NCBI GenBank assembly: GCA_045837725.1
Contig: JBEWZL010000300.1
Location: 124,001-188,000 of the forward strand
From: Vermamoeba vermiformis
Lineage: Eukaryota
DNA length: 64,000 nucleotides
Direction of reading: 5' to 3'
Part shown: one piece after another, positions 1-64,000 of the stretch
How positions within the stretch are numbered: position 1 is the first letter of the stretch
How the letters are laid out: the number at the start of each line of letters is the position of its first letter
Position numbers and translations under genes: made by a program
Notes under the pieces: model-generated
Database searches by the model: none
What the model saw: only the letters and a program-made list of their open reading frames with translations
Told to the model about the DNA's origin: nothing

Positions 1-669
1 CCGATTCGGTTTCTACATCTACTGGGGAGTCACGAGTTGGGTGCCTGGATTCTACACTATCGCCGCGCAGTACTTCGTAAAGCACCCTATTCATATGAAC
101 TACATTGAGGCTATTACCATTCTTGCCTTGGGCGTGCTCTCCGTGTGGATCAACTACGAAGCTGACGTCCAAAAACAAGTCTTCCGCGCGACGAAAGGAC
201 ATTGCCTTATTTGGGGCAAGAAACCCGTTGGCATCCACGCCGAGTATAAGACTACTGATGGTCAGACAAGGTACGCTAATATACAATGCTACTTTTTTTG
301 ACACGTGTCAAAGTGTCACTTTTCCAGATCCAGATCCGTGACAAAAACGTTAATTTCGATAGTATTATTAATACGTAGTCGTACTTATGTATCTAATTCT
401 TGCTTTACAGATCTTCCCTCTTGCTCGCATCAGGCTGGTGGGGCATTGCGACTCATTTCCATTACGTCCCTGAAGTCCTCGTTGGTTTCTTTGCCGCTTA
501 TCCTGCAGGCAAAATGAGCATTATTCCGTACACTTACACCATCTTCTTGGCCTTGTTGCTGTTGCACCGAGTCTTGCGCGACGAATTGCGCTGCGAACAC
601 AAGTACGGCGTTTACTGGCACAAATACCGCGAAATTGTGCCGTACAAACTTATTCCTTACATTTTCTAA
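1..669 (+). CDS. DHCR7: Sterol reductase (7-dehydrocholesterol reductase, ERG4/ERG24 family), 3' part; intron 271-410
   Basis: RFGFYIYWG...WINYEADVQKQVFR...IWGKKP, then after a GT-AG intron SLLLASGWWGIATHFHYVPE...LLHRVLRDELRCEHKYGVYWHKYREIVPYKLIPYIF*, the family C-terminal signature. Confidence 0.9.
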
Positions 670-869
670 ATAAGGAAATAATATTATCTTGCCTTTTATT
701 TATGTACCGTGGCTTTATTTTTTTGTATAATCGAAATCGTCATGTTCTTTCTGAATGTAAACGCCACTGTATTTGTAACAAATAAATATATTATTCAATA
801 ATTAAGGACGTATTGTCCGCGCGAAAGATCCGGATCTTTATACTTAAAAGTTGTAATTGAATGTTATTT

Positions 870-3829
870 CATTTTATTTTTCGGGGTACTTATCAGTTAG
901 TGACATAATCTCTTCAGCACTTTTCTTTTCCTAAAATAGAAATGATCAGTACGTACTGGATCATGACAAAGATAATATGACGCGTTCAGTGAAACAATCG
1001 TTCATGAACTGCTATCCTAAATGTCAGGCACTTACCTTTGCAGCGGTTCGAACGTCATTTCGCAGATCGCAAAACTGTTGTACAATTGGTCGAGCGATAT
1101 TTTTGGTTTGTTCCGCTTGATCTTCTTCAGTGATCAGGCCGAATATTTTCAACATTTTTTCAACGTAAGATGATACTGATGTTAATAGCAATACTTTTCT
1201 ATCAGCATTGGTCAAGTAGACGTTGCTTTTGTTGATCAGATCCAGCAATGCCGTGATAACTCCGGGGGTGTCAAAATTGTCCAGTAATAGTTCATGAACC
1301 AGCCGTTGCGTCCTTCTTAATAAATCACTCAATTCTACATCCGTGGCGGTCCATTTTTGCGATTTTGATTGTTCGGATTTGTCCTACAAAAAATGTCAAA
1401 TTTTTGTGCTGACGATAAAATTGATGCAAAGATTGATTTTACCGTGGCAAGCGTATTGACTTTCGATAAAAATTCTAAGAAATATCTCTCGTTATTTCTA
1501 GCCTTATCCAAGCTGTCTTTTCGGAAATTGAACGATTTGTTCCATTGCTGCGTCAAGAACAACATTCTAATTTGAAACGGTGTAAATTCACCCAAAATCT
1601 CTTTGATCGTGATAAAATTCTTCAACGACTTTGACATCTACGAAAAGAATTACTAAATTAGGAAAGTGGTCACAAAAATTTCGATATCGTACGGACCTTT
1701 AATCCCTCAATGTTCAAGTGGCCAGTGTGCAAGAAGTAATTGACCCATTGGTGCGTGCCAAAATACGCTTCAGATTGCGCGAGCTCATTATCGTGGTGAG
1801 GGAATCTCAAGTCCTGCGCACGACGAAGGATTAGTACAATGAAACATTATAGTCAATGCAAGATAATAATATTATTGTACGGCTTACCTCGCCTCCTGAA
1901 TGAATGTCAACGGTCTTTCCTAATATGGTAGAAGCCATCGCACTGCATTCAATGTGCCAACCTAAAAGTACGTTAGGCACGTGACTAAATCACTGCAATT
2001 TATGACACGTGTCAATTGTAAGTATCCTCTTGGCTTCCACTTCCAAACTTCTGACACTTTGACACGTGTCAAATAATCTTTTTTAAACGTACCAGGTCGT
2101 CCGTAACCAAAGACGGTGTTCCAACCAGGCTCTCCGGGCTTCGATTTCTTCCACAGAGCAAAGTCGATTGGACTGCGCTTGTCGTGCTCTGGCACATCTT
2201 TCATCAAGACTCCCTGAAAAAGTGTCAGATCCGATCACTCACAGAACTTTTTTATTTGAATGGCTAACTTACTTCGCCGTCTTGATGAAGTTTTCTATTT
2301 CCGATTGACCATGGCTCTAGCTTGCCATAAAAGTGGTGGTTGTCTGGCGGGTTGGCGTGGACAAGTGACGGGTCAAACTTGCCTGTGTTGAAGTACACGG
2401 ATCCATTCGATTGATAACTTGAAGTTGAATTAAATGCTATTCTAAGTACAATATGTTTCTATACTTACGCGTATCCGTTGTCTATAATCTTTGACACCAT
2501 TTGTACGACTTCATCGATGTAATCTGAGACACGTGTCAAAACGTCAGGTGATTTGACATTAAGCACGTTCATTTCATTGAAAAAATCTGTCTCGAACTTG
2601 CTCGCGTGTTCTCGGATCTAAAAATAGCCGTTATTATTGATAAGTGTTTCATGAACGGCACGAAATTTCATTGTAACATACCGCCTCGCGCATCGTATCG
2701 CTGGATAATGAGGGTCCGTACAAGGCGTCTACATATTCTACGAGTGGATCATATGCGAATTGAACAGGATCTGGAAATGTCTTATTCAATTCTTCGATTG
2801 TTTTGGAACTAATGGCGTTTAATTTTTCCTACCCGAAGAAACGTCAAAAATCAGATCCGGCTCTTTTCGACTAGAATAAAATGTATGATGAGATTACCTT
2901 TGCAGATGATTGCTTCGTAATGGCAATATTTAAATCAGCTTCTAATTCTTTTTTGTTTATTTTGCCGGTGCTGTGTTTAATATCTTCCTGCTTGACACGA
3001 CACAAATTAATCTTTAATAACAGAAAAATTGAATAAATTTTGAATTGGAATTACCTGCAAAACACCCAATTTCTTATCCTTGTCTTTAATATAATATTCT
3101 AAGGCTTTCTTAATGTCGTTCAAGATCTCGTCGTCCCAACCCGTCTGTGACTTTCGTTTTTCAGTGAACTGTTTCATCAAATAATTTCTTCGTGCACGAA
3201 CAATAATCTTATCGTCCACATCGGTAATATTCATCACGAAAAATACTGCAGTAGAATCGATGTTAGTAAAAATATCGATTCGGACTTGACGGTTCAGCCA
3301 AAGCATTAAATTTATTTCCGCAACGGCCGTATTGTATATTAGGATGACGATTATTATAAATAAATTAATTAGAGTTCTTACCTTCATAATTAAAATAATC
3401 TTCCAAAATTCTTCGGATAATATCGAACGTGATGTAAGTCCTGGAAATAATATATCAATAAGTCATAGTAATAATCGTAAATGCGTACATTGCATGACCT
3501 AAATGAGCGGAGTCGTAAACGGTTGGCCCGCAGATGTACCATTTGACCAGACGTCCTTCTTGAGGTATAAATGGCTCAAGCTTACTCGTTAAGCTATTAT
3601 ATACTTTTAAGCCTATGATAATCGAGTATAAAACGGTTAGTAGAGAATTTCAGACCGCGGATCCAGCTCGCCACGTGCAATATTATTTCAAATTTACAAA
3701 AAATCAGAATAATTATTGAAATATCGGGCTGTATATTATATACTCACCGACATCAACTCCGCCGCTCGGTTGAACCCAGGGAGGCTGTTCTAATTTTTTC
3801 TTTGGATCAGCCGTGGTAAGGATCGACAT
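870..3829 (-). CDS. CARS1: Cysteinyl-tRNA synthetase, multi-exon; 3' end uncertain (~720-880)
   Basis: Spliced exons give [85 protein letters not shown] at 3829 ([21 protein letters not shown]). Confidence 0.95.
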
Positions 3830-4169
3830 TTGATTGCTCTGGACGATCTACCACTCGATCACTGTATAAGCAAAAAGAATGTACACTTCGCCGCGAGTTC
3901 AATCGTGGTATCTGGTCAAGTTGCGAATTTTGGAAGAACATAATGTTGGAAAAAATCTTGTAGTCACTCATTGCTCGATTCCCATGGCTCACATGGCCAG
4001 AGCCCGTCGATATGCCTCTAGCGGCTTTTCAATTTTTAATTGACCTTCTCGTTAGATCTGGGTACATTTGCTCCGACAATTTTCTCAAGGTCGCTACAGC
4101 TCTCCCAAAACTTTCGCCCTGCGCTTGAAAGAGTAGCTATTTGAACAAGGCTAGTGCAGGACGCTGATC

Positions 4170-4535
4170 GGGAGGGCGCCCAATTGCAGTGCTACTTCGC
4201 TTTGTACGAGAGGACCAGCATGCCAAGTAGTCGCATCTGGGGCATCCTGCAGCGTAGACAGCGAGACGGTGGGGTTGGTAGCACCAATCCGCTAAGAAGT
4301 GCGTAACAGCAATTACAAGGCAGACAGAGTCGCCAGTAGCGTCGGACCCGAAAAGCTATGATAGCTTAGTTTGAACCAGCTGAAGCCGTGCGGCGGATGT
4401 GGTTCATTCTCAACTTGTCGGGTATTCAGATTCGAATGACTCTGTCTGCTGAAGTGCATACTTGCCGAGTTGCAGGACTCCCCGGATGCGATAGAGCAAC
4501 TTAACCACTTGATGCGATCGCCCTCCTTATTTTTT
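4170..4535 (+). ncRNA. Putative structured non-coding RNA of unknown family (~360 nt; may extend 5' to ~4089)
   Basis: GC-rich ORF-free island with nested helices: 4171-4178/4519-4526, 4231-4242/4480-4491, 4245-4253/4469-4477, 4320-4331/4438-4449, 4346-4355/4414-4423, 4372-4378/4400-4406. G-U wobbles favour the + strand; the terminal helix is followed by TTATTTTTTG. Confidence 0.75.
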
Positions 4536-4888
4536 GCTTTTGTAGCGGCCGGATCGCGAGTACGTGTAGTCAGCGTCTATTACTAAACAAAACTATTTAT
4601 TCCGCAAAAATTCGACGCAAGATCGTTGAGAATCTTGCTAACTTGCTATTCTTTTTGTGGTAGCGGATCCCACGCCAAGAAAGTTCGGTCAAAGGCAGGC
4701 CTTGCTTTTAAAGGTTGCTTCGAAGGACGCTAGACCAAAGAATCAGTCACTAAATCTGACGAGCAAAATACAAATAAAATAGTCATAATATTATTTTATT
4801 AAATCTCAAATACAGAAATTAATAATAACAATACTATGACTGTAGACTACTGTTATATAGGCTTAATCCTTAATCAAATTAAAGGTCC

Positions 4889-7019
<2,131 letters not shown>

Positions 7020-7623
7020 TATGCTTATATGATCAACTTGACGATTGATGTGGGCGTTAGTTGCGAAGCAAAAAAACAAATGAAGCGCAACATTTTTGAC
7101 AGATAACTCCACACAGCCCTGATTGACGGATCGGAGTATTTTGACAATAGTTATTACGGAGCGGCATTGAGAAGTTAAGATCCGTGAACTCCACCAAGGC
7201 TGAGTGGCCCAAGCTTACGTCAAATTCAACGCTTGAGATCTCCTAAAAATTGTTTTTTATTGTTATTTTCGTTTATCTCAAGGCTACTTTATCCTCAAAA
7301 TATATGAAAGGACAAAAAATAGCGTTCCCGCGCATTCTTAGCTGCAAATGAAATGGTTCGTAGAAGTTATTGAAGGAAATTCACCGTTCATTTAAATTTT
7401 TATTGTTATCTTGATTTTACTGTGAGAACACAATCAAACTCATACATTCAATTTGACTATATTCTATTTATTTATTCAAAATGAATATAGCTCATTAGCA
7501 TCTTCGTAATCACATCAAACTTTCAACCATGGATTGGGCCGTTTCTATACATCCCCAATAATTATTTCTCACCTACAAATATTATTGTATATATACACGC
7601 ACGTACATAGTTTCACACGCACA

Positions 7624-9865
7624 ATGCAAACCGAAATCCTACCGATAAAAGAAGATCGAGCTAATCCTGGCCAAGGACCAACCTCGCCAGAAAAAGAAAA
7701 TAAATCCCCGAGAAAAGGCTCTGCAAAGGGTCATACTGCATTGGCAAAAAGTATGCCCGTCAAGCACAAAGCTCCAGCGGAAGATGAGTCAAATCCAAAA
7801 CAATCGCAGCGAAGCCCTATTCAAGACAGTCAAGATACAAATATTAGGAAAACAGTTATTGTAAAGAAGGAGCGAAAAAAGCAAAAGTAAGTCTTAAAGT
7901 TACTTCACGATTTTCCAAAATTATTGTCGGCCTCGAGACGCCTCTGTATGAAATTAAAGCATAGTTCCTGTATTAAAATAATACGTTTGAATTACGTCTT
8001 AATAATTGGATTTCTTCTACAGCGAGAAAGCTGCCGCTGAGGATTTCTTGAAGGGCATCAGCTTTGGCGATCCTAAGAAAGAGCTGCCGAAGAAGGTAAG
8101 CTACTTAAACTATGTATGATTGTCATGCATATGAGATTGAATCATTCGCGAATCTTTGATGCTAGATCTCCTTCTTTATTTTTGCCTAACTCGTCGCGTG
8201 CTCAGGTCAAAAAGCCTGCCGCTCCCGTACAGCCTCTTTACCAATCAGCTCATATCGAGAAAGAGGTCGTTATTCCTACAACCACACCTTTAGCAACTTC
8301 TCTAGGGCAATCGTTTGTATCCGCTCCTGCTGCTGAGGAGCTGATCGTCGAAGAGAGACCAATGCCAGTCATTGAAGAGGTGCATGATGACGAGGAGCAA
8401 CAAGCAAAGAAGAAACCTTCCACGAAGAAGAAGTTAGTAATAAAGGGAGCCAACCTGAAGAAGTACGTGGCCTTGCTGATATCGGAGTTTTGCTAACCCT
8501 TTTACAAAAATAGATACAAAAGCAAGTTGGTCAATTCTACGATGTACTTCACTTCTTCACATCAAAGCTACCCTATTGTATCGTCGCTCATCGTTACTTC
8601 CGACGCCAAGCTCGCCACACCTGCCCGAACAACTAGCTTTGAGAGGCAGTCGTTTTCACGTGAGAGGTCGTCTACACTAGAAGACATTACACGGCCACAA
8701 TTGAAGACATCGACTGCAGTAGTCAAGAAGCCATCAAAGGGCACAGCTTATGGTTATCTATTGCCTTTGTAAGCAAGCTCAGCCTCGTTAATTCTGCCAC
8801 TTCTAACTCTGCTTCAGGCACGAGGAATACAACCCGCACTTGTTGGACAACTCCTTTGTATTGCCTGGCAAACAGCGAATGGTTATTAACCTGCCTGGAT
8901 TCAGGGTAAGCGCAAGTAACACCGTTCATCGGTTACCGAACTGGCGGGACCAGAAAAAAGTTGAAACGGCGTTCAACAATCCGACATGGTGTAGGGGTTC
9001 AGCATATCCGCCTGTCACGCGGGTGACCCGGGTTCGATTCCCGGTGTTGGAGATTTCTTTTTTACTTTTTGGATTTTCCTTCGCTCACGCCTCTCTGCCT
9101 CCCGCTACGCTCTTCGAACGAATAGCGTTGCATTTTTTTTTCTTCACGCATCCATTCGACGGTTGACTGACCTTCTCTTTCAGGAATCGTTTTTCCCGTT
9201 TGTTAAGGCTGCACATCTCGAAGAAGAGTTGGACAGCGAGTTTAAAGAGAAGCACCCTTGGCTCAAGACAAACATCACTCTCAACGATATACGGAAGATG
9301 AAGAGAAGGTTGTTTGAAGTGTCCCTCAGCGTTGTAAGTACTCAGCCTCACGTGCCCTCTGAAAGTCCCACTAATGTTATCTAATCTTTAGTCACTCGAT
9401 GTTAGCACTACAGCGCTGTCGTACGTCTATTTTGAGCGCTTAATCGTTAAGGTACCTTAGCGTGCTTTTTGCAAATCATCTATTCGTATTTTGACTCAAC
9501 TAACGTCCGGTTAGAATCTCGTTACGAAGAACAATATGAAGTCTTATGCAGCAGCTTGCCTACTCCTAGCGGCCAAATTCAACAATCCAAGAGAGTTCGC
9601 TAAGCGGGTGTTTGAAGCTATCGACCGGACGTTTGTGCCTGCACGCGATGTTACGAGCGTCGAGTTTATTGTTTACAAAGATCTGGCGTTCAAGTTAATG
9701 GCGGATATGTCAGATGTCGAGCCGCACTTACAGCAGCTACAGGCTAGTCAAGATTATCAAGATCACTTGTTCGAGTACCAAGCGAGAAGAAGGAAAGGAT
9801 CCGTGCGAGATAGTATTTATGGCGAGTTACCTAATACAGGCAAACAAGCCGCAAACTCACAGTAG
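7624..9865 (+). CDS. CABLES-like cyclin-box protein, multi-exon
   Basis: Low-complexity N-terminus, then [79 protein letters not shown], which matches the recalled CABLES C-terminal cyclin fold. Confidence 0.8.
8980..9052 (+). tRNA. trnD: tRNA-Asp(GUC), inside an intron of the CABLES-like gene
   Basis: Cloverleaf TCCGACA...TGTTGGAG, anticodon loop CTGTCAC, GGTTCGATTCC T-arm, downstream T-run terminator. Confidence 0.97.
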
Positions 9866-10284
9866 AAAATAGTTTATGGCGAAATACAATGTAGTTAATT
9901 AGTGTATAGAATAGCGAACCAACGCAAGCTTGGTTGTTTTGTAAATAGTTGCAGATCCGAAAAGAGGTCTAGCATTTTTGACAAATATTCGAAATAAATC
10001 GGAAATTGAGAGTAATACTATACTTTTATTAATGCAGAGTAAGATCGACGGATGGGTGTTGCGTAAATTATTACTATAAAAGGTAAAACAGATGTACCTC
10101 GTGATGTCATTCCGAGCTCCATGTTTTTCATTATTTTAATCTGCTTTTGCTAGATAACACAACTAAAATACTTCCAAAAGGATTTATTTTCGTAATTTCT
10201 GTGCCTAGCGCGATCTGGTGCAACGGAAAAAGAAGTAAACTTCGGGATCTTCAAGCAAAAGCATTTTTCAACTGTTATTCAACG

Positions 10285-12896
10285 ATGAGCAACAATAATA
10301 ACAAGAAAAAACGGACCCTAGAAGAGGTTTCGTCGGATGCGAGCAGCTCTGACTCAGAATCAAGCCCGGCAAACAAGAAAATAAAGGTAAAAATTGTGTA
10401 AAATTTGGAATCGTATAATAATACTTGTAACACTATATGTCGACGTTGCGAATATTCCAAGCAATAGTAAAGCGAGCGAAAAAACTCATAAATTCAATTA
10501 TTTAGATCGAAAAAGAAACAAACAACGCAGAAGCCTTGAACGAGACTAAAGATGGCAAAGGAGGCAACAAGGATGGCGCACCACTCGAAAAGGAAGTCAA
10601 TCCTCAACGATACCGAGCGTTGTTCGGAACTCTCACTAAGAAACCAAATGGTCCGATCGTTTACTGGATGAGTCGCGATCAGGTACGCCAAATAATTCGA
10701 AGAAAATATTATATGATATCACGCGACTACGTACAGAGTATTCCTGGCATTTTGATGATATTACAATGGATCAAAATTAAATATACTGAACTAATTAATT
10801 TTTCGCTTAGAGAGTTGACGATAATTGGGCCTTATTATACGCACAGCAATTAACTAACCATGGCAATCCTAATTCTAAGAAAAATAATCCTGAGAAGCAA
10901 GATCCACTGCCAATAGCAGTAGTTTTCAATTTAGTGCCCAGCTTTTTAAACGCCACGAAGCGTCATTATGCGTTTATGCTTAAAGGTCTTAAAGTCGTCG
11001 AAGCACAGCTTAAAGCACTCAATATACCCTTCTTCATGCTCGAGGTACGCACCTTCAAATCAGATCCACTTTTTTTTCAAAATTTAGCGCCCCTTTCAGG
11101 TGTGAATGTAAATAATGTTTTTACTGTTCATGTAAAAGAGGGCGAATATTATATTAGTTCTTAATTATTTTTAATCTTTTTAGTAATTTTATGTTAATCA
11201 ATTTGTATGTAGGGCAATCCCTATGAGACCATTCACAAGTTCGCCAAAGAGCACAAAGTGTCTCACATCATCACAGACTTTTCGCCGCTCAGAATATCAC
11301 GCGAATGGAAAGACAAACTGATCAAGAACTTGTCGGCTGATTACAAGGATTGCGTCGTGCATGAAGTTGATACACATAATATCGTGCCTATTTGGGTTGC
11401 ATCGCCCAAGCAAGAAGTAGGTGCTAGAACATTAAGGTAAGATTTCAGTGAAACGATTTCGGGGTCAGTGCAGATCCACATCTTTTGGGTTTTCTTTCTT
11501 GGCCGAACTTCATATTTCAGAACATCATATTGTCATAGTTTGATATAGCTGTCGGCTACAAACGATATTGGACCTTATTTCTAATTTTTGACATTTTAGA
11601 CCGAAGATCCATAAGCAACTACCGACCTTCTTGACGGAGTTTCCGAAGCTCGTAAAACAAGAATCCGTTGCTGATTGGCAAAAAGAACAGCTTGCAAAAG
11701 GTAAAAATGGCCATTTACTCACTTGCTAATAGCGTATATTGACGTTTCCATATTAGGAGTGGACTGGGATCGGCTGTTAAAGTGGGTCGATGAAAAATTG
11801 ATCGACGTGCCAGAGATCGATTGGGCAAAGCCAGGGCCCGAAGAAGCGTTGGAAGCTATCAACAGTTTCATTGAAAAACGATTGAAGAATTACGCGAGCA
11901 GCAGAAATGACCCGGCAGTTGAAGCGCAGTCAAATTTGTCACCGTACTTTCACTACGGCAACGTCGCTGCTCAACGCGTGGCATTGCAAGTCAAGCCTTT
12001 GAGAAACAAGCACCCCGAGTCTGTCGGTAAGAATCACTAACAAATAGCCGTCCCTGCGTTCATGAACACTTTCCAAATAAGGCAAGTTTGACACTAACGA
12101 ATTTTTCTCACGTAGATGCGTTCCTTGAAGAATCGATTGTACGAAGAGGTAAGATCGTCTTATTAATCGTGCCATACTTATTTTTCAATGTTAATGGATT
12201 GGTATTATTTTAGAGCTGGCAGATAATTTTTGTTTTTACAACAAGCACTACGACTCGTTTGAAGGATTCGCGGCTTGGGCACAACAAACATTGAACGATC
12301 ATAAGAAAGACAAACGACCTGTGCTTTATACAGAAGAAGAGCTAGAGTTTTTTAAGACGCACGATCATCTTTGGAATGCGTGTCAACTCGAGGTTAGTCT
12401 TTGCAATAATTTTTTTCACGTTGAATGTTCACTGAACGGATCTGTAGATGGTGCGTAAAGGCAAGATGCACGGCTTCATGCGCATGTATTGGGCCAAGAA
12501 AATCTTAGAGTGGACCGAGTCACCTGAAGAGGCCTTAAGAATAGCTATTTATTTGAATGACAAATACGAAATGGATGGACGAGATCCAAATGGTTACGTC
12601 GGATGCGCTTGGGCTATTGGTACGCAATAACATCTAATACAAGTACGTAGATGGCGTATTGATAATATGATATAATAGGAGGTGTTCATGATCAAGGATG
12701 GGCCGAGCGTGAGATTTTCGGCAAGATCCGGTACATGAACTACGCTGGCTGCAAACGAAAGTTCGATATTATCAAGTACATCACTATTTGCAGAAAATAT
12801 TTGACCAAAGAAGAAGAAAAGAAGTTCACGAAGGACTTGGTGCCGATTGCCGAAAACAGCATAAAGGCGGCTCTGAAGAAAACCGCAAAAAAATAA
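10285..12896 (+). CDS. phr: Class II CPD photolyase, multi-exon
   Basis: [111 protein letters not shown]. Confidence 0.97.
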
Positions 12897-13136
12897 CACT
12901 TACTCGTGTTACCAACTGCTATTGTTTGTTGTTATATGAACACGTAATAATCATTTGTTATTTAATTTTTTTTTTTGGTTGGGGGAATTTTCCCCGGCGG
13001 CAAAAGAGAATAAATGCAAATAAAATAGTGTTTATTCACTACAAAAAAATAAAGATTTCACTCACTTCTGAATTCGATTGAATTTGTGAATTAAAGAATT
13101 GGCATGCCAAAAATTAACTTCGCCTTAAGCATTATA

Positions 13137-13571
13137 TTACGCAGTGCACTTTCCGAGCAGACAGGCTTCACATCTGGAAGAATCATGACTCTTCTTCGGC
13201 GTTCCAGTCATGCGAACTCGCGATCCTTTGGTTTGAGAAGGGTTTTGCCATTTATCAATTTTCTGTTTGATAATAGAGTCTAATTCCTTGCTGTAAGGCT
13301 GCGGCTCCGCCCATTTCTGGCACTTTTGACATTTCTGTTGGTAGATCACGACACTAATGTTCTTTCTTTCAGGCGACCTCCAAAGCTTGACTTCGCAGCG
13401 GCCTTTCATAGTTGACCAACTTCTCTTGCATTGACATTGGAACTTTAACTTGATATTTGACTTGAAGCAGCGGTGTCTTTGTGCGATGTTTTCTGATCGA
13501 GTCACCACGTTCCATCTTTCTTGCTTTGGAAGGCTCTCGACGACTTCGCTTCGAGTAAGATGTATAGGCAT
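13137..13571 (-). CDS. zf-3CxxC domain protein (RTP/ZAR1-like), intronless
   Basis: FQCQCKRSWST...VVIYQQKCQKC...HDSSRCEACLLGKC spacing. Confidence 0.8.
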   Translation of the reverse strand: MPIHLTRSEVVESLPKQERWNVVTRSENIAQRHRCFKSNIKLKFQCQCKRSWSTMKGRCEVKLWRSPERKNISVVIYQQKCQKCQKWAEPQPYSKELDSIIKQKIDKWQNPSQTKGSRVRMTGTPKKSHDSSRCEACLLGKCTA

Positions 13572-13986
13572 GTTATTTGGTAGTTATTTGGTTGTTATTT
13601 GTTCAATAATGACTGATAAATTTGTCGGGTGTAAAAGCCAAAGGAACACGGCGTGTTTGTTGGCCGTCACGTGGTTGACACGTGACACAAGAAAATTCCT
13701 TTCGTAGGTTCAAAAGTTGGCATCCTTTTTTATTTTGTTGCGATAAACAAGTCAATATCTTCGATTTGGCGATTATTCGTGATGCATCTGAGTTTGCGTT
13801 GAGGATCAAGTTCCAGATATTGCTTTCAATCATTAAATTATAAATTAATCGTACAAAATATACGAAATTTACAAGGGTCAAAGCAGACTTTAAATTTTTC
13901 TGTCTATTTTAACCTTCGATAAAATTATTTCATAATTTTAATATTCCTGTTTATTAGTAATATTGATTGTAGGTCACGGTTTCCCG

Positions 13987-15616
13987 TTACATTATAATGT
14001 TAAGAAGCATCGCTGCAACAACGGTGACTGCACCCAACAGTTGTGCTGCATCGCTCGCCTTCGAAGAGGTGGGAGTCTTAGTTGGAGCAGCAATCATGTT
14101 GCAAGTATAGCCATCGCCTTCATAGCCTGCGTTACATGCGCAGTCCGCGTAGCCAGGGTAAGAAGTGCACTTGGCATTGGAGTCACATGGATTGAGATCC
14201 GTTTGACAGATGTCAACGGAGAACGCAAACGTATCGCGGTGTTGGTCAGGCGAGATATAATCAAACGTGCCACGAACGATCCATAGACTGCCCATAGATT
14301 GACCTGCAAGGTCACCACGTGTTCCAGGGTAATTACTTGCATCAGCTTGATGAAATTTACCGTACTGAGGGGGTGTTATGGCACTATCGTTGAGAGTGCC
14401 CGAGATGAACTTCCATTCGTTGGATGTCATGTTGAAGGTGAACAAGAGATCGGAGTAGAAGACAGTAGGGACATTGGTCCAGCCACACCAGTACAAAAAA
14501 ATATTATTGCCAACGTATGCCATCGTGCCTGCAAGAGAGGCAGGAGGTTGAACTTGACCTTCAGTAAGCGTGGCATTTTGATTGGTACCGTTGCCGCTGA
14601 CCCACATCCATTGCAATGTCGATGGTCTGAAGCGCCATAGTTCGTTGCTCAAAGCATACCCAGGAAGATTACCACCATGGAACCTAAGAATAAAACCGGA
14701 TCAGGATCGACCTAATTTTTTGAGGTACGAATAGAGTTTATTAACAAATAAAAGTAGCTCGGTACTTACCAGACATCACCAGTAAGATCTATTGCGAAAT
14801 TAGCGGCCCAAGCTGGAGGACAGGTGACTTGATCGTCTGAGTACCAGGTGCCTTGTGCAATGCCGTCAGTACGAGGAACGTTTACTTCCTTGGTACCGGC
14901 GATCCAAGTCCACACGCCACTAGCGATACTATACTTCCATACATCACTGCGCCACTTGATGTTGGAACCAGCAAGGATCCAAAGCTCGTTGGATTTGAAA
15001 TCCGTCCAAGTAACCGCTCCAGAATTTTCACCGGGAAAAGTAACGTTATATTCACCAGCACCTTTAGTACCCCATTCGGCTGGCATTGGTTCGTGAATGA
15101 GTTTCCATTGACGAGAGCTGGTGTTGAACATCCAGAGATCCGTAAAGTAAGTGATCCAATAATCGTTAGTGCCGCCAGTCATCCATAAATTGTCGTCGCG
15201 ATCTACCCAAATGAGGGAGTTTTTGCGAGAAGGAGGTCTGTAGTCAGGTCCTTCCATGCCACGTTGTGGAGGGTAATTTCCTGTATCGTTGGTCGGCCAA
15301 CTTTGAATTTCAGACCAAGTGTAGTTATTTCTAACATCGAGTTTCCAAACATGATTGTAGTGAGCGGATTCATAGTCTTTTAAAATTAATTAATAAAATT
15401 TAAATTTGGCCGTTACAAAATAATAATCGGTTCTAGCATACCGTATTTGCTACCACCAAAGAGCCAAATATTGCCTTTCGAGTCTTGAACTTGAGCTTGA
15501 TATGCAAGATCAGGCATAGCACCGTTTGGACCTTCGATCCAAGTGGCCAAGTATTCAGAGCCTGCTACCAAAGTAGCGAAAAGAAGAAATAGAGGTATAA
15601 TCACTTTGGTGGTCAT
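13987..15616 (-). CDS. Secreted Kelch/galactose-oxidase-like beta-propeller + EGF-like protein with GPI-type tail, copy A (3 exons)
   Basis: Signal peptide MTTKVIIPLFLLFATLVAG; repeats D..GN.WLFGG / W.Y......WTW..G; CQTDLNPCDSNAKC...CACNAGYEGDGYTC; hydrophobic C-terminus. Confidence 0.85.
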
Positions 15617-15658
15617 TTTTAGTTGCGCAGCAAAGAATGATTCAGTTTTGGGAATAAA

Positions 15659-17621
15659 CTGTTCAACGGTTGGATGCCAAAAAAAGCAATCTCAAACACG
15701 GGAGATTGCGCGGGCAAAGTTTTAAATTAGTGTTCACGATAGTTAACATCAAAGGACAAATGGTTGAAATTTATGCTTGTAATAACGTACAACTTTACTT
15801 GGCTGATCAAATAAGGCTGATCATTACGGCAATAATGGTAACGAATGCACCCAACAGACGTGCTGCGTCGCTCGCCTTCGCAGAGGTGGGAGTCTTAGTT
15901 GGAACAGGAATCATGTTGCAAGTATAGCCATCACCTTCATAGCCTGCGTTACATGCGCAGTCCGCGTACCCGATGCGAGCAGTGCACTTGGCGTTTGAAC
16001 CACAGGGATTGAGATCAGTTTGACAGATGTTGACTGAGAACACAAACGTGTCGCGATGTTGGTCAGGCGAGACATAATCAAACGTGCCACGAACAATCCA
16101 TAGACTGCCCATAGATTGACCTGCAATGTCGCCACGAGTTCCAGGGTAATTGCTTGCATCAGCTTGATGAAATTTACCGTACTGAGGGGGCGTTATGGCA
16201 CTTTCGTTGAGAGTGCCCGAGATAAACTGCCATTCGTTGGATGTCATGTTGAAGGCGAACAAGAGATCCATGTAGTTGCTAGGATTTACATTGGTCCAGC
16301 CACACCAGTACAGAAGAATATTGTTGCCAACGTATGCCATCGTGCCTGCAAGAGAGGCAGGAGGTTGAACTTGACCTTCGGTCACTGAGGTACTTTGACC
16401 GGTGCCGTTGCCGCTGACCCACATCCACTGCAGTGTCGATGGTCTGAAGCGCCACAGCTCATTGCTGATGTAAAAACCGGGAATATTGCCACCGTGGAAC
16501 CTGTGCCATATTTAGGGTCAGATCAAGGCCAACAGTACACACTCGGAAGCAATACGCGCATAAGTTGCACTTACCATACATCGCCACTGCGGTCAATTGC
16601 ACCAGAGGGTGCCCAAACTGGAGGACGGTTGACTTGATCATCGGAGTACCAGACACCTTTTTGTACGTTATCATAGCTACGAGGAACGTCTACTTCCTTG
16701 GGTCCAGCCATCCAAGTCCACACGCCACTAGCGATATTATACTTCCAAACGTCACTGCGCCACTTTGCGTTGCCACCAGACAGGAACCAAAGCTCGTTGG
16801 ATTCGAAATCCGTCCATGTAACGGCTCCGGAAATATCGCCGGGAAAAGTAACGTTATATTCACCAGCACCTTTAGTACCCCATTCGGCTGGCATTGGTTC
16901 GTGAATGAGTTTCCATTGACGAGAGCTGGTGTTGAACATCCAGAGATCCGTAATGTAAGTGATCCAATAATCGTTAGTGCCGCCAGTCATCCATAAATTG
17001 TCATCGCGATCGACCCAAATGAGCGAATTTTTGCGAGAAGGAGGTCTGTAGTCAGGTCCTTCCATGCCGCGTTGTGGAGGATAATTTCCTGTGTCGTTGG
17101 TCGGCCAACTTTGAATTTCAGACCAAGTGTAGTTATTTCTAACATCGAGTTTCCAAACGTGGTTGTAGTGAGCGGATACGTAGTCTTAAAATTTTATATT
17201 TAAAATAAACATTTGGCCGTTACAAAATTATTTTTGGTTCTAGCCTACCGTATTTGCTACCGCCAAAGAGCCAAATATTGCCTTTAGAGTCTTGAACTTG
17301 AGCTTGATTTGCAAGATCAGGCATAGCACCGTTTGGACCTTCGATCCAAGTCGCCAAGTATTCTGATCCTGCTACCAAAGTAGCGAAAAGAAGAAATAGG
17401 GGTATAACCGCTTTGATGGTCATATTTAGTTGCGCGACAAACAAGTAATTCAGTTTTCGGCAACAAACCTGTTCAACGGTTGGATGCCAAAAAAAGCAAT
17501 CTCAAACACGGGAGATTGCGCGGGCAAAGTTTGAGTTTTAAGTTCAACGACAGTTAGCATCAAAGGACAAATCATATAATGCTTGAAATTTATGCTTGTA
17601 ATAACGAACAACTTTGGCTGA
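15659..17621. repeat. Near-identical intergenic spacers of the tandem array (about 15659-15806 and 17468-17621)
   Basis: Shared CTGTTCAACGGTTGGATGCCAAAAAAAGCAATCTCAAACACGGGAGATTGCGCGGGCAAAGTTT...GAAATTTATGCTTGTAATAACG. Confidence 0.9.
15807..17423 (-). CDS. Kelch-like propeller + EGF-like GPI-type protein, copy B
   Basis: Tandem paralog with the same exon structure as copy A. Confidence 0.85.
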
Positions 17622-19299
17622 TCAAATAAGGCTGATCATTACCGCCATAACGCTCGCGATTGTGAATGCACCCAGCAGTTGTGCTGCATCGCTCGTTTGC
17701 GAAGACGAAGGGGAGGAAGAAGAGGCAGGAGTCCTAGAGTCATTTGGAGCATTTGGCGAAGCAACTACGTTGCAAGTATAACCATCACCTTGATAGCCTG
17801 CGTTACATGCGCAATCCGCGTAGCCAGGGTAAGAAGTGCACTTGGCGTTTGAATCGCAGGGATTGAGATCAGTTTGACAGATGTCAACTGAGAACACAAA
17901 AGTGTCGCGGTGTTGATCAGGCGTGTACCAATCAAACGAGCCACGAACGATCCACAGACTGCCCATTGAGATTGAACTGAACTCGCCACGTGTTCCAGGG
18001 TAATTACTTGCATCAGCTTGATGAAATTTGCCGTACTGCGGGGGCATGTAAGTTTCGTTGAGAGTGCCCGAGATAAACTTCCATTCGTTGGATGTCATGT
18101 TGAAGGTGAACAAATTGTCTGAGTACCAGTTTGCTTGGTAGGAGTAGCCGGGCCAGTACAAAAGAATGCCGTTTCCCACATAGGCCATCGTACCTGAGTC
18201 AGCGCCCGCGGGCTGAACATGACCTTCCGCGAGATTGATATGTTGGTTCGTACCGTTGCCACTGACCCACATCCATTGCAATGTTGAAGGTTTGAAGCGC
18301 CATAGTTCGTTGCTTAAAGGATACCCAGGAAGATTACCACCGTGGAACCTAAGAATAAAACCGGATCAGGATCGACTATTTTTTGAGGTACGAATAGAGT
18401 ATATTTAACAAATAATAGTAGCTCGGTACTTACCAGATATCGCCAGTAGGATCTACAGCGAAATTAGCGGCCCAAACTGGAGGACAATTGACTTGATCCT
18501 CTGAGTACCAGGTGCCTTGTGCAATGCCGTCAGTACCAGGGACATTAGGCTCTTTAGGTCCAGCCATCCAAGTCCACACACCACTAGCAATATTATACTT
18601 CCATACGTCGCTACGCCATAGTAGATTGCCACCAGCAATGGACCAAAGCTCGTTGGATTTGAAATCCGTCCAAGTTACCGCTCCGTTGTTTTCGCCGGGG
18701 AATGTCACGTTATATTCACCAACGCCTTTGGTACCCCATTCGGCTGGTATTGATTCATGAATGAGTTTCCATTGAAGAGACGTAGTGTTGAACATCCAGA
18801 AATCCGATTGGAAGTCCAGCCAGTTGTTCGAGGCACCGCCGTAAATCCAAAGATTATCTTCTTTGTCCATCCAGGTCAATGCGGCGTAGCGCGCTGATGG
18901 TCTGTAGTCAGGTCCTTCCATCCCACGTTGCGACGGGTATTTTCCGGTGTCGTTCACTGGCCAGGTTTGAATTGCTGACCAAGTGTAGTTATTTCTAACA
19001 TCGAGTTTCCAAACATGATTGTATTGTTCAGATACGTAATCTGTATAGTTAATTGATTAGTTTTTGGTAAATGGATGGCGCTGCCGGTGTGCACTTGTAA
19101 ACGGAAAACGAAGGTTTAACTTACCGTTTTTGCAGCCGCCAAAGAGCCAAATATTGCCTTTCGAGTCTTGAATCTGCGATTGAAAAGCTAGATCTGGCAT
19201 TTCGCCGTTTGGCCCCTCGATCCAGGTGGCCAAATAATCGGATCCTGCGGCCAGAGCAACGTAGAGCAACCATACTGATACGACAACCTTTGTGTTCAT
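17622..19299 (-). CDS. Kelch-like propeller + EGF-like GPI-type protein, copy C (most diverged 5' half)
   Basis: Tandem paralog with the same exon structure. Confidence 0.85.
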
Positions 19300-20119
19300 A
19301 ATGTGAGTAAAAGTGATTAATTAAATGACGTTGAAGCATTTGAATTTATCGTTGTCGGCGGTATGTCCTCACAATGTCAAACTAAAAATAGAGAATTTAA
19401 CGACAATCTTAAAAAATGATTAAATTATACTCTGGCATACCGGTCGTATGATTCCTGCTTAGTATTATCTTCGTGTATGATCATAATACATCGAAGGACG
19501 TTTGTGCTGAGTCGATCTGGCGCTGTGGAGGAGTCTTGAGATCTTCAAGATCCTTGATTTCTATCCTCTCAGTGTCAAGTGCCATCGCCATACTCTCGTA
19601 TCTTATGTTCTGCGATTCGGGAATTGTTTAGTGGGACGCTCGTGACAGACAAGCTGAGATCAGAAAAATTATTTCTGTTGTCTCTTATTCGTATCACAGC
19701 ACAATAGATGTAATTTTCTCGTGGACTTTTGGTTGGTGTAATAACTAATTTTCGGAGTCTCTCTCAGCATTTTATTGAAGATGCGCATCTGCCAAATTGG
19801 TTCCAAAGTGGCCTAAAAATATGTAAATATTTTTTAAAAATTATAAATATGCTATTAATATTAATCAACTATAAGGAAAAGCCAAATTACTTGTTCAAAA
19901 AATTGCTACTCACTTTTGGGCTTGAGCACTTCGGATTTCCGTTCTGTTTCAACACTAAGCACTGATTTACAAGCAATAGCTATGTTGCAACCTTCACATT
20001 TTCACTGCTATTATGAATGAGCTCGCCAAATATACAGTTTTCAGCCTGCCAAATTAGTAATGCGGAGAAAGCGGTACAAAAGTACGCTGCGTTGGATTAT
20101 TTTTATTATATTTATGAAT

Positions 20120-23100
20120 ATGACAACAATACAAGCCCTTCTCATATTATTGTTTGCTAGTGCCGCGCTTGGCTCTTATTCGACAACGCAACAGCGACTG
20201 GATCCTGCTCGTGTACTGATTCTTTACGATGGTACTTACAGCGGAGATGAAGATCTAAATGGTGTTCAAGACTCTCTTCAAGTGGCCCAATTTTATGCCA
20301 ATGCTCGTGGCGTCCCTCTAGCGAATTTGCTCGAGATTAATATTACGGCAAATCCGACTTTTTCGGATGTAACAACTTCGGTCCTTCAGCCCGTCGTGAA
20401 CAAGCTCGATAGTATTGGGCCCAAAAGCATCGATGTCATGGCAGTTATGTGGCCTCTTCCATTTCGAGCCTCTGACGCATCCGTAGCAAGGCAGGATATC
20501 AGTATAGATACTGTTCTCATGCTTCCTTACAAATATTTATCTGGCGAACAGAAACCAGGTTCTGTTACTAACAACCAATTTATGAACAACAAGAATCCCT
20601 ACTTCCACGCAAATCCGACTTTTTCTCCGGATTATCCCCGTTTTGATCGTTCAAATGCAGACTTGGATGGTACGGCTTATACATTATATAATACAAATCA
20701 TGACTATAATTTTGTTAGGATTTTACCTGGTTTCTCGTATTGACGGTCCAGATGGTTTGTACGGAAAATTCAATATGATTGCCAACTCTATTTACGCCGA
20801 CAAATATATTGATCGAGGTACGATTGTAATGGCCATACTGCGCGTTCGTTTGTTAATATTTTTTTGAAATGCAGATACGTTTTGGGGCAATACATACATC
20901 AATACCAGAAATGGGAAAACTCTCGAACAGCTGCGGAGCTATCCGAGTAAGTCCACTGTTAACGTCCTTATACTACACATATTAAAGCTAACGACAATAT
21001 CAGATGTTTACTTAGGAAATTGCTATTCAGCAACAGATATTGATGGCTGCCTTGGTAGCGTCATGACTCTGCTTCAAAATTTATCGCTGCCGTACCGATG
21101 GGAAAACAGTAATTTAAAAATATAGCGTGTCATATTTAGTATATTATCTTAATGGTATATTTTGATAAGACGATCCGTCTATCGGAGAAGCGGGAGCTTT
21201 TTGGATGGACGACGGAGCGCCAGCTATAACAGCACCTCAGGCCTTGTTTTATTCAGGCTGGTATCAACACAATTACTACATGGACGTGTACGATTGGTTG
21301 CCTGGTAAGCCCACACTGCACTCGTTTTTCCAAAAAAGGTAATGCAAGCTAATTAACGTTCCTTTTAGGTGCCTTCGCAAATGATTTAAATTCCGATAGT
21401 TTTTCTCAAGTACGCGATGCACGCGTTGCTATACAGTCTGGGCCTAAAATGCTAAATGCTGGAGGTACGTATAAGAATGAATTGCAGATCGGATCTGTCT
21501 GAAAATCATCACGTGGTTTTTGTTTCAAGCCATTCCAGTATATTAGGCAAATGGTTATTTACGAATCAGTAATAACTTCCATTTTTAGTCGCTTGCGTCA
21601 CTGGCTCTGTCGGGGAGCCTTTTGGTTATGGACATCCCCGTGGGTCAACAACACTCTACTACTTGCTGCGAGGCTACAGCTACGCCGAGGCTGCGTCATT
21701 AGGCATCGTTTATATCAGTTGGAACTCATTGGCTGTTGGTGACCCGTTGTACCAACCTCTCGCTGCCAAAGAACCGGCTGTCGATACCGAAATTCCACAA
21801 ATTGACGTTTTTGAAATACAAAGAAATGAGCACGAAGGACATTGGGTTTATATTGCCTTGAGCGGAGTTGAAAGTAAGTACAAAAAAATTAATTCGAAGA
21901 AAAAATATTAATATTAATTGAACGTATTACGCTAATAGTACTATATATATTATTAAGAGCTATTTTTATTAATATATTAATAACTGACCATTTTGTTTCT
22001 TTCAGCCGCGAAATTGACGTTCAAGTACGGAATTCTATCGATCGAAGAGAATTCGTTTACGACAAAGGGTTACAAGAAGTACTTTAAAGAGTACATTGGT
22101 GAGCTGCAAAGTAGCACCGAATACGTATATCAGTAAGTTAAAACTGAACCCTTCATAACGCGAGTTCGTGCCGTTGACCAAGTTTGGCCTTCGACGAAAT
22201 TTCGCATAAAATATAGGACAAGCCTATGAGCCTGAATACAAATATAATATATATATAACGGAAATGCGGATCAAGGCAGCTAACGTGAGTTTTGTTTAGG
22301 GCTTCATTAGTGGATCCGAAAGGCAACACGATTACATTGGACGTGGGTACTTTTACCACTCCTGCTCGTTCAAGGTACAATAATGAAACGAATGCTATTC
22401 CTGGTCCCCTCGAATGCTTTCATTTTGACTACGGAGGTGATGGCATTGGCTCTTACTCTTACCGCGGCAAACCGTACTTTCACTGGAGTAGACCTGACTC
22501 TGCGGTATGTGCCTTATATTTATATTTGACTACATACCATGGTTTTAATTCATATTTACAATATTCGGTGTTTAGTACTTAAAATAGTTATTAAGTTTTT
22601 TAACTTTAGATTGACACTCGGATTTACGATTTTGGTACCTATTACATGAAGCATGATGATTGGATGAAATACACGGTTGATATTGCAAGCAGTGGCATAT
22701 ACTCAGTCACGTGGGACATTGCCTTGCCGAACTACGACGAATTTAACGTCACTTTTTCTTTGGACGGACAATTGGTTGGCGAGCCTAGCAGTATACCAAT
22801 GAAGGCCAATGACGATGTTGTTACTGTGCCCTTGAATGATATCCGGTTAGCAGCTGGCGAACACATTTTGAAAGTGCATCTGATCCACACGAAATTCAAT
22901 GCAACTAAGGAGGTCATTTTATTCACCAATATCTGGAAGCAAATGTCTTTTAAGTTAAGTAGCTCTATTGAGGATGTAGCGGCCCCTATAATTACGAAAC
23001 TTAACTCCGAAGAAACCAACGATAATTTCGTGGAAAAAATAGCCTTTTCCGATGACCTACACGTGTGGTACGTAGAGGTTTGGATCAATGGTGCACTTCA

Positions 23101-23465
23101 GGCGACGTGGAGAGAATTATCCCAAGATGGTGTCATGACGTTCTACATTCCAAAAGCAAAACTTCAGCTCGGTGCAAATACTGTCGTATTTAAAGCGTTC
23201 GATAGTACTGATAAATCAGTGGAGCAAAGTTTTTCGTGTAAGTAGCGAAAAAAATGATTCATGAAAGTATTTCTTAATTTTAAAAACTAACGATTGTTTA
23301 GACAATTTGGCGGAAATAGCCGTTCCTGATGGCACGATAATTACCCCTGCGGGAGTTAAGACTCCTTCAGGCGAGTTCGTTCAGCCACAAAGCAAGACTT
23401 CAGTCTCGCATCCGTTAATTGTCGGTCTCGCTCTAATGCTTGCCTCGTTACTTCTGACTTTGTAA
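20120..23465 (+). CDS. Secreted TIGR03790-like protein with FN3-like, CBM6-like and Ig-like modules and a GPI-type tail, multi-exon
   Basis: Signal peptide; RVLILY...DSLQVAQFYANARGVP, YLVSRIDGP, LFYSGWY, WLPGAFA, VTGSVGEPF, GYSYAEAA, ISWNSLAVGDPLYQP; IPGPLECFHFDYGG and DDWMKYTVDIASSGIY (CBM6-like); ends HPLIVGLALMLASLLLTL*. Confidence 0.8.
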
Positions 23466-24188
23466 CGCTTAGGGGTTACTAGATCCTTTGATCGATTAAA
23501 AATAAAACAAATGTAATATAAAAGATTAATACAAGTTTATGTTTAGTTGGATCTCTTTGCCATGATCGATCTCTTATGAAAAAAATTGACGGCGTTTTTG
23601 GATCTGCTTCACGCGCCCAAAATCAATTAAGTAAGCGAGATCATGAGAATACTCGGCATTTCTTTTTATTCCGACTTTAGGCACGACTGCAAGTTGATTT
23701 AAAAGTTTTTTGTTTTTTTTTTTTTACTTCAATGGTCGATTAATCAGCCTGATTGGATTTCTATCGCTTTCGGCAGTAAGATGCAAATTCTACGTGTATA
23801 AAACCTCTTCCAAAACAAATATATTTTTCAAAATTAAGGCTCTATTAGAAGCGTAGTTTTCGTATTTTTAAATTTATTAATGTAATATTCCAGAATATTA
23901 CATTTATAGAATTAGCTTCTTAAATTGGAGGATCGCAAATCCGGTCAAGTTTTCAACCGCGATATTTTCGAAGTTTAATCTTAAGTAATGGTCGATCTAC
24001 CTTAGTATAGTTCCGTGCCGATAAATGCTCGTATCAATGGAGCAATAAGTTTTATTCTTTTTTTCGAAATTAAGCGCGTTCAACGAAAAATTGTGAACTG
24101 TGACACGACTTAAAATTGTTGTTGGGGTAGTGGGGAAACTAATTTATTGCCATATTTACCCCAACACGACGACAACAAATTCGCGGCT

Positions 24189-25982
24189 ATGAAATCGCAT
24201 TTGTTTAAAGCGACGTTTCAATGCTGGATTTACTTCGCGCTGTTTCAAAGTTTGGCAGCACTTACGATAGAGTCTCCAGATGCATATAAAGGAGTTAGTT
24301 ATAATAATGCTCGCTTTTTATTATCTGTTCGAGACTTTTCTCTCACTGGCCAGCTCGTTATCGTTGACAACGGATGCGCTCCGATAACAGCGGATGTAGA
24401 GGGATTAATCGCTTTAGTGCGATACAATAGCTCTTGTTTATTATACGAAGAGATACAAAACGTCCAGAATGCTAAAGCTTTGGTAAGTAAACAAATACAT
24501 CCTTAATTAGTCAATTAATTTCGGATCTCCGCCAGGCGGGAGTGTTTCAAGCGTCACCAACGACTTATATTATTGGAAATATTTATGGAGTGCCTGCAGC
24601 AGCTCAAGCATACGAATATACTATCCCGACACTTTCCATTCTCGCAAACGTATGAAGATCTATTTTTATCTCGAGAAGTATCTCATCTTGTTATTCATTA
24701 GGACTTCGAAGATCTGATTAGTATTGTTAATTCAACGTCTGTAGTAACTGCGACGATCGATTCTCTAGGTAATTTGCAACTTTAGTGGGACAGCCGATCC
24801 GAACGGATAACTTTCAGGTTGGATTTGCAATCCCTTCGAATTATTATAACGCCCAGAATTAAACTGACATTCATTAAGTCTAATTATGATTATATTACGA
24901 CAGGATACAACCCTTGGACTGAAATGTATCATTCGGCGCCAAATTCGATCTTAATTGGCGTTGCAGGAACACTATCGCTATTTAATATGGGCTTCTCTCT
25001 ATACAAGTTCATATTATTCGTTAAAGTACAGTCTTGCGTATTTAAGAGCGTTCCTCATTGGTGTCTTGTACTATATTTTATTGCGAGCTCTTGTAAGTCA
25101 CCTTTAACTTTTTTAGAAGCTGCTTTATAGTCATACTAATATCATATTAATATAGTAATAGTAATGTTTATGATCATCGAGACCAATCATTACGTGTTAT
25201 CGCATACAGTTTCAGTAGAAGCTCTGCGATACACATCCGTCATGGGAATTATCGTCATGGGAGCTGTAACAACATTCGTAGTACTATATTGGTATGGTCT
25301 AGTATTCTCTAATAAGAAGCCGGCTGCTTGGTTGAAGATCTCGTTGAAGATCTTGCCGATCGTTTTACTAGTACGTAACCAGAATTCAAGTTTTGTTACA
25401 GATTATTAACTCTTTTATTAGGCACTATTGGCCGTGAATATTGGTGGTGCATTCAGCAGTACTGCGCATTACGCAGTCTTAGCAGTATTTTGCCTAGTGT
25501 TGCTCGCTATTCTTATATTTTATAGCGTAGTGTCGGTTAAGCTCTTCAAGCAGCTTTATAACAAGAATTTGAACGTCGCTAAGAGCGAGCAGGCATCAAA
25601 ATCGACTCAATTAGTAAGTCTTATAACTTTTGTACTGGATCTGATCTCACTCGAAAATTCATTCAAAATATTAATCTACAATTATGTACAGCTACAAAAA
25701 CGAATTATGGCATGCGCAATTATGCTGATTATTCTACTTTGTAATGCGATCTGCTACGTGGCCATTGGTTTCTTGACCTTTCAAACAATAGCGATGATGT
25801 ACGCGTACCAAATGACGAGACTAGGCAACTATGTATATGCTTCTGCCGCACTCACCATTCAAATCTCGTTTTTCAACGTGCGCTTGAAACCGAAGTCCTC
25901 ATCCGGCAGCGGTGGTCAAAAGAGCACTGAATTGGCTTCACCACGACAAGCAGGTGGTTCAAGTGATGCTCCAGAGCCCTAA
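24189..25982 (+). CDS. Signal peptide + PA (protease-associated) domain + seven-TM protein
   Basis: GC...VEGLIALVRYNSSC...IQNVQNAKALAGV...TIPTLSI (PA-like), followed by seven hydrophobic segments including VVLYW and a Ser/Gly-rich tail. Confidence 0.7.
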
Positions 25983-26492
25983 TGTTATCATTGGCCCTTG
26001 TTAGTACTTAGCCGAATTCTTCAACTTCTGCTCAAAATGTGTGATTCTGTTATGACAAAAAGAGCGCTAGAAGTGGCAAGTTAGAATCTGGTGGTGCATG
26101 TATAAAGAACCGCGAACTTTTGTAAATAAAATACCTTTTTACGCACAATTTAATATGTTGTATGTCAAAATTTTTAGGGTTAGGGTTTAACAAAAATTGT
26201 CCGTCTTCGAGTTGTGCAATTTCTAAATGTTGATTACCAAAAAACAGTTCCTTCAAAAGCAAGCACGCTGATTTGCTTATTGTGGTCCAACACGTAGGTG
26301 TCTGGACCACATTACTCCAGCAAGTTAACTTCTTAAGGAAGATAAATTACCTGTCTATAACACCCAAGGTAACGCTCACCGCAGATGTCTTCCTCTCGTC
26401 AACAAAAAATTCAAAATTTATTTTAAAAAGTGGTTCAAGCAAACCGACGAACATTATTCAGCAGCAAAGCAATTCGAATTATCACACGCAGT

Positions 26493-26804
26493 ATGATGGA
26501 ATATAATGAAGCAGTTAAATTTCTACATTTGCATCTCAAATACCCTCTCACCGGTGGAGATTATTTTGCAGCTCTTTATGACCACTTGGACATACTTAAA
26601 TATGTATATGAAACTAATGGTAAATGGACCTCGCCTAACGTTGCATTGGCCGCAGTTTTGACAAAAAATAATTTTGCGTGCTTCAAGTGCGCTGTTGAAA
26701 ACAATGCACCCGTTTCATCTGATGTGATTTATAAGTGTATGTATGGTCACTATAATGAATCTTTGAAGCTCGCATTGGCTTATCACCAAAGACCGGAGCA
26801 TTAA
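26493..26804 (+). CDS. Small degenerate ankyrin-repeat-like ORF (possibly a gene fragment)
   Basis: AALYDHLDILKYVYETNGKW...AAVLTKNNFACFKCAVENNAP resembles amoeba/giant-virus type ankyrin repeats. Confidence 0.4.
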   Translation: MMEYNEAVKFLHLHLKYPLTGGDYFAALYDHLDILKYVYETNGKWTSPNVALAAVLTKNNFACFKCAVENNAPVSSDVIYKCMYGHYNESLKLALAYHQRPEH

Positions 26805-26962
26805 AAAAGATCTGCTCCGATTTAAATTTTTTACGATGGCGGATAAACAATTGTAATTAATGCCTATACTCATTGTTGTAATGATAATGCTGTTGTTGTA
26901 TAAAGAAGTTAAGCGGCTGGAAAATAAACAAAATTGTTTTTTTACTGAGGAAAATAATTTCC

Positions 26963-29740
26963 TTATTTGGCGTCATGCGCCCAATCAAAATTCTTGAAAA
27001 TATCGTCAGAGCTCGATGAAGGTCCAATATCTCCAAGCGGCTCTTGTTCAACTTCATTCGAACTTATCTGACTGAACGCGGGTGCCGGCAACTCTTTGTT
27101 CATCATCTTCGTCCAGTCAATAGAGGCAAAGAATGCGTGTTCTTTGAGTCTTTGTGGGTCGCATAATCGTTCTTCCAAACTAGGTTCGAGCAGCGCTGAA
27201 ATTAAATCAATCGCATCTCCGCTCATATCGTCCAAAAAGTTCAGTTCTCCGTTCTACAATAAGCATATAATTAATAATGTATTAATAAACCGCATAAAGT
27301 CCATAATAATGACTCTTATTACTGAACAGCAAAATAAAAATTCGAGTTTTGGATCCGTGTGGATCGGGTACTTTGACTCACCTTAATCTTCTTGTAAACA
27401 CCATAAGCATTGCTCGAGTTGAATGGCGGGACACCAGTCAACATCTCGTACACGAGCACACCAAAGGCCCACCAATCTACGACAGGTGTGTAGCCCTTGC
27501 CTTCAAGAATTTCAGGTGCCAAGTACTGCGGAGTGCCGCACAATGTCGCAGTTCGACCATCGCGTGCGATATTTGTCTTCGCGAGACCAAAGTCTGTCAG
27601 CACGATGTTGCCGTCTTTGTCCAACAACAAGTTTTCTGGCTTCAAATCACGCCACATTAAGCTCTTGCTGTGTAAATATTCCACGGCCAATAACACTTGC
27701 GCAGCGTAATGTCGGACCCTGTGAGTAAGTTAGATACATCCATCCTAAGCTAATATTTTGTATATGACACGTACCTGTCTTCGTCGAATCGTTCATCGAG
27801 TGTCAAGTGTTGGTAAATGTCACCACCTGTCACGAGCTGCATGACAATCACCAAGCTCGACTCGGTCTGGAAGCAATAATACAAGTGCACGATGTACGGG
27901 TGGTCCAATAGCGTCAACACATCGCGTTCTGTCAGTGATTGTTGTGCAATGCTCTTGTGCTGTGCGATCATTGCCTTGTCGATCACTTTCATCGCATAAA
28001 TTTCATCGGGATTGTCCTTTAGTTTCACGCGATAAACTCGACCAAAAGCACCACGACCTGTAATAGATATATCGTTATTAACAACTATTGCAGCTATAAT
28101 TAGTGCTGTCGTGACTTACCCAACATTTCCAGGACTTCAAAGTCTTTCAAAGAGCGCTTGGCAGATTTGCTTCCACCATTCGTAGCAGCAGTAGGCAAAG
28201 GTCTCTTGCCAGCACTAGGTGTCGGCAACGGTCTAGCTGCCGGGGTCATTGATTTCTTGACGCCTGGAGTCGGGAGAGGTCGAGCTGCGGCCTTCGCGAC
28301 CGATTCAAAGTTACGCACACTCGCTTGTCGCATACGCAGGCCAGCACCACCAGAGTTTGCTGACAGTGCTTTGAGTGCTTCTTTTGTCGCCTGTTTGTTG
28401 GTCGGTTGTGCTGCCAATGACGGTTGTTTCGGTGCTGGCGCTGTGGGTGTTGGCATAGCACGTCCAGTTGTTGGTGAAACTTTTGCGGTGGGAGCCGTCG
28501 GCAACAAGCGGCTGTTACCGTTTGGCGTGGGCGGGAGTGGCGGGAGTGGAGGATGACTGGCCTCTTTGGGCGTGGGCGGCAATGGTGGCAAAGGCGGGTG
28601 CGAGCTCTCTTTGGGTGTTGGTGGGAGTGGTGGCAGCGGTGGGTACGATGAGCTGTCGGTGACTTTCTTTGGCGCAGGACGTGGTGGCGGAACATTTCCT
28701 GCGCTGTTATTCAGACCACGTGGTGGCAATCCCAGACCTGAACTCGGTGAACCAACTGGAGTCGATGGGCCAGAGCTAATAATAATAGCGTATAAGTATA
28801 TTTATGGTAATATATTACTAAGGGTTCAAATATTCGTACCTGACTTTAGCAGCGCCTGTTTTAATTGGTAAATTGCGCGATGACGGGCTTTGTTCGCGAG
28901 CTGAAAGTGGTTGGTTGTAGCTAGGTTGTTCGTAATTATTCGTAGTGTCACCTCTCTAATTATGGTATTATATTAGTATCAATAAAATCGATCAAACAAA
29001 TAATTCAAAAAATAGATCCGGACTGTCAGAAATAAATCGGAAAATTGACGTACCGGTGTAGTAGGTCTGAGACTTTGTCTGCCACCTCCAAGTGCAGCAC
29101 TTAATTCGGCCATAAATCCTCCGCCCATCATGCCTCCAGGAGGACTCGCGGGCGTTCCGTTCGGATCGGCCATTGGCGTCGGTCTTGGCGAGACTGCTTG
29201 AACAGCTGTAGGAGGGCGAGGTTGTTTGAATGCACCAGGTCCAGGGGGTGGTGGCGGGGGTGGGGGTGCGCCGCCTCCACTCGAGCTAGGACTGAAGGAT
29301 ATGGTGCCTCTTCTGCCGTCCCCAGATGTGTGATCAGGCGTGCCGGTCAAAACAACGCTCGGAATGCTCTGTGGTGCCGTGGGAATTGCTACAGGAGTGC
29401 TGCGCGGTGTACCTCCGCTTTGACCTGCTGCAACTTTCGACATAAAAGCTGCCTTGATCCACAACGCCATCTCGGATTCGCTGCTTGCGAGCAAGGAGGT
29501 AGTTCTGTCGGGTGCTTGGATCTGCCAGCAGTGTTTTTTGTTTTTATATGTAGCAGGCACGATCTTGGAAGCAACGCGCAGATCGACTTTGTCCAGCATC
29601 TGCTTCTTATTTTGCTTTTTGTAGAAAGCCAAATACCCATCTTCTACGCATGACCATCGTCTTTTCCACGAAATTACGCCGTCATCTGCCTCTTCGCGAA
29701 TAAGCCAACCGCTCTTATTTGCTTCAGTTCCTTTCGACAT
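26963..29740 (-). CDS. PH domain + proline-rich region + AGC-family Ser/Thr kinase, multi-exon
   Basis: KSGWL...WKRRW...EMALWIKA (PH); [54 protein letters not shown]; tail FKNFDW. Confidence 0.92.
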
Positions 29741-30482
29741 CTCTGGAATTTAATTTTAAAATTAGCAAAATCCCTGGAATTGCGAGCATAAATAGTACTG
29801 CAACATCTACGTTATTATGAAATAATTTTTGCAGCTATTTTGTCTGTGGATTAATAATCGCAATAAAATTAATTAAAAAATCTTCGTTATAGATCTCGTT
29901 TAGGTAATGCCACAAAAATAGGCACAATAATCATATAATGATACTATGCGATACGTCAAATTTCTATGTGGAATAATTCAATTTGAATAACTCGTTGGAA
30001 ATCTGAAATGTTGGCATCTACCTACAAAAATCTTGACTTACCTCGATTTTAGATAATAAATAGTATAATACACAAGTTCTTATTTACAATAAATAATTAA
30101 TATTGACTTTGCTTCAGTTTCTGGCCTAGATGTAATAAAATAACATTCAGTTAATATTATACCGTTATAACAGCTCAATATCCTGCAGTATTATTCCTGT
30201 AAATTAATCAGTATTAATTTCATACCTAGGAGCGCCTTGTTGGACTGCGAAGCTTATTTTTGATTTTACAAAAGGGAGCCGTGGGAAAATTGACCGAGAT
30301 TATTTTGTGCGGTCAAATTTTATTCAAACCATTGTTTATTATCATAATGATAGCACTACTATAGTGCGACATCAACATTATTAGTGCAATACGTGATTAA
30401 CGGAGGCGTGCAAAGTCTCGGACCGTCCGATTGTTAATCTAGTCTTACTTCCACAGCACCGACCAAGAGTATAATAATATAT

Positions 30483-31900
30483 ATGTTTGTATTAAGAAAA
30501 CTATCATTATCTTTAAGCGCTGCGGCAGTTGTTGGAGGTTATTCTCTCGCTCATGCCGTGATCAAGCGGATACGGACTAAAAATCAAGCTCCAGCACTAA
30601 ACACGTAAGTATCATTGTCAATATTCTTCATATTTTGGCCGTGTAACCCGCGTAAAGCGAATTGAAAATTATTTAGTGATATAATAATTCTGATATTTTC
30701 CAATGGACTAGATCTGACAGTGGATGGCCCCTGCTTCCCTTAGAAATACAAGAATTAATTCTAAACGAAGCCTTATTAATTTTAAACAACAAGGAACTGT
30801 TAGAGCTAACACTTACTTGCAAAAGTTTTTACACTTATATTTCATTCTCAAACACGTGGACCAATCGCCAATCGCCTACATTCGGGCCAAAAATATCATT
30901 AATGGACGAGGCGTGTCGTAATACTGGATTTCCGCCCAAAATCAATTATTTTTTCAAGCAAAAAAGGTTGGTCCAGCTCCAGCTTGGTGGATCCGCCGTA
31001 AGACGAAGAAGAGACACAGGATTCGCTACATACGGATATCATGCAAAAGATCTATATGTGCCGTGGCTCATCAATGACTTTTTCACGCAACCAGCGACAT
31101 TTTGGAAGTTTGTTCGGACAATAATAGTCGATCCAGAATCACTCTTCAAATTTCTCGTGCAAGAAGATATATTTAGTAGTAGAGCTGCTATTCATAGGCC
31201 TACTGTCAAGAGAATAGGAGCGCATTTGAAGATATTGACGGTAAGTCAGCTTTTAAGGTCCGCTCCGGATTTACTTTTTTCTTTCTGATTAAAAACTAAA
31301 GATTGGCCGACTAATATGCTTATTTTATTATAGATAGTGTTGTGTATACTTCCATGGATCGATTTATTCATCGCAAAGTCACCGATGATTTCAGCAGTCA
31401 CATCCGCAACATCACTACAAAATTTCTTCGAATTAATATGGAATTTTGACCCAATGCCAATACCAAATATGATTCATACGTCAATGCCTCTATTTTTCAG
31501 CTTGCTCCTCGACAATGTATTCTACTTCTCGGATCTACTTCCGTATCAAGCAGTATTAGCCTTGATTATGCTCCTATTCAACAGAGGCCTTAAAACAGCG
31601 TTAATATTGGCCCTCACTGCAGTAATGCCCGTAGTTCTCTATTTAGCAAGCTTTAAGTTTTTGAACAAACTCAGCGGTACGAAGTATTGGTGGACGCCTT
31701 TAATTTTAATAGTCGGTTCATTATTATTTTTTGATCCTATTATATCAATCTACTTGCTATTTGGAACATTTACTGTTGTCTGGGACATGGCACAACGAGC
31801 ACTGCGACCGAAACAATTTAAAATGAGATTTGCTAGATGGTTCTTGTTAGGCAGTGCTTTAAGCGCTTTATCTGCTATTGTAGTCGTACTGCTTAAATAA
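30483..31900 (+). CDS. Multi-pass membrane protein of unknown function (3 exons)
   Basis: ATG 30483, donor 30605, branch/AAG acceptor ~30825 joining in frame to ORF 30902-31240, final exon with several hydrophobic helices. Confidence 0.55.
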
Positions 31901-32044
31901 TAAACGCAGGTATTCCATTTAATGTAAGATCCGATTTCGTTTTAAAAAAGTGCTTAAAATTCTCTGCAGCGGATAGATTTAATACGCTAAATAATTTAAA
32001 GTAATTGATTTATTGTAACAATAAGTATGTTATTCGAATAACAT

Positions 32045-35000
32045 TTAAACGTTGCGGAACTTGGGCTCGCATCTGTTCGGAATTTTAGCGATCAGAGAAT
32101 CCGGCAAGAAGTCAGCTTCAAACTGCGCGCCTTGACGGAACACATTGAGGCCTTCGATGCCTTCAGACCACGTCTTGTTCGGTCCAGCAATGACGATGAC
32201 AATGTAGTAAGTGATCGCTTCTTGCGTCCACTTTTCCTCGGGGTTCTTGTACGTCAAGCAGCCGTACGCCTTGCCCCATTTAGCAGGGATCTTCGTCTTG
32301 ACCATCACGTCGCGGAACTTGTCGTACTCGAGGATTTCTTTGGCTTCGACGCGGACCTGCCAGTCTTCTTCGAGCTTGCACCAGAGCATGTGTTCGCGGT
32401 GAGATCTGAAGTAAGCGTGGAGTTCTTTCAACGGCACGGGCTCAGCGTGGTTCTCACCAAACGTGTCAGGCATCTTGGCGCCAGCAGGAACTTCGATGTC
32501 GAACGAACCCTCGGCCAAGGGGTAAGATGTCAAAGTGTCAATGTTGGTCGGGCCGTCTCGGCGGTTTTGATGCGTGACAAATTGGTCAAAGATGTTGTAA
32601 TGGAGCGACATTTCGACCTTGTGAGTGCCAGCACCAGCGCGAAGGAGGTAGCCGTAGAGCAGTCTGGGCATCAAGTCCCAGCCAGTGTAGAACGATTCAG
32701 GGGTCATGGGCAAGCCAAGAATCTCAAAACCAACGGTCTGTTGCGTGTAGTACATGTTGTTGTTGCCGTGGAAGTATCCGAAGCTGTCTTGGAACGCGTA
32801 CTTTCTGTGCACGGGCTTGCCGTCAATCTTGAGCTGCAGCGACATGATCAACGAAGGCGCGAGGTAGTTCTTGTCCATCAGACCGTCGACGGGGTACACA
32901 GGAGTGCCGTCCTTCTTCTTGCCAATAGCGTAGTTGGCGATCGATCGAGGCCAAACAGCGCGTGCAAAGATCGGATCCGTCAAGCTGAACTTGGTCTTCA
33001 AGGCGTCCTTGTTCTTGATTTGAGGCTGGATAGTCTCGTTGGCAAAGACGATTTTGCCGGCAAGAGGCAAAGTGTACTCAGCGAGAATAGCGTCCTTCGT
33101 GCTATCAGGTCTGTTGGCGAAAGGAAGACCGCTTTGAGCAGGGGTGCCAGGACGAACCATCTCGTAGTCAGGAATGCCGACGTCTTCTTCAGAAGGCTGC
33201 CACAAGTCAGTGGGAGCAGAGGGCGTGGGCCATTCAGGCTCGAACTCGGGCTTCCAATTCTCCATCGAGTAGCGGAAGTAGCTGTTCCAAATCTTCTGCA
33301 AACGGCGGATAGCTGCACGGTGCGCAACAGGCCACTTCTCGAGCTGTTTAAGACCGCTGACAATGTGCTCTTGCTTGTGAATAGGCACCTTGCTGTCGAC
33401 TTTCTGAACCATGCCTTCAATGATCTCAAGAATCATGACCACCTTGCCCAAGTGCATTTGTTCCTTGATCAACTTGTCAATCTTTTCTTGGAACGGCGGG
33501 ATGTAGGGGAACTTCACGTTGAGCGAGTGCCATTCAGAAGCGACTTCATCGACGAAACCCAAGATGTTGTCGCGCATGGGTCGCTCTGCCTCGTGTGCAA
33601 TGCGGTGGTGCAAAAGACTGGCCTTAGACAAGACACCAACAAATTGCGAGACCACTTCGTTGCGTTTGTCGTTCTCTTCGATCTGAGCACGAGCTGTCTT
33701 AAGTTGTTCGAGCATGGTGTTCTTCAGATCATCAGCCGGCAGCTCGTTGACTTGCTTCTCCATCTTCTCAACCAAAGAAAGAGTGTGGGCCCACTTGCCG
33801 TAGATGTACGAAGGAGCGTTGTAGCCGCCCGTGTTAGTCGAAGTGGGCACAACTTCAGCGACCTTGGCCACGCGAATCAACTCGTTGACAGACTTCTTCC
33901 ACTCGCCGTTGATCGTCAAGATGTTAGTGTTCCATTGAATGACGAAACTGCGGGTCTGGGCAGGGGTGGAGGACTGGGCTTGAACGTTGGACAACGGGGA
34001 GTTCATGTGAATAACCCAAGGACCAAGCGTGGATTGAATAGGACCGCTGGGGAAGCCAGGAGCATTGGGAACTAATAAGAAATGTTGAATTAGAATCGGA
34101 TTCGAAAGCTATAATTGACGTGGATAATTACCTGACGACTTGACAACAGGAGTAAGAGGTGTCTCATCAGCGCTGGACTCAGCACCGGCAGCAGCTTTAC
34201 TGCCCATGGCAGCAGTGATCGTGCTCTCAAGGGTTGTAAGAGCAGCGCGAGTCTCGGTCACGTAGGTCTTGACGAGGGGCAAAGTGTTGTAAGGCGGGTT
34301 CTCGAGCTCGGAGAGGCTTTCGTAGGCCTTGGTCAAAGCGTCCAAAGCCTCTTGGTGGCGCGAGTGTTCGGCCAGGTTCTTAGCGTTGGTGACGTGAGTC
34401 TTGCCAGCATAAACCTTGTCGTAGACGACTCTGCCGAACATAGCTTCACCGACCTTAGCTTCCAAGCTATCAAGGGTGGGGTTGGTCTCCTTCAAGAAGG
34501 CGATGGTGGCCGGGAGATTGTTGTAAGGAGATTCGTCGAGTTCAGCAATGGCCTCGCGGGTCTTGGCGATGGCGGTAAGAGCCTCGCTGTTACGGCTGTG
34601 GAAGTGCAAGTCGTTGGCGGTGGTCAAGTGGGTCTTGGCAGCACGGATCTTGTCTTCAACGACTCTGCCAAACAAGACTTCACCGATCTTGCCTTCGAGG
34701 GTGTCAAGAGCGGGCTTGGCGTCCTTCAAGTAGGCAACAGTAATGTCGAGAGTGCCAAAAGGAGGTTGTTCAAGCTCGGCAAAAGCGTCTCTGGCCTTGG
34801 CAACAGCAGTAAGAGCCTCTTCGTTTCTGGAATGGAAGTGCATGCTTTCAGCTTCAGTGACAAGTGTCTTGGCAGCACGGATCTTGTCGTCAGCAACACG
34901 ACCGAACATGGCTTCACCGCATTGACGCTCGTATTGATCAATTTGCTTCTCGAACTCGGGCAAGAATTCTTGAGTGGCCTTCAAGCTGCCATAAGGAGCC

Positions 35001-37936
35001 TCCTTCAACTCGGAGATGAGCTCGCGGGCCTTGGCAACAGCGTCGAGGGACTCTTGGTATCTGTTGTGGAAGTGCATGTCCTTGGCAGTAGTTCCAAAGG
35101 TCTTGGCAGCACGGATCTTCTCGTCAACGACTTTGCTGAAGAGAGCTTCACCGCATTGGCGTTCGTACTCGTCAATTTGCTTCTCAAACTCGGGCAAGAA
35201 CTCTTGAGTGGCCTTCAAGCTGCCGTAGGGAGTTTCCTTGAGTTCAGCGATGAGCTCGCGGGCCTTGGCGACGGCGTCAAGTGACTCTTGGTGGCGGCTG
35301 TGGAAGTGCATGTCCTTGGCAGTGGTTCCAAAGGTCTTAGCGGCACGGATCTTCTCGTCGACAACTCTGCTGAAGAGAGCTTCACCGCATTGGCGTTCGT
35401 ATTCATCAACTTGCTTGATGAACTCGGGAAGGAAGCCAGAAACGGCCTCCAAAGAGCTCCAAGGGGCTTCTTGCAATTCAGAGATGCTTTCGCGGGCCTT
35501 GGCAACAGCGTCGAGGGCCTCTTGGTAGCGGCTGTGATAGTGCATGTCCTTGGCAGTAGTTCCGTGAGTCTTGGCAGCGCGAATCTTGTCATCAGCAAGA
35601 CGGGAGAACATTTCTTCACCGCACTTGGTTTCGATGTCGTCGATTTGCTTGGCGAATTCGTTGAGGAAGGTCTTGACAACGTCCAAGGTGACGTAAGGGG
35701 GTTGAGCAAGCTCGCTCATCTGTTCGCGAGCCTTGGCGACAGCTTCAAGTGCCTCGTCGTAACGGTTGTGGAAGTGCATGTCCTTGGCCTTGGTGCCATG
35801 GCTCTTGGCCTCGCGGATCTTGTCGTCAGCAAGGCGAGAGAACATAGCCTCACCGCACTGCTTCTCGTACTCGTCGATTTGTTTCTCGAAGGCAGGCAAG
35901 AACTCTTGAGTGGCTTTCATGTTGCCATAAGGAGCGTCCTTCAACTCGGCGATGAGTTCGCGGGCCTTGGCAACAGCTTCAAGAGCTTCTTGGTATCTGT
36001 TGTGATAGTGCATGTCCTTGGCAGTAGTTCCAAAGGTCTTGGCAGCACGAATCTTCTCGTCGACAACTCTTCCGAACATTTCTTCACCGCACTTGGCTTC
36101 GATATCAGTAATGTTCTTTTCGAACTCGGGCAAGAACTCGAGAACGCTCTGGAAGGTAGCGTAGGGAGGGTTGGACAGCTCAGCGATGAGCTCGCGGGCC
36201 TTAGCAACGGCGTCGAGTGATTCTTGGTATCTGTTGTGATAGTGCATGTCCTTGGCAGTGGTTCCAAAGGTCTTGGCTTCACGGATCTTGTCGTCGACCA
36301 AACGGCTGTACATGGCTTCACCGCATTGACGTTCATAGTCATCAATTTGCTTAGTGAATGCGGGCAAGAACTCAGCAACAGCAGGGAAAGTGTTGAACGG
36401 AGCATTGGACAACTCGGCGATACTTTCACGGGCCTTGGCAACTGCTTCAAGAGCTTCTTGGTAACGGCTGTGATAGTGCATGTCCTTGGCCTTGGTACCA
36501 TGTGACTTGGCCTCGCGGATCTTGTCATCGACAAGGCGACCGTACATTTCCTCACCACACTTCTTCTCGATGTCGTCGATTTGAGTGATGAAGGCCGGCA
36601 AGAACTCTGTGACCGCCTTGAAAGCGCTGAAGGTAGATTGAAGCTCGGCAATAGATTCACGGGCCTTGGAAACAGCGTCGAGGGATTCTTGGTATCTGTT
36701 GTGGAAGTGCATGTCCTTGGCCTTGGTACCGTGGCTCTTGGCTTCGCGGATCTTCTCGTCAACGACGCGACCCAACATGGCTTCACCGCAAAGTCGTTCG
36801 TACTCGTCGATCTGCTTGATGAATTCAGGCAAGAAGGCGGTGACGGCAGGGAAAGTGTTGAACGGAGCGGCAGACAGTTCGTTGATGCTGTCACGAGCCT
36901 TGGCAACGGCGTCAAGTGACTCTTGATATCTGTTGTGATAGTGCATGTCCTTGGCCTTGGTGCCGTGAGACTTGGCCTCGCGGATCTTGTCGTCAACAAT
37001 ACGACCGTACATAGATTCGCCACACTTCTTCTCGATATCGTCGATTTGGGCAATGAAGGCAGGCAAGAACTCGACAACGGTCTTGAAAGCTCCAAAAGTG
37101 GATTGAAGTTCGGCGATGCTTTCACGGGCCTTGGCTACAGCGTCGAGCGACTCTTGATATCTGTTGTGGAAGTGCATGTCCTTGGCCTTGGTGCCGTGGC
37201 TCTTGGCTTCACGGACTTTTTCGTCGACCACTTTACCAAGCATGGCCTCGCCAACCTTGGCTTCAATGTCGTCGATTTGCTTAATGAAGTCGGGGAGGAA
37301 GGCAGTGACTGACGAGTGAGTGTTGTACGGGGCTTCGGAGAGCAAGGCAATGCTTTCGCGGGCCTTGGTAACAGCGTCGAGCGACTCTTGGTATCTGTTG
37401 TGGAAGTGCATGTCCTTGGCCTTAGTACCGTGGCTCTTGGCTTCACGGACCTTATCATCAACGACGCGACCCATCATAGAGTCAGAAATCTTCTTCTCGA
37501 GAGTGTCGATCTGCGCGCGGGATTCGTTGAGGAATGTTTTTACTGCTTCGGCGAAGTTGTATGGAGCGATATCCAAGGCAATCAAACCGGCGCGGGCCTT
37601 TTCCAATGATTCGGAAGCTTCAGCGTATCGGTTATGGAAGTGCATTTGAGTGGCGTTGGCGAGCGGAGTTTTGACGTTGGAATACAAGCCATCCAAAACT
37701 TTCTTGACGAAGGCGCTAGCATCAGCTTCGAGCTTCTTGATTTCATTCTTTGCGGAAGTGACGAATTGTTGAGTCTTGGCAAAGGTAGCAGGAACAATCT
37801 TCATCAGACTTTCCTTTTCAAAAGCAACAACCGCATCTCGAAGTTTAATGACTTCTTCGAGCTGTGAGTTGGCCTCTTCGAAGCTTTTATATTCACGCTT
37901 TTTGAGCGAAGCAAGCAATCCTTCAAGAGCTTCCAT
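32045..37936 (-). CDS. ~1,940-aa protein: 15 tandem 76-78-aa helical repeats + globular C-terminal region; intron 34072-34130
   Basis: ORFs 34109-37936 and 32045-34006 join in frame (VKSS-VPNAPGFP...VIHMNSP) across a GT-AG intron; strong codon bias. Confidence 0.9.
34230..37700 (-). repeat. Coding tandem repeat, 15 units of ~228-234 nt
   Basis: Unit consensus VVDEKIREAKSHGTKAKDMHFHNRYQESLDAVAKARESIAEL..APY.T..AV.EFLPEF.KQIDEYERQCGEAMFGR. Confidence 0.95.
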
Positions 37937-39966
37937 TTAGGCCTAAAAGTCAGATTTAGTAAACAAATCCACGAAATCGGTTTGCAATAAAAATCAATTC
38001 AAAAATCAGACGCAAGTATAGTATCCACTGATATTTACCTGTTGTGTCGATCGCGTTGATTTGAATGAATAAAATTATGACTGCCAACTTCTGTTTTATG
38101 TCTCGTCACTTTGTGTGACAGGTTGAATCAAGCCAATCATAAAAAGGACCGAACACTCACACCCACATTTTCCACGTGCTATTGTATTGAACAATGCCTT
38201 CTATTGGTCTGCTTCGGATCTGGATTCGTGGAAGGATCCATTGTGCAACCTCAAGTAGCCACAGATTAGCCTTTTAATCCGTACCGAAATGTTAAAGGAG
38301 TACTCACTTATTAAAGGTACGCAAGGAAATCATTTTGAAGCCTTAGGGCCAAAGATAGTTTGTTGCGATCCGGCGGAGAATCACCTCAAACCCCGTTATT
38401 CTGTTAAATAACAGTATTATTAGTACTAAAAAATATATTGAGCAATAGTAATATGATTAAGGTGCGAGTCGCTTACCAAATCATGCAACGTCAGTAAATT
38501 ATCTTCGCGCTGCCTTCCAATGTTATTTTGTAATGCTGACAATCCGCTCTATATTATCTAGCATATTAACGACTAGCATTGACCAAGTTGCATTGAGTTT
38601 GCTGATTTTCGAGGAGTTGCAGATCGACTTTTCAATCTTTTGGCCTTCTGCTCTACCTTTGCTGCGCCTTAATAAGTTGATTTATTATGCAATCTTTCAA
38701 TGGACTTGCCCACGCATATAAAGCTTCCAAATATTGTTAAACGTCAAACTTGACGTCAGATTTGGATGTCGAATCCGCCAATTCAATTGCTCTCCAATCT
38801 CATATTATTGTATGATCACTGTCATGCTAATATATAATTGCTCATTTCATAAGGACCTCAAACTGGCTGTTTAATGAGCTTGTAATAAGTGTGATTTTTC
38901 GGACCCGTGTCTGCGCCCCTCGGAAAAGATCCAAGTGCATGCAATAGTCGCCTAATATCCAAATCAGTACTCGTTTTGCAGTTAACAATAACTTACCTTG
39001 CAGCTTACTCAAATTGCCTGCATTATGCAGTTCGTTCTCAATATTATGCTTGTTTTTAATGACTCTACTGTTCGCCTTGGCTAAAAACAACTGCACAACG
39101 GAGTACTGAACGAGGTCAAAGACAATACAGAGGCGTCTAATAGTGAAGTACTAGTAGATAAGTCGCTTTGAGACTAGTGTACCGAGGACATGTCTCAGAT
39201 CTGTGGTTGAAATTAATACTAAAATTGAAAGTAACAGCGGTGCTGTGGTCTAGGTAATTAATTGAGTACTAAAATGGCCTAAAGGCACGATAAACAGTAA
39301 TTTTTACCAGCGGGTGACCATTGGGTGCATGATGGTAGTGCGGTCCTGTCAGGGACCACATGTGATTCAACGAAAAAAAAGCGCTAGTATGTAATTATCT
39401 TCTCTATCTATACACAGTAGATCAATCGTTGATAGTAGTGCGTATCAAGGCACGCAGCACGATTCTACTTTCAATAGATGCGAATCTCCTGAGTAAACTT
39501 TTTTTGCTTGGTTATTATTAGACAATATAATAGTCCATAATTGTAATGTATGTATCTTCGAATTTCGATTATGGTTAAGTTAATTGAGTTTGCAATCCGA
39601 AAAAATTTCATTGAAGCACGCAGTTACACCGCATATTTTTTAACTAATAATATTATTAAAATATTGTTTTGAATAACTACTTACTACATCTGATAATTGT
39701 ATGCAACATTTGTTGCAGATCGTCTGGACTTATTTATTCAATTGAGTAAGGTGCCCATGTCCACAATGGCGCAGCAAGTTATGGATTATATGGCAACGTT
39801 CAATGATAAATATGCAATATTTTTGAGCTTCTCGTGCTCATTACATCCAATATTGAACAAAAAATTTGGCGGCAAACACTGCGATCAGTTGTTGGACCTC
39901 GGTAGAATTAATATTTAAGGTGCATAAATTAATATTTCGCAGCTTTATTGATACTAATAGTCCTAT

Positions 39967-42900
39967 TTACATGTTCAGCGTCGTGTGCACCAAGATCTTC
40001 ACGTTCGGGAACTTGTTTCTGAGACCGTGCACAGCAGTTTTGCTGAGAATATTGTTCTTAATAAACAATTCGTGCAATTCTCTGCAGCCCAACAACAACT
40101 TCTCGATGGCTTGGTCTGTCAAGTCGTTGCTGGAAATAGACAAATGTTTGAGCACTTTGAATTGCTTCGACATCAAGTCCAATGACTCGTCTGTTAACTT
40201 CTCGGGGTTTTGTAGCGACAGAACTGAAATTGTGTTAGCGGATCCACCGTCCGCGAGTGATTTTATCGCGGCATCCGTGATGGATGTGTTATCCAAGTAC
40301 AGTTCTTTCACGTTTTGCAGATTGGCCAAGTAGTGCACGCCCTGATCCGTGACTTTCTTGCACTAAAACGGAAATAAGTAATTTTGAAGTCGACTGTGAA
40401 ATTTCACGACTTACGTGATTAAACTGCAAAATTTCCACATTAGGCATGCACACCGCGACGACTTTCAGACTTTCATTGCTAGCATTGCCTTGCGACCAAT
40501 TGAAGTTCACCAACGCGGGCAATTTCTTGTTCAAATTCTTCAAGCAATCGAAGCCCAAGCCGAAACAACTCTCCATGTTCAACTGTGAAAAAATCATACT
40601 AGTTAATAGGGCTACATTAATATGACAGGATGACGTACCTCGCTCAATTTGTTGCACGACGCAAGTACTTCAATGATAGTGTCAATGCGATGGCAGTTGC
40701 TAATGTCAAGTTTTTCTAGGTCCGAACAGTTCTTTGCCAACTCGAGCATTGCAGCGCCGGTGATTTCAGAGCACTGTCGCAACACCAATCGACGCATCTT
40801 GGAGGCTACTTTAGCGATAGAGAGGATGGACTGGTCTGTCAAGTGCACACAAGACGTCAGATCCAGCTCGACCAAGTGCTTGCCAACTGATTTCGCGAGA
40901 CTCTTAATGGACGAGTCCGTGATCTATATTGAAATTTCGTTAGTTTGTTCATGAAAATGTAACTTTGAAAACGTACCTGACTGCAGAAACTCAATTTGAG
41001 CGTTGTCAAGTTAGGACACTTTGACGCGATATTTTTCACAGTTGAATCCTGAAAGATATTTAGCATTGCCTATATAAGGCAAAAATAACTTTTAAGAGCT
41101 TACTGAAATGTCCTTAATGTTCGAAATATCCAAGCTGACGAGTTGCGAGCACGTGCGTGAAATTTGTTGGATGACGTCTTCGTACACATTCTTGCAATTG
41201 CCCATTGACAGCTCAGTCAAGTGCGGCGTCTTAGTGAGGAATTGAATCGAGTACGATGTCAACAAGTGACAGTCATTCACGTTCAGTGAACTGCAAACAA
41301 AATCATCAGTTTCATGAACGAAAAGTTGCACTTCACAGGTAAATCTTACCTTAATTTTGTACAGTTGTAAATGACAGGTATTAATGCATCGTCCATCAGT
41401 TTGTTATCACCAGCCAATGACAAGTACGTCAATTTTGTAAAGTAAGAAATTGTTGCAATCCATTCAGAATCCAACAACGGACAATTGCTACAAAAACATT
41501 AGATCACGTGACAATATTAGGAATATTTCTAGGGTCGTACCTTAAGTCCAAATAAGTCAGTTCGGGCGGGAAATACCAACTCTTAACGGGATACTGGTGC
41601 TTCGGAATGAACTCCGTGACTGCTGAAGTGCCCAATCGAGCCAACGGATCTGACAACAACGAGGTACGTGAGCCTTTCACGCTTGCCTCGCGTTCTGATC
41701 GTTCAGCTTCTCGGCTCTAAATACACGTGGTTAATGACATGACCAATCGGAGAATTTCTTCGGAGTTTTTTTTCACGTACCAGTCTTCTCTCGTGCTTGT
41801 CCTTGTCGTGCTTGTCTTTTTCTCTGTCGTGCTTATCGAACTTTTCTTCGACGATTGTCTTCACTGAATTACTCAAAACATTTCCACTAAGAAAAATTGT
41901 TATTAGATCCGATCTGACTTCATCGTGTTAAAAACTTACGCAGCACGCATTATAGAATCAAGTTCAACTTTTTGCACGTTGGGATTACAGTTGCTACTAG
42001 CAGCCAAGTTGGTGTTTGAGCCTGGAGTCGGGGCACTAGCAACGCGTTGACTGCCCAACACTGCGCGAGGTGACACTTGTTGATTAGTCTTATTGTCTAG
42101 TAATTAACCACATCGTTAGATTAAGTGTTACTATTGATGTAAGTGCCGAGTACGTACCTCTCGGTGATGAGACGGGTGAAGTCCTGTCATTGTTTTTGGT
42201 GCTCATTGCTGACAAGTTGAGTGCATTGGGCGTTGAATGCGAGATACTTGACCGCGCATCTTTATCAGGTTTCGGTGACTTGTCCTTGTCTTTCTCACGT
42301 GGGGACTTTGACGAGGCCTTATCCTTGTCTTTCTTCGTTTTCACGTTGTTCATGGAGTTCAACAACGAGATCACATCGGGCTCGGGCGCTGACTCCGCTA
42401 ACGCCGGATCTCGTTTTTTCTTGTTTGTGGAGGACTGTGGCGAGGTTGTGCCCGGCAAGGTCGACGTTCTTTCACGCGGGGAAGTCACGTGCATGCTTGG
42501 CGGGGTCGTGGGGGTCGTCGCCAAGTTCGCCAATAAATTCGCGTTTGAATTGACCATTCGTTGTGCTGCGACGCCCTCGGGATTGCTCGAGATTGAATTC
42601 ATCAACATGCGTTTTGTTCGTTCATTTTCAGTGATGCAAATCATCGTGATTTGTTTGCAGCCTCGGCACGATAAATGTTCCAATTTTGGCACGTATCTTC
42701 CGATAAATTTCATCGTTTCATCGGTGATTTTGCATTCATCCAAGATCAAGTGCGTTAAATTTCCGCAAACTTTGAAAATGTTTTGGAACTTGGCTGTCAA
42801 AAACAAGTTAATTTCAGTGAAACAATAAATTTGATAAAAAAATTCACGTACCTTCTTCATTTGACTCTAAATTCTTGAACATGCCAGTCAAATTCAATCG

Positions 42901-45900
42901 TCTGATCGAATCAAATCGTTCTTTGAATGCGCTATTAATGTCCGTCAAAAATACTCCGATGTCGACCAGGCCAAATAACTCGTAGTTCAAATGACTCGAG
43001 AAATCTTTCACGCTGTCAAATTCACGGCCAAAAATCTTCGAAGAAATCTGTTGCACGATTTTCGGGTTTGATTTTCCTGCTCGAACCAAACTAACGATAT
43101 TACCAAAATTAGTAATTTTTTCACGGGATCCAAAAAAAAGATATCTTTTCAGTACCTTTTGGCAGCCTTATTAATAAGCGTCTTAGTGTCTTCAGTGATT
43201 TGATCCTTTTTAAGACACGCGACATAGTATCTGAACATTAATAGGCCGTATTTGAAGTTCAACACTTCATTCGTCTTGTCTCTCTTTTTTAACGCGCGGA
43301 ACAATGTCACTGCCGCATTATAATAGTCCTACAATTATACGATTAATATTAATCTCATTACTATTTCACGGGTATTTTCATATTGTCAATGATTCATGTA
43401 GTGTCATAGTATTGTTGACTTACGGTCTGTGATTTAAAGTCCTCGACTTTTTTGAACATTGAAGTGTACTGTCGTGCTTTGCGATACAGTGATTGGTAGA
43501 TTGTCGGGTCATAGTTCAGCAGATCCGAAAATTTTTGCGTAGCCTTTTCATAAATAGTCCTAATAACATCAATTAGTATTATTTCCTTATTTGGATATTC
43601 TTAGGTAATACGTACTTGACTTGATAGAACGGCTTAATTTTTCCGCTCTCCAACAAGAAATCTCCAAAGTCGTACAACAAATTGGTCAAACTTTCCCTCG
43701 CGGGCTAAAAATAGCCTCCATTAGTACGATATTTTTAAAGCTAAACATAGATCGTGGCTGACGTACTCTAAAGTTGGCCGATAATTGAATGGCACGGCGG
43801 AATTTCTCTTCAGCGAGCATGAAATATTCTTCAGCCTTGTCCATATCCACAAATTTCCTTCGTTCATCGCCCAGTGAAATGTCGTCGGAATAATTCCTGC
43901 TTCGTTCCAAGGAAAATCGTGCGAACTGACTGTTAGACAATGTAGCAGCGGAATTACTGCTGTTGCTGAGGCTTCTCATGCTCGGGCTATCAGCTTCACT
44001 CGCTGAAATTTCACTGCCGGTCAACATTTCATCCAGTGGCATCGAACTGCAAATAATTAAAAAATCAGAAAAAATATCTACGTAAATTTCACTGTGAAAA
44101 AATTGCTAATTATTTTTTTCTTACCTCTCGCTATTATACAAGGCATATCTTTCGCCCAATTTGACTTTTCCGTTCTTAGGAGGTTGCGGCAACAAATTTC
44201 TCGTGTTTGAAATCAACCGCGGCAATCGATCCGAGTTGCGAGATCTGAACACCAGACTTGGATCAAAAAATCGCAAGGCCATAGCGTGCAACAATTTGCC
44301 CCAATGGAACAACGTCATTACACTGTTCGGAGCACGTGCTTGGGCTTCACGGAACTTTTCATTCGCCAACGTGAACAAACGACTCGCTTCACGGCCTTGA
44401 CTTTTGATTGCCTCCGAGTGCAACACGACCGCACTGCAGTGTTCGATCAAGTTCATGTGCTTCACTGTCGCCTCCATAAGCTGAAAACATCGTTAGTAAC
44501 TCAAACCATTTAAAATTCATAAAAATGACACGTGTCATCAGAATCACGACTGAATATAACTACTACTAAAGTGGCTTATAAGGTAATAAAATTTCCTTAT
44601 TTGGAAAAGGCCAATTAAAGATATTGAGATTTTGTGGGAGATTTTTGACGACTTACGCGAAGATCAGTCGACACAAATCTGAACGAATGAGGATTGGTCT
44701 TGAGCTCTTCCAGTGCGGTAGTTGACATTTTGACACCTGTCAATAACTGGAAGTACTGGATCAAGTCGTAAATGTCCAGGCTGCTGATCTTCAAGTCAGA
44801 TCTGGCTTCCATTTCTGCTTCTGAAAGACACTCGGGAAATTTCTCTTGCACTTGGTACTTGATCTTTTTGGTCCAAAAAGTGCTCTTGGGGTCCAATACT
44901 TTGTTCAGATAATTCAAAATCACTTTTTTGTACGGCTCTTCGGAGGGGATCCGGATCTCTCGAACTTTTTTGCTAATAACCAAAAATGGTCAATACTGCT
45001 AATTATCCTCTATATAATCGCGTAATGTCTTACCGTAGTTTCGTGCTAATTTTGTCTTTCATCGTACGAGCGATGCAAATATGAAGAATTCTTTTCCGAA
45101 CATCAGGATTTTTGACTTGTTTCCTAATATGACCCAAATGTCGAATATTAATGCCATTACGATGCAGCTCTTCGGTTAATCTATAATTAGCAAGTTCTGC
45201 CGGTGTCAATTTCTCCACTTCCGCTGCAAAGTTTGGAATATTTTCCATGAACAATCTCAGCGTCGCGTCTTTGACTTCCTTATTATGCATAATATGGTTT
45301 TCTTTGTCTTGCGAGCCCCAGCCTAAAGAAGTGTTTGAGAAGCCATACACAAAATATCTAACGAAATTTCATACCCGTCAATGCGTCAGACGACAGAGGC
45401 ACTGGATTTGATTGCACGAGCTCGGGTCTTAATAATTCGTATAATTGCCGCGGCCGCCAATCTTTGACTAACTTCAGCTGCGGTGGAAAAACTCGTGCAA
45501 AATCGATCAAGTAGTATCGATTGTCACGACCCAAATGACCTTCAATGTCTCCTGCTGAATACAACATCACTTTGTTTTGAATGCCTACGATGTGTCCTTT
45601 CAAATTCAACATCTTTGCAGCCTCTATCATCTTCTGATTGAACTCTGGCTTTTTCGCGTGCACGTGTTGACCACCATCGTGAGATCCGTAAATAATGGTC
45701 GACTTGTCAATAGGCAATAATGAAATAGCTACTAATCTATAGCCTCGGTAATTGATCAACGCCATCAACGGGAATGAGCTACGTATAAATTATGAAATTT
45801 TAGCACGTGTTTGGTGGTCACTTGCGGGCATTGTAACTTACATTCCAGGAATATGACAATTGTAATAATTCATCAAACCTTTCAGCTCGTGATTAGCAGC

Positions 45901-46997
45901 CTATATATAGGTTAATAAGATGCATAAGTATATAACGAAGAGTAACAAATGATTGCAAAGTCACTCACCTTCATCGCTGCTGCATCGTCGTTTCCGTAGA
46001 GTCCTTCAGTATCTAACGCAAACTAAAATATTCGTTATTACATTGTAATTACTAAAATAATATAATGGTTGGTAATTAGTTCCTCGGAGTATTTTTACCT
46101 TAAATAGAATATTCAGGACCATATATTTATCTCCACCAGCGCGACCTCCGACATCAACTGGCTTAATAGTTTTTTGTTCGCGAGGCAATCCTACTTCACT
46201 AATAATAATTTTGCCCTATTTTAAAAAATTATTAATTTTTAAGTGCCATGTTGACAACTTGAGAATTAACTACTGATTTACGGACTGATTATTAATATGA
46301 AATTATTACTGTTGGTAAATAGACTAATCGAATTTATTCTCGCAAAATTGATATTTCGCGATCTGAAAATAGATCTCGCGAGCTAAAGTCCGCGCGAGAT
46401 CACAAATCTTACTTGATTTTGCTTTTTAATAAAATATTTATGGGTAATTTATTCATCACTTACGTATATTTGCGCCGCGTAACAAAAGTCATGGGCCAGC
46501 TCTGCTAATTTTCTGAATTTGTCCGTGCTTTCATCGTCCGATCCCTCTTTTACTTCCAATAACTGCTGAAATTCTTCGTTCCAATTTTTTTCGAACATTA
46601 TTGGGTTATTTACGGGCGCATTTACTTGACTTAGCGTCTCTAATAGCATCATTATTTTTAGATCCAATTTCTTTAGTTTAAAATAAATTGTAATTCCAAA
46701 AAATTACTTACCATCAGTTTCATAGTCATTTAATTTATATGAACTCGATGAATATTCAGAAGAGGTCTCTGAAATCTGTCCAGTTGACAATTTTTGTGCT
46801 GTTTCGTCATCTGGGACGTAATCTGAGGCTAAATCTGACGCTAAAGAAGAGTTATCTTCATAGGCATAGCTTCTCTTAATAACTTCGTTGTGGTCTGGCG
46901 TAGTATTCTCACTACTATTGTTATTAGGCCTCAACAAGCCGGATGCAGCTGAGCTATTTAAACTTGGAGGTTGCGAAAAATTATCTTCGTAGCTCAT
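39967..46997 (-). CDS. Clu (clustered-mitochondria type) domain + TPR-like + leucine-rich-repeat protein, many exons
   Basis: NWNEEFQ, LAHDF, AANHELKG, ALINYRGYRLVA, DIEGHLGRDNRYYLIDFARVFPP, LLRPEL, LHRNGINIRHLG; helical TPR-like middle; cysteine-containing LRRs (LDLTSCVHLTD, LDISNC). Confidence 0.85.
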
Positions 46998-47205
46998 AGT
47001 GTCATACTTGTATATTAGTATCGACTTGTAGTATACATAGTTGTCGCTGCAAACGAGTGAAAAGAAGAAAAAAAATTTTGGATCATTCAAGGCACGTGAC
47101 GATTTTACGAAGTGATTTAGTGGATTAAGGGCCCGAAAAAACGAGATGCAAGACGGAATATAATTAGAGTATGCTTGAACTATACATTTAGGGTTTATTT
47201 ACAAT

Positions 47206-48816
47206 TTAAAACAAGTACTGCACTCGACTTCCAATTAAGGCAATAAGATTTCTTGCTACTAGTTCGGACAGCAATGATTCACGTCACTATTCGTTAATGG
47301 AATTTTTAGCGCTGCTGACATGGCATTAACGAGCTTTTTGACATTTTTTGGTCTCTGATCGACGTTCTGTTTCAGCAGCGCATCCACAACTCGCGTTATA
47401 TGTATGTCCATCGCTTCAGGCGACGTATCCAGCATATTTGTCGAATTAGTTTCAGCTTGAGTCTTATTCTCTGCATTTTCAGCGGATCCAGGATCAGTTG
47501 CGACCACATCTGACTTTTGTGGTGTGTTTTGATTAGAATTAGTTTGCTTAATGTTCTTCTTAGTATCCTTTGGTGCCATTAAATCCGAGAAATCAAGCAA
47601 ACTCGAGCAATTAACTTTTGACGAAAGATCCATCATACTTTTCAATCCTTCTTCAAAAATATATGACACTCTTCCTATAAAATAGAGTGTTAATTTCAAT
47701 AATATAGTACTATAATATCATAATTTCACTATGATAGGGCTATTACGTACCTAACATTCGTAATTGAATGGCCACGTTTTTCAATCCTTTATCCCGCGAG
47801 ACAATTAAGAAAGGAACATTCTTCGGCACATTTTGATGTAATATTCCGCTATAGAATGCTAATGCGAAGTCACTGGCATTAGGTCCGATCACTTCTCCTG
47901 CATAAATAATTCTAAGGCGGCGGGTTTTGTACATCTCCGAAAAAGCTGGTAAATGGGTCGTAGGAACCTTAGGTAATGCTATATTATATTATAATATTAA
48001 TGTTAATCCTATTTTTGATGTTGGTTTAACGTACATGGACCTCCAAATAAATAGACAACAATTGATTCTGACTTGAGATCCGTTATTTTTTCGAATTCGC
48101 TGGAGCAATTATCTACATCGAAGAATATTATATGAGTGGTGCCTGGCTCAGCTGTTAATAGCTCTTCGTAACTCATTTTCTTTTGATTTTCAATGAACTG
48201 TTTATTCGCTTCAACTTCTTCTTGAAATCTATCAACAAATAACTTCTGTTGATTAGCTAAATATTAAGATTATATTAATACTGTAAGTACACTATATTAT
48301 TAGACTTACGATCGAGATTGGGATTGAAATTTTCTGAGACGATTAAATTCAACGGTAATTTTTCTTGATCTGCTTTAGCCATTTTAATAGCAACAGCAAC
48401 GCTGCGCTTTTCCAATTGAATTTGTTCGGCTTTTGCCAATTGTTGTGCTAATTCTTCGTCATTCAAGCTCGGTGACGTGTCAATCTAAAATCATCATTAT
48501 TTCTCAAGTCTTTAAACAGTTCTAAACTCGTTGATAATATTTTTAATATTTCGTTATCCTATCATATTATATTTATACACGATTTATTATACAGAATCAA
48601 TTTATGACGATTTTTAGATCGAGAAATTCACTAGAACAATAAATCTACGGCTAAAGCGGCTAGTCACGGTTTACATTGCTATTATAATATTACCTTTGTA
48701 TTTTTAGGCTCCGTTTCATCGTGAATAGTCACATGGGCTATCAGCTCGTCGATAGGAAACGGGATCATGCAAAAAGGGCAGTTCTCCACAGCTACCTCTT
48801 GCACATTTGTTTGCAT
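47206..48816 (-). CDS. Zn-finger + UIM-like + PIN-like nuclease domain protein; apparent frameshift near 47278
   Basis: CPFC...H...H N-terminus; NDEELAQQLA; IIFFDVDN, PNASDFALAFYSG, FLIVSRDKGL (PIN_7/NYN-like acidic motifs); RPKNVKKLVNAM. Confidence 0.7.
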
Positions 48817-49585
48817 AGCGATAGATAATAAACAATACTACTGTTGTTTCTGTAAAGCAAGTTAATGCTCTAATTAAAACTGCAGAAAGAAAAATGGGGT
48901 TTGGGACGCACGTGCCACAAAACTAGTGTTTCAATTAATATGCCACGTAATCCCACAACACCAAAATATAATTTACACAATTATAGCCAAGTTAAAGGAA
49001 TGACATGGGTGACGAACGCGCAGTCAGCTTACGTAAGTTTTTTCATGGTCCAATTTTAGTTTTACAATTAATATTAATTTCTCTCTAGCCATAATTAATA
49101 GTGCTTTTTTTATGAATTTTGTGCTTGAAATAAGCTTCTTTGCTTACAAGTTTTTTTTTTAAGGATTTAACATTTATTCAAACCTTATCGAGCCTACACA
49201 GCTCTTGATATTAATAACACTATTCCAATTAACCCGAAATATTGTGTTATTTCAGCGGACACAATTAATTAAAGATTAAGTTCTGTGCTCGAAAGCACAC
49301 GTTGTTCGATGGGCACTTTTTTTATTTCTAGACAATCGTTTATCAAATCTGCTTATTGTGATATGCACCTTACCATGCCTCGTATATTTGCACTATGATC
49401 GGGACAATTCTACTCACAGAATCTTTTTAACACGTGAACCAAGTAGATCTCATTTGATTTGACAACTGATGACAAAATCTTTGCCGAAATTCAAGTCCAA
49501 TAATCTATTTTAACGTATTCTCAAGACCGAGACCACCTCTAATTGTATATTAAGCTGTCCAAGTTAACAGCCGCTGGATCCGGAA

Positions 49586-51321
49586 ATGAATCAAATCTTT
49601 AGAGGACTCACACTGCTATCGGTCTATTTATTCCTGTTATTATCCTTTGTATATTCAACAGATTTTAATTTGCCAGCTGGCAGCGCGCCAAGTCCTCCGA
49701 GTGCCTGTTGTGGATCTGATAGCTCCACCACATATTTTGATGTACGTTATTTTCGTTTTTAGCTCGACGAAAAGAAGAAAATTAATTGCTTATGCTGCTA
49801 TTAGGTTGGATCTGTTACATTTGTGGATATCTCTCCAGCAGGAAGGAAAATTCGAGTCTCTACGTCAATCGGATTCAGAAGCTTCTGCGCAGGCCTTACG
49901 TAATTATTCAAAAATTCCATATATTCAAACATTTAACTCTAATATCTAATTTCATAGAATTTGTTTGAACGACAATTGCAATACAACTTTCAGTAGTACG
50001 TTAACTCCAGCCGAATGTCCGCCAGCTGACTGCACAATACCTGCTCCTCTTCAAACTTCAGAGGTGGTGTTCGATGTGACCGCATTTAAGCCTAATGAAA
50101 CCAACACATTGACGTTCAATAGCCCGACTTGTTCGAGCATTTCCACCGCAACCCCGAATGAGTTCTTTGTAATGTCAATAGGTAACTCTCATCATGCTTA
50201 ATGATTATCATATCTTAACATTATGTATGTTAGTTACTTGCGGGGATACCATAGTCGAAACTGGCGAACAGTGTGATAGCGTTGTCGGATGTGATCCGGA
50301 CACGTGCCAGTGCATGCGTGGTTACGAACCATTAGCTAACAACACGTAAGTGGTGTATATAATTGTAGCATGTATATTATTCGATGACTTAAATGCGAAA
50401 CTTTTTCAGTTGTTTGCGTACTTGCGGCGATGGCGTACTTCAACCTCAATTCGGCGAAGAATGTGACGGCGGTGCTCATTGTATTGATTGTTTGTGCGAA
50501 CCAAATTACGATCCCATTGGTCAAGTTTATTGTCGCACTTGCGGCAACAATATTTTAGATGAACCTGAAGAATGTGACGGAGGTGCTGGATGCGACAACT
50601 GTACTTGCACGACAGGTACGAGTAATGAGTTAACTATAGCACTATAATTAATTAATATATGCCATTAGGCTATGTGGCTGCAAATAGTACTTCTTGCTCG
50701 TTGTGTGGCAATGATCACCTGGACAGTGGAGAGCAATGTGAAGTCGGCCATTCGGGCTGCAGCAGTAACTGCACATGTGGCGCGGGATATTACAGCGCTA
50801 CTCCAGCCGCCAAGGACTGTCTATTGAAGTGCGGCAACGGCGTCATTGATGAAGGTGAAAGTTGTGAGGTTGGTGGCAATGGCTGCAGTGACACGTGTCA
50901 ATGTCAAAGCGATTACACGGCCAACATACCTCCGACTAAGGACTGCATCAGCGCACTCGTAGTAGACCCCGGCGTCGATCCAAGGGCAGGCACGATCGCT
51001 GGCGCAGTGATTGGCAGTGTGTTGGGCACTGGTCTCATTGCCCTCGGTGTCATGTACTACCTGTACCGCAGAAACAAGAAAGCAGCCAAGAAAGCAAACG
51101 TCAAGAGCGACAAGTCAGAGCACGAAGAAGAACTAGTAGATAATAGGGCTCGTCAAGAACGCGTGCAAACTGAAGGTTCGGTGGTCTCGGACAGATCCGG
51201 CACGCAGTTGACGAGCGGCAACGATACTTCAACGACTGAGCATTCGGGTACTGCCACGACTGACTCGTACTTGCCTACAAAATCTAAGACTGATTTGGAA
51301 CGTTCTGAAGATATTCTATAA
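49586..51321 (+). CDS. Type I membrane protein with Cys-rich CGD/NG..EECD repeats (DUF4215/Myxococcus-type)
   Basis: Signal peptide; CGDGVLQPQFGEECDGG, CGNNILDEPEECDGG, CGNGVIDEGESCE; TM IAGAVIGSVLGTGLIALGVMYYLY then RRNKK. Confidence 0.85.
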
Positions 51322-51546
51322 CACAAGCCAAACACATCCGCTGTAATTCTATAACGTAAATTTCATTACAACCACAAACGGGATCTAGTCGAACAACACA
51401 ACTGAAAGATTTTCTTTTCATGATTATACATGCTCATATATTTAGAGAAGTTGCCTTAGGACTTCTGGGCTTAATTTGAAAGATAGAAATTTGGATTTTT
51501 CGTTAGAACGAGCACTAGTCTCATTGTATTATTATCGCTGAACAAG

Positions 51547-52069
51547 ATGATGCTCGGCAAAGACAAAGCTACAGTATTTTATCAAGCATTAGAGCTCCTA
51601 CATTCGCCGGATCCAGAGAGCGAGAAAAAATTGCTTGGATTATTGACAGAGGCATCAAATAATTTTGGTAATTTTTATAGGCGTTGAATAATAATTACTA
51701 TTTATAAATAATTCGGTTTTAGCAATATTTGATACCATTTAATACTATAAATTATTTAATACAAATTTGAATTGAGCAGATCTGGTCTAAATGCAATGAT
51801 AACCCTATTTAATTATTATAGATGCAACACGTAAGCAACAAGCAGCTCGTTCAACCTCTTCATCAGCGTTAAAACCAAATCCAGTCATTCCAGTCCAACC
51901 AAAATCACTTTTGACGACTAACGAAGTCATAACGGAGGCTGAAGATAATACTAATAATACAGACAATAATAATAAATTAAGAACACCACCGCCAAAGCCA
52001 CCACATTCGCATTTGAGCGGAAGTCCTCAACCAAATCCACCTAAAAAACGAACCACACAAATGATTTGA
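51547..52069 (+). CDS. Small two-exon protein with an INTS12-like N-terminal microdomain (intron 51668-51821)
   Basis: MMLGKDKATVFYQALELLHSPDPESEKKLLGLLTEA followed by a Pro/Asn-rich tail; open frame across a GT-AG intron; not in the ORF track. Confidence 0.6.
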
Positions 52070-52242
52070 ATCGACGATACTATACCAACATTATAGTATA
52101 TACTTGTACATAGTAATGTAAAACTAAGCCAAATTTCTGGCTCTTGCAAGCATTCCAGCAAAAAATCTTCTCGATCTTCTAGAACACCAAGACAAACGCC
52201 ACAAAACTCGCGGATTTTATGAGAAGTATTATACACGGCGTT

Positions 52243-53936
52243 ATGAAGGCAATTAAAGTCACGCAACACGGTGGTCCCGATGTTTTAAAGCTTGAAGATC
52301 AAGTTCCGATCCCACAACCAGGTCCTAATCAGGTATAAATTAATAATATAATATTTATTATATTGCACGCATTAATTTAAAACAAAAGTTTACTATGATT
52401 GTCAATTTTATTAAATATCTAACCTTAATTTTTACTTGTAAAGTTTTTCTGAGGGTACATCCACTCTATTTTTATCAAATATATGAAATTTATTCTTACA
52501 AAATTATATTATACAGGTACTAGTTAAAATCTTGGCTACCGGAGTAAATCCGGTCGAAACTTATCTTCGTGCTGGCACAAACAATTACACAGTCAAAGTA
52601 AGACCTATAACGAAAATATTACTTGATAATATTAATAATATTAATATCGTATTATTAGTTCCCTTGGACTCCGGGCAATGACGGATGTGGATCCGTGGAG
52701 CACATCGGTGAAAATGTGAAAAATATTAAGGTGAGTAAAACGATCTATCTATTAGACCTTATTTATTGTAGATGTCCAAATATGGTAATAACATTGCCGT
52801 CCTAGGTCGGCGACAGCGTTTATCTTTCAGGCAGCGAGACGGGCACCTACGCACAATTCTCGTTGTGTGACGCGAACAAAGTGCACAAATTACCGCCGCA
52901 TGTCACACCTGAACAAGGGTACGTGTCAAACTGTTCTAATAATTCCGCTGTACTTTGACACGTGTCATCCAAAATGTCAAAGTTGTTTTTAGCTGAGATC
53001 GACTAACGCTAACATTCTGGTATATTTAGCGCGTGTTTGTGGATACCTTATGCCACGGCCTACCACGCCATATTTCAACGAGCCAATCTACGACCGCGTG
53101 AAACAATTCTCGTGCACGGAGCATCGGGAGGAGTAGGTATTGCAACACTTCAACTGGCACGTGCTCACGGAGCCACCGTGATTGGCACTGCTGGTACTGA
53201 AGAGGGTCTCAAGATGATATTGCAGCAAGGTAATTCTGCTCGAAAAATTGCCTTATAAGGAAAATGACACGTGCCAAACATGGCACTTCACACTACCCTC
53301 TAGGCCAGTCATACTAATTGACCGTTCATAGGCGCTCATCACGCGTTTAATCACAAGTCTGAAGGCTACATTGAGGCAATTAAAAAAGTGACTGAAGGTC
53401 GCGGTGTGGATGTGGTCGCAGAAATGTTGGCCAACGTCAATTTGGACAAAGATCTCAAGTTGTTAGCTGAAAATGGTCGCGTGGCTGTTATTGGTAACCG
53501 CGGGAGAATTGAAATAGATCCTAGGTAACAATACAGCAATTCTAATGCTTTTCCAGATCTAACTTTATTCCGCAGAGATCTGATGGCAAGACGTGCGCAA
53601 GTGTTAGGCGTGCAATTAGGAAAAGCAACACCTGCTGAACGGTATAGTCATATAGAGCTCTATATTTAAAATCTTCCTTGATCTTACGTTATTTTTTTCA
53701 GCGAGGACATAATCAGCGCTATTTACGCCGGGCTTGAGAAAGGAATTGTCGATCCTATTGTATATAAGCAACTTCCTTTATCTAAGGTATATATATTTAT
53801 ATTTACGATGTGCTATTATTACAGCTAGCAATTGCTAATCAATTTTTTATTCAAGGCTGATGTTGCGCATCAAGAAATTATTAATCCGCCCAATGGGGCC
53901 ACAGGCAAGATTATTCTCAAGCCTTGGGAGGTTTAA
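52243..53936 (+). CDS. CRYZ: NADPH:quinone oxidoreductase (zeta-crystallin), multi-exon; alternative in-frame ATG at 52219
   Basis: [69 protein letters not shown]. Confidence 0.93.
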
Positions 53937-54082
53937 ATAAAGACGCTTCTTATATTATTAATCTCTGTGTCACGTGCCTGACAACAAAGTGCATCCAACT
54001 GCTAATCCAAACTTGAATTTTTTCCTTGTCAACGTAATGAACACTGCTCGTATTGATAACACAAAGTTAATTAAATCGCATC

Positions 54083-55272
54083 ATGGAATATTCTTTGGAT
54101 GATTTTAACATTGTAGAGCGGCTAGGAAAAGCCAGTAAGGGTAAGTCAAATTGAAAAATTAGTTTATCCTTAGAATAATTTCAAAAGAGCTTTTATTCAT
54201 AAAATATAGTCTTACATATCACATTGTTTACAAATCTTCCAATTTTCGAATTATTTAAAATTAATTGTTAATTTTACAAGGATATTTTGGGATCAGAGCT
54301 GCAGTTTTTCGTGCTCAACGTCAAAATGTTGATTATGCATTAAAAATTATGACATATGACCGATATGATTTATACGAGCAAGAATATGGCACATTAATGA
54401 AACTTGAACCACATCCAAACGTCATAAAAGTGCATGGTATAATTAAACTCGCCAAATTCGATGAAAAAATAGAAGAAAAGCTGATAGGATTAACAAATGA
54501 AGAAATAAGAGCCTTAAGGTATTATAATTATGATAGTGTAAGCTATACTAAGTTATTTTATTTTTTGATAGAGGCTTGCCGTACATCCTAATCATTATTA
54601 TGGATTATTATCAATATAATTTCGAAGAATTTGTTCAAAATATGCCACGACCTCTCGCAGAAGCAATAGCAGTCCAAATATTGATTCAAATATTCGAAGG
54701 TTTAAAGCACTTACTTGGCAACAACATTGTGCACCGAGATCTGAAGCCAGATAACATACTCTTGTCTTACGATGCTATAGAAGGCACTACTATCAAAGGT
54801 CTTCGCGGTGTATTGACGGATTTTGGCACTCACTTGACAAAACTATCAATCGATACTTCGAAACCGGGAGATCGCGCGCTGCTCAAAATACCAAAAGGCG
54901 CTGAATATCTTCGCGCACCAGAAGCATGGCCTCCTTCATCTCGAAATACTGCAGTAAGTAATCTATTTTTAGTTTTGTAATAAAGCGGAGTTACTGAGTA
55001 CAAAAAAATTAAAATAGGCAATCGTGGATTATCACAAATCTGATATATGGGCAATAGGACGAATATGTTATCAACTGTTTACAATCTCTGGTGCTGATTT
55101 ATTGCCTACAAACTTTAGTCGTAATGTTCCAGAACAATTGCCTTTTTTGGAAGATCTATATTCAGAACAATTTCGAAACCTTACACAATCTCTGTTACTT
55201 AAAGATCCTAAAATAAGACCTGGAGTTGATGAGATTCTATCAAAGCTGCACCAAATAGCTGAAAAGCAATAA
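54083..55272 (+). CDS. Ser/Thr protein kinase with PINK1-like motif pattern (4 exons)
   Basis: SLDDFNIVERLGK, AAVFRA, YALKIM, PHPNVIKV, VHRDLKPDNILL, LTDFG, LRAPE, DYHKSDIWAIG. Confidence 0.85.
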
Positions 55273-55274
55273 AG

Positions 55275-58169
55275 CTAGTTGACGGCAGACTGTAGTACAG
55301 TTCGCTTTTGTTCGTCAACTTTCAGCGCGTCCCTAAATTAAACAAGTCAATTAGTATTGTATAAGATGCAGCTGTATATAGAGTTAACAATGGCCCAAAA
55401 AGCAGCTTCGTATCGGCAAAGAGCATAGGTCGTAGGATAAGACCGGATCTGGTACATACCTTTGAATATGCTTGATAGTTAGAGCCATGCCGTCAGTCTT
55501 CGAAGACCAATTGTTCATCATCGAATCAAAGTTATGAATGGAATCAACAATCGAGATCTTGAGAGGTCGCGCGTTCTCTATCAATCTGAGCCCAATGAAG
55601 TAGACTACTGAGAAGGGGTAGTTGGTCTGACTGCTCTTGAACGGTGTCACGAACGGAGTTATTCTTAAATCTCTATTCTGTTCTAAAGTCGCGACTAAGT
55701 TCACTATTCTGGATTCGATCCAGCCGGACCACAACGCAAAATCTTCAAACGTGATTGCGGAGATTGTCATCTGAATGAAGCTCGTATTCGTCGTAAAGAA
55801 GGTCTTGTCTTCTCCAAGCAATACGTTCCAATCCACGACCTCCTTATTCTCCTTGCATTTCTCCAGATAAAAATAGCTCGACTTCAATTGTTCCTGGACC
55901 AAAGTAGAGGTCGCTCGAGTAGCGTTACGAGTAATATTTCGATATGGCTTGCTCGGAGTAAGTATCGGCAACCATTCTTTGTCTCTTGCCTAATTTAGAC
56001 AATTACATATTAAGTAATCACGGGGCAAATCTCGGATATTTGATAAATTTTAGTTGTGACAATAAAATTAACGTACTTTCGGCCCTCCTTGAGTCTTGTA
56101 AGGGATTGGACTATCCGTGATGATTGATACACTGTTAGTGAGCCAACTCCAACGTGAGTACAACTCAAAGAAATGAAATATCAAGTCTTCAGGAGTTGCA
56201 TCTGGATGTAGCTGACAAACTCGCGTGACCATGACGTTAACGGATATTCCGCCAAGATAGCCCATAATACTCGAGTAAATATGCTTTTCTACGAGCGATT
56301 AGCTTTTTCAAACGCTCTTTGTACTTACTTTTGGCCCACTGTCTAATAACGTGCGCAACGAGCCGGAATTTTTCGATGTTTGGAATGTACTTGAGAAGGA
56401 CTTCTGTATCTTTAATGCCTATAATACGCATATTAGATGCATATACAGCGATAATTGATGCGTACCAGAAAGACTAGCAACACTTTGTTTGTCCATCCTG
56501 CGCATCTGAACTTCGTCAATGGAGAGAATGTCTGACGGTGATTTAATCAGTTGCGGATTAACTCCGACATAGAGGAGGTCAACCTGTATTCATTAGTATC
56601 AATATTATATGTACTCTTGCAATAGTATTCGTACCTTGACGCCGATAACATCCAACTTCAAGATCGGTACAACAGCATCTTCAATTCGCTACAATAGAAC
56701 CAATGAGATAAATAAGGCTAAGGCCATCAATCGATCACTTACACGAAGAACTTTAATGTCTTTGACTTTAGGAGTAAACTCTTGAATGGTGAGGAAGAAC
56801 TCTTGTTGCGACATGACGCTCAAGCACAAGATGTCAATGTCTGTTGATGGCGAGACCACACCGAGTCGGTACGAGCCTAACGTTAATAGTTTGAACTCCT
56901 CCTACAACAACAGTTAGGGCAGTGTTTTCTAATCAAGCAAACGTACCTCTTTGAAAAAATCGTTCAAATTGGTCTCAAGGACTTGAATAGCTCTCTCGCG
57001 CTTCTTCATTCCTTCTTCGCTTTCGAGAACGTTGATGTTTTGTAAGTAATCTGCCAGTTTGGCGGAATACAACTTGTCACTTTCTGCAGGCTGTTTTGGT
57101 GCTTCTTCTGCAGGCTTAACTTCGACTACCTGCTTCACGTCTTCGTTGGTATTATTGAGTGTCTTTTGTTCTTTAGTTTCTCGATCGAATGACATGTTGC
57201 AAATGAGTCCAAAGTGATCTGAAGGGAATAATTTCACCGTCTCTCCACCGCTCGTGAACTCGAACGACTCTTTGCCGATCATATCAATCGAGTCATATTT
57301 CCAACACTCCGCTAGTGATCTAACATAAATACGGTCGTATCTTCTTTGTCTTGAAGCTGCTCCTGGTGTATCAGTGTAATTGATTGTTGGATCGAAAGTG
57401 AAGCCTGGATCTGTTGGCTTGACTTGCTTCCAAACGTCTTGAAAATCAGGGCTAATTTCACCTTCTTCTTCTGGCTTATTTAGATTGAAGTCTCCGATCA
57501 TAAAGCAATCCACATCTGGAAATAGTTTAGCGCGTGTCAACCTCGTCGAGATCTCGTGTTCTTACTTGTATTATCTTTAGGGCACGTCTTTTCATATACA
57601 ACTTTGAGCTGATATGACCTCTTAGAGCCAGTATCGAGCTTGAATTTCGATTTGTCGCTGGTCAAGTGCAAGACAGGCACAAACACGGTCCTGCCATTCA
57701 ATGCGAATTCGCCAACTATTACTCGCTTGAACTTAGAGAACCTATTTCGAGGTCAATATTAATGCTGCAATGGATATATCACTTACTTCAAGGTAATGAG
57801 CTTAAATGGAAACTTGGAGAGCAACAACTGACCGTACGGATTCACTGTTGTGCCTTGGATAGAATCGGAAACGTAATAATTATTTTTTACCCAGTCTTCT
57901 CTTAATAATTGTATCAAAAAGCTTTGTGTCACTTCTTGAAGGCCGATAATATCTGCATTCGAATTTTGTAATATTTCTATTAATTTTGTAATGCGAGCGT
58001 TGCTTTGTTCTTTGCTTTTTTCGAACGTTGAAAATAATACGTTGTAAGTTAAAATTGATAATCTATCAATTTGTTGGTTCGCAAACGTGCTTCGTTGGTC
58101 GATCGAGATCCAATTATTTTCCTCGCCACTAAACTTGTAAGTTGGAAGCGAAGAGAAAAACTTGTCCAT
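55275..58169 (-). CDS. EEP (TDP2-like endonuclease/exonuclease/phosphatase) fused to a canonical-type poly(A) polymerase
   Basis: ILTYNVLF, DIIGLQEV, HLTS, IGDFN, RYDRIYV, PSDHFG (EEP); GSYRLGVVSPSTDIDIL, DAVVPILKL, IRQWAK, GYLGG, MPILTPSKPYRNITRN, WSGWIESRI (PAP). Confidence 0.9.
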
Positions 58170-58729
58170 AGTATCCAAAAGAGCGGATATTTAATCTAAA
58201 ATCAATTGATTTGTTAACTTCGATCTTGAATCTGAATTGTTCCTCTGCGTAAAGTTTACAAAATGATTCATACCTCGTGGTCGTGACGTTGGTGAAGATA
58301 AAATAACTACAATAGGCATAGATGTTGAGTTTGCTGTCAAGCGAAAGAAAAATGACAGAAAGGAATCACCAAGTTTTCATATGAAATGTCCCTTGCCTCG
58401 TGCCACGCCATAATTACATAGCAAAACTTCTAATTAGCATGTAATTTGCTCAATCCAATATAAATTTCGAATCTTTACCGAACAGACATCTTGAGTCGTT
58501 CGAGTAGTTTGAGCTCGGCTATCACTCCGGTACAACTGCCGAGGGCAATAAGCGCATTTAAAAGGGATGCCGATAATTAAGTAACCACGTGATTTCGGTG
58601 AGGTCTTCGGACATTTTTGGGGTTTTTGTACTCCCACAAAAAAATCCGGGTTGGGGAGATAAAAACGGAAGCTCAAACGGTTTTTTCATTCACTTTTTTT
58701 CAAGCCTCTTATCAACAACACACGAGAAA

Positions 58730-60226
58730 ATGTTGCTTAAGACTCTTGTTGTCTGCCTCTTCATTACTTCCTGCTTTGCCGGCGAACCTTCCGCCGCTCC
58801 CTCCTCTGAAGATCAATGCTTCGTTGATCCTTGCTCGCTCCCTGCTCCTGAGGGTTGCGTCTACAAGTACTGCCGCACCAGAAACAGCGGTTGCACTGCC
58901 GTCTACTTGGACGCTGATGGCCGTGAGGTCTGCACCAACGAAACTCCTGGTAAAGACTTGTTTTGCCTACCTTCCGGATTTGGATTACTAATTTAATTTA
59001 CCTTAGTTTGCGACAGCCTTATGTGCACTTTGTACTGCCCCTACGGTTTCAAGAAGGACAGCGATGGCTGCCCCTCTTGCGAGTGTGCTGGTAAGAAAAA
59101 TTTTCGGAGTTACTTTTTGGGATCAATTTCTAATCTTTACCTTCGAAGAACGCCCTGACTGCTCCTCCACTACCTGCGCCCAAGTTACCTGCGGTGACAA
59201 CGAGCGTACCGTCGTTCCTTCTGGCGAGTGCTGCCCCGTTTGCGTTCCTAGCTGCGACAACGTTGAGTGCCCTGAACGTAAGTCCAAATTCGGATGTTGT
59301 TTCACGAACCGTTGCACTTACACTCCACTACTTTAGTCAACTGCGCTGAAGGTGAGGATGACTTCAAAGGTCCTTATGACTGCTGCGCTACTTGCCGCCC
59401 TGTTGACTCCTGCAGCTCTGATGCCTGCCCTGAGGTTGAGTGCCGCGACGGTGAACAAGAAGTCGATAGCGGTTGCTGCAAGGTCTGCGTTCCTAAGGTT
59501 GACTGCTCCACTGTGATGTGCCCCAATCTTGCCTGCGAGAACGGTACCTACGCCACAATCGATGACGACCACTGCTGCCCTGTCTGCAAGAAGGAGCGCG
59601 AGTGCGAGGACAACGTCGTGTGCCCCGCTATTGCTTGCGCTGATGGTCAAGTCTCTGTTCGCGTTGAGGACGAGTGCTGCCCCATCTGCCGTGACGTCAA
59701 CTACTGCAACACCGTTGTCTGCCCTGCCTTCACTGGTGACTGCCCTGATGACGATGACTATCACGTTCGAAAGGAAGGTGCTTGCTGCTCTTACTGCGCG
59801 GGTACCATCTGCCAAGATACCGCCACCACTCGTTGCGACGGCTTCGACCGCCCTGTCTGCGCCCCTGGTTTCTACCGCGGCGAGAACTGCTCTGAGGCTG
59901 TTCCTGAAAGCGAGCGCTTCTCCCTCTCCATCGAGATCTCCGTCAAGGGTCTCACCTTGACCGAGGAAGACATCAAGTTCTTCATTTCCAACAAGCTCGG
60001 CATTGACGCCATGTACGTCAGTGTTGACGAAGTTGGTGACAACACTTTCCTCATCACTGTCTCTTGGGACAAGTCCGCTCCTCCCGCTGGCTTTGATGAA
60101 ACTTCCGTTGAGACCAAGGTCAACGAAGTTATTTCTGCCAACTCCAACTTCTCTACCACCAAGTCTAGCAGCGCCGCTACCTTGGTTGCCGGCTCTGTTC
60201 TTGCCGTCGTTGCCTTGGCCTTCTAA
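58730..60226 (+). CDS. Cys-rich surface protein (antistasin/VWC-like repeats, EGF-like and SEA-like module, GPI-type tail)
   Basis: Signal peptide MLLKTLVVCLFITSCFA; CTLYCPYGFKKDSDGCPSCEC; repeated C....C....C......CCPVC; ends SSAATLVAGSVLAVVALAF*. Confidence 0.88.
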
Positions 60227-60604
60227 ATTACTTAGTCGGTGAATACGACCAAACTCTTTGTTCTGAATAGTTTGACTTGTCAGATTCACCACTAAATAAA
60301 TTGTTCTATTATAATATCATTGTTCCTTACCTTAATAAAGTCCCTGTAGTCCCACATCGAGACTGTTGTTTTTATTTGTTGACCCTGCTTCGCGACAAGG
60401 CTCCGAAGTAGTAAAGTAAAGGTAGTTAAAGTAGTTTAGCATTCGTCCTCGAACCCGATGCTATCCGTCAGTATGTTAATACTAGGACCTTTTGATGGGA
60501 CAGGCCCATTCAGCAATTTCAGACAAGATCAGACACTGAAAAAAATTATTAAATGTCAAACCAAAGCATTAGCAATGCATTAAATAACGAACAACAACAA
60601 CATA

Positions 60605-60969
60605 ATGTCTCTCACCCGCATTATTCTCGTCATTTGCGCGTTGCTCATCTCGTTGACTTGTGTGCTTGCTCAGCAACCGGAACAAACTCCTGTTGGCAAG
60701 TATTATTAATATTTAATATGCTAAATTATTAATCAAATAAAATTAGATTGCCCATTAACGGGCTGCAATCCTATTCAAATGGGCTGCACGTACGGATTTG
60801 AAAGAGACGAAAGAGGCTGCGTATTGTGCGTCTGTGCAGGTACGTGTAATATTATTAAATAATATATATATATTTTTGCTAATTAATAACAGCTGCTCCT
60901 GGAGCAAATAGTGCCTCCTCGTTAAAAGTTGGATTTGTCACGTTAGCACTCGTCGTTGTAGCGTTGTAA
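60605..60969 (+). CDS. Tiny antistasin-like GPI-type protein (3 exons; first intron GC-AG)
   Basis: MSLTRIILVICALLISLTCVLAQ; DCPLTGCNPIQMGCTYGFERDERGCVLCVCA; NSASSLKVGFVTLALVVVAL*; not in the ORF track. Confidence 0.8.
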
Positions 60970-61347
60970 AATTATATTATATCGACGCCTTTAATAGTTG
61001 TAGTGTAGATTAATAACATTATTTGTAAATATAATTGTATTGAAGCGGATAAATAAATTCAAATGATGGAACACCGTTGTCCTGAGGTTTAATCGCAAAA
61101 TCTTCTGATAGCAATACCCTCTAATAGGTATTTAGATTGATTATGTGATTGACGCGCAAGACGCGATGGATTTTGTATTGAACACCCGAAGAAATTTGGC
61201 CGAGAAAAAAAAGTTGAAAATCGCGAAGAATTTTTGAGATTGTGTCTTTATTTAGAACAACACAATATACAATAGCTTATTAATTGTATATAACACTATT
61301 ATTTTTTATACTCTAATAGCCGTTTGCCTCCTGCATTCTCGAGCAAA

Positions 61348-62965
61348 ATGGATCCCAGTACTATGTATCTGCCTGAAAATGTCAAGAAGAACTATAAACT
61401 CTATACAGATGACCAACTAGCAGTAGGCATGACTATACCAGATGTTGCAAATGAACTCGTCAAGCTGGTCTCGCAGATGGACGACAGACGATTGCGCATC
61501 GTGTTTCCCTTCATGGAAGAGGCTCAGATTAAGAAAGTAATCCCGCAATTACAGCTACAACAGCAAGGTATAGCTGTGCAAGTAATGAGCCCGCAACAGA
61601 TCCGCTACTGTGTTGCTGCCATTCCATCTGGGGATCGGTCCTTACTTTTACAAAACATTACGCTTATTTTGCAAGCCGACAGCCGCATGTTAAAGAGCGA
61701 TGAAATTCAGTCGTTTATTGGCTTTATAGACCCTTTAGCAATGGGTAGGTATTATTCCAATTTTTTTTTTCAATTTCAGAAAATAAGTTCAGATCCTTTA
61801 AATTGACGTTCAAATTCAGAAATATTCAAAATTATGGTTAATATACATAGAAAATAAATTCTAGTACCTTAGATAAATCAGCTTTCTAACAAGCACTCTT
61901 AATTTTTAGCTGTGGCCGTAGAAAAGCCTGAAATGGTCGACAAAGTGATTGAAGCTACTTGCGTAATGACCCCCGAACAAATTAGAGTCATTATTCCTCT
62001 ATTAAACATCGCTCAGATTCGGTAAGCCTTTTTTCCTTTGGATCGGATGCAATCCAAAATTTCATGTTTGATTGACGCTATAATTAGCGCCGTACACAAA
62101 ATTACGTGCCTTTAATCTAATTAATTATATATCAAGGCAAGTCTTTGAAAATGTTGAAAGCGAAGACGGACTGAAAGTGGCGACAGAGATGCTGACACTT
62201 GAACGAAAAAAAGAACTCGTCGCGCTATTCGAGCAAGAAATTTCAGAGCTGAATACGAAGCGCGAAGAACATTTCGCCGCTCAACTCAGCAAACTAATCG
62301 CTGAGCATATGCCCGCATTGAAAAACAGCGTCGAGCAATTTTGTCAGGACTGCACGCTGTCGTCAAATTTGGAGCGGGAATTTCGCGTGTTATCGGAGCA
62401 GATGAAAAAAGTACGCAGCAGCATTGAGAAGTTGCAGCGAGAAATTCGCAAGACCCAAGCGCAGTTGAAATTGCCGTTACGGATCTTGACCAAGACTCAG
62501 CACGAGAAGCTCCACGAACAATACACGACCCTGGTAGAGCAATTAGTGACCATCGCGCAACAGTTGCACGAACAAGCCCTGACGCTGGACAAGGGCAATT
62601 TGAAAGACGGACTCGTGCACCAAGTCTACGCCAAGTGGCAAGCCATCAAAGAACAGTGGGTGCAAAAAGCCACCAATGAAGCGCGCGAGGCTGACATGCA
62701 GATCGACTCGCGCGAGGCAGTGTTCGTAGAAGAAGACCAGTCCGTGGTATTGTACGAGGCAATTAAGAAGATCGGCAATCCCGCCGCGATCAATGACATT
62801 TACAAAATCACGTGGGACGACATCATTCACACCGGATTCAGATGCGAGCGTGACTTTGTCGACAAGAGGATTACGTCATTGAAAGAGCTCGAAGACTATA
62901 TTACTAAGCAGAAACAAATTGCCACGGAACATGTCGCATCCGAGCAACCTGCCAAGGATAACTAA
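61348..62965 (+). CDS. Unknown helical-repeat + coiled-coil protein (3 exons)
   Basis: Short MxxxQI repeats (MEEAQIKKV, MSPQQIRY, MTPEQIRV) then a long heptad-rich region; clean splice sites. Confidence 0.65.
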
Positions 62966-63103
62966 GATTATCTACGAACAACCTTGTTAATTTTGTGATT
63001 AGTGTTAATTTTTGTACATAAAACCACTGTGTTAATTTGTAAATGCTACTTTTAGTCTTTTTACAAGTGTTTCATATGTACATAGTATACGTTTTTTTGT
63101 GTT

Positions 63104-63416
63104 TTAAGGTGACGGCGCCTTCCACTTGAAGAAAACGATAATTACAGTCACGTTGTCCATTGAACCCAAGTCAAGTGCTTTGTTAGCCAACAACGAGCTG
63201 ATTTCTTGTGCGGAGTGACCAGCAGTCTAGATGCAAGATAAGTACACGATCGGAACAAAGAAGCTAGCAATGACTTACCATTCGCTCTGCAACAAAATCG
63301 ACTGCTTCTTGATGCGTCATCTTATCCCACAAACCATCGCAAGCCATAACCATGAACTCGTACTCGTCTGTGAGCTGAAGCTTTTGAAGGTACGGATCTC
63401 GTGATACGTAATCAGC
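63104..63416 (-). CDS. PP2C/PPM phosphatase, last two exons (gene continues beyond the window)
   Basis: ADYVSRDP...EFMVMACDGLWDKMTHQEAVDFV and ALDLGSMDNVTVIIV. Confidence 0.9.
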
Positions 63417-63518
63417 CTTGCATAAAAAATTAGTACTATCACCTGTACAATACACGCGCAGACAGTTCGTCGTTCGGCAAAGGAAGCAAGGAGCAAAAAG
63501 AGAAAAAAAAAAGAGGAA

Positions 63519-63601
63519 TCCGACCTGCCGGAATCGAACCAGCGACCTAAGGATTGATGCTTCACTACAGTCCTCCGCTCTACCGACTGAGCTAAGGTCG
63601 G
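63519..63601 (-). tRNA. trnY: tRNA-Tyr(GUA) with a ~10-nt tRNA intron
   Basis: CCGACCTTAGCTCAGTCGGTAGAGCGGAGGACTGTAG[TGAAGCATCA]ATCCTTAGGTCGCTGGTTCGATTCCGGCAGGTCGGA, then a T-run. Confidence 0.97.
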
Positions 63602-63905
63602 TTTGTTGAATTGTCTCGTGCCGACCCACTGGAACACACCAGTAAAGCATGCCTGAAACTTAATAGCGAAGACTTGGTAGCGAAGAGCGATGCATCGTGT
63701 ACCCGTAGACCGAAGGAGTCGCTAAATTGTAAGCACGGGCTTAGTCGTTAAAGCATTCAGCAAAACGACGTTCTCACCGCAACATTAAAGTTGACCGTTT
63801 CTCGTAATGTAGGCTTGGTTAAAAACAAAAAAATTTAAAGTTAAATGAACGTTCTCATGCCCGTCGACTTCAGCCGGCAGATAGGCAAAAAAGTAAAAAA
63901 GAAAT

Positions 63906-63978
63906 CTCCAACACCGGGAATCGAACCCGGGTCACCCGCGTGACAGGCGGATATGCTGAACCCCTACACCATGTCGGA
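63906..63978 (-). tRNA. trnD: tRNA-Asp(GUC), identical to the copy at 8980-9052
   Basis: Exact reverse complement of 8980-9052; T-run terminator. Confidence 0.97.
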
Positions 63979-64000
63979 TTGTTGAACGCGGTTTGAGCTT

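Follow-up and report, generated by a model that had tools for sequence, protein, structure and literature searches.

A conserved structured RNA of Vermamoeba vermiformis combining sarcin-ricin loop and stalk-base elements of large-subunit rRNA

The interval between the CysRS and IDH genes of Vermamoeba vermiformis carries a gene (nt 4170–4535, + strand) for an RNA of ~360 nt which, as read from its sequence, is a chimera that copies two functional sites of the ribosome and is not an anonymous fold. Coordinates refer to the window, the 64,000-nt stretch of DNA that was analysed. [quoted passage not shown] Every translational GTPase makes contact with this pair of rRNA elements, the SRL and the GTPase centre at the stalk base. 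An earlier note had described the locus as a new or very diverged ncRNA; the RNA does appear to be new, but its rRNA-like content had been missed. On balance we favour the view that the RNA is an off-ribosome mimic of the docking site for translation factors and toxins, which we infer would act as a decoy, a sponge or a scaffold.

The homologue search yielded a syntenic orthologue, L003, located between the same two genes. It was found by a metagenome pattern scan that returned 4 loci, of which L001, L002 and L004 were rejected as homologues, being chance matches inside a protein-coding gene. The block conserved with L003 begins exactly at nt 4170 and stops at the T-run that follows the RNA, and RNA reads and contigs are confined to nt 4161–4520. 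The transcript probably starts near G4170 and extends into the T-run. Three features place the gene on the + strand: the rRNA motifs lie in sense orientation, the T-run follows and a promoter-type box precedes. GC content is 0.52–0.55 across nt 4101–4500 compared to 0.29–0.46 in the adjoining intergenic DNA, and no ORF of at least 60 aa with a start codon overlaps nt 3993–5524, so that the previous description of nt 4170–4535 as an ORF-free, GC-rich island holds. The neighbours CysRS and IDH are both protein-coding, and the RNA gene is seemingly single-copy within the window. The host is an intron-rich eukaryote and the RNA gene is nuclear.

The suggestion of a discrete, unassigned and structured + strand ncRNA gene with a Pol III-type T-run end is supported by the Rfam searches, by conservation, by a promoter box and by RNA data. 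The box TCCCAAAA (nt 4103–4110, + strand) lies 60–67 nt ahead of the RNA start, with its last base at −60, and matches the motif [AT]CCCA[AT]AA exactly. According to PMC3188802, many ncRNA genes of Dictyostelium have this motif ~63 bp ahead of them, and PMC7919456 gives the distance of the DUSE from such genes as ~60 nt. The V. vermiformis box, at the ~60–63 nt typical of DUSE-driven ncRNA genes, is a putative promoter element. The same DUSE box is found in L003 at −61, though the sequence that separates it from the RNA start is diverged and contains indels. The motif is not enriched in the window, where WCCCAHAA was seen 14 times against 12.2 expected. Downstream, the T6 run at nt 4530–4535 (+ strand) resembles a Pol III-type terminator, and at the corresponding place in L003 the T-runs are 10 and 11 long. 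An alternative reading of the 3′ end AUUUUUUG as an Sm site was rejected because it is not conserved in L003, which has only T-runs there. The RNA gene is probably transcribed independently, by Pol III. The upstream box, its distance and the downstream T-run are common to the dictyostelid DUSE-driven genes, which include snRNAs and Class I RNAs. Class I RNAs are 42–65 nt long and contain one short stem. Their size is given as '50 to 60 bp' in an excerpt from PMC3188802. They have no structural or sequence likeness to the present RNA, and no RNA of this class came up in the Rfam searches.

The RNA block is present in RNA data, in which reads and short contigs cover only this block. Depth in run X21 was ~40–190 across nt 4161–4517, run X12 gave a 326-nt contig lying wholly inside nt 4179–4504, and the metatranscriptome contigs all fell inside nt 4226–4520. 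The strain behind run X21 is diverged and its flanks do not map at 85% identity, and therefore the sharp coverage edges of this run alone do not set the transcript ends; nor does the run give the strand, because the library is unstranded. Snap-back read joints were observed at 4192/4231 and 4198/4225, as would be expected for a stable hairpin.

The nested long-range helices claimed in the earlier note are all present. The RNAalifold consensus of the two sequences shows them again, its helices including 4170–4178/4519–4527, 4231–4242/4480–4491, 4245–4253/4469–4477, 4346–4351/4418–4423 and 4372–4378/4400–4406. The 12-bp helix 4320–4331/4438–4449 is also present, split by RNAalifold into 6 and 7. 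The helix ACCCGAAAAG/CTTGTCGGGT, proposed as 10 bp, does exist, but with 9 of 10 pairs and in competition with the 4353–4367 hairpin. That hairpin and the other side hairpins (nt 4192–4230 and about 4268–4293) were confirmed. In the shuffle test the + strand had a minimum free energy (MFE) of −142.8 kcal/mol (z = −4.87), and 0 of 100 shuffles were equally stable. The minus strand folds nearly equally well (MFE −136.5, z = −4.70), and therefore folding energy alone cannot assign the strand. For the whole L003 RNA z was only −2.30, with 1 of 100 shuffles equally stable.

The RNA is closed by stem P1, whose 5′ strand (nt 4170–4191, + strand) pairs with the 3′ strand (nt 4506–4527, + strand) in the consensus fold through helices 4170–4178/4519–4527, 4183–4188/4513–4518 and 4189–4191/4506–4508. 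None of its 18 pairs differs between the window and L003. This 18-bp stem encloses both arms, and the helix-95 hairpin meets the helix-42 stalk base to base, without a linker. A 14-nt linker connecting the stalk to P1 (nt 4492–4505, + strand) is unpaired in both the MFE and consensus folds, and 10 of its 14 positions are the same in L003.

The side hairpin at nt 4192–4230 had been recognised as such, its sarcin-ricin loop content having been overlooked. This helix-95-like hairpin (+ strand) is built on a basal stem 4192–4197/4225–4230 and carries the SRL core GTACGAGAGGACC at nt 4204–4216, with the GAGA tetraloop at nt 4208–4211. The 13-nt core is identical to that of E. coli 23S rRNA, and the whole helix-95-like arm matches E. 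coli at 21 of 28 positions (blastn-short against a 5.9-kb E. coli locus, E 0.026). The universal 14-nt SRL sequence, as printed in an excerpt from PMC4574749, agrees with the hairpin at 12 of 14 positions; position 1 is U instead of A. Nucleotides 4192–4230 thus present the universal SRL sequence within a GAGA hairpin. L003 matches the arm at every position. The MFE structure pairs the SRL stretch otherwise, nearest-neighbour folding omitting the non-canonical SRL pairs, and an Rfam search of the SRL arm alone (nt 4165–4245) returned nothing meaningful.

Downstream, nt 4240–4481 align to LSU rRNA helices 42–44. A cmscan of nt 4000–4750 gave a match to LSU_rRNA_bacteria of 27.7 bits (E 1.7e-6) over model positions 1071–1165 of 2925, the Rfam bacterial model being the top scorer of the LSU clan. 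The match is below the Rfam gathering score (27.7 vs 50) and arises only in the short-region search, being absent from whole-window runs. The helix-42-like stalk is formed by a 5′ strand (nt 4231–4265, + strand), which carries the conserved internal loop TAGACAGC at nt 4255–4262, and by a 3′ strand (nt 4457–4491, + strand) seen both by cmscan and in the consensus fold; its helices are 4231–4242/4480–4491, 4245–4253/4469–4477 and 4261–4265/4461–4465. It is followed by a helix-43-like hairpin (nt 4267–4291, + strand) with a 9-nt loop at nt 4275–4283 and by a helix-44-like hairpin (nt 4296–4313, + strand) with the hexaloop GTAACA at nt 4303–4308. The arm therefore contains helix 42, its internal loop and the helix-43 and helix-44 hairpins that define the GTPase-associated centre. 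In helices 43 and 44 the stems and loops are as long as in the Rfam eukaryotic consensus and in E. coli, and no indels separate these two helices from E. coli or from a eukaryotic LSU fragment. Both L003 and run X21 (4307 C>T) have GTAATA as the helix-44 loop, as does E. coli. Over nt 4240–4320, identity is 47/63 to the eukaryotic LSU fragment and 41/60 to E. coli, and the stretch from helix 43 to helix 44 follows the eukaryotic cytosolic consensus, not the bacterial one. The eukaryotic comparator is a stray LSU fragment from one E. coli assembly, which was the sole match in a blastn search of E. coli genomes (28 Gb); at that database size real E. coli 23S fell below the E 10 threshold.

Helix 44 is separated from the 3′ strand of helix 42 by an extra arm of ~140 nt (nt 4314–4456, + strand) without rRNA counterpart. 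It turns the helix 42–44 junction into a four-way junction, and cmscan treats it as a 149-nt insertion. Searched alone (nt 4305–4465), it has no meaningful match in Rfam. The arm is a lineage-specific addition to the RNA. In it, 113 of 146 aligned columns are identical in L003, and in run X21 its tip (nt 4357–4391) is swapped for other sequence. Its fold is less certain, because the single-sequence MFE of L003 gives the arm a different structure. A match of 11 identical nucleotides between nt 4414–4424 and E. coli 23S (E 0.41) and a nearby likeness to GTAGCG, which is not kept in L003, are probably due to chance.

The locus is not an rRNA gene. The LSU models RF02541 and RF02543 do not reach their gathering scores, and their multi-domain extent is not covered. 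What the RNA has in common with LSU rRNA is the sequence and secondary structure of helices 42–44 and 95. It differs from LSU rRNA in being a 360-nt stand-alone gene among protein-coding genes, outside the rDNA unit, with the elements in reversed order, its own closing stem and the extra arm. The SRL core precedes the helix-42 loop by 38 nt, contrary to the native rRNA order; the E. coli locus has its stalk base at about 2500–2600 and its SRL at 4155, ~1,560–1,600 nt apart. The sub-threshold LSU match leaves the novelty of the RNA intact, given that this is no rRNA gene, and no Rfam family attains its gathering score at nt 4170–4535. The ~360 nt size, the upstream ncRNA box and the T-run terminator would suit several established classes, and the locus might in principle encode a very diverged SRP, RNase P/MRP, telomerase, U3 or 7SK RNA whose likeness to rRNA is coincidental. 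We consider this highly improbable. The models for SRP, RNase P, RNase MRP, U3, snRNAs, 7SK, telomerase, vault and Y RNAs gave no match with E ≤ 10 in covariance searches run with lax filters over nt 4000–4750, 4165–4245 and 4305–4465, in which the other matches were at chance level (E 4.7–7.7). Moreover, an E value of 1.7e-6 for helices 42–44 and an exact SRL 13-mer 38 nt away are too specific for chance. Telomerase RNA was also rejected individually, as the sequence has no convincing template and its rRNA content would be left unexplained.

Comparison with L003 shows that the rRNA-type elements are under strong purifying selection. In the rRNA-like part 140 of 143 positions are identical (98%), against 80/260, 52/105 and 73/169 in the flanks (31–50%); in the adjacent exon of IDH, third codon positions agree at 48 of 65. 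Three pairs have changed on both sides and nine on one side, and all of them remain paired. The three double compensatory changes are located in the extra arm, and the helix-42 stalk has three one-sided wobble changes. In run X21, double changes are found at 4249/4473 (G-C to A-U), 4323/4446 and 4328/4441, and wobble-compatible single changes at 4470, 4348, 4431 and 4433. Some pairs are broken: L003 has C.A at 4325/4444, X21 has C.A at 4322/4447, and the pair 4375/4403 is lost. The covariation statistics are weak because only two full sequences are available; their values were reached by 50 of 500 shuffles, and the structure was derived from the same two sequences.

These data bear on whether the locus is a non-functional chimeric rRNA pseudogene, generated by template switching or organellar insertion, with reads contributed by real rRNA or by read-through. 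The locus does contain rRNA-like sequence, and part of the read depth at nt 4263–4313 could be cross-mapping rRNA, as run X5 yields an rRNA-like contig (depth 193) that overlaps nt 4257–4310 with 8 differences. However, reads and contigs extend over nt 4314–4517 as well, the parts without rRNA likeness. The syntenic orthologue, far better conserved in the rRNA-like part than in the flanks, contradicts neutral evolution; the elements are rearranged and not colinear with rRNA, compensatory changes are seen, and both the promoter box at its fixed distance and the terminator are conserved. A pseudogene origin of this kind is hardly credible.

The near-rRNA strictness with which the SRL and helix 42–44 elements are kept would also be expected of a ribosome component acting in trans, in the manner of 5S or 5.8S rRNA. 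The cytosolic or mitochondrial LSU rRNA would then lack helices 42–44 and 95, and the RNA would supply them. Some traits are bacterial or organellar in character, namely the bacterial model as best LSU match, the SRL end GGACC as in E. coli and the 11 nt of the extra arm that are identical to E. coli 23S. Abutting arms on their own 18-bp stem, however, describe a self-contained fold and not a plug-in to two rRNA domains, and the helix 43-to-44 stretch is of the eukaryotic cytosolic type. Typical mitochondrial rRNA is not GC-rich, unlike this RNA. The apparent single copy in the window is a further argument against such a role, and the titles of the literature on fragmented mitochondrial rnl in Amoebozoa contained no pointer to it. 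We therefore hold a trans-acting ribosome component to be very unlikely.

Under the docking-site mimic that we favour, the helix-95/SRL hairpin and the helix 42–44 arm, mounted side by side on one closing stem, would together reproduce that docking site in compact form. The uL10/P0 and uL11 stalk proteins bind the GTPase-associated centre (helices 42–44) of the ribosome. We infer that the RNA would likewise bind uL10/P0 and uL11 and be located away from the ribosome. The RNA would fold alone, become loaded with the stalk-base proteins and display the SRL beside them, off the ribosome. It could then decoy, sponge or scaffold whatever recognises the SRL and the stalk base on the 60S subunit. The two elements are recognised by many potent ribosome toxins and by the GCN2 stress kinase. 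Candidate readers would be SRL-attacking ribotoxins, stalk-docking ribosome-inactivating proteins, translational GTPases and a GCN2-type kinase. PMC12012509 describes contacts of the Gcn2 HisRS-like domain with the SRL and with H43 at the stalk base. PMC8941211, the title of which names ribosomal P-stalk proteins, describes the action of the ricin A chain on the SRL and introduces its proposed recruitment to that loop.

A more specific version, to which we assign a rather low probability, is that the RNA serves as an innate-defence bait. The P-stalk-loaded helix 42–44 arm would lure stalk-docking SRL toxins, such as ribosome-inactivating N-glycosidases and ribotoxin RNases of prey bacteria, fungi or plants, to a sacrificial SRL. 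The ribosomes of the amoeba would be spared, and damage to the bait might double as an alarm signal.

The helix 42–44 arm, that is the uL10/uL11 site, is the largest and best-matching rRNA-like part of the RNA. The RNA could accordingly be imagined to store, pre-assemble or feedback-titrate uL10/P0-P1/P2 and uL11, its SRL being no bait; it might then be a trans-acting eukaryotic analogue of the bacterial ribosomal-protein leaders. Such leaders act through rRNA mimicry. They are a form of ribosomal regulation according to PMC7247131, a paper in which the term 'rRNA mimic' appears 4 times. Like the present RNA, bacterial leaders such as the L10 leader (RF00557) are extra-ribosomal copies of the rRNA site of a stalk-base protein. 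They are, however, short cis-acting mRNA leaders, whereas this RNA is trans-encoded, eukaryotic, bounded by promoter and terminator and equipped with an SRL. Neither the L10_leader model nor any other r-protein leader model matched, and the neighbours CysRS and IDH include no r-protein gene. A role in stalk-protein handling also leaves unaccounted for a complete SRL hairpin, 100% identical in the orthologue, beside the stalk base. It appears unlikely.

If the docking-site mimic is correct, the RNA would be a cell-made minimal factor-binding site on a private scaffold and a new category among the few known molecular-mimicry ncRNAs. It would offer a genetic handle on the buffering of toxins, factors or stalk proteins by ribosome look-alikes, on the minimal RNA context needed by the SRL and the stalk base, and on the protection of translation in protists grazing toxin-producing microbes. 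6S RNA mimics an open promoter, and tmRNA mimics a tRNA plus an mRNA. They have in common with this RNA the concept of a stable small RNA that works by resembling a nucleic acid bound by a large machine; the target differs and there is no relation in sequence or structure, so that the likeness is one of concept. Titles and abstract beginnings in the literature gave no mimic of the factor-binding site of the ribosome, and we found no precedent for a conserved natural RNA joining the SRL and the stalk base, which thus appears new.

Exact-pattern searches brought up no prokaryotic or viral analogue. In viral contigs, the rRNA-type stalk-base pattern and the generic SRL-then-stalk-base pattern each gave 0 matches. 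In prokaryote genomes, the SRL-then-stalk-base pattern gave 1 match, rejected as chance, in a transposase-like ORF without Rfam family. Finally, small word shares in sequencing runs X6–X20, which carry no weight here for habitat or range, suggest only that the conserved part of the RNA recurs.

The region 4170-4535 (+) encodes a compact RNA of about 360 nt. The earlier note had described a GC-rich, ORF-free island in AT-rich intergenic DNA, in agreement with a GC content of 0.52-0.55 at 4101-4500 vs 0.29-0.46 around it, and with the lack of any start-codon ORF of at least 60 aa between 3993 and 5524. All the helices named there were found in the sequence and recur in the RNAalifold consensus of the window and L003, a metagenome contig carrying the syntenic orthologue. 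The folding check also bore the note out: 4170-4535 (+) folds at -142.8 kcal/mol (z = -4.87), and none of 100 dinucleotide shuffles was as stable. Because the minus strand is almost equally stable (-136.5, z = -4.70), folding energy does not give the strand. The L003 orthologue alone has a z-score of -2.30, and its minimum free energy structure gives the extra arm another fold. In the consensus, a closing stem of 9 + 6 + 3 bp (P1) pairs 4170-4191 with 4506-4527 and encloses a hairpin resembling helix 95 of LSU rRNA, the sarcin-ricin loop (SRL), and a stalk resembling helices 42-44. The end of the SRL hairpin (4230) abuts the start of the stalk (4231).

Thus the structured RNA stands, but not its anonymous content: it is built from ribosomal RNA elements that had been overlooked. 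No Rfam family reaches its gathering score here. A lax-filter cmscan of 4000-4750 aligned 4240-4481 with positions 1071-1165 of the bacterial LSU rRNA model (27.7 bits against a gathering score of 50, E 1.7e-6), the alignment spanning a 149-nt insertion. These model positions are helices 42-44, which form the GTPase-associated centre, or stalk base. Two comparators were used, true E. coli 23S and a stray eukaryotic LSU fragment from one E. coli assembly (LSU_rRNA_eukarya, 246.6 bits). The layout of helix 43 is that of the eukaryotic consensus (3-bp stem, 2 unpaired, 3-bp stem, 9-nt loop, and back), as is the helix-44 hairpin with its 6-nt loop. No indels relative to either comparator occur across helices 43-44, and identity over 4240-4320 is 47/63 with the eukaryotic fragment and 41/60 with E. 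coli. The fragment itself (2447-2611 of locus L006, E. coli NZ_CP081009.1; 165 nt) carries the annotation of a too-short 23S prediction but is eukaryotic LSU rRNA (RF02543); it is set among many truncated pseudogenes and looks like foreign or mis-assembled DNA.

The SRL core GTACGAGAGGACC (4204-4216, +) is identical to the E. coli SRL at 13/13 nt and lies 38 bases upstream of the stalk-base element. It belongs to a 39-nt hairpin (4192-4230, +) with a GAGA tetraloop at 4208-4211, in which A4209 would presumably correspond to the ricin and Shiga-toxin target base. The surrounding 14-mer matches the universal SRL 14-mer, as given in PMC4574749, at 12 of 14 positions. Both elements are sense on the + strand, in reversed order: in E. 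coli the SRL comes some 1,560 nt after the stalk base. An rRNA gene was rejected, the match being under the gathering score, confined to a single sub-domain and with its elements in the wrong order. The earlier note had seen no hallmark motifs of SRP RNA, RNase P/MRP, U3 or snRNAs, and covariance models gave no match to any of these classes; 7SK, telomerase and an r-protein leader were likewise without a match. The sequence character is mixed. The bacterial LSU model scores best and the SRL end is as in E. coli, which would suit a true part of a ribosome supplied in trans, but between helices 43 and 44 the sequence agrees with the eukaryotic consensus, and we consider such a part very improbable.

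Rather than a fragment of rRNA, the RNA is a chimeric, self-contained fold. An extra arm of 140 nt (4314-4456) is inserted after helix 44, ahead of the helix-42 return strand; a covariance-model search revealed no likeness of this arm to Rfam. Within this arm, 11 nt at 4414-4424, CTTGTCGGGTA, are identical to E. coli 23S at about position 1942-1952 (E 0.41). They are unchanged in L003 and also, among the differences listed, in RNA reads of run X21, from a diverged strain with the same species label. The identity may be due to chance; otherwise a third rRNA element may be copied in the extra arm. Counted in base pairs, the stalk arm measures about 26 bp up to its junction, and the SRL arm has about 9 bp in addition to the motif. 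We infer that, if the arms lie next to one another, the tip of the SRL would be some way below the helix-43/44 head, in a qualitatively ribosome-like arrangement. On the ribosome, SRL and stalk base flank the bound GTPase.

A metagenome scan returned four loci, a single one of which is an orthologue (L003); the other three are chance matches within a coding gene. A generic SRL-then-stalk-base pattern gave no match in the viral collection, and its only match in the prokaryote collection is a chance one inside a transposase-like ORF. The 6.35-kb L003 contig has the same order as the window: IDH exons, RNA, CysRS exons. Counted in alignment columns, identity to L003 is 140/143 over P1, SRL and helices 42-44 (4170-4312), 113/146 over the extra arm (4313-4457) and 65/71 over the returning strand and P1 (4458-4528). 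The flanks are identical at 80/260 (3860-4069) and 52/105 (4070-4169) upstream and 73/169 (4536-4700) downstream; the conserved block runs from 4170 to the T-run. In the IDH exon, codon positions 1, 2 and 3 are identical at 62/65, 63/65 and 48/65. The rRNA-like part is therefore held more tightly than the replacement sites of a housekeeping enzyme, and the extra arm changes about as fast as silent sites.

All 110 pairs of the consensus structure are standard in both sequences, by construction, since these two served to derive the structure. Three pairs are changed on both sides in L003 (4323/4446 G-C to C-G, 4328/4441 A-U to U-G, 4339/4433 G-C to A-U), and nine on one side, each via wobble. 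These values were reached in 50 of 500 shuffles, a weak control with two sequences. Ten pairs are G.U in the window as well as in L003, and a further ten in one of the two; on the opposite strand they would read as A.C mismatches. Among the X21 differences listed (12 further exist), fixed double changes occur at 4249/4473 (G-C to A-U), 4323/4446 and 4328/4441, and wobble-compatible single changes at 4470, 4348, 4431 and 4433. Some observations speak against the structure: X21 has C.A at 4322/4447 and other sequence at the tip (4357-4391), L003 has C.A at 4325/4444, and the 4375/4403 pair is kept in neither. Where the window has GTAACA in the helix-44 loop, L003, X21 and E. coli have GTAATA; at the third base of the helix-43 loop, X21 shares A with E. 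coli, against G in the window. From sequence comparison, changes within the rRNA-like loops thus resemble variation between domains of life.

Upstream of the gene, TCCCAAAA at 4103-4110 matches exactly the Dictyostelium upstream sequence element [AT]CCCA[AT]AA, its last base 60 nt before G4170. This element has been placed about 63 bp upstream of many Dictyostelium ncRNA genes (PMC3188802) and about 60 nt upstream in all dictyostelid groups, tied to Pol II and Pol III ncRNA genes (PMC7919456). As the motif by itself is about as frequent in the window as chance would give (14 found vs 12.2 expected with a slightly wider pattern), this candidate promoter box was weighed by position and conservation; L003 keeps it at -61 despite intervening indels. 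Seven other exact boxes lie at 1590, 6329, 11483, 15646, 46438, 54285 and 59115. The T6 run said to follow the closing stem is present at 4530-4535. A neutral rRNA pseudogene or organellar insert is contradicted by the selection pattern, promoter and terminator. The neighbours, both on the minus strand, are CysRS (N-terminal exon 3455-3649) and NADP-IDH (exons from ~5030 to ~7100). A 63-nt GT..AG intron of IDH (minus strand) was confirmed by reads, which places the locus in nuclear DNA that carries spliceosomal introns. In intergenic DNA that is otherwise unalignable, a 27-nt box (3918-3944, AAGTTGCGAATTTTGGAAGAACATAAT) has 3 differences from L003 ~2505-2535 (minus). It is situated some 250 nt ahead of the RNA gene, immediately upstream of the divergently oriented CysRS, and may serve as a promoter element, either of CysRS or shared.

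Part of 3900-4800 was present in 20 of the 24 runs listed, and four were mapped on the window. Summed depth in X21 was ~40-190 over 4161-4517, ~2-7 over 4518-4720, ~10-25 on IDH exons and 0 over 3600-4160, this strain differing from the window in exons too, so that intergenic reads would fail mapping at 85%. The library has both mate orientations and hence does not give the strand, and true rRNA reads may form part of the peak at 4263-4313. X12 yielded one 326-nt contig, end-to-end on 4179-4504, with 6 differences and a depth of 23.9. Contigs from X5, a metatranscriptome, covered 4226-4445, 4325-4445 and 4416-4520, with none beyond the block; a separate contig of depth 193 overlaps 4257-4310 only, with 8 differences, and continues into unrelated sequence, which we read as true LSU rRNA of some eukaryote. 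The single 237-nt contig of X4 has no differences and is probably DNA. Snap-back read joints fall at predicted hairpins, as expected if the RNA template is stably folded. As a whole, the data give good support for a discrete RNA restricted to about 4170-4528, though not for its precise ends.

The rRNA surfaces kept almost unchanged in the RNA are the SRL and the stalk base. These are exactly the two surfaces contacted by translational GTPases, and several other ligands read them. [quoted passage not shown] By analogy, the helix 42-44 arm would bind uL10/P0 (with P1/P2) and uL11 like its rRNA counterpart, the adjoining hairpin would present the SRL, and the resulting particle would compete with 60S subunits for ligands of this site. 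Such an off-ribosome mimic would be the simplest reading, and we lean slightly towards it. Within this class, very roughly, a toxin bait is a tentative possibility, as is, to the same degree, a sponge or regulator of GTPases or of a GCN2-type kinase; storage or titration of stalk proteins seems a little less likely still. The case for the gene and its rRNA content being real is strong; that for the functional reading is indirect. Full-text searches of the openly available literature yielded no description of a natural ncRNA joining SRL and stalk base or mimicking the factor-binding site.

Other features were observed in the window. A tandem array at 34310-37545 (minus, inside ORF 34109-37936) contains 11-14 copies of a 234-nt unit of 60-80% identity within one 1275-aa open frame, encoding repeated 78-aa modules of the type '...REAKSHGTKAKDMHFHNRYQESLDAV...'. 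At 13987-19320, a gene pair or exon set occurs three times in tandem (spacing ~1.81-1.86 kb, 63-95% identity), the copies encoding Kelch-like repeats, then a Cys-rich, EGF-like module and, at the C terminus, a hydrophobic tail. The tRNA-Asp(GTC) gene is present in two identical copies, at 8980-9052 (+) and 63906-63978 (-), 55 kb apart and oppositely oriented, and tRNA-Thr(AGT) at 63519-63601 (-) has a 13-nt intron-like insertion in its anticodon loop.

Follow-up and report, generated by a model that had tools for sequence, protein, structure and literature searches.

We identify a nuclear small-RNA gene in a 64-kb window of Vermamoeba vermiformis DNA (the window is the whole stretch that was analysed, and all positions refer to it). 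The gene is conserved in synteny, is expressed and is not debris. Its product, an RNA of about 360 nt, matches no RNA family or paper found in our Rfam and literature searches and carries two modules that resemble LSU rRNA: a hairpin with a sarcin-ricin loop (SRL, helix 95) and a GTPase-associated centre (GAC, helices 42-44). Because the SRL and the GAC jointly form the GTPase docking site of the ribosome, we interpret the RNA as a stand-alone imitation of the ribosome's factor-binding site, one that may bind GTPases or other site-recognising proteins off the ribosome. This is the explanation we lean towards, while stopping short of calling it probable. An earlier sequence-only reading had proposed a non-ribosomal RNA displaying an SRL, and that proposal is strengthened: the hairpin belongs to an expressed, syntenic small-RNA gene that also carries a GAC module. 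The roles which that reading put forward, docking of translational GTPases and a toxin decoy, are treated here as hypotheses.

The RNA gene sits between a cysteinyl-tRNA synthetase (CysRS) gene on the minus strand, which starts near 3830, and an NADP isocitrate dehydrogenase (IDH) gene, also on the minus strand, which ends near 4890. These names derive from motifs in the translations together with the Pfam and source names of database matches. In similarity searches the IDH exon had environmental matches at 97-99% and scattered named ones at 77-85% (most of them 79-85%), the C-terminus of CysRS had one match, and a piece of a poly(A) polymerase had none. Short spliceosomal introns are present in both genes, and the locus is eukaryotic and nuclear. 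The interval between the two is the most G+C-rich part of the neighbourhood and holds no open reading frame longer than 87 aa on either strand. Within the RNA gene no plus-strand frame exceeds 53 aa, on which ground a coding gene was rejected. Coordinates of the gene, its parts and its flanking signals are collected in Table 1.

Table 1. The small-RNA gene, its structural parts and its putative transcription signals, with identity to the orthologue on metagenome contig L001.
Feature	Positions	Strand	Identity in L001	Description or basis
Upstream box TCCCAAAA, PSE/USE/DUSE-like putative promoter element	4103-4110	+		59 nt upstream of the RNA gene
Putative TATA-like A/T-rich box	4138-4145	+		about 25-33 nt before the RNA start; read from sequence
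Small-RNA gene, about 362-366 nt	4170-4535	+		L001 conservation, RNA-seq depth, no long ORF, fold z-score
P1 and P2, 5' strands	4170-4191	+	22/22	
P1 terminal stem, 5' strand	4170-4178	+		pairs with 4519-4527; 9/9 pairs kept in both sequences, none varies
P2, 5' strand (predicted)	4183-4191	+		pairs with 4506-4518, with a 4-nt bulge; pairs invariant
SRL-like hairpin	4192-4230	+	39/39	stem CTACTT/AAGTAG; closing GCU/AGC 4199-4201/4217-4219; 15-nt loop 4202-4216
H42-like helix, 5' strand	4231-4260	+	29/30	4231-4253 pairs with 4469-4491; cmscan to H42, archaeal LSU
GAC core	4261-4311	+	50/51	H42 top 4261-4265/4461-4465; H43 4267-4291; H44 hairpin 4297-4311
Variable inserted arm at the H44/H42 junction	4312-4455	+	111/145 columns	closed by 12-bp helix 4320-4331/4438-4449
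3' strands of the H44 and H42-like helices	4456-4492	+	33/37	cmscan, consensus fold, L001 alignment
3' tail	4493-4530	+	35/38	
Conserved part of the 3' tail	4493-4518	+		single-stranded 4493-4505, then P2 3' strand
P1 terminal stem, 3' strand	4519-4527	+		consensus fold
T-rich end TTATTTTTT, similar to a terminator of RNA polymerase III	4527-4535	+		read from sequence

Searching with the 27-mer at 4250-4276 retrieved one metagenome contig (L001), and neither a prokaryote genome contig nor a viral contig. On L001 the first exon of CysRS, the RNA and the 3' end of IDH follow one another in the order seen in the window. The neutral decay of an rDNA pseudogene or NUMT is not what the comparison reveals: 140 of the 142 positions in 4170-4311 are identical, whereas identity in the CysRS gene is 70-73%. 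Upstream of 4170, a stretch of 330 nt can barely be aligned. A pattern composed of the SRL, a gap and the GAC recovered L001 as a control and had no match in prokaryotic species genomes or viral contigs. As regards the marks of a SINE or retro-pseudogene, the locus is syntenic in L001 and the 64-kb window contains no second copy of the RNA gene.

Expression of the RNA as a separate transcript is shown by RNA-seq runs X21 and X23, both labelled as the species of the best-matching DNA run, and by contig sets X6 and X4. In the two runs, read depth is about 40-190 over 4164-4539 and is confined to those bins, reaching 105.6 + 82.2 in X21, and it ends within the bin 4493-4539. Outside the gene, depth is 0 in 3882-4163 and about 0-1 in 4540-4774 (4.5 in one X23 bin); the IDH exon is covered at about 10-38 in the same runs. 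The estuary metatranscriptome X6 contributes four contigs of 105-220 nt, two of which match 4325-4445 and 4416-4520 without a difference, and X4 an identical 237-nt contig. Sixteen other runs with part of the stretch were left out of this count (shares of at most 0.20; X3, 0.47), and the small-share runs X5 and X7-X20 were counted as evidence neither of habitat nor of expression.

A diverged strain or species is the source of the RNA-seq reads. These differ in the IDH exon as well, and 9 of the 384 X21 reads are at least 99% alike to the window. As many as 293 of the 384 overlap the stretch only in part, with a share of 0.66 running on into unlike sequence. In most of these partial reads a divergent hairpin takes the place of 4358-4390, and loose ends fall at 4357, 4391 and 4394. 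Both mate directions are covered, so the libraries are unstranded. Several read joints to the opposite strand at 4189-4198 coincide with inverted repeats, and we take them for cDNA artefacts.

The flanks of the gene suggest how it is transcribed. The upstream box TCCCAAAA fits the motif called DUSE, [AT]CCCA[AT]AA, which sits some 60-63 nt upstream of small-RNA genes that pol II or pol III transcribes in Dictyostelium (PMC3188802 and PMC7919456, excerpts). L001 has the identical 8-mer, separated from the first conserved G by a spacer of the same length, 59 nt, whose sequence has diverged. The box is not enriched in the window (8 found versus 9.5 expected) and is not rarer there than chance would make it, so the promoter argument rests on its conserved position. 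At equal distance from the gene (near -30) L001 has a different A/T-rich octamer, and its T-run, at the same place, is longer; in the window the T-run directly follows the terminal stem. Box near -60, TATA-like element near -30 and T-run thus occur in both sequences in the layout of snRNA-type (type 3) pol III genes, and the gene looks like one of these, the polymerase being judged from the signals.

These signals also bear on the strand, which we infer to be plus. Box, TATA-like element and T-run all lie on it, and about 13 consensus G-U pairs would turn into A-C in a minus-strand transcript. Such a transcript, which would be antisense to rRNA, is disfavoured for the same two reasons. Fold z-scores (-4.06 on the plus strand and -4.58 on the minus strand) are not discriminating.

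The hairpin at 4192-4230 on the plus strand reads CTACTTCGCTTTGTACGAGAGGACCAGCATGCCAAGTAG, identical to the text of the sequence-only reading. Its 13-mer GTACGAGAGGACC (4204-4216, plus strand) occurs once in the 64-kb window, and none of 100 dinucleotide-preserving shuffles contained it exactly. With up to two mismatches, 47 of 100 shuffles had at least one match, so only a near-exact match is meaningful. Aligned with the E. coli K-12 23S gene (L002), the hairpin shares 13 consecutive bases with H95. A literature search for the 13-mer returned SRL oligonucleotides and primers only. The E. coli SRL oligonucleotide contains UAGUACGAGAGGACC (PMC3496166, excerpt), to which the window's TTGTACGAGAGGACC is identical at 14 of 15 positions, the count originally claimed. 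Over the universal 14-nt SRL, 13 of 14 positions agree with the E. coli form (PMC3496166, excerpt) and 12 of 14 with the AGUACGAGAGGAAC form (PMC4574749, excerpt). The first A of the 14, near-universal in rRNA, is U in the hairpin; the GAGA tetraloop, the position of the bulged G and the closing Watson-Crick stem are all kept.

In a cmscan of 4166-4240, positions 4199-4219 aligned to 2676-2696 of the bacterial LSU model. This match is weak and short (4.3 bits, E 9.8) and is the sole one for that piece among all 4227 Rfam families. It places GCU/AGC on the model's closing pairs, in agreement with the closure by GCT/AGC that had been proposed. Two further statements of the sequence-only reading stand in part. 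The immediate flanks are indeed not H94 or H96, but a homologue of H42-H44 starts 24 nt downstream of the motif. The loop is indeed nearer to the bacterial form that the reading called bacterial/organellar, at 1 of 14 positions off E. coli versus 2 of 14 off AGUACGAGAGGAAC (PMC4574749, excerpt); a difference of this size makes a weak argument, and for the GAC module the archaeal LSU model gives the highest score.

Conservation of the loop in an orthologue had been suggested as a check, and the hairpin is unchanged throughout in L001. No variant is listed within it among the RNA-seq reads. Its outer 6-bp stem is kept both in the short fold and in the two-sequence consensus. When the whole RNA is folded as a single sequence, the MFE structure has a competing local pairing in this region; nearest-neighbour folding cannot score the non-canonical SRL fold with its G-bulged cross-strand stack. 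The SRL-like hairpin is real, and it may adopt the three-dimensional SRL fold.

Downstream of the hairpin, 4240-4481 matches positions 1157-1251 of LSU_rRNA_archaea, that is helices 42-44, with 35.4 bits and an E value of 7e-9 (cmscan, 401 nt searched). The GAC core at 4255-4313 scores 31.5 bits by itself (E 1.8e-8, LSU_rRNA_archaea 1172-1230), with H43 present and the H44 hairpin closed locally, and it agrees with E. coli 23S 1030-1102 at 43 of 67 aligned bases. The orthologue in L001 gives the same LSU match at 36.7 bits. The structure-aware cmscan alignments contain the three-helix arrangement of H42, H43 and H44 with the H43 and H44 loops, from which a GAC-like three-dimensional fold may be predicted. 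The core is presumably nearer to eukaryotic cytosolic than to bacterial rRNA, which would fit the archaeal LSU model scoring best. Two positions of the H43 loop depart from the LSU model consensus, and the loop varies between close variants among the RNA-seq reads (4277 G>A and 4280 A>G).

The arm at the H44/H42 junction has no rRNA likeness that we could find (4312-4455, Rfam, E up to 10), and its 145 nt could disturb the compact fold of the GAC. A 7-nt direct repeat flanks it, at 4296-4302 and 4451-4457, and the two modules stand within the one RNA in the reverse of their rRNA order. Repeat and order, together with the alteration of some universal rRNA positions, are what would be expected of an exapted scaffold, in which two pieces of rRNA were captured, for example by template switching in retroposition, into an unrelated RNP without any mimicry. 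We consider this unlikely, because the captured pieces would be exactly the two halves of one functional site, and because the rRNA-like modules are the most conserved part of the RNA while the non-rRNA arm drifts.

A whole-window Rfam search at the gathering score found three tRNAs only. LSU rRNA had no match at the gathering score in the whole window, and 3600-4800 gave no LSU match even at E up to 10; the two LSU pieces score 35.4 and 4.3 bits versus a gathering score of 50, and the GAC match surfaced when 401 nt were used as the query, the 1.2-kb query at E up to 10 having given nothing relevant. With the 401 nt searched against 4227 Rfam families at E up to 10, no known small-RNA family matched, nor did any in L001. 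The models of 7SL, RNase P, RNase MRP, 7SK, U snRNAs, vault, Y and telomerase RNA gave no match, and weak matches to HCV_SL1412, NPPA-AS1_3, sR51, HIV-1_DIS, Gl_U6, ACA59 and MEG8_1, far below their thresholds, were dismissed. A natural RNA combining SRL and GAC, or a ribosome-mimicking ncRNA, was not found in the literature searched, a search that did not extend to the supplements of dictyostelid ncRNA papers, which perhaps list unclassified DUSE-linked RNAs.

Some of the stretch can be aligned to LSU rRNA, as would be the case in a functionless NUMT, rDNA pseudogene or assembly chimera, and the sequence-only reading had named mitochondrial or endosymbiont rRNA as the outcome that would overturn it. 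What aligns is two LSU modules only, in scrambled order and joined by non-rRNA helices, and nothing further aligns to rRNA at E up to 10. The locus is nuclear, between intron-containing genes, and the independent metagenome contig L001 has the same gene in the same place. Since the gene is also conserved far above the neighbouring CysRS gene and is expressed as a discrete unit, we reject a NUMT, an rDNA fragment or a chimera as exceedingly improbable.

The consensus fold of the window and L001 sequences comprises P1, P2, the SRL hairpin, the H42-like helix, the H42 top with H43 and H44, and the inserted arm. The H42-like helix has 21 pairs (4231-4253/4469-4491) and starts directly 3' of the SRL hairpin; three of its pairs vary on one side and are still paired. 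Among the 110 pairs of the consensus there are three two-sided compensations, all in the inserted arm, nine one-sided changes and no broken pair, so that the predicted fold is shown to be kept through substitutions. The covariation is not significant, being reached in 55 of 500 shuffles, and comes from two sequences from which the fold itself was derived. Reads independently add a further two-sided change in the H42-like helix, 4249 G>A with 4473 C>T, which turns GC into AU, other variants that agree with the fold at 4323/4446, 4328/4441 and 4339/4433, and several changes from G-U to G-C. Two variants speak against the fold: a double change at 4322/4447 that leaves a C-A mismatch and, in some of the reads, 4475 G>A, which breaks its pair. 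Variation is scarce in the SRL hairpin and the GAC core, so their folds rest on likeness to rRNA. A candidate pseudoknot, 4503-4508/4399-4404, was discarded as unsupported; the shared changes at 4403 and 4505 do not compensate.

This architecture also speaks to whether the RNA could be a true piece of rRNA, encoded apart from the rDNA and supplied in trans to a cytosolic or mitochondrial ribosome whose LSU rRNA lacks these helices. Conservation at the level of rRNA, the presence of pieces of the RNA in RNA libraries (X6) and pol III-like signals, as in 5S rRNA genes, would all suit such a part. However, the ends of the RNA close on themselves and non-rRNA helices tie the modules together; universal positions are altered, positions in the H43 loop vary among close variants, and depth is merely a few-fold above that of an mRNA exon in two runs. 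We judge this highly unlikely, and we know of no case of such an LSU rRNA piece supplied in trans.

Mimicry of the factor-binding site is the simplest reading, because the strongest constraint falls on the two modules and the helices that position them while the rRNA-unlike arm drifts. In the ribosome, the GAC (H42-H44) is the binding place of uL10/P0 and uL11. In the model we propose, the 5' and 3' ends would pair in the terminal stem and two arms would rise from a junction, the first being the hairpin with the SRL and the second, adjoining, the long H42-like helix with H43 and H44 at its top. The GAC module would load the stalk-base proteins, uL10/P0 with P1/P2 and uL11, and the SRL would be presented beside them. 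The particle would then engage translational GTPases, or other proteins that recognise the site, away from the ribosome, as a sponge or a regulator. We infer all of these binding partners and effects from sequence. The model is consistent with reports that in the ribosome the SRL and the GAC lie side by side, cooperate and together form the factor-binding site (PMC4574749 and PMC2330231, excerpts), and that an SRL oligonucleotide on its own binds EF-G and IF2 in vitro (PMC3496166, excerpt). Several observations count against mimicry: near-universal positions are altered, namely the SRL's first A and two sites in the H43 loop; 4277 and 4280 in the H43 loop vary among close variants; and the GAC junction carries an insertion.

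A more specific version, that an abundant small RNP, in which a P-stalk base on the H42-44 copy stands beside the SRL, rebuilds the ribosomal GTPase centre off the ribosome and there either binds or triggers translational GTPases or baits SRL-directed toxins, is one that we find possible but hold more loosely. Toxins could also be the whole of its business. As a decoy or sentinel, the RNA would offer a spare SRL and a stalk-binding GAC to lure ribosome-inactivating N-glycosidases or sarcin-type ribotoxins of prey or competitors, which would spare the ribosomes or signal the attack. Both modules are present, with tetraloop, bulged-G position and closing stem intact, such toxins are brought to the SRL by stalk proteins (PMC8941211 and PMC3280276, excerpts), and the RNA is abundant enough for metatranscriptome assembly. 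A decoy, however, would have to compete with a large excess of ribosomes, and the near-invariance of the entire 5' 142 nt exceeds what a depurination substrate needs. We therefore regard a purely toxin-directed role as quite unlikely.

Alternatively, GTPases might have no part in it. The RNA would then be a platform for ribosomal proteins, on which the GAC titrates, stores or chaperones uL10/P0, uL11 and P1/P2 and the SRL hairpin binds its own neighbouring proteins, much as bacterial leaders that mimic rRNA regulate ribosomal proteins. The GAC core is the best-scoring part of the RNA and almost invariant, and mimicry of rRNA by RNAs that bind ribosomal proteins is an established principle (PMC7247131, excerpt). 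An invariant SRL beside the GAC would go unexplained, though, the SRL being mainly a contact for factors, and we think such a platform fairly unlikely.

Every translational GTPase needs the SRL and GAC elements of rRNA, and off the ribosome the two have so far been studied solely as synthetic fragments. If the mimicry model is true, the gene represents a new class of regulatory RNA that imitates the factor site of the ribosome, translation's counterpart to 6S RNA in transcription and a natural 'ribosome-in-pieces'. It would then offer a ready minimal system for how the SRL and the GAC recruit and activate GTPases, and it could uncover a new level at which free-living microbial eukaryotes control translation or defend themselves against ribosome-inactivating toxins. 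More generally, an rRNA-like match that scores far under the family threshold can point to a real gene and not to a pseudogene.

Comparison with known systems begins with LSU rRNA itself, whose H95 and H42-44 the two modules resemble in sequence and predicted secondary structure. Here, in contrast, both belong to one RNA of 360 nt, in reversed order, with non-rRNA helices, a terminal stem and a 145-nt inserted arm; several near-universal positions are altered, and the gene lies between protein-coding genes, outside the rDNA.

The DUSE-dependent genes of dictyostelids likewise have an [AT]CCCA[AT]AA box about 60 nt upstream and a T-run downstream, as seen in both the window and L001, but no known member has this sequence. 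Dictyostelid Class I RNAs are 42-65 nt long. A length of about 50-60 nt is given for them in PMC3188802 (excerpt).

A shared principle links the RNA to the rRNA-mimicking leaders of ribosomal-protein mRNAs, in which a non-ribosomal RNA imitates a protein-binding site of rRNA (PMC7247131, excerpt). Those leaders are cis-acting parts of bacterial or archaeal mRNAs with one such site, whereas this is a stand-alone eukaryotic RNA with two, and no Rfam family of ribosomal-protein leaders matched the region of the RNA gene. An example is the bacterial L10 leader, a mimic of the GAC's L10 site.

Likeness to 6S RNA and other sequestering mimics is one of concept only. Such an abundant structured RNA copies a nucleic acid targeted by a central machine, whose partners it could retain; target, organism and structure all differ, and sequestration by the RNA described here is a proposal. 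Finally, the synthetic 'ribosome-in-pieces' oligonucleotides of Munishkin and Wool (cited in PMC3496166, excerpt) include the two pieces found here, the SRL and the thiostrepton domain. Those were laboratory constructs used separately, whereas here a natural gene links both.

The DNA around the small RNA gene, which lies on the plus strand between the CysRS and IDH genes, contains further conserved blocks when the window is compared to L001, a metagenome contig that carries a syntenic copy of this gene. On the CysRS side, a 27-nt block (3918-3945) shows near-identity with L001. Relative to CysRS, on the minus strand, this block is positioned ~90-115 nt ahead of the start codon; relative to the small RNA, on the plus strand, it is ~230-250 nt upstream. 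The block may serve CysRS as a promoter or 5' UTR element, or the small RNA gene as a distal element.

On the IDH side, a ~60-nt block 3' of the small RNA (4702-4759) is almost identical to L001 ~1815-1875 on the minus strand. The block lies outside the IDH 3'-end segment covered by RNA-seq reads, which come from two unstranded runs of a diverged strain or species, and the depth in 4681-4774 is 0-0.15. The block could have a regulatory role or encode a further small RNA. In the IDH 3' untranslated region (4773-4860), long A/T-rich blocks are conserved between the window and L001.

Two observations concern the small RNA itself. Around its sarcin-ricin-like hairpin, the RNA-seq reads show many ‘opposite strand’ joints, in which 4189-4198 is joined to 4225-4285. 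We interpret these joints as cDNA artefacts that arose by snap-back at inverted repeats; alternatively, they could reflect a 5' end near 4190. Farther downstream, the inserted arm, a variable arm at the H44/H42 junction, is bounded by a 7-nt direct repeat (4296-4302 and 4451-4457), which may be a trace of the arm's insertion into the H44 region.

Other features of the window
Feature	Position (window)	Strand	Note
ORF pair, three tandem repeats	13987-19056	minus	period ~1.8 kb
1275-aa open frame	34109-37936	minus	
Poly(A) polymerase gene pieces	55384-57561	minus	PAP_RNA-bind + PAP_NTPase
tRNA gene	8980-9052		
tRNA gene	63519-63601		
tRNA gene	63906-63978		

The tRNA set of the window comprises two tRNA-Asp(GTC) genes and one tRNA-Thr(AGT) gene, the latter being 83 nt long. 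Among the protein-coding features, the word-based protein search returned no relative for the 201-aa Poly(A) polymerase piece. The 1275-aa frame has solely low-complexity-type Pfam matches, and the opposite strand likewise carries long ORFs. In the tandem array, the one pair scanned of the three (17622-18365 and 18430-19056) encodes Kelch/attractin-like beta-propeller and EGF_3 domains.

Follow-up and report, generated by a model that had tools for sequence, protein, structure and literature searches.

How did a surface protein of a bacterial type come to be encoded by an intron-split gene in a eukaryotic genome, and what might it do there? The question is raised by one gene in the window, which is the 64-kb stretch of DNA that was analyzed here. 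The reading that fits best, with a probability of about 0.75, is that the gene encodes a horizontally acquired bacterial surface protein of the TIGR03790 family, which is now resident in a eukaryote, most likely an amoebozoan.

Gene model, family membership and module order

The coding region is on the forward strand, begins with the ATG at 20120 and ends with the stop codon at 23465, and these coordinates fit the CDS exactly. After splicing, the 11 exons form one open frame of 2,466 nt with 821 codons and a single terminal stop codon. The first-pass annotation had estimated about ten introns; the number is exactly ten, all have GT-AG borders, and their lengths range from 49 to 167 nt. The intronless relative P0007 was used for comparison, and all ten exon junctions fall within ungapped conserved alignment to this protein. 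Intron 3 is stop-free and in frame, and its removal brings back the ungapped alignment to P0007. Three candidate start codons are in frame, and the N-termini of the relatives are matched best if translation begins at 20114 or 20120. No paralogue of the TIGR03790-type gene was found within the 64-kb window. All features are listed in Table 1.

Table 1. Features of the gene and the predicted protein (positions refer to the window, amino acids to the spliced protein)
Feature	Position	Strand	Basis
Whole coding region, 11 exons	20120..23465	+	Joined exons; colinear with P0007 and P0029
Three in-frame candidate start codons (20060, 20114, 20120)	20060..20122	+	In-frame stop upstream at 20018
Exon 1, aa 1-183: leader and first half of head domain	20120..20669	+	TIGR03790 match
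Exon 2, carries LVSRIDGP	20719..20817	+	Alignment to P0007
Exon 3	20875..20946	+	Alignment to P0007
Exon 4	21004..21108	+	Alignment to P0007
Exon 5, carries YSGWY	21170..21304	+	Alignment to P0007
Exon 6	21369..21464	+	Alignment to P0007
Exon 7: end of head (GSVGEP, GYSYAEA, GDPLYQP) and start of FN3-like module	21589..21873	+	TIGR03790 match
Exon 8, FN3-like module	22006..22132	+	Alignment to P0007
Exon 9: end of FN3-like module, start of CBM6	22300..22504	+	Alignment to P0007 and domain mapping
Exon 10: remaining CBM6 and Ig-like domain	22610..23237	+	Weak Pfam matches; alignment to P0007, domain mapping
Exon 11: linker, hydrophobic C-terminal tail, stop codon	23302..23465	+	Joined exons, tail rules
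Signal-peptide-like leader, aa 1-18	20120..20173	+	Uncharged hydrophobic stretch ending in small residues; rule of thumb
Head domain, TIGR03790 family, aa 25-417, exons 1-7	20192..21782	+	Boundaries mapped from P0007
D-x-D-x-N-G-x-x-D-S loop, aa 43-52, most conserved stretch of the family	20246..20275	+	61 bacterial rows and 7/7 eukaryote-style rows
FN3-like beta-sandwich, aa 419-508	21786..22354	+	Mapped from P0007; secondary structure of P0007 412-506; weak FN3 sequence matches
CBM6-type carbohydrate-binding module, aa 509-675	22355..22960	+	Mapped from P0007
Ig-like domain, Big_7-like, about aa 686-772	22991..23315	+	Mapped from P0007; Big_7 of P0029
GPI-signal-like end: candidate omega sites S798 and S801, then tail aa 806-821	23391..23462	+	Simple rules
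AATAAA, possible polyadenylation signal	23501..23506	+	36 nt past stop; sole AATAAA in 23466-23700

Membership in TIGR03790 had been proposed on the basis of six groups of motifs. All six groups are present in the exon translations: exon 1 has VLILY and DSLQVAQFYANARGVP, exon 2 LVSRIDGP, exon 5 YSGWY, and exon 7 GSVGEP, GYSYAEA and SWNSLAVGDPLYQP. The membership itself was confirmed by matches of the NCBIfam profile on exons 1 and 7. Exon 1 matched with an E-value of 9e-10 (38.5 bits, profile positions 12-130 of 316) and exon 7 with an E-value of 6.6e-4 (19.3 bits, positions 276-316), in colinear order; the other nine of the 11 exon pieces (23-209 aa) had no match. The two matches add up to 57.8 bits versus a curated cut-off of 67 bits, with the exons scored as separate pieces and not as the spliced protein. 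The middle of the profile is covered by ungapped alignment to family members across exons 2-6, and thus the coverage is colinear from the N- to the C-terminus.

The alignment of the spliced protein with the intronless TIGR03790 proteins of bacteria extends from one end to the other. An HMM built from 62 relatives (61 bacterial-type proteins and P0029), 21 of which belong to the 23 proteins passing the TIGR03790 cut-off, matched the spliced model with 545.8 bits (E 1e-167, model residues 7-740). In pairwise comparison the identity was 34% to P0007 (model residues 29-702, E 7e-105) and 29% to P0029 (model residues 1-785, E 5e-96). The curated 67-bit cut-off was passed by 23 of the 25 relatives scanned, including P0029 with 97.2 bits, and all 23 long relatives scanned are TIGR03790 proteins.

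The window protein shares with the family the head domain as well as the order of the downstream modules, which is the same in P0007, P0002 and P0023. It is identical to the family at 72 of the 80 conserved columns (at least 85% conservation). In contrast to the bacterial members, the gene has ten spliceosomal introns, resides in a eukaryotic genome and encodes a eukaryote-style hydrophobic tail. In addition, two conserved polar residues are replaced, both of which are retained in P0029: Arg177 is found where 55 of 61 bacterial rows have His, and Asn226 where 54 of 61 have Asp. Because the conserved His and Asp are replaced, the window copy may have lost an activity of the family. No sign of the suggested link to PEP-CTERM proteins was seen in the near relatives: none of the 89 long hits had a hydrophobic C-terminal segment together with P[ED]P, in a crude test that asked for a hydrophobic C-terminal 15-mer plus this motif.

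The full bacterial module order was kept, i.e., head, FN3-like, CBM6 and Ig-like. The three downstream modules had already been named in the first-pass annotation, and they were upheld by the colinear alignment with relatives and by the structure model of one of them. Residues 507-666 of P0007 superpose on the CBM6 of the Clostridium thermocellum arabinoxylanase CtXyl5A (2y8k_A, Z 22.0, rmsd 1.7, 28% identity; further PDB entries 5la0-2 and 5g56), and the window protein is colinear with P0007 throughout the module. Pfam CBM_6 matched P0007 with an E-value of 4e-9, and Pfam Big_7 matched P0029 with an E-value of 6e-15. The window protein differs from CtXyl5A in that its CBM6 is joined to a non-glycosidase head, and exon 10 itself gave weak Pfam matches only, i.e., to CBM_35 (E 0.013, below the cut-off) and to Big_7 (E 0.0088), the CBM6 being split over exons 9 and 10.

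Fold and possible chemistry of the head

The fold of the head was approached via models of the relatives P0007 (pLDDT 88.3) and P0043, which consists of the head only (pLDDT 94.9); these relatives are at most 34% identical to the window protein. Based on these models, the head is gingipain-like, with a clan CD, C25-like fold. The two head models matched RgpB over about 294 residues, with both subdomains covered (Z-scores of 20.7 and 20.2), and Kgp with Z-scores of 19.4 and 19.1. The next folds were separase (Z about 12), PorU (Z 9.0), and legumain, GPI transamidase and caspases (Z about 6); CHAT proteases were also listed. A sequence-profile search of the PDB yielded 14 matches, all of which were to the CBM6 or FN3 part and none to the head.

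One explanation is that the head is a true enzyme with a new catalytic type on the clan CD scaffold, i.e., a glycan or peptide hydrolase or lyase, which the amoeba would keep tethered at its surface to degrade bacterial exopolysaccharide, capsule or cell wall. In essence, this is the function that the first-pass annotation had suggested, where bacterial exopolysaccharide or biofilm was named as the possible target. CBM6-type modules usually go with carbohydrate-active enzymes, and the relatives carry CBM_6, BACON_2, DNRLRE and disaggregatase-related repeats, which are typical of secreted glycan enzymes. One relative adjoins a gene for a GH123 glycosidase. In the models, invariant Asp, Ser, Arg and Glu residues are found at the strand ends. 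However, the head has no solved relative that is detectable by sequence, the window copy has lost the conserved His and Asp, and the neighborhoods of four of the five relatives consist of genes that are unrelated or encode further large surface proteins. Among the five neighborhoods of prokaryote-style relatives there was no recurring operon and no consistent functional context, and we know of no activity for any member of TIGR03790. An enzymatic head of this kind is therefore a possible but rather unlikely explanation.

Far less probable is that the head is an active clan CD peptidase like the gingipains, with a non-canonical nucleophile. The nearest solved folds are indeed the gingipains RgpB and Kgp of Porphyromonas gingivalis (MEROPS C25; PDB 4ief, 1cvr, 4rbm), with Z-scores of 19-21 over about 290 residues, followed by separase, CHAT proteases and PorU. 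One Ser is invariant in the family, a second one almost so, and 49 of the 61 bacterial rows share one His. In contrast, the identity to the gingipains is about 10%, there is no match at the sequence level, and Pfam Peptidase_C25 matched neither the 11 exon pieces of the window nor the five relatives searched. No column has Cys in more than 55% of the 62 relatives, and the cysteines 247, 256, 355 and 529 of the window protein are all in non-conserved columns. Judged from strand order and spacing in the P0007 model, the positions of the catalytic dyad seem to hold Ile-Gly and Gly-Trp-Tyr. Given that no cysteine is conserved in the family, it is highly improbable that the head works as a cysteine protease. 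The expectation of a catalytic fold held for the gingipain-like architecture of the models but not for the cysteine that would go with it. Gingipains and the TIGR03790 head have the scaffold in common, but probably not the chemistry.

Leader, tail and display at the cell surface

By simple rules, both ends of the protein look like those of a eukaryotic surface protein. The leader is a candidate signal peptide, and in the spliced protein the hydropathy peaks in the windows at aa 1-6. The C-terminal tail consists of 16 uncharged hydrophobic residues up to the last residue of the protein, and the last 25 residues contain one charged residue. Simple rules predict that the tail is of the GPI type, with the candidate omega sites S798 (spacer of 5) and S801 (spacer of 2), both of which have short spacers. 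The alignment to the HMM of the bacterial family stops at model residue 740, and, thus, exon 11 has no bacterial counterpart in this alignment. Since, in addition, bacterial relatives end otherwise, e.g., P0006 with a T9SS sorting tail, it is plausible that the anchoring system was swapped after the transfer. The protein is probably secreted and membrane-tethered. As the four modules are intact and conserved and only the ends were remodeled, the gene would be a clean example of a bacterial surface protein refitted for the eukaryotic secretory pathway.

The following sequence of steps is proposed. The leader would direct the protein into the secretory pathway, and the tail encoded by exon 11 would either be exchanged for a GPI anchor or form a tail-less membrane anchor, which would lead to display at the cell surface. 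There the CBM6 might bind a beta-linked glycan, and the head might engage a glycan or glycoconjugate ligand, e.g., of bacterial prey or of the extracellular matrix. In the models, the gingipain-like head has a crest of conserved Asp, Glu, Arg, Trp and Tyr residues at the strand ends, together with the D-x-D-x-N-G-x-x-D-S loop, which presumably resembles the DxDxDG calcium-binding loop. Taken alone, the steps of surface display and of glycan binding are tentative, with a chance of slightly less than one half. A much bolder and improbable extension is that the proteins of the eukaryote-style clade are GPI-tethered receptors or enzymes, which bacterivorous amoebae took from their prey and use to recognize, hold or strip bacterial surface glycans while feeding. 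If this were true, they would provide the first means of studying by experiment what the TIGR03790 head does. More generally, a eukaryotic and possibly culturable host could help to find the function of a gingipain-fold domain without protease residues.

Relatives, transfer and residence in the eukaryotic genome

A search with exon 1 among 1.84 billion representatives revealed 155 relatives at an E-value of 1e-3 or lower; a word-indexed search with exon 1 against longer proteins gave none at this threshold. The relatives include a small eukaryote-style clade of seven rows (four clusters at 50% identity and the window protein), and there was no sign of the broad distribution among eukaryotes that would have spoken against a transfer. 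None of the 63 matches of a search with P0029 was named as eukaryotic, and the named bacterial relatives are MAG proteins of Planctomycetes, Planctomycetota and Lentisphaeria. The gene trees are unrooted. In a tree with 88 rows the window protein is inside nested clades of 27, 33, 53 and 57 rows (SH-aLRT 96, 99, 95 and 99, respectively), which are otherwise bacterial-type. In a careful tree with 47 rows the seven eukaryote-style rows were monophyletic (ultrafast bootstrap 96, SH-aLRT 71), and the bacterial lipoprotein-type P0142 was placed next to this clade (96/82). The branch of the window protein is long (1.19 versus a median of 0.54 in the 88-row tree), which weakens its exact placement.

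The proposal of a horizontal transfer that was not recent thus gained support, as an intron-rich eukaryotic gene is nested among bacterial TIGR03790 proteins. It is a clear but not unusual bacterium-to-eukaryote gene transfer. The event as such is unsurprising, because bacterium-to-protist transfer, intron gain and re-targeting are already known. Genes of bacterial origin are known in the amoebae Dictyostelium, Acanthamoeba and Physarum, and the window gene probably represents the same kind of event: a bacterial gene was fixed in a bacterivorous amoeba, its composition was adapted, and it carries introns. It differs from them in its family. In the literature searched there was no paper mentioning TIGR03790, no report of the family in eukaryotes, and nothing on gingipain-like genes that were moved into eukaryotes by horizontal gene transfer. 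The uncharacterized prokaryotic family TIGR03790 is hence placed in eukaryotes apparently for the first time.

Further relatives came from scans of DNA collections. A scan of metagenomes gave 117 pattern matches, and five loci were confirmed (L001-L005); four of them look prokaryotic (L001, L002, L004 and L005), while L003 looks like a eukaryotic mRNA. Contigs like those expected for P0001 or P0010 are not among the five. A scan of genome contigs gave 10 pattern matches, three of which were confirmed. The L003 contig encodes P0029, the sole full-length eukaryote-style relative that was found. P0029 has the same module order as the window protein, its leader lacks basic residues, its C-terminal end is hydrophobic and free of charges, and it groups with the window clade. 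It differs by its low identity of 29%, by an additional EB module (PF01683, E 1.5e-5) and by the presence of the conserved His and Asp. Introns of P0029 are not visible, because the contig is mRNA-like.

P0029 also raises the question of whether eukaryotes gained the gene at least twice, i.e., once in the lineage of the window protein (P0010, P0001, P0004) and independently in that of P0029 and P0022. Over 88-89% of its length, P0029 has an identity of 46% to bacterial proteins and is, thus, nearer to them than to the window protein, so that two separate transfers are possible. For the branch that joins the two eukaryote-style subclades, the careful tree gave an SH-aLRT of 71 and the quick tree one of 69, and in the exon-1 tree P0029 is outside the window clade. 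On the other hand, the best tree unites the two subclades (ultrafast bootstrap 96), as do 96% of the 200 bootstrap trees, and proteins of both have a hydrophobic, charge-free C-terminal tail. In addition, P0010 and P0022, which belong to different subclades, lose similarity at one and the same alignment position, as would be the case for a shared intron. More than one gain is therefore unlikely.

That the gene is an unexpressed relic, which decays after the transfer, is very improbable. Four RNA runs, for which it is not established that they contain the host, gave almost no reads: runs X2, X3 and X4 had one, two and zero reads, respectively, run X1 yielded one contig of 203 nt at 23287-23489, and splice joints were found in none of the four. 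The long terminal branch and the replacement of the two conserved polar residues could also be read as decay. However, the frame is intact over 11 exons with canonical splice sites throughout, nine tenths of the conserved columns (72/80) are retained, and the leader, the tail and the AATAAA are intact.

The gene is physically part of the eukaryotic genome. It has introns, and on both sides it is flanked in the same window by eukaryotic housekeeping genes, which are all intron-split and encode Kelch/EGF and PH proteins, kinases, CLU, a poly(A) polymerase, IDH, a Cys-tRNA synthetase and PP2C. Its base composition matches that of the neighbors, with a GC3 of 0.44 versus 0.48 for the pooled neighbors, and of 0.82-0.86 for the Planctomycetota-type relatives. 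That it stems from contaminating bacteria or from a chimeric assembly, or that the family was ancestrally eukaryotic and moved into bacteria later, has nothing in its favor beyond the bacterial affinity of the protein and was rejected as next to impossible, because the frame is interrupted by ten spliceosomal introns, the neighbors are eukaryotic and agree with it in composition, the eukaryote-style clade is several well-supported nodes deep among bacterial-type sequences, and all 23 long relatives scanned belong to TIGR03790, one of them with a T9SS tail and one named as Lentisphaeria. For a neighboring gene, which encodes a CLU-LRR protein, the best matches that carry the name of an organism are from Amoebozoa (62-68% identity), with one exception that is labeled as an archaeon.

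Gene structure and host genome

The DNA carries, in a eukaryotic chromosome, a gene that is intact, conserved and interrupted by introns; it encodes a four-module protein descended from bacteria. At 20120-23465 on the forward strand, the DNA is split up into short open frames with recognisable protein motifs in each, and joining 11 exons at GT-AG boundaries yields one reading frame of 2,466 nt (821 codons) with a single terminal stop. The gene that the first-pass annotation had seen here was confirmed, and all six motif groups listed there were found in the exon translations. Intron lengths range from 49 to 167 nt. All ten introns are richer in AT than the exons (GC 0.19-0.39 versus 0.446), and five of the ten have a CTRAY-type branch-point-like motif 15-22 nt upstream of the 3' splice site. 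The intron phases are, in order, 1,1,1,1,1,1,1,2,0,1 (20670-23301), i.e., eight of ten are in phase 1; at least eight would be expected with a chance of 0.003 if all phases were equally likely. Three in-frame ATGs (20060, 20114, 20120) are preceded by an in-frame stop at 20018, and one AATAAA lies 36 nt downstream of the stop codon.

The gene model was checked at the sequence level by comparison with intronless relatives. The alignment with P0007, the closest full-length relative (814 aa, intronless), was unbroken over model residues 29-702 (34% identity, E 7e-105), and that with P0029, a second full-length relative (820 aa), covered model residues 1-785 (E 5e-96). An HMM of 62 relatives matched model residues 7-740 in a single stretch (545.8 bits). 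All ten splice junctions lie within ungapped, conserved parts of the HMM alignment, including that of intron 3, an in-frame intron lacking stops for which read-through would otherwise be conceivable. In RNA-seq runs with the same species label, whose content of the organism is not established, 0-2 reads per run fell on the locus.

The surroundings contain intron-split pieces of genes for ERG4/24, Cys-tRNA synthetase, isocitrate dehydrogenase, photolyase, protein kinases, PH-domain, Kelch/EGF, LRR-CLU, poly(A) polymerase, endonuclease/exonuclease/phosphatase-family and PP2C proteins, as well as three tRNA genes; an intron may interrupt the 83-nt one. The GC3 of the gene is 0.44, that of its neighbours 0.32-0.64 (pooled 0.48), and the RSCU correlation is 0.56; Planctomycetota-type homologues have a GC3 of 0.82-0.86. 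For the CLU exon of the nearby LRR-CLU gene, the organism-named matches were nearly all from Amoebozoa, and one row was labelled archaeon. The best matches were from five dictyostelid genera (62-68% identity), followed by Physarum, Balamuthia, Planoprotostelium, Pelomyxa, Acanthamoeba and Stereomyxa, and the CLU+LRR architecture is common to them and the window gene. The host is a eukaryote and, from these sequence matches, probably an amoebozoan. The 40% GC and the intron richness are at odds with dictyostelid genomes, and the assignment therefore stays at the level of Amoebozoa.

Two further loci were observed. The large gene directly upstream has attractin-like matches, and its product appears to be a further repeat protein, secreted or on the surface. 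A GC-rich block had only scattered sub-threshold Pfam matches and appears to be coding sequence of low complexity or made of repeats.

Features of the encoded protein (window residues) and of the surrounding DNA (window nucleotides)
Feature	Position	Evidence or content
Leader	1-18	Simple rules
Head	25-417	RgpB Z 20.7 and 20.2, ~294 residues aligned, rmsd 3.5-3.7 (P0007 and P0043 models)
FN3-like	419-508	Beta-sandwich in P0007 model
CBM6	509-675	CtXyl5A CBM6 Z 22.0, rmsd 1.7, 28% identity (P0007 model)
Ig-like	~686-772	Big_7 E 6e-15 in P0029
Linker and tail	exon 11	C-terminal to Ig-like
tRNA gene	8980-9052 (+)	
tRNA gene	63519-63601 (-)	
tRNA gene	63906-63978 (-)	
Kelch/EGF_3 gene	13987-19056 (-)	Three near-repeated units, each a Kelch beta-propeller segment, then EGF_3
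GC-rich block	32042-37936	GC 0.50-0.53, ~0.40 in surroundings; very long open frames of 1,275 aa (-), 677 aa (+) and 687 aa (-), the last two overlapping across strands
LRR-CLU gene	39970-47717 (-)	LRR + CLU + eIF3_p135; same domain set in dictyostelid proteins annotated 'Histidine kinase A' or 'Clu domain-containing'

Family membership and fold of the head

The exon pieces were scanned one by one against NCBIfam TIGR03790. In exon 1 the match spans profile 12-130 (E 9e-10) and in exon 7 it spans profile 276-316 (E 6.6e-4); the remaining nine pieces, scanned singly, had no TIGR03790 match. An exhaustive HMMER search of 1.84 billion representatives with exon 1 retrieved 155 proteins at E<=1e-3. 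Among 25 relatives scanned, all 23 long ones passed the curated TIGR03790 cut-off, and the two short ones were below it. The window protein is identical in 72 of the 80 columns that are conserved to at least 85% among the relatives. Judged by sequence, the gene is a new eukaryotic member of the uncharacterised prokaryotic family TIGR03790, for which the open papers searched had no mention; no Pfam family covered the head domain in the window exons or the relatives scanned.

Structures were modelled for P0007 (62-sequence alignment; pLDDT 88.3, pTM 0.82) and for P0043, a head-only member (pLDDT 94.9, pTM 0.93). After RgpB, the other gingipain, Kgp, was matched by the two heads with Z 19.4 and 19.1. 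Separase (Z ~12), CHAT/Craspase proteases (~10) and PorU (9.0) ranked lower, and legumain, GPI transamidase and caspases were found further down (~6). Because the gingipains are the top fold matches, the modelled head of the relatives is assigned a clan-CD scaffold that is most like family C25. A sequence-level search of the head region against solved structures gave no match. The CBM6 module of P0007 was also detected by Pfam CBM_6 (E 4e-9).

A reading of the head as a cysteine protease was rejected, as cysteine reaches at most 55% in any alignment column of the relatives; the four cysteines of the window protein are all in unconserved columns. The structure comparison gives ranges, not residue pairs, and by strand order and spacing in the models the gingipain His and Cys positions would be held by a conserved Ile-Gly and Gly-Trp-Tyr. 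The first strand is followed by a D-x-D-x-[DN]-G-x-x-D-S loop in 61 of 61 bacterial-type and 7 of 7 eukaryote-style rows, which we take to resemble the DxDxDG calcium-binding loop. Further conserved residues at strand ends are Arg, Asp, Glu, Trp and Tyr. The window copy alone has two conserved residues replaced (His by Arg177, Asp by Asn226); P0029 retains both, and the eukaryote-style relatives P0001 and P0151 retain the His.

Descent of the gene

In a tree of 88 rows based on the head-FN3-CBM6 region, the window protein lies inside successive clades of 27, 33, 53 and 57 rows (SH-aLRT 96, 99, 95 and 99). Apart from the window protein, these clades hold bacterial-type rows, among them one Planctomycetota MAG and one Lentisphaeria MAG; the other named relatives are again Planctomycetes and Lentisphaeria. 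The terminal branch of the window protein is long (1.19 versus a median of 0.54).

Six relatives are of eukaryote style. The P0001 cluster, P0010 and P0004 look eukaryotic, and all are short ORFs that break off at the point where the similarity is lost; the P0001 ORFs have 183 aa and lie on contigs of up to 445 kb, and P0010 has 121 aa (contigs of up to 274 kb). Each P0001 ORF terminates at the site of window intron 1 with two extra residues, Ser-Lys, and then a stop, which may be the read-out of a phase-1 GTAAGT donor. P0029 (contig of 2,597 nt) carries an EB module, its C-terminus is hydrophobic and free of charges, and its contig comprises little more than a 66-nt leader, the ORF and a short trailer with AATAAAG at the end; P0022 is a genomic fragment of this type. 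The metagenome contig L003 encodes a slightly different product; its positions 1-2556 comprise a 66-nt leader, one 820-codon ORF (GC3 0.28) and 27 nt of trailer, again closed by AATAAAG. This contig resembles an mRNA assembled from a eukaryote.

In a mixture-model tree of 47 rows, the seven eukaryote-style rows group together (ultrafast bootstrap 96, SH-aLRT 71), and this group was present in 96% of the 200 bootstrap trees examined. It consists of a subclade of the window protein, P0010, P0001/P0151 and P0004 (100/99) and a subclade of P0029 and P0022 (100/99); the next row outside is the bacterial lipoprotein-type P0142 (96/82). Two separate transfers into eukaryotes are possible, and P0029 is indeed 46% identical to bacterial proteins versus 29% to the window protein. 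A single old transfer from a bacterium to a eukaryote is the best-supported reading of these sequences because the seven rows form one group nested among bacterial-type proteins. The earlier proposal that a bacterial TIGR03790-type gene was transferred into a eukaryote is supported by the introns, the eukaryotic neighbours and the nesting in the trees. Such an event is of a standard kind, i.e., gene transfer into a phagotroph.

P0010 and P0022, from different subclades, lose similarity at the same position, around window residues 100-105. The break is just after the conserved Gly of a D/N-x-x-G motif, where window exon 1 is uninterrupted, and an old shared intron, lost in the window lineage, would fit.

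Termini and proposed role

By simple rules, the N-terminus has a hydrophobic, uncharged stretch with small residues at its end. The C-terminus has a 16-residue hydrophobic run reaching the last residue, one charge in the last 25 residues, and the small residues S798 and S801 as candidate omega sites, with short spacers. By rule of thumb this tail fits a GPI signal, and alternatively it could act as a tail-less membrane anchor. Exon 11 is without counterpart in the bacterial HMM alignment, and bacterial relatives have other kinds of ending, such as the T9SS sorting domain of P0006. Among 89 long matches, two have a hydrophobic C-terminal 15-mer, and a P[ED]P motif was found in none of these C-termini. 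A change in the mode of anchoring is plausible.

The window protein would enter the secretory pathway and be tethered on the outer side of the plasma membrane. There, the CBM6 module would bind a glycan, and the clan-CD head would have a non-protease role, ligand-binding or catalytic. For an amoeba that feeds on bacteria, an obvious guess is that the protein recognises or processes bacterial surface polysaccharide; the gene neighbourhoods of five relatives showed no functional pattern. The last 50 residues of the bacterial relatives P0007 and P0011 have, judged by eye, the appearance of dockerin-type calcium-binding repeats, and some TIGR03790 members may be held in cellulosome-like assemblies.
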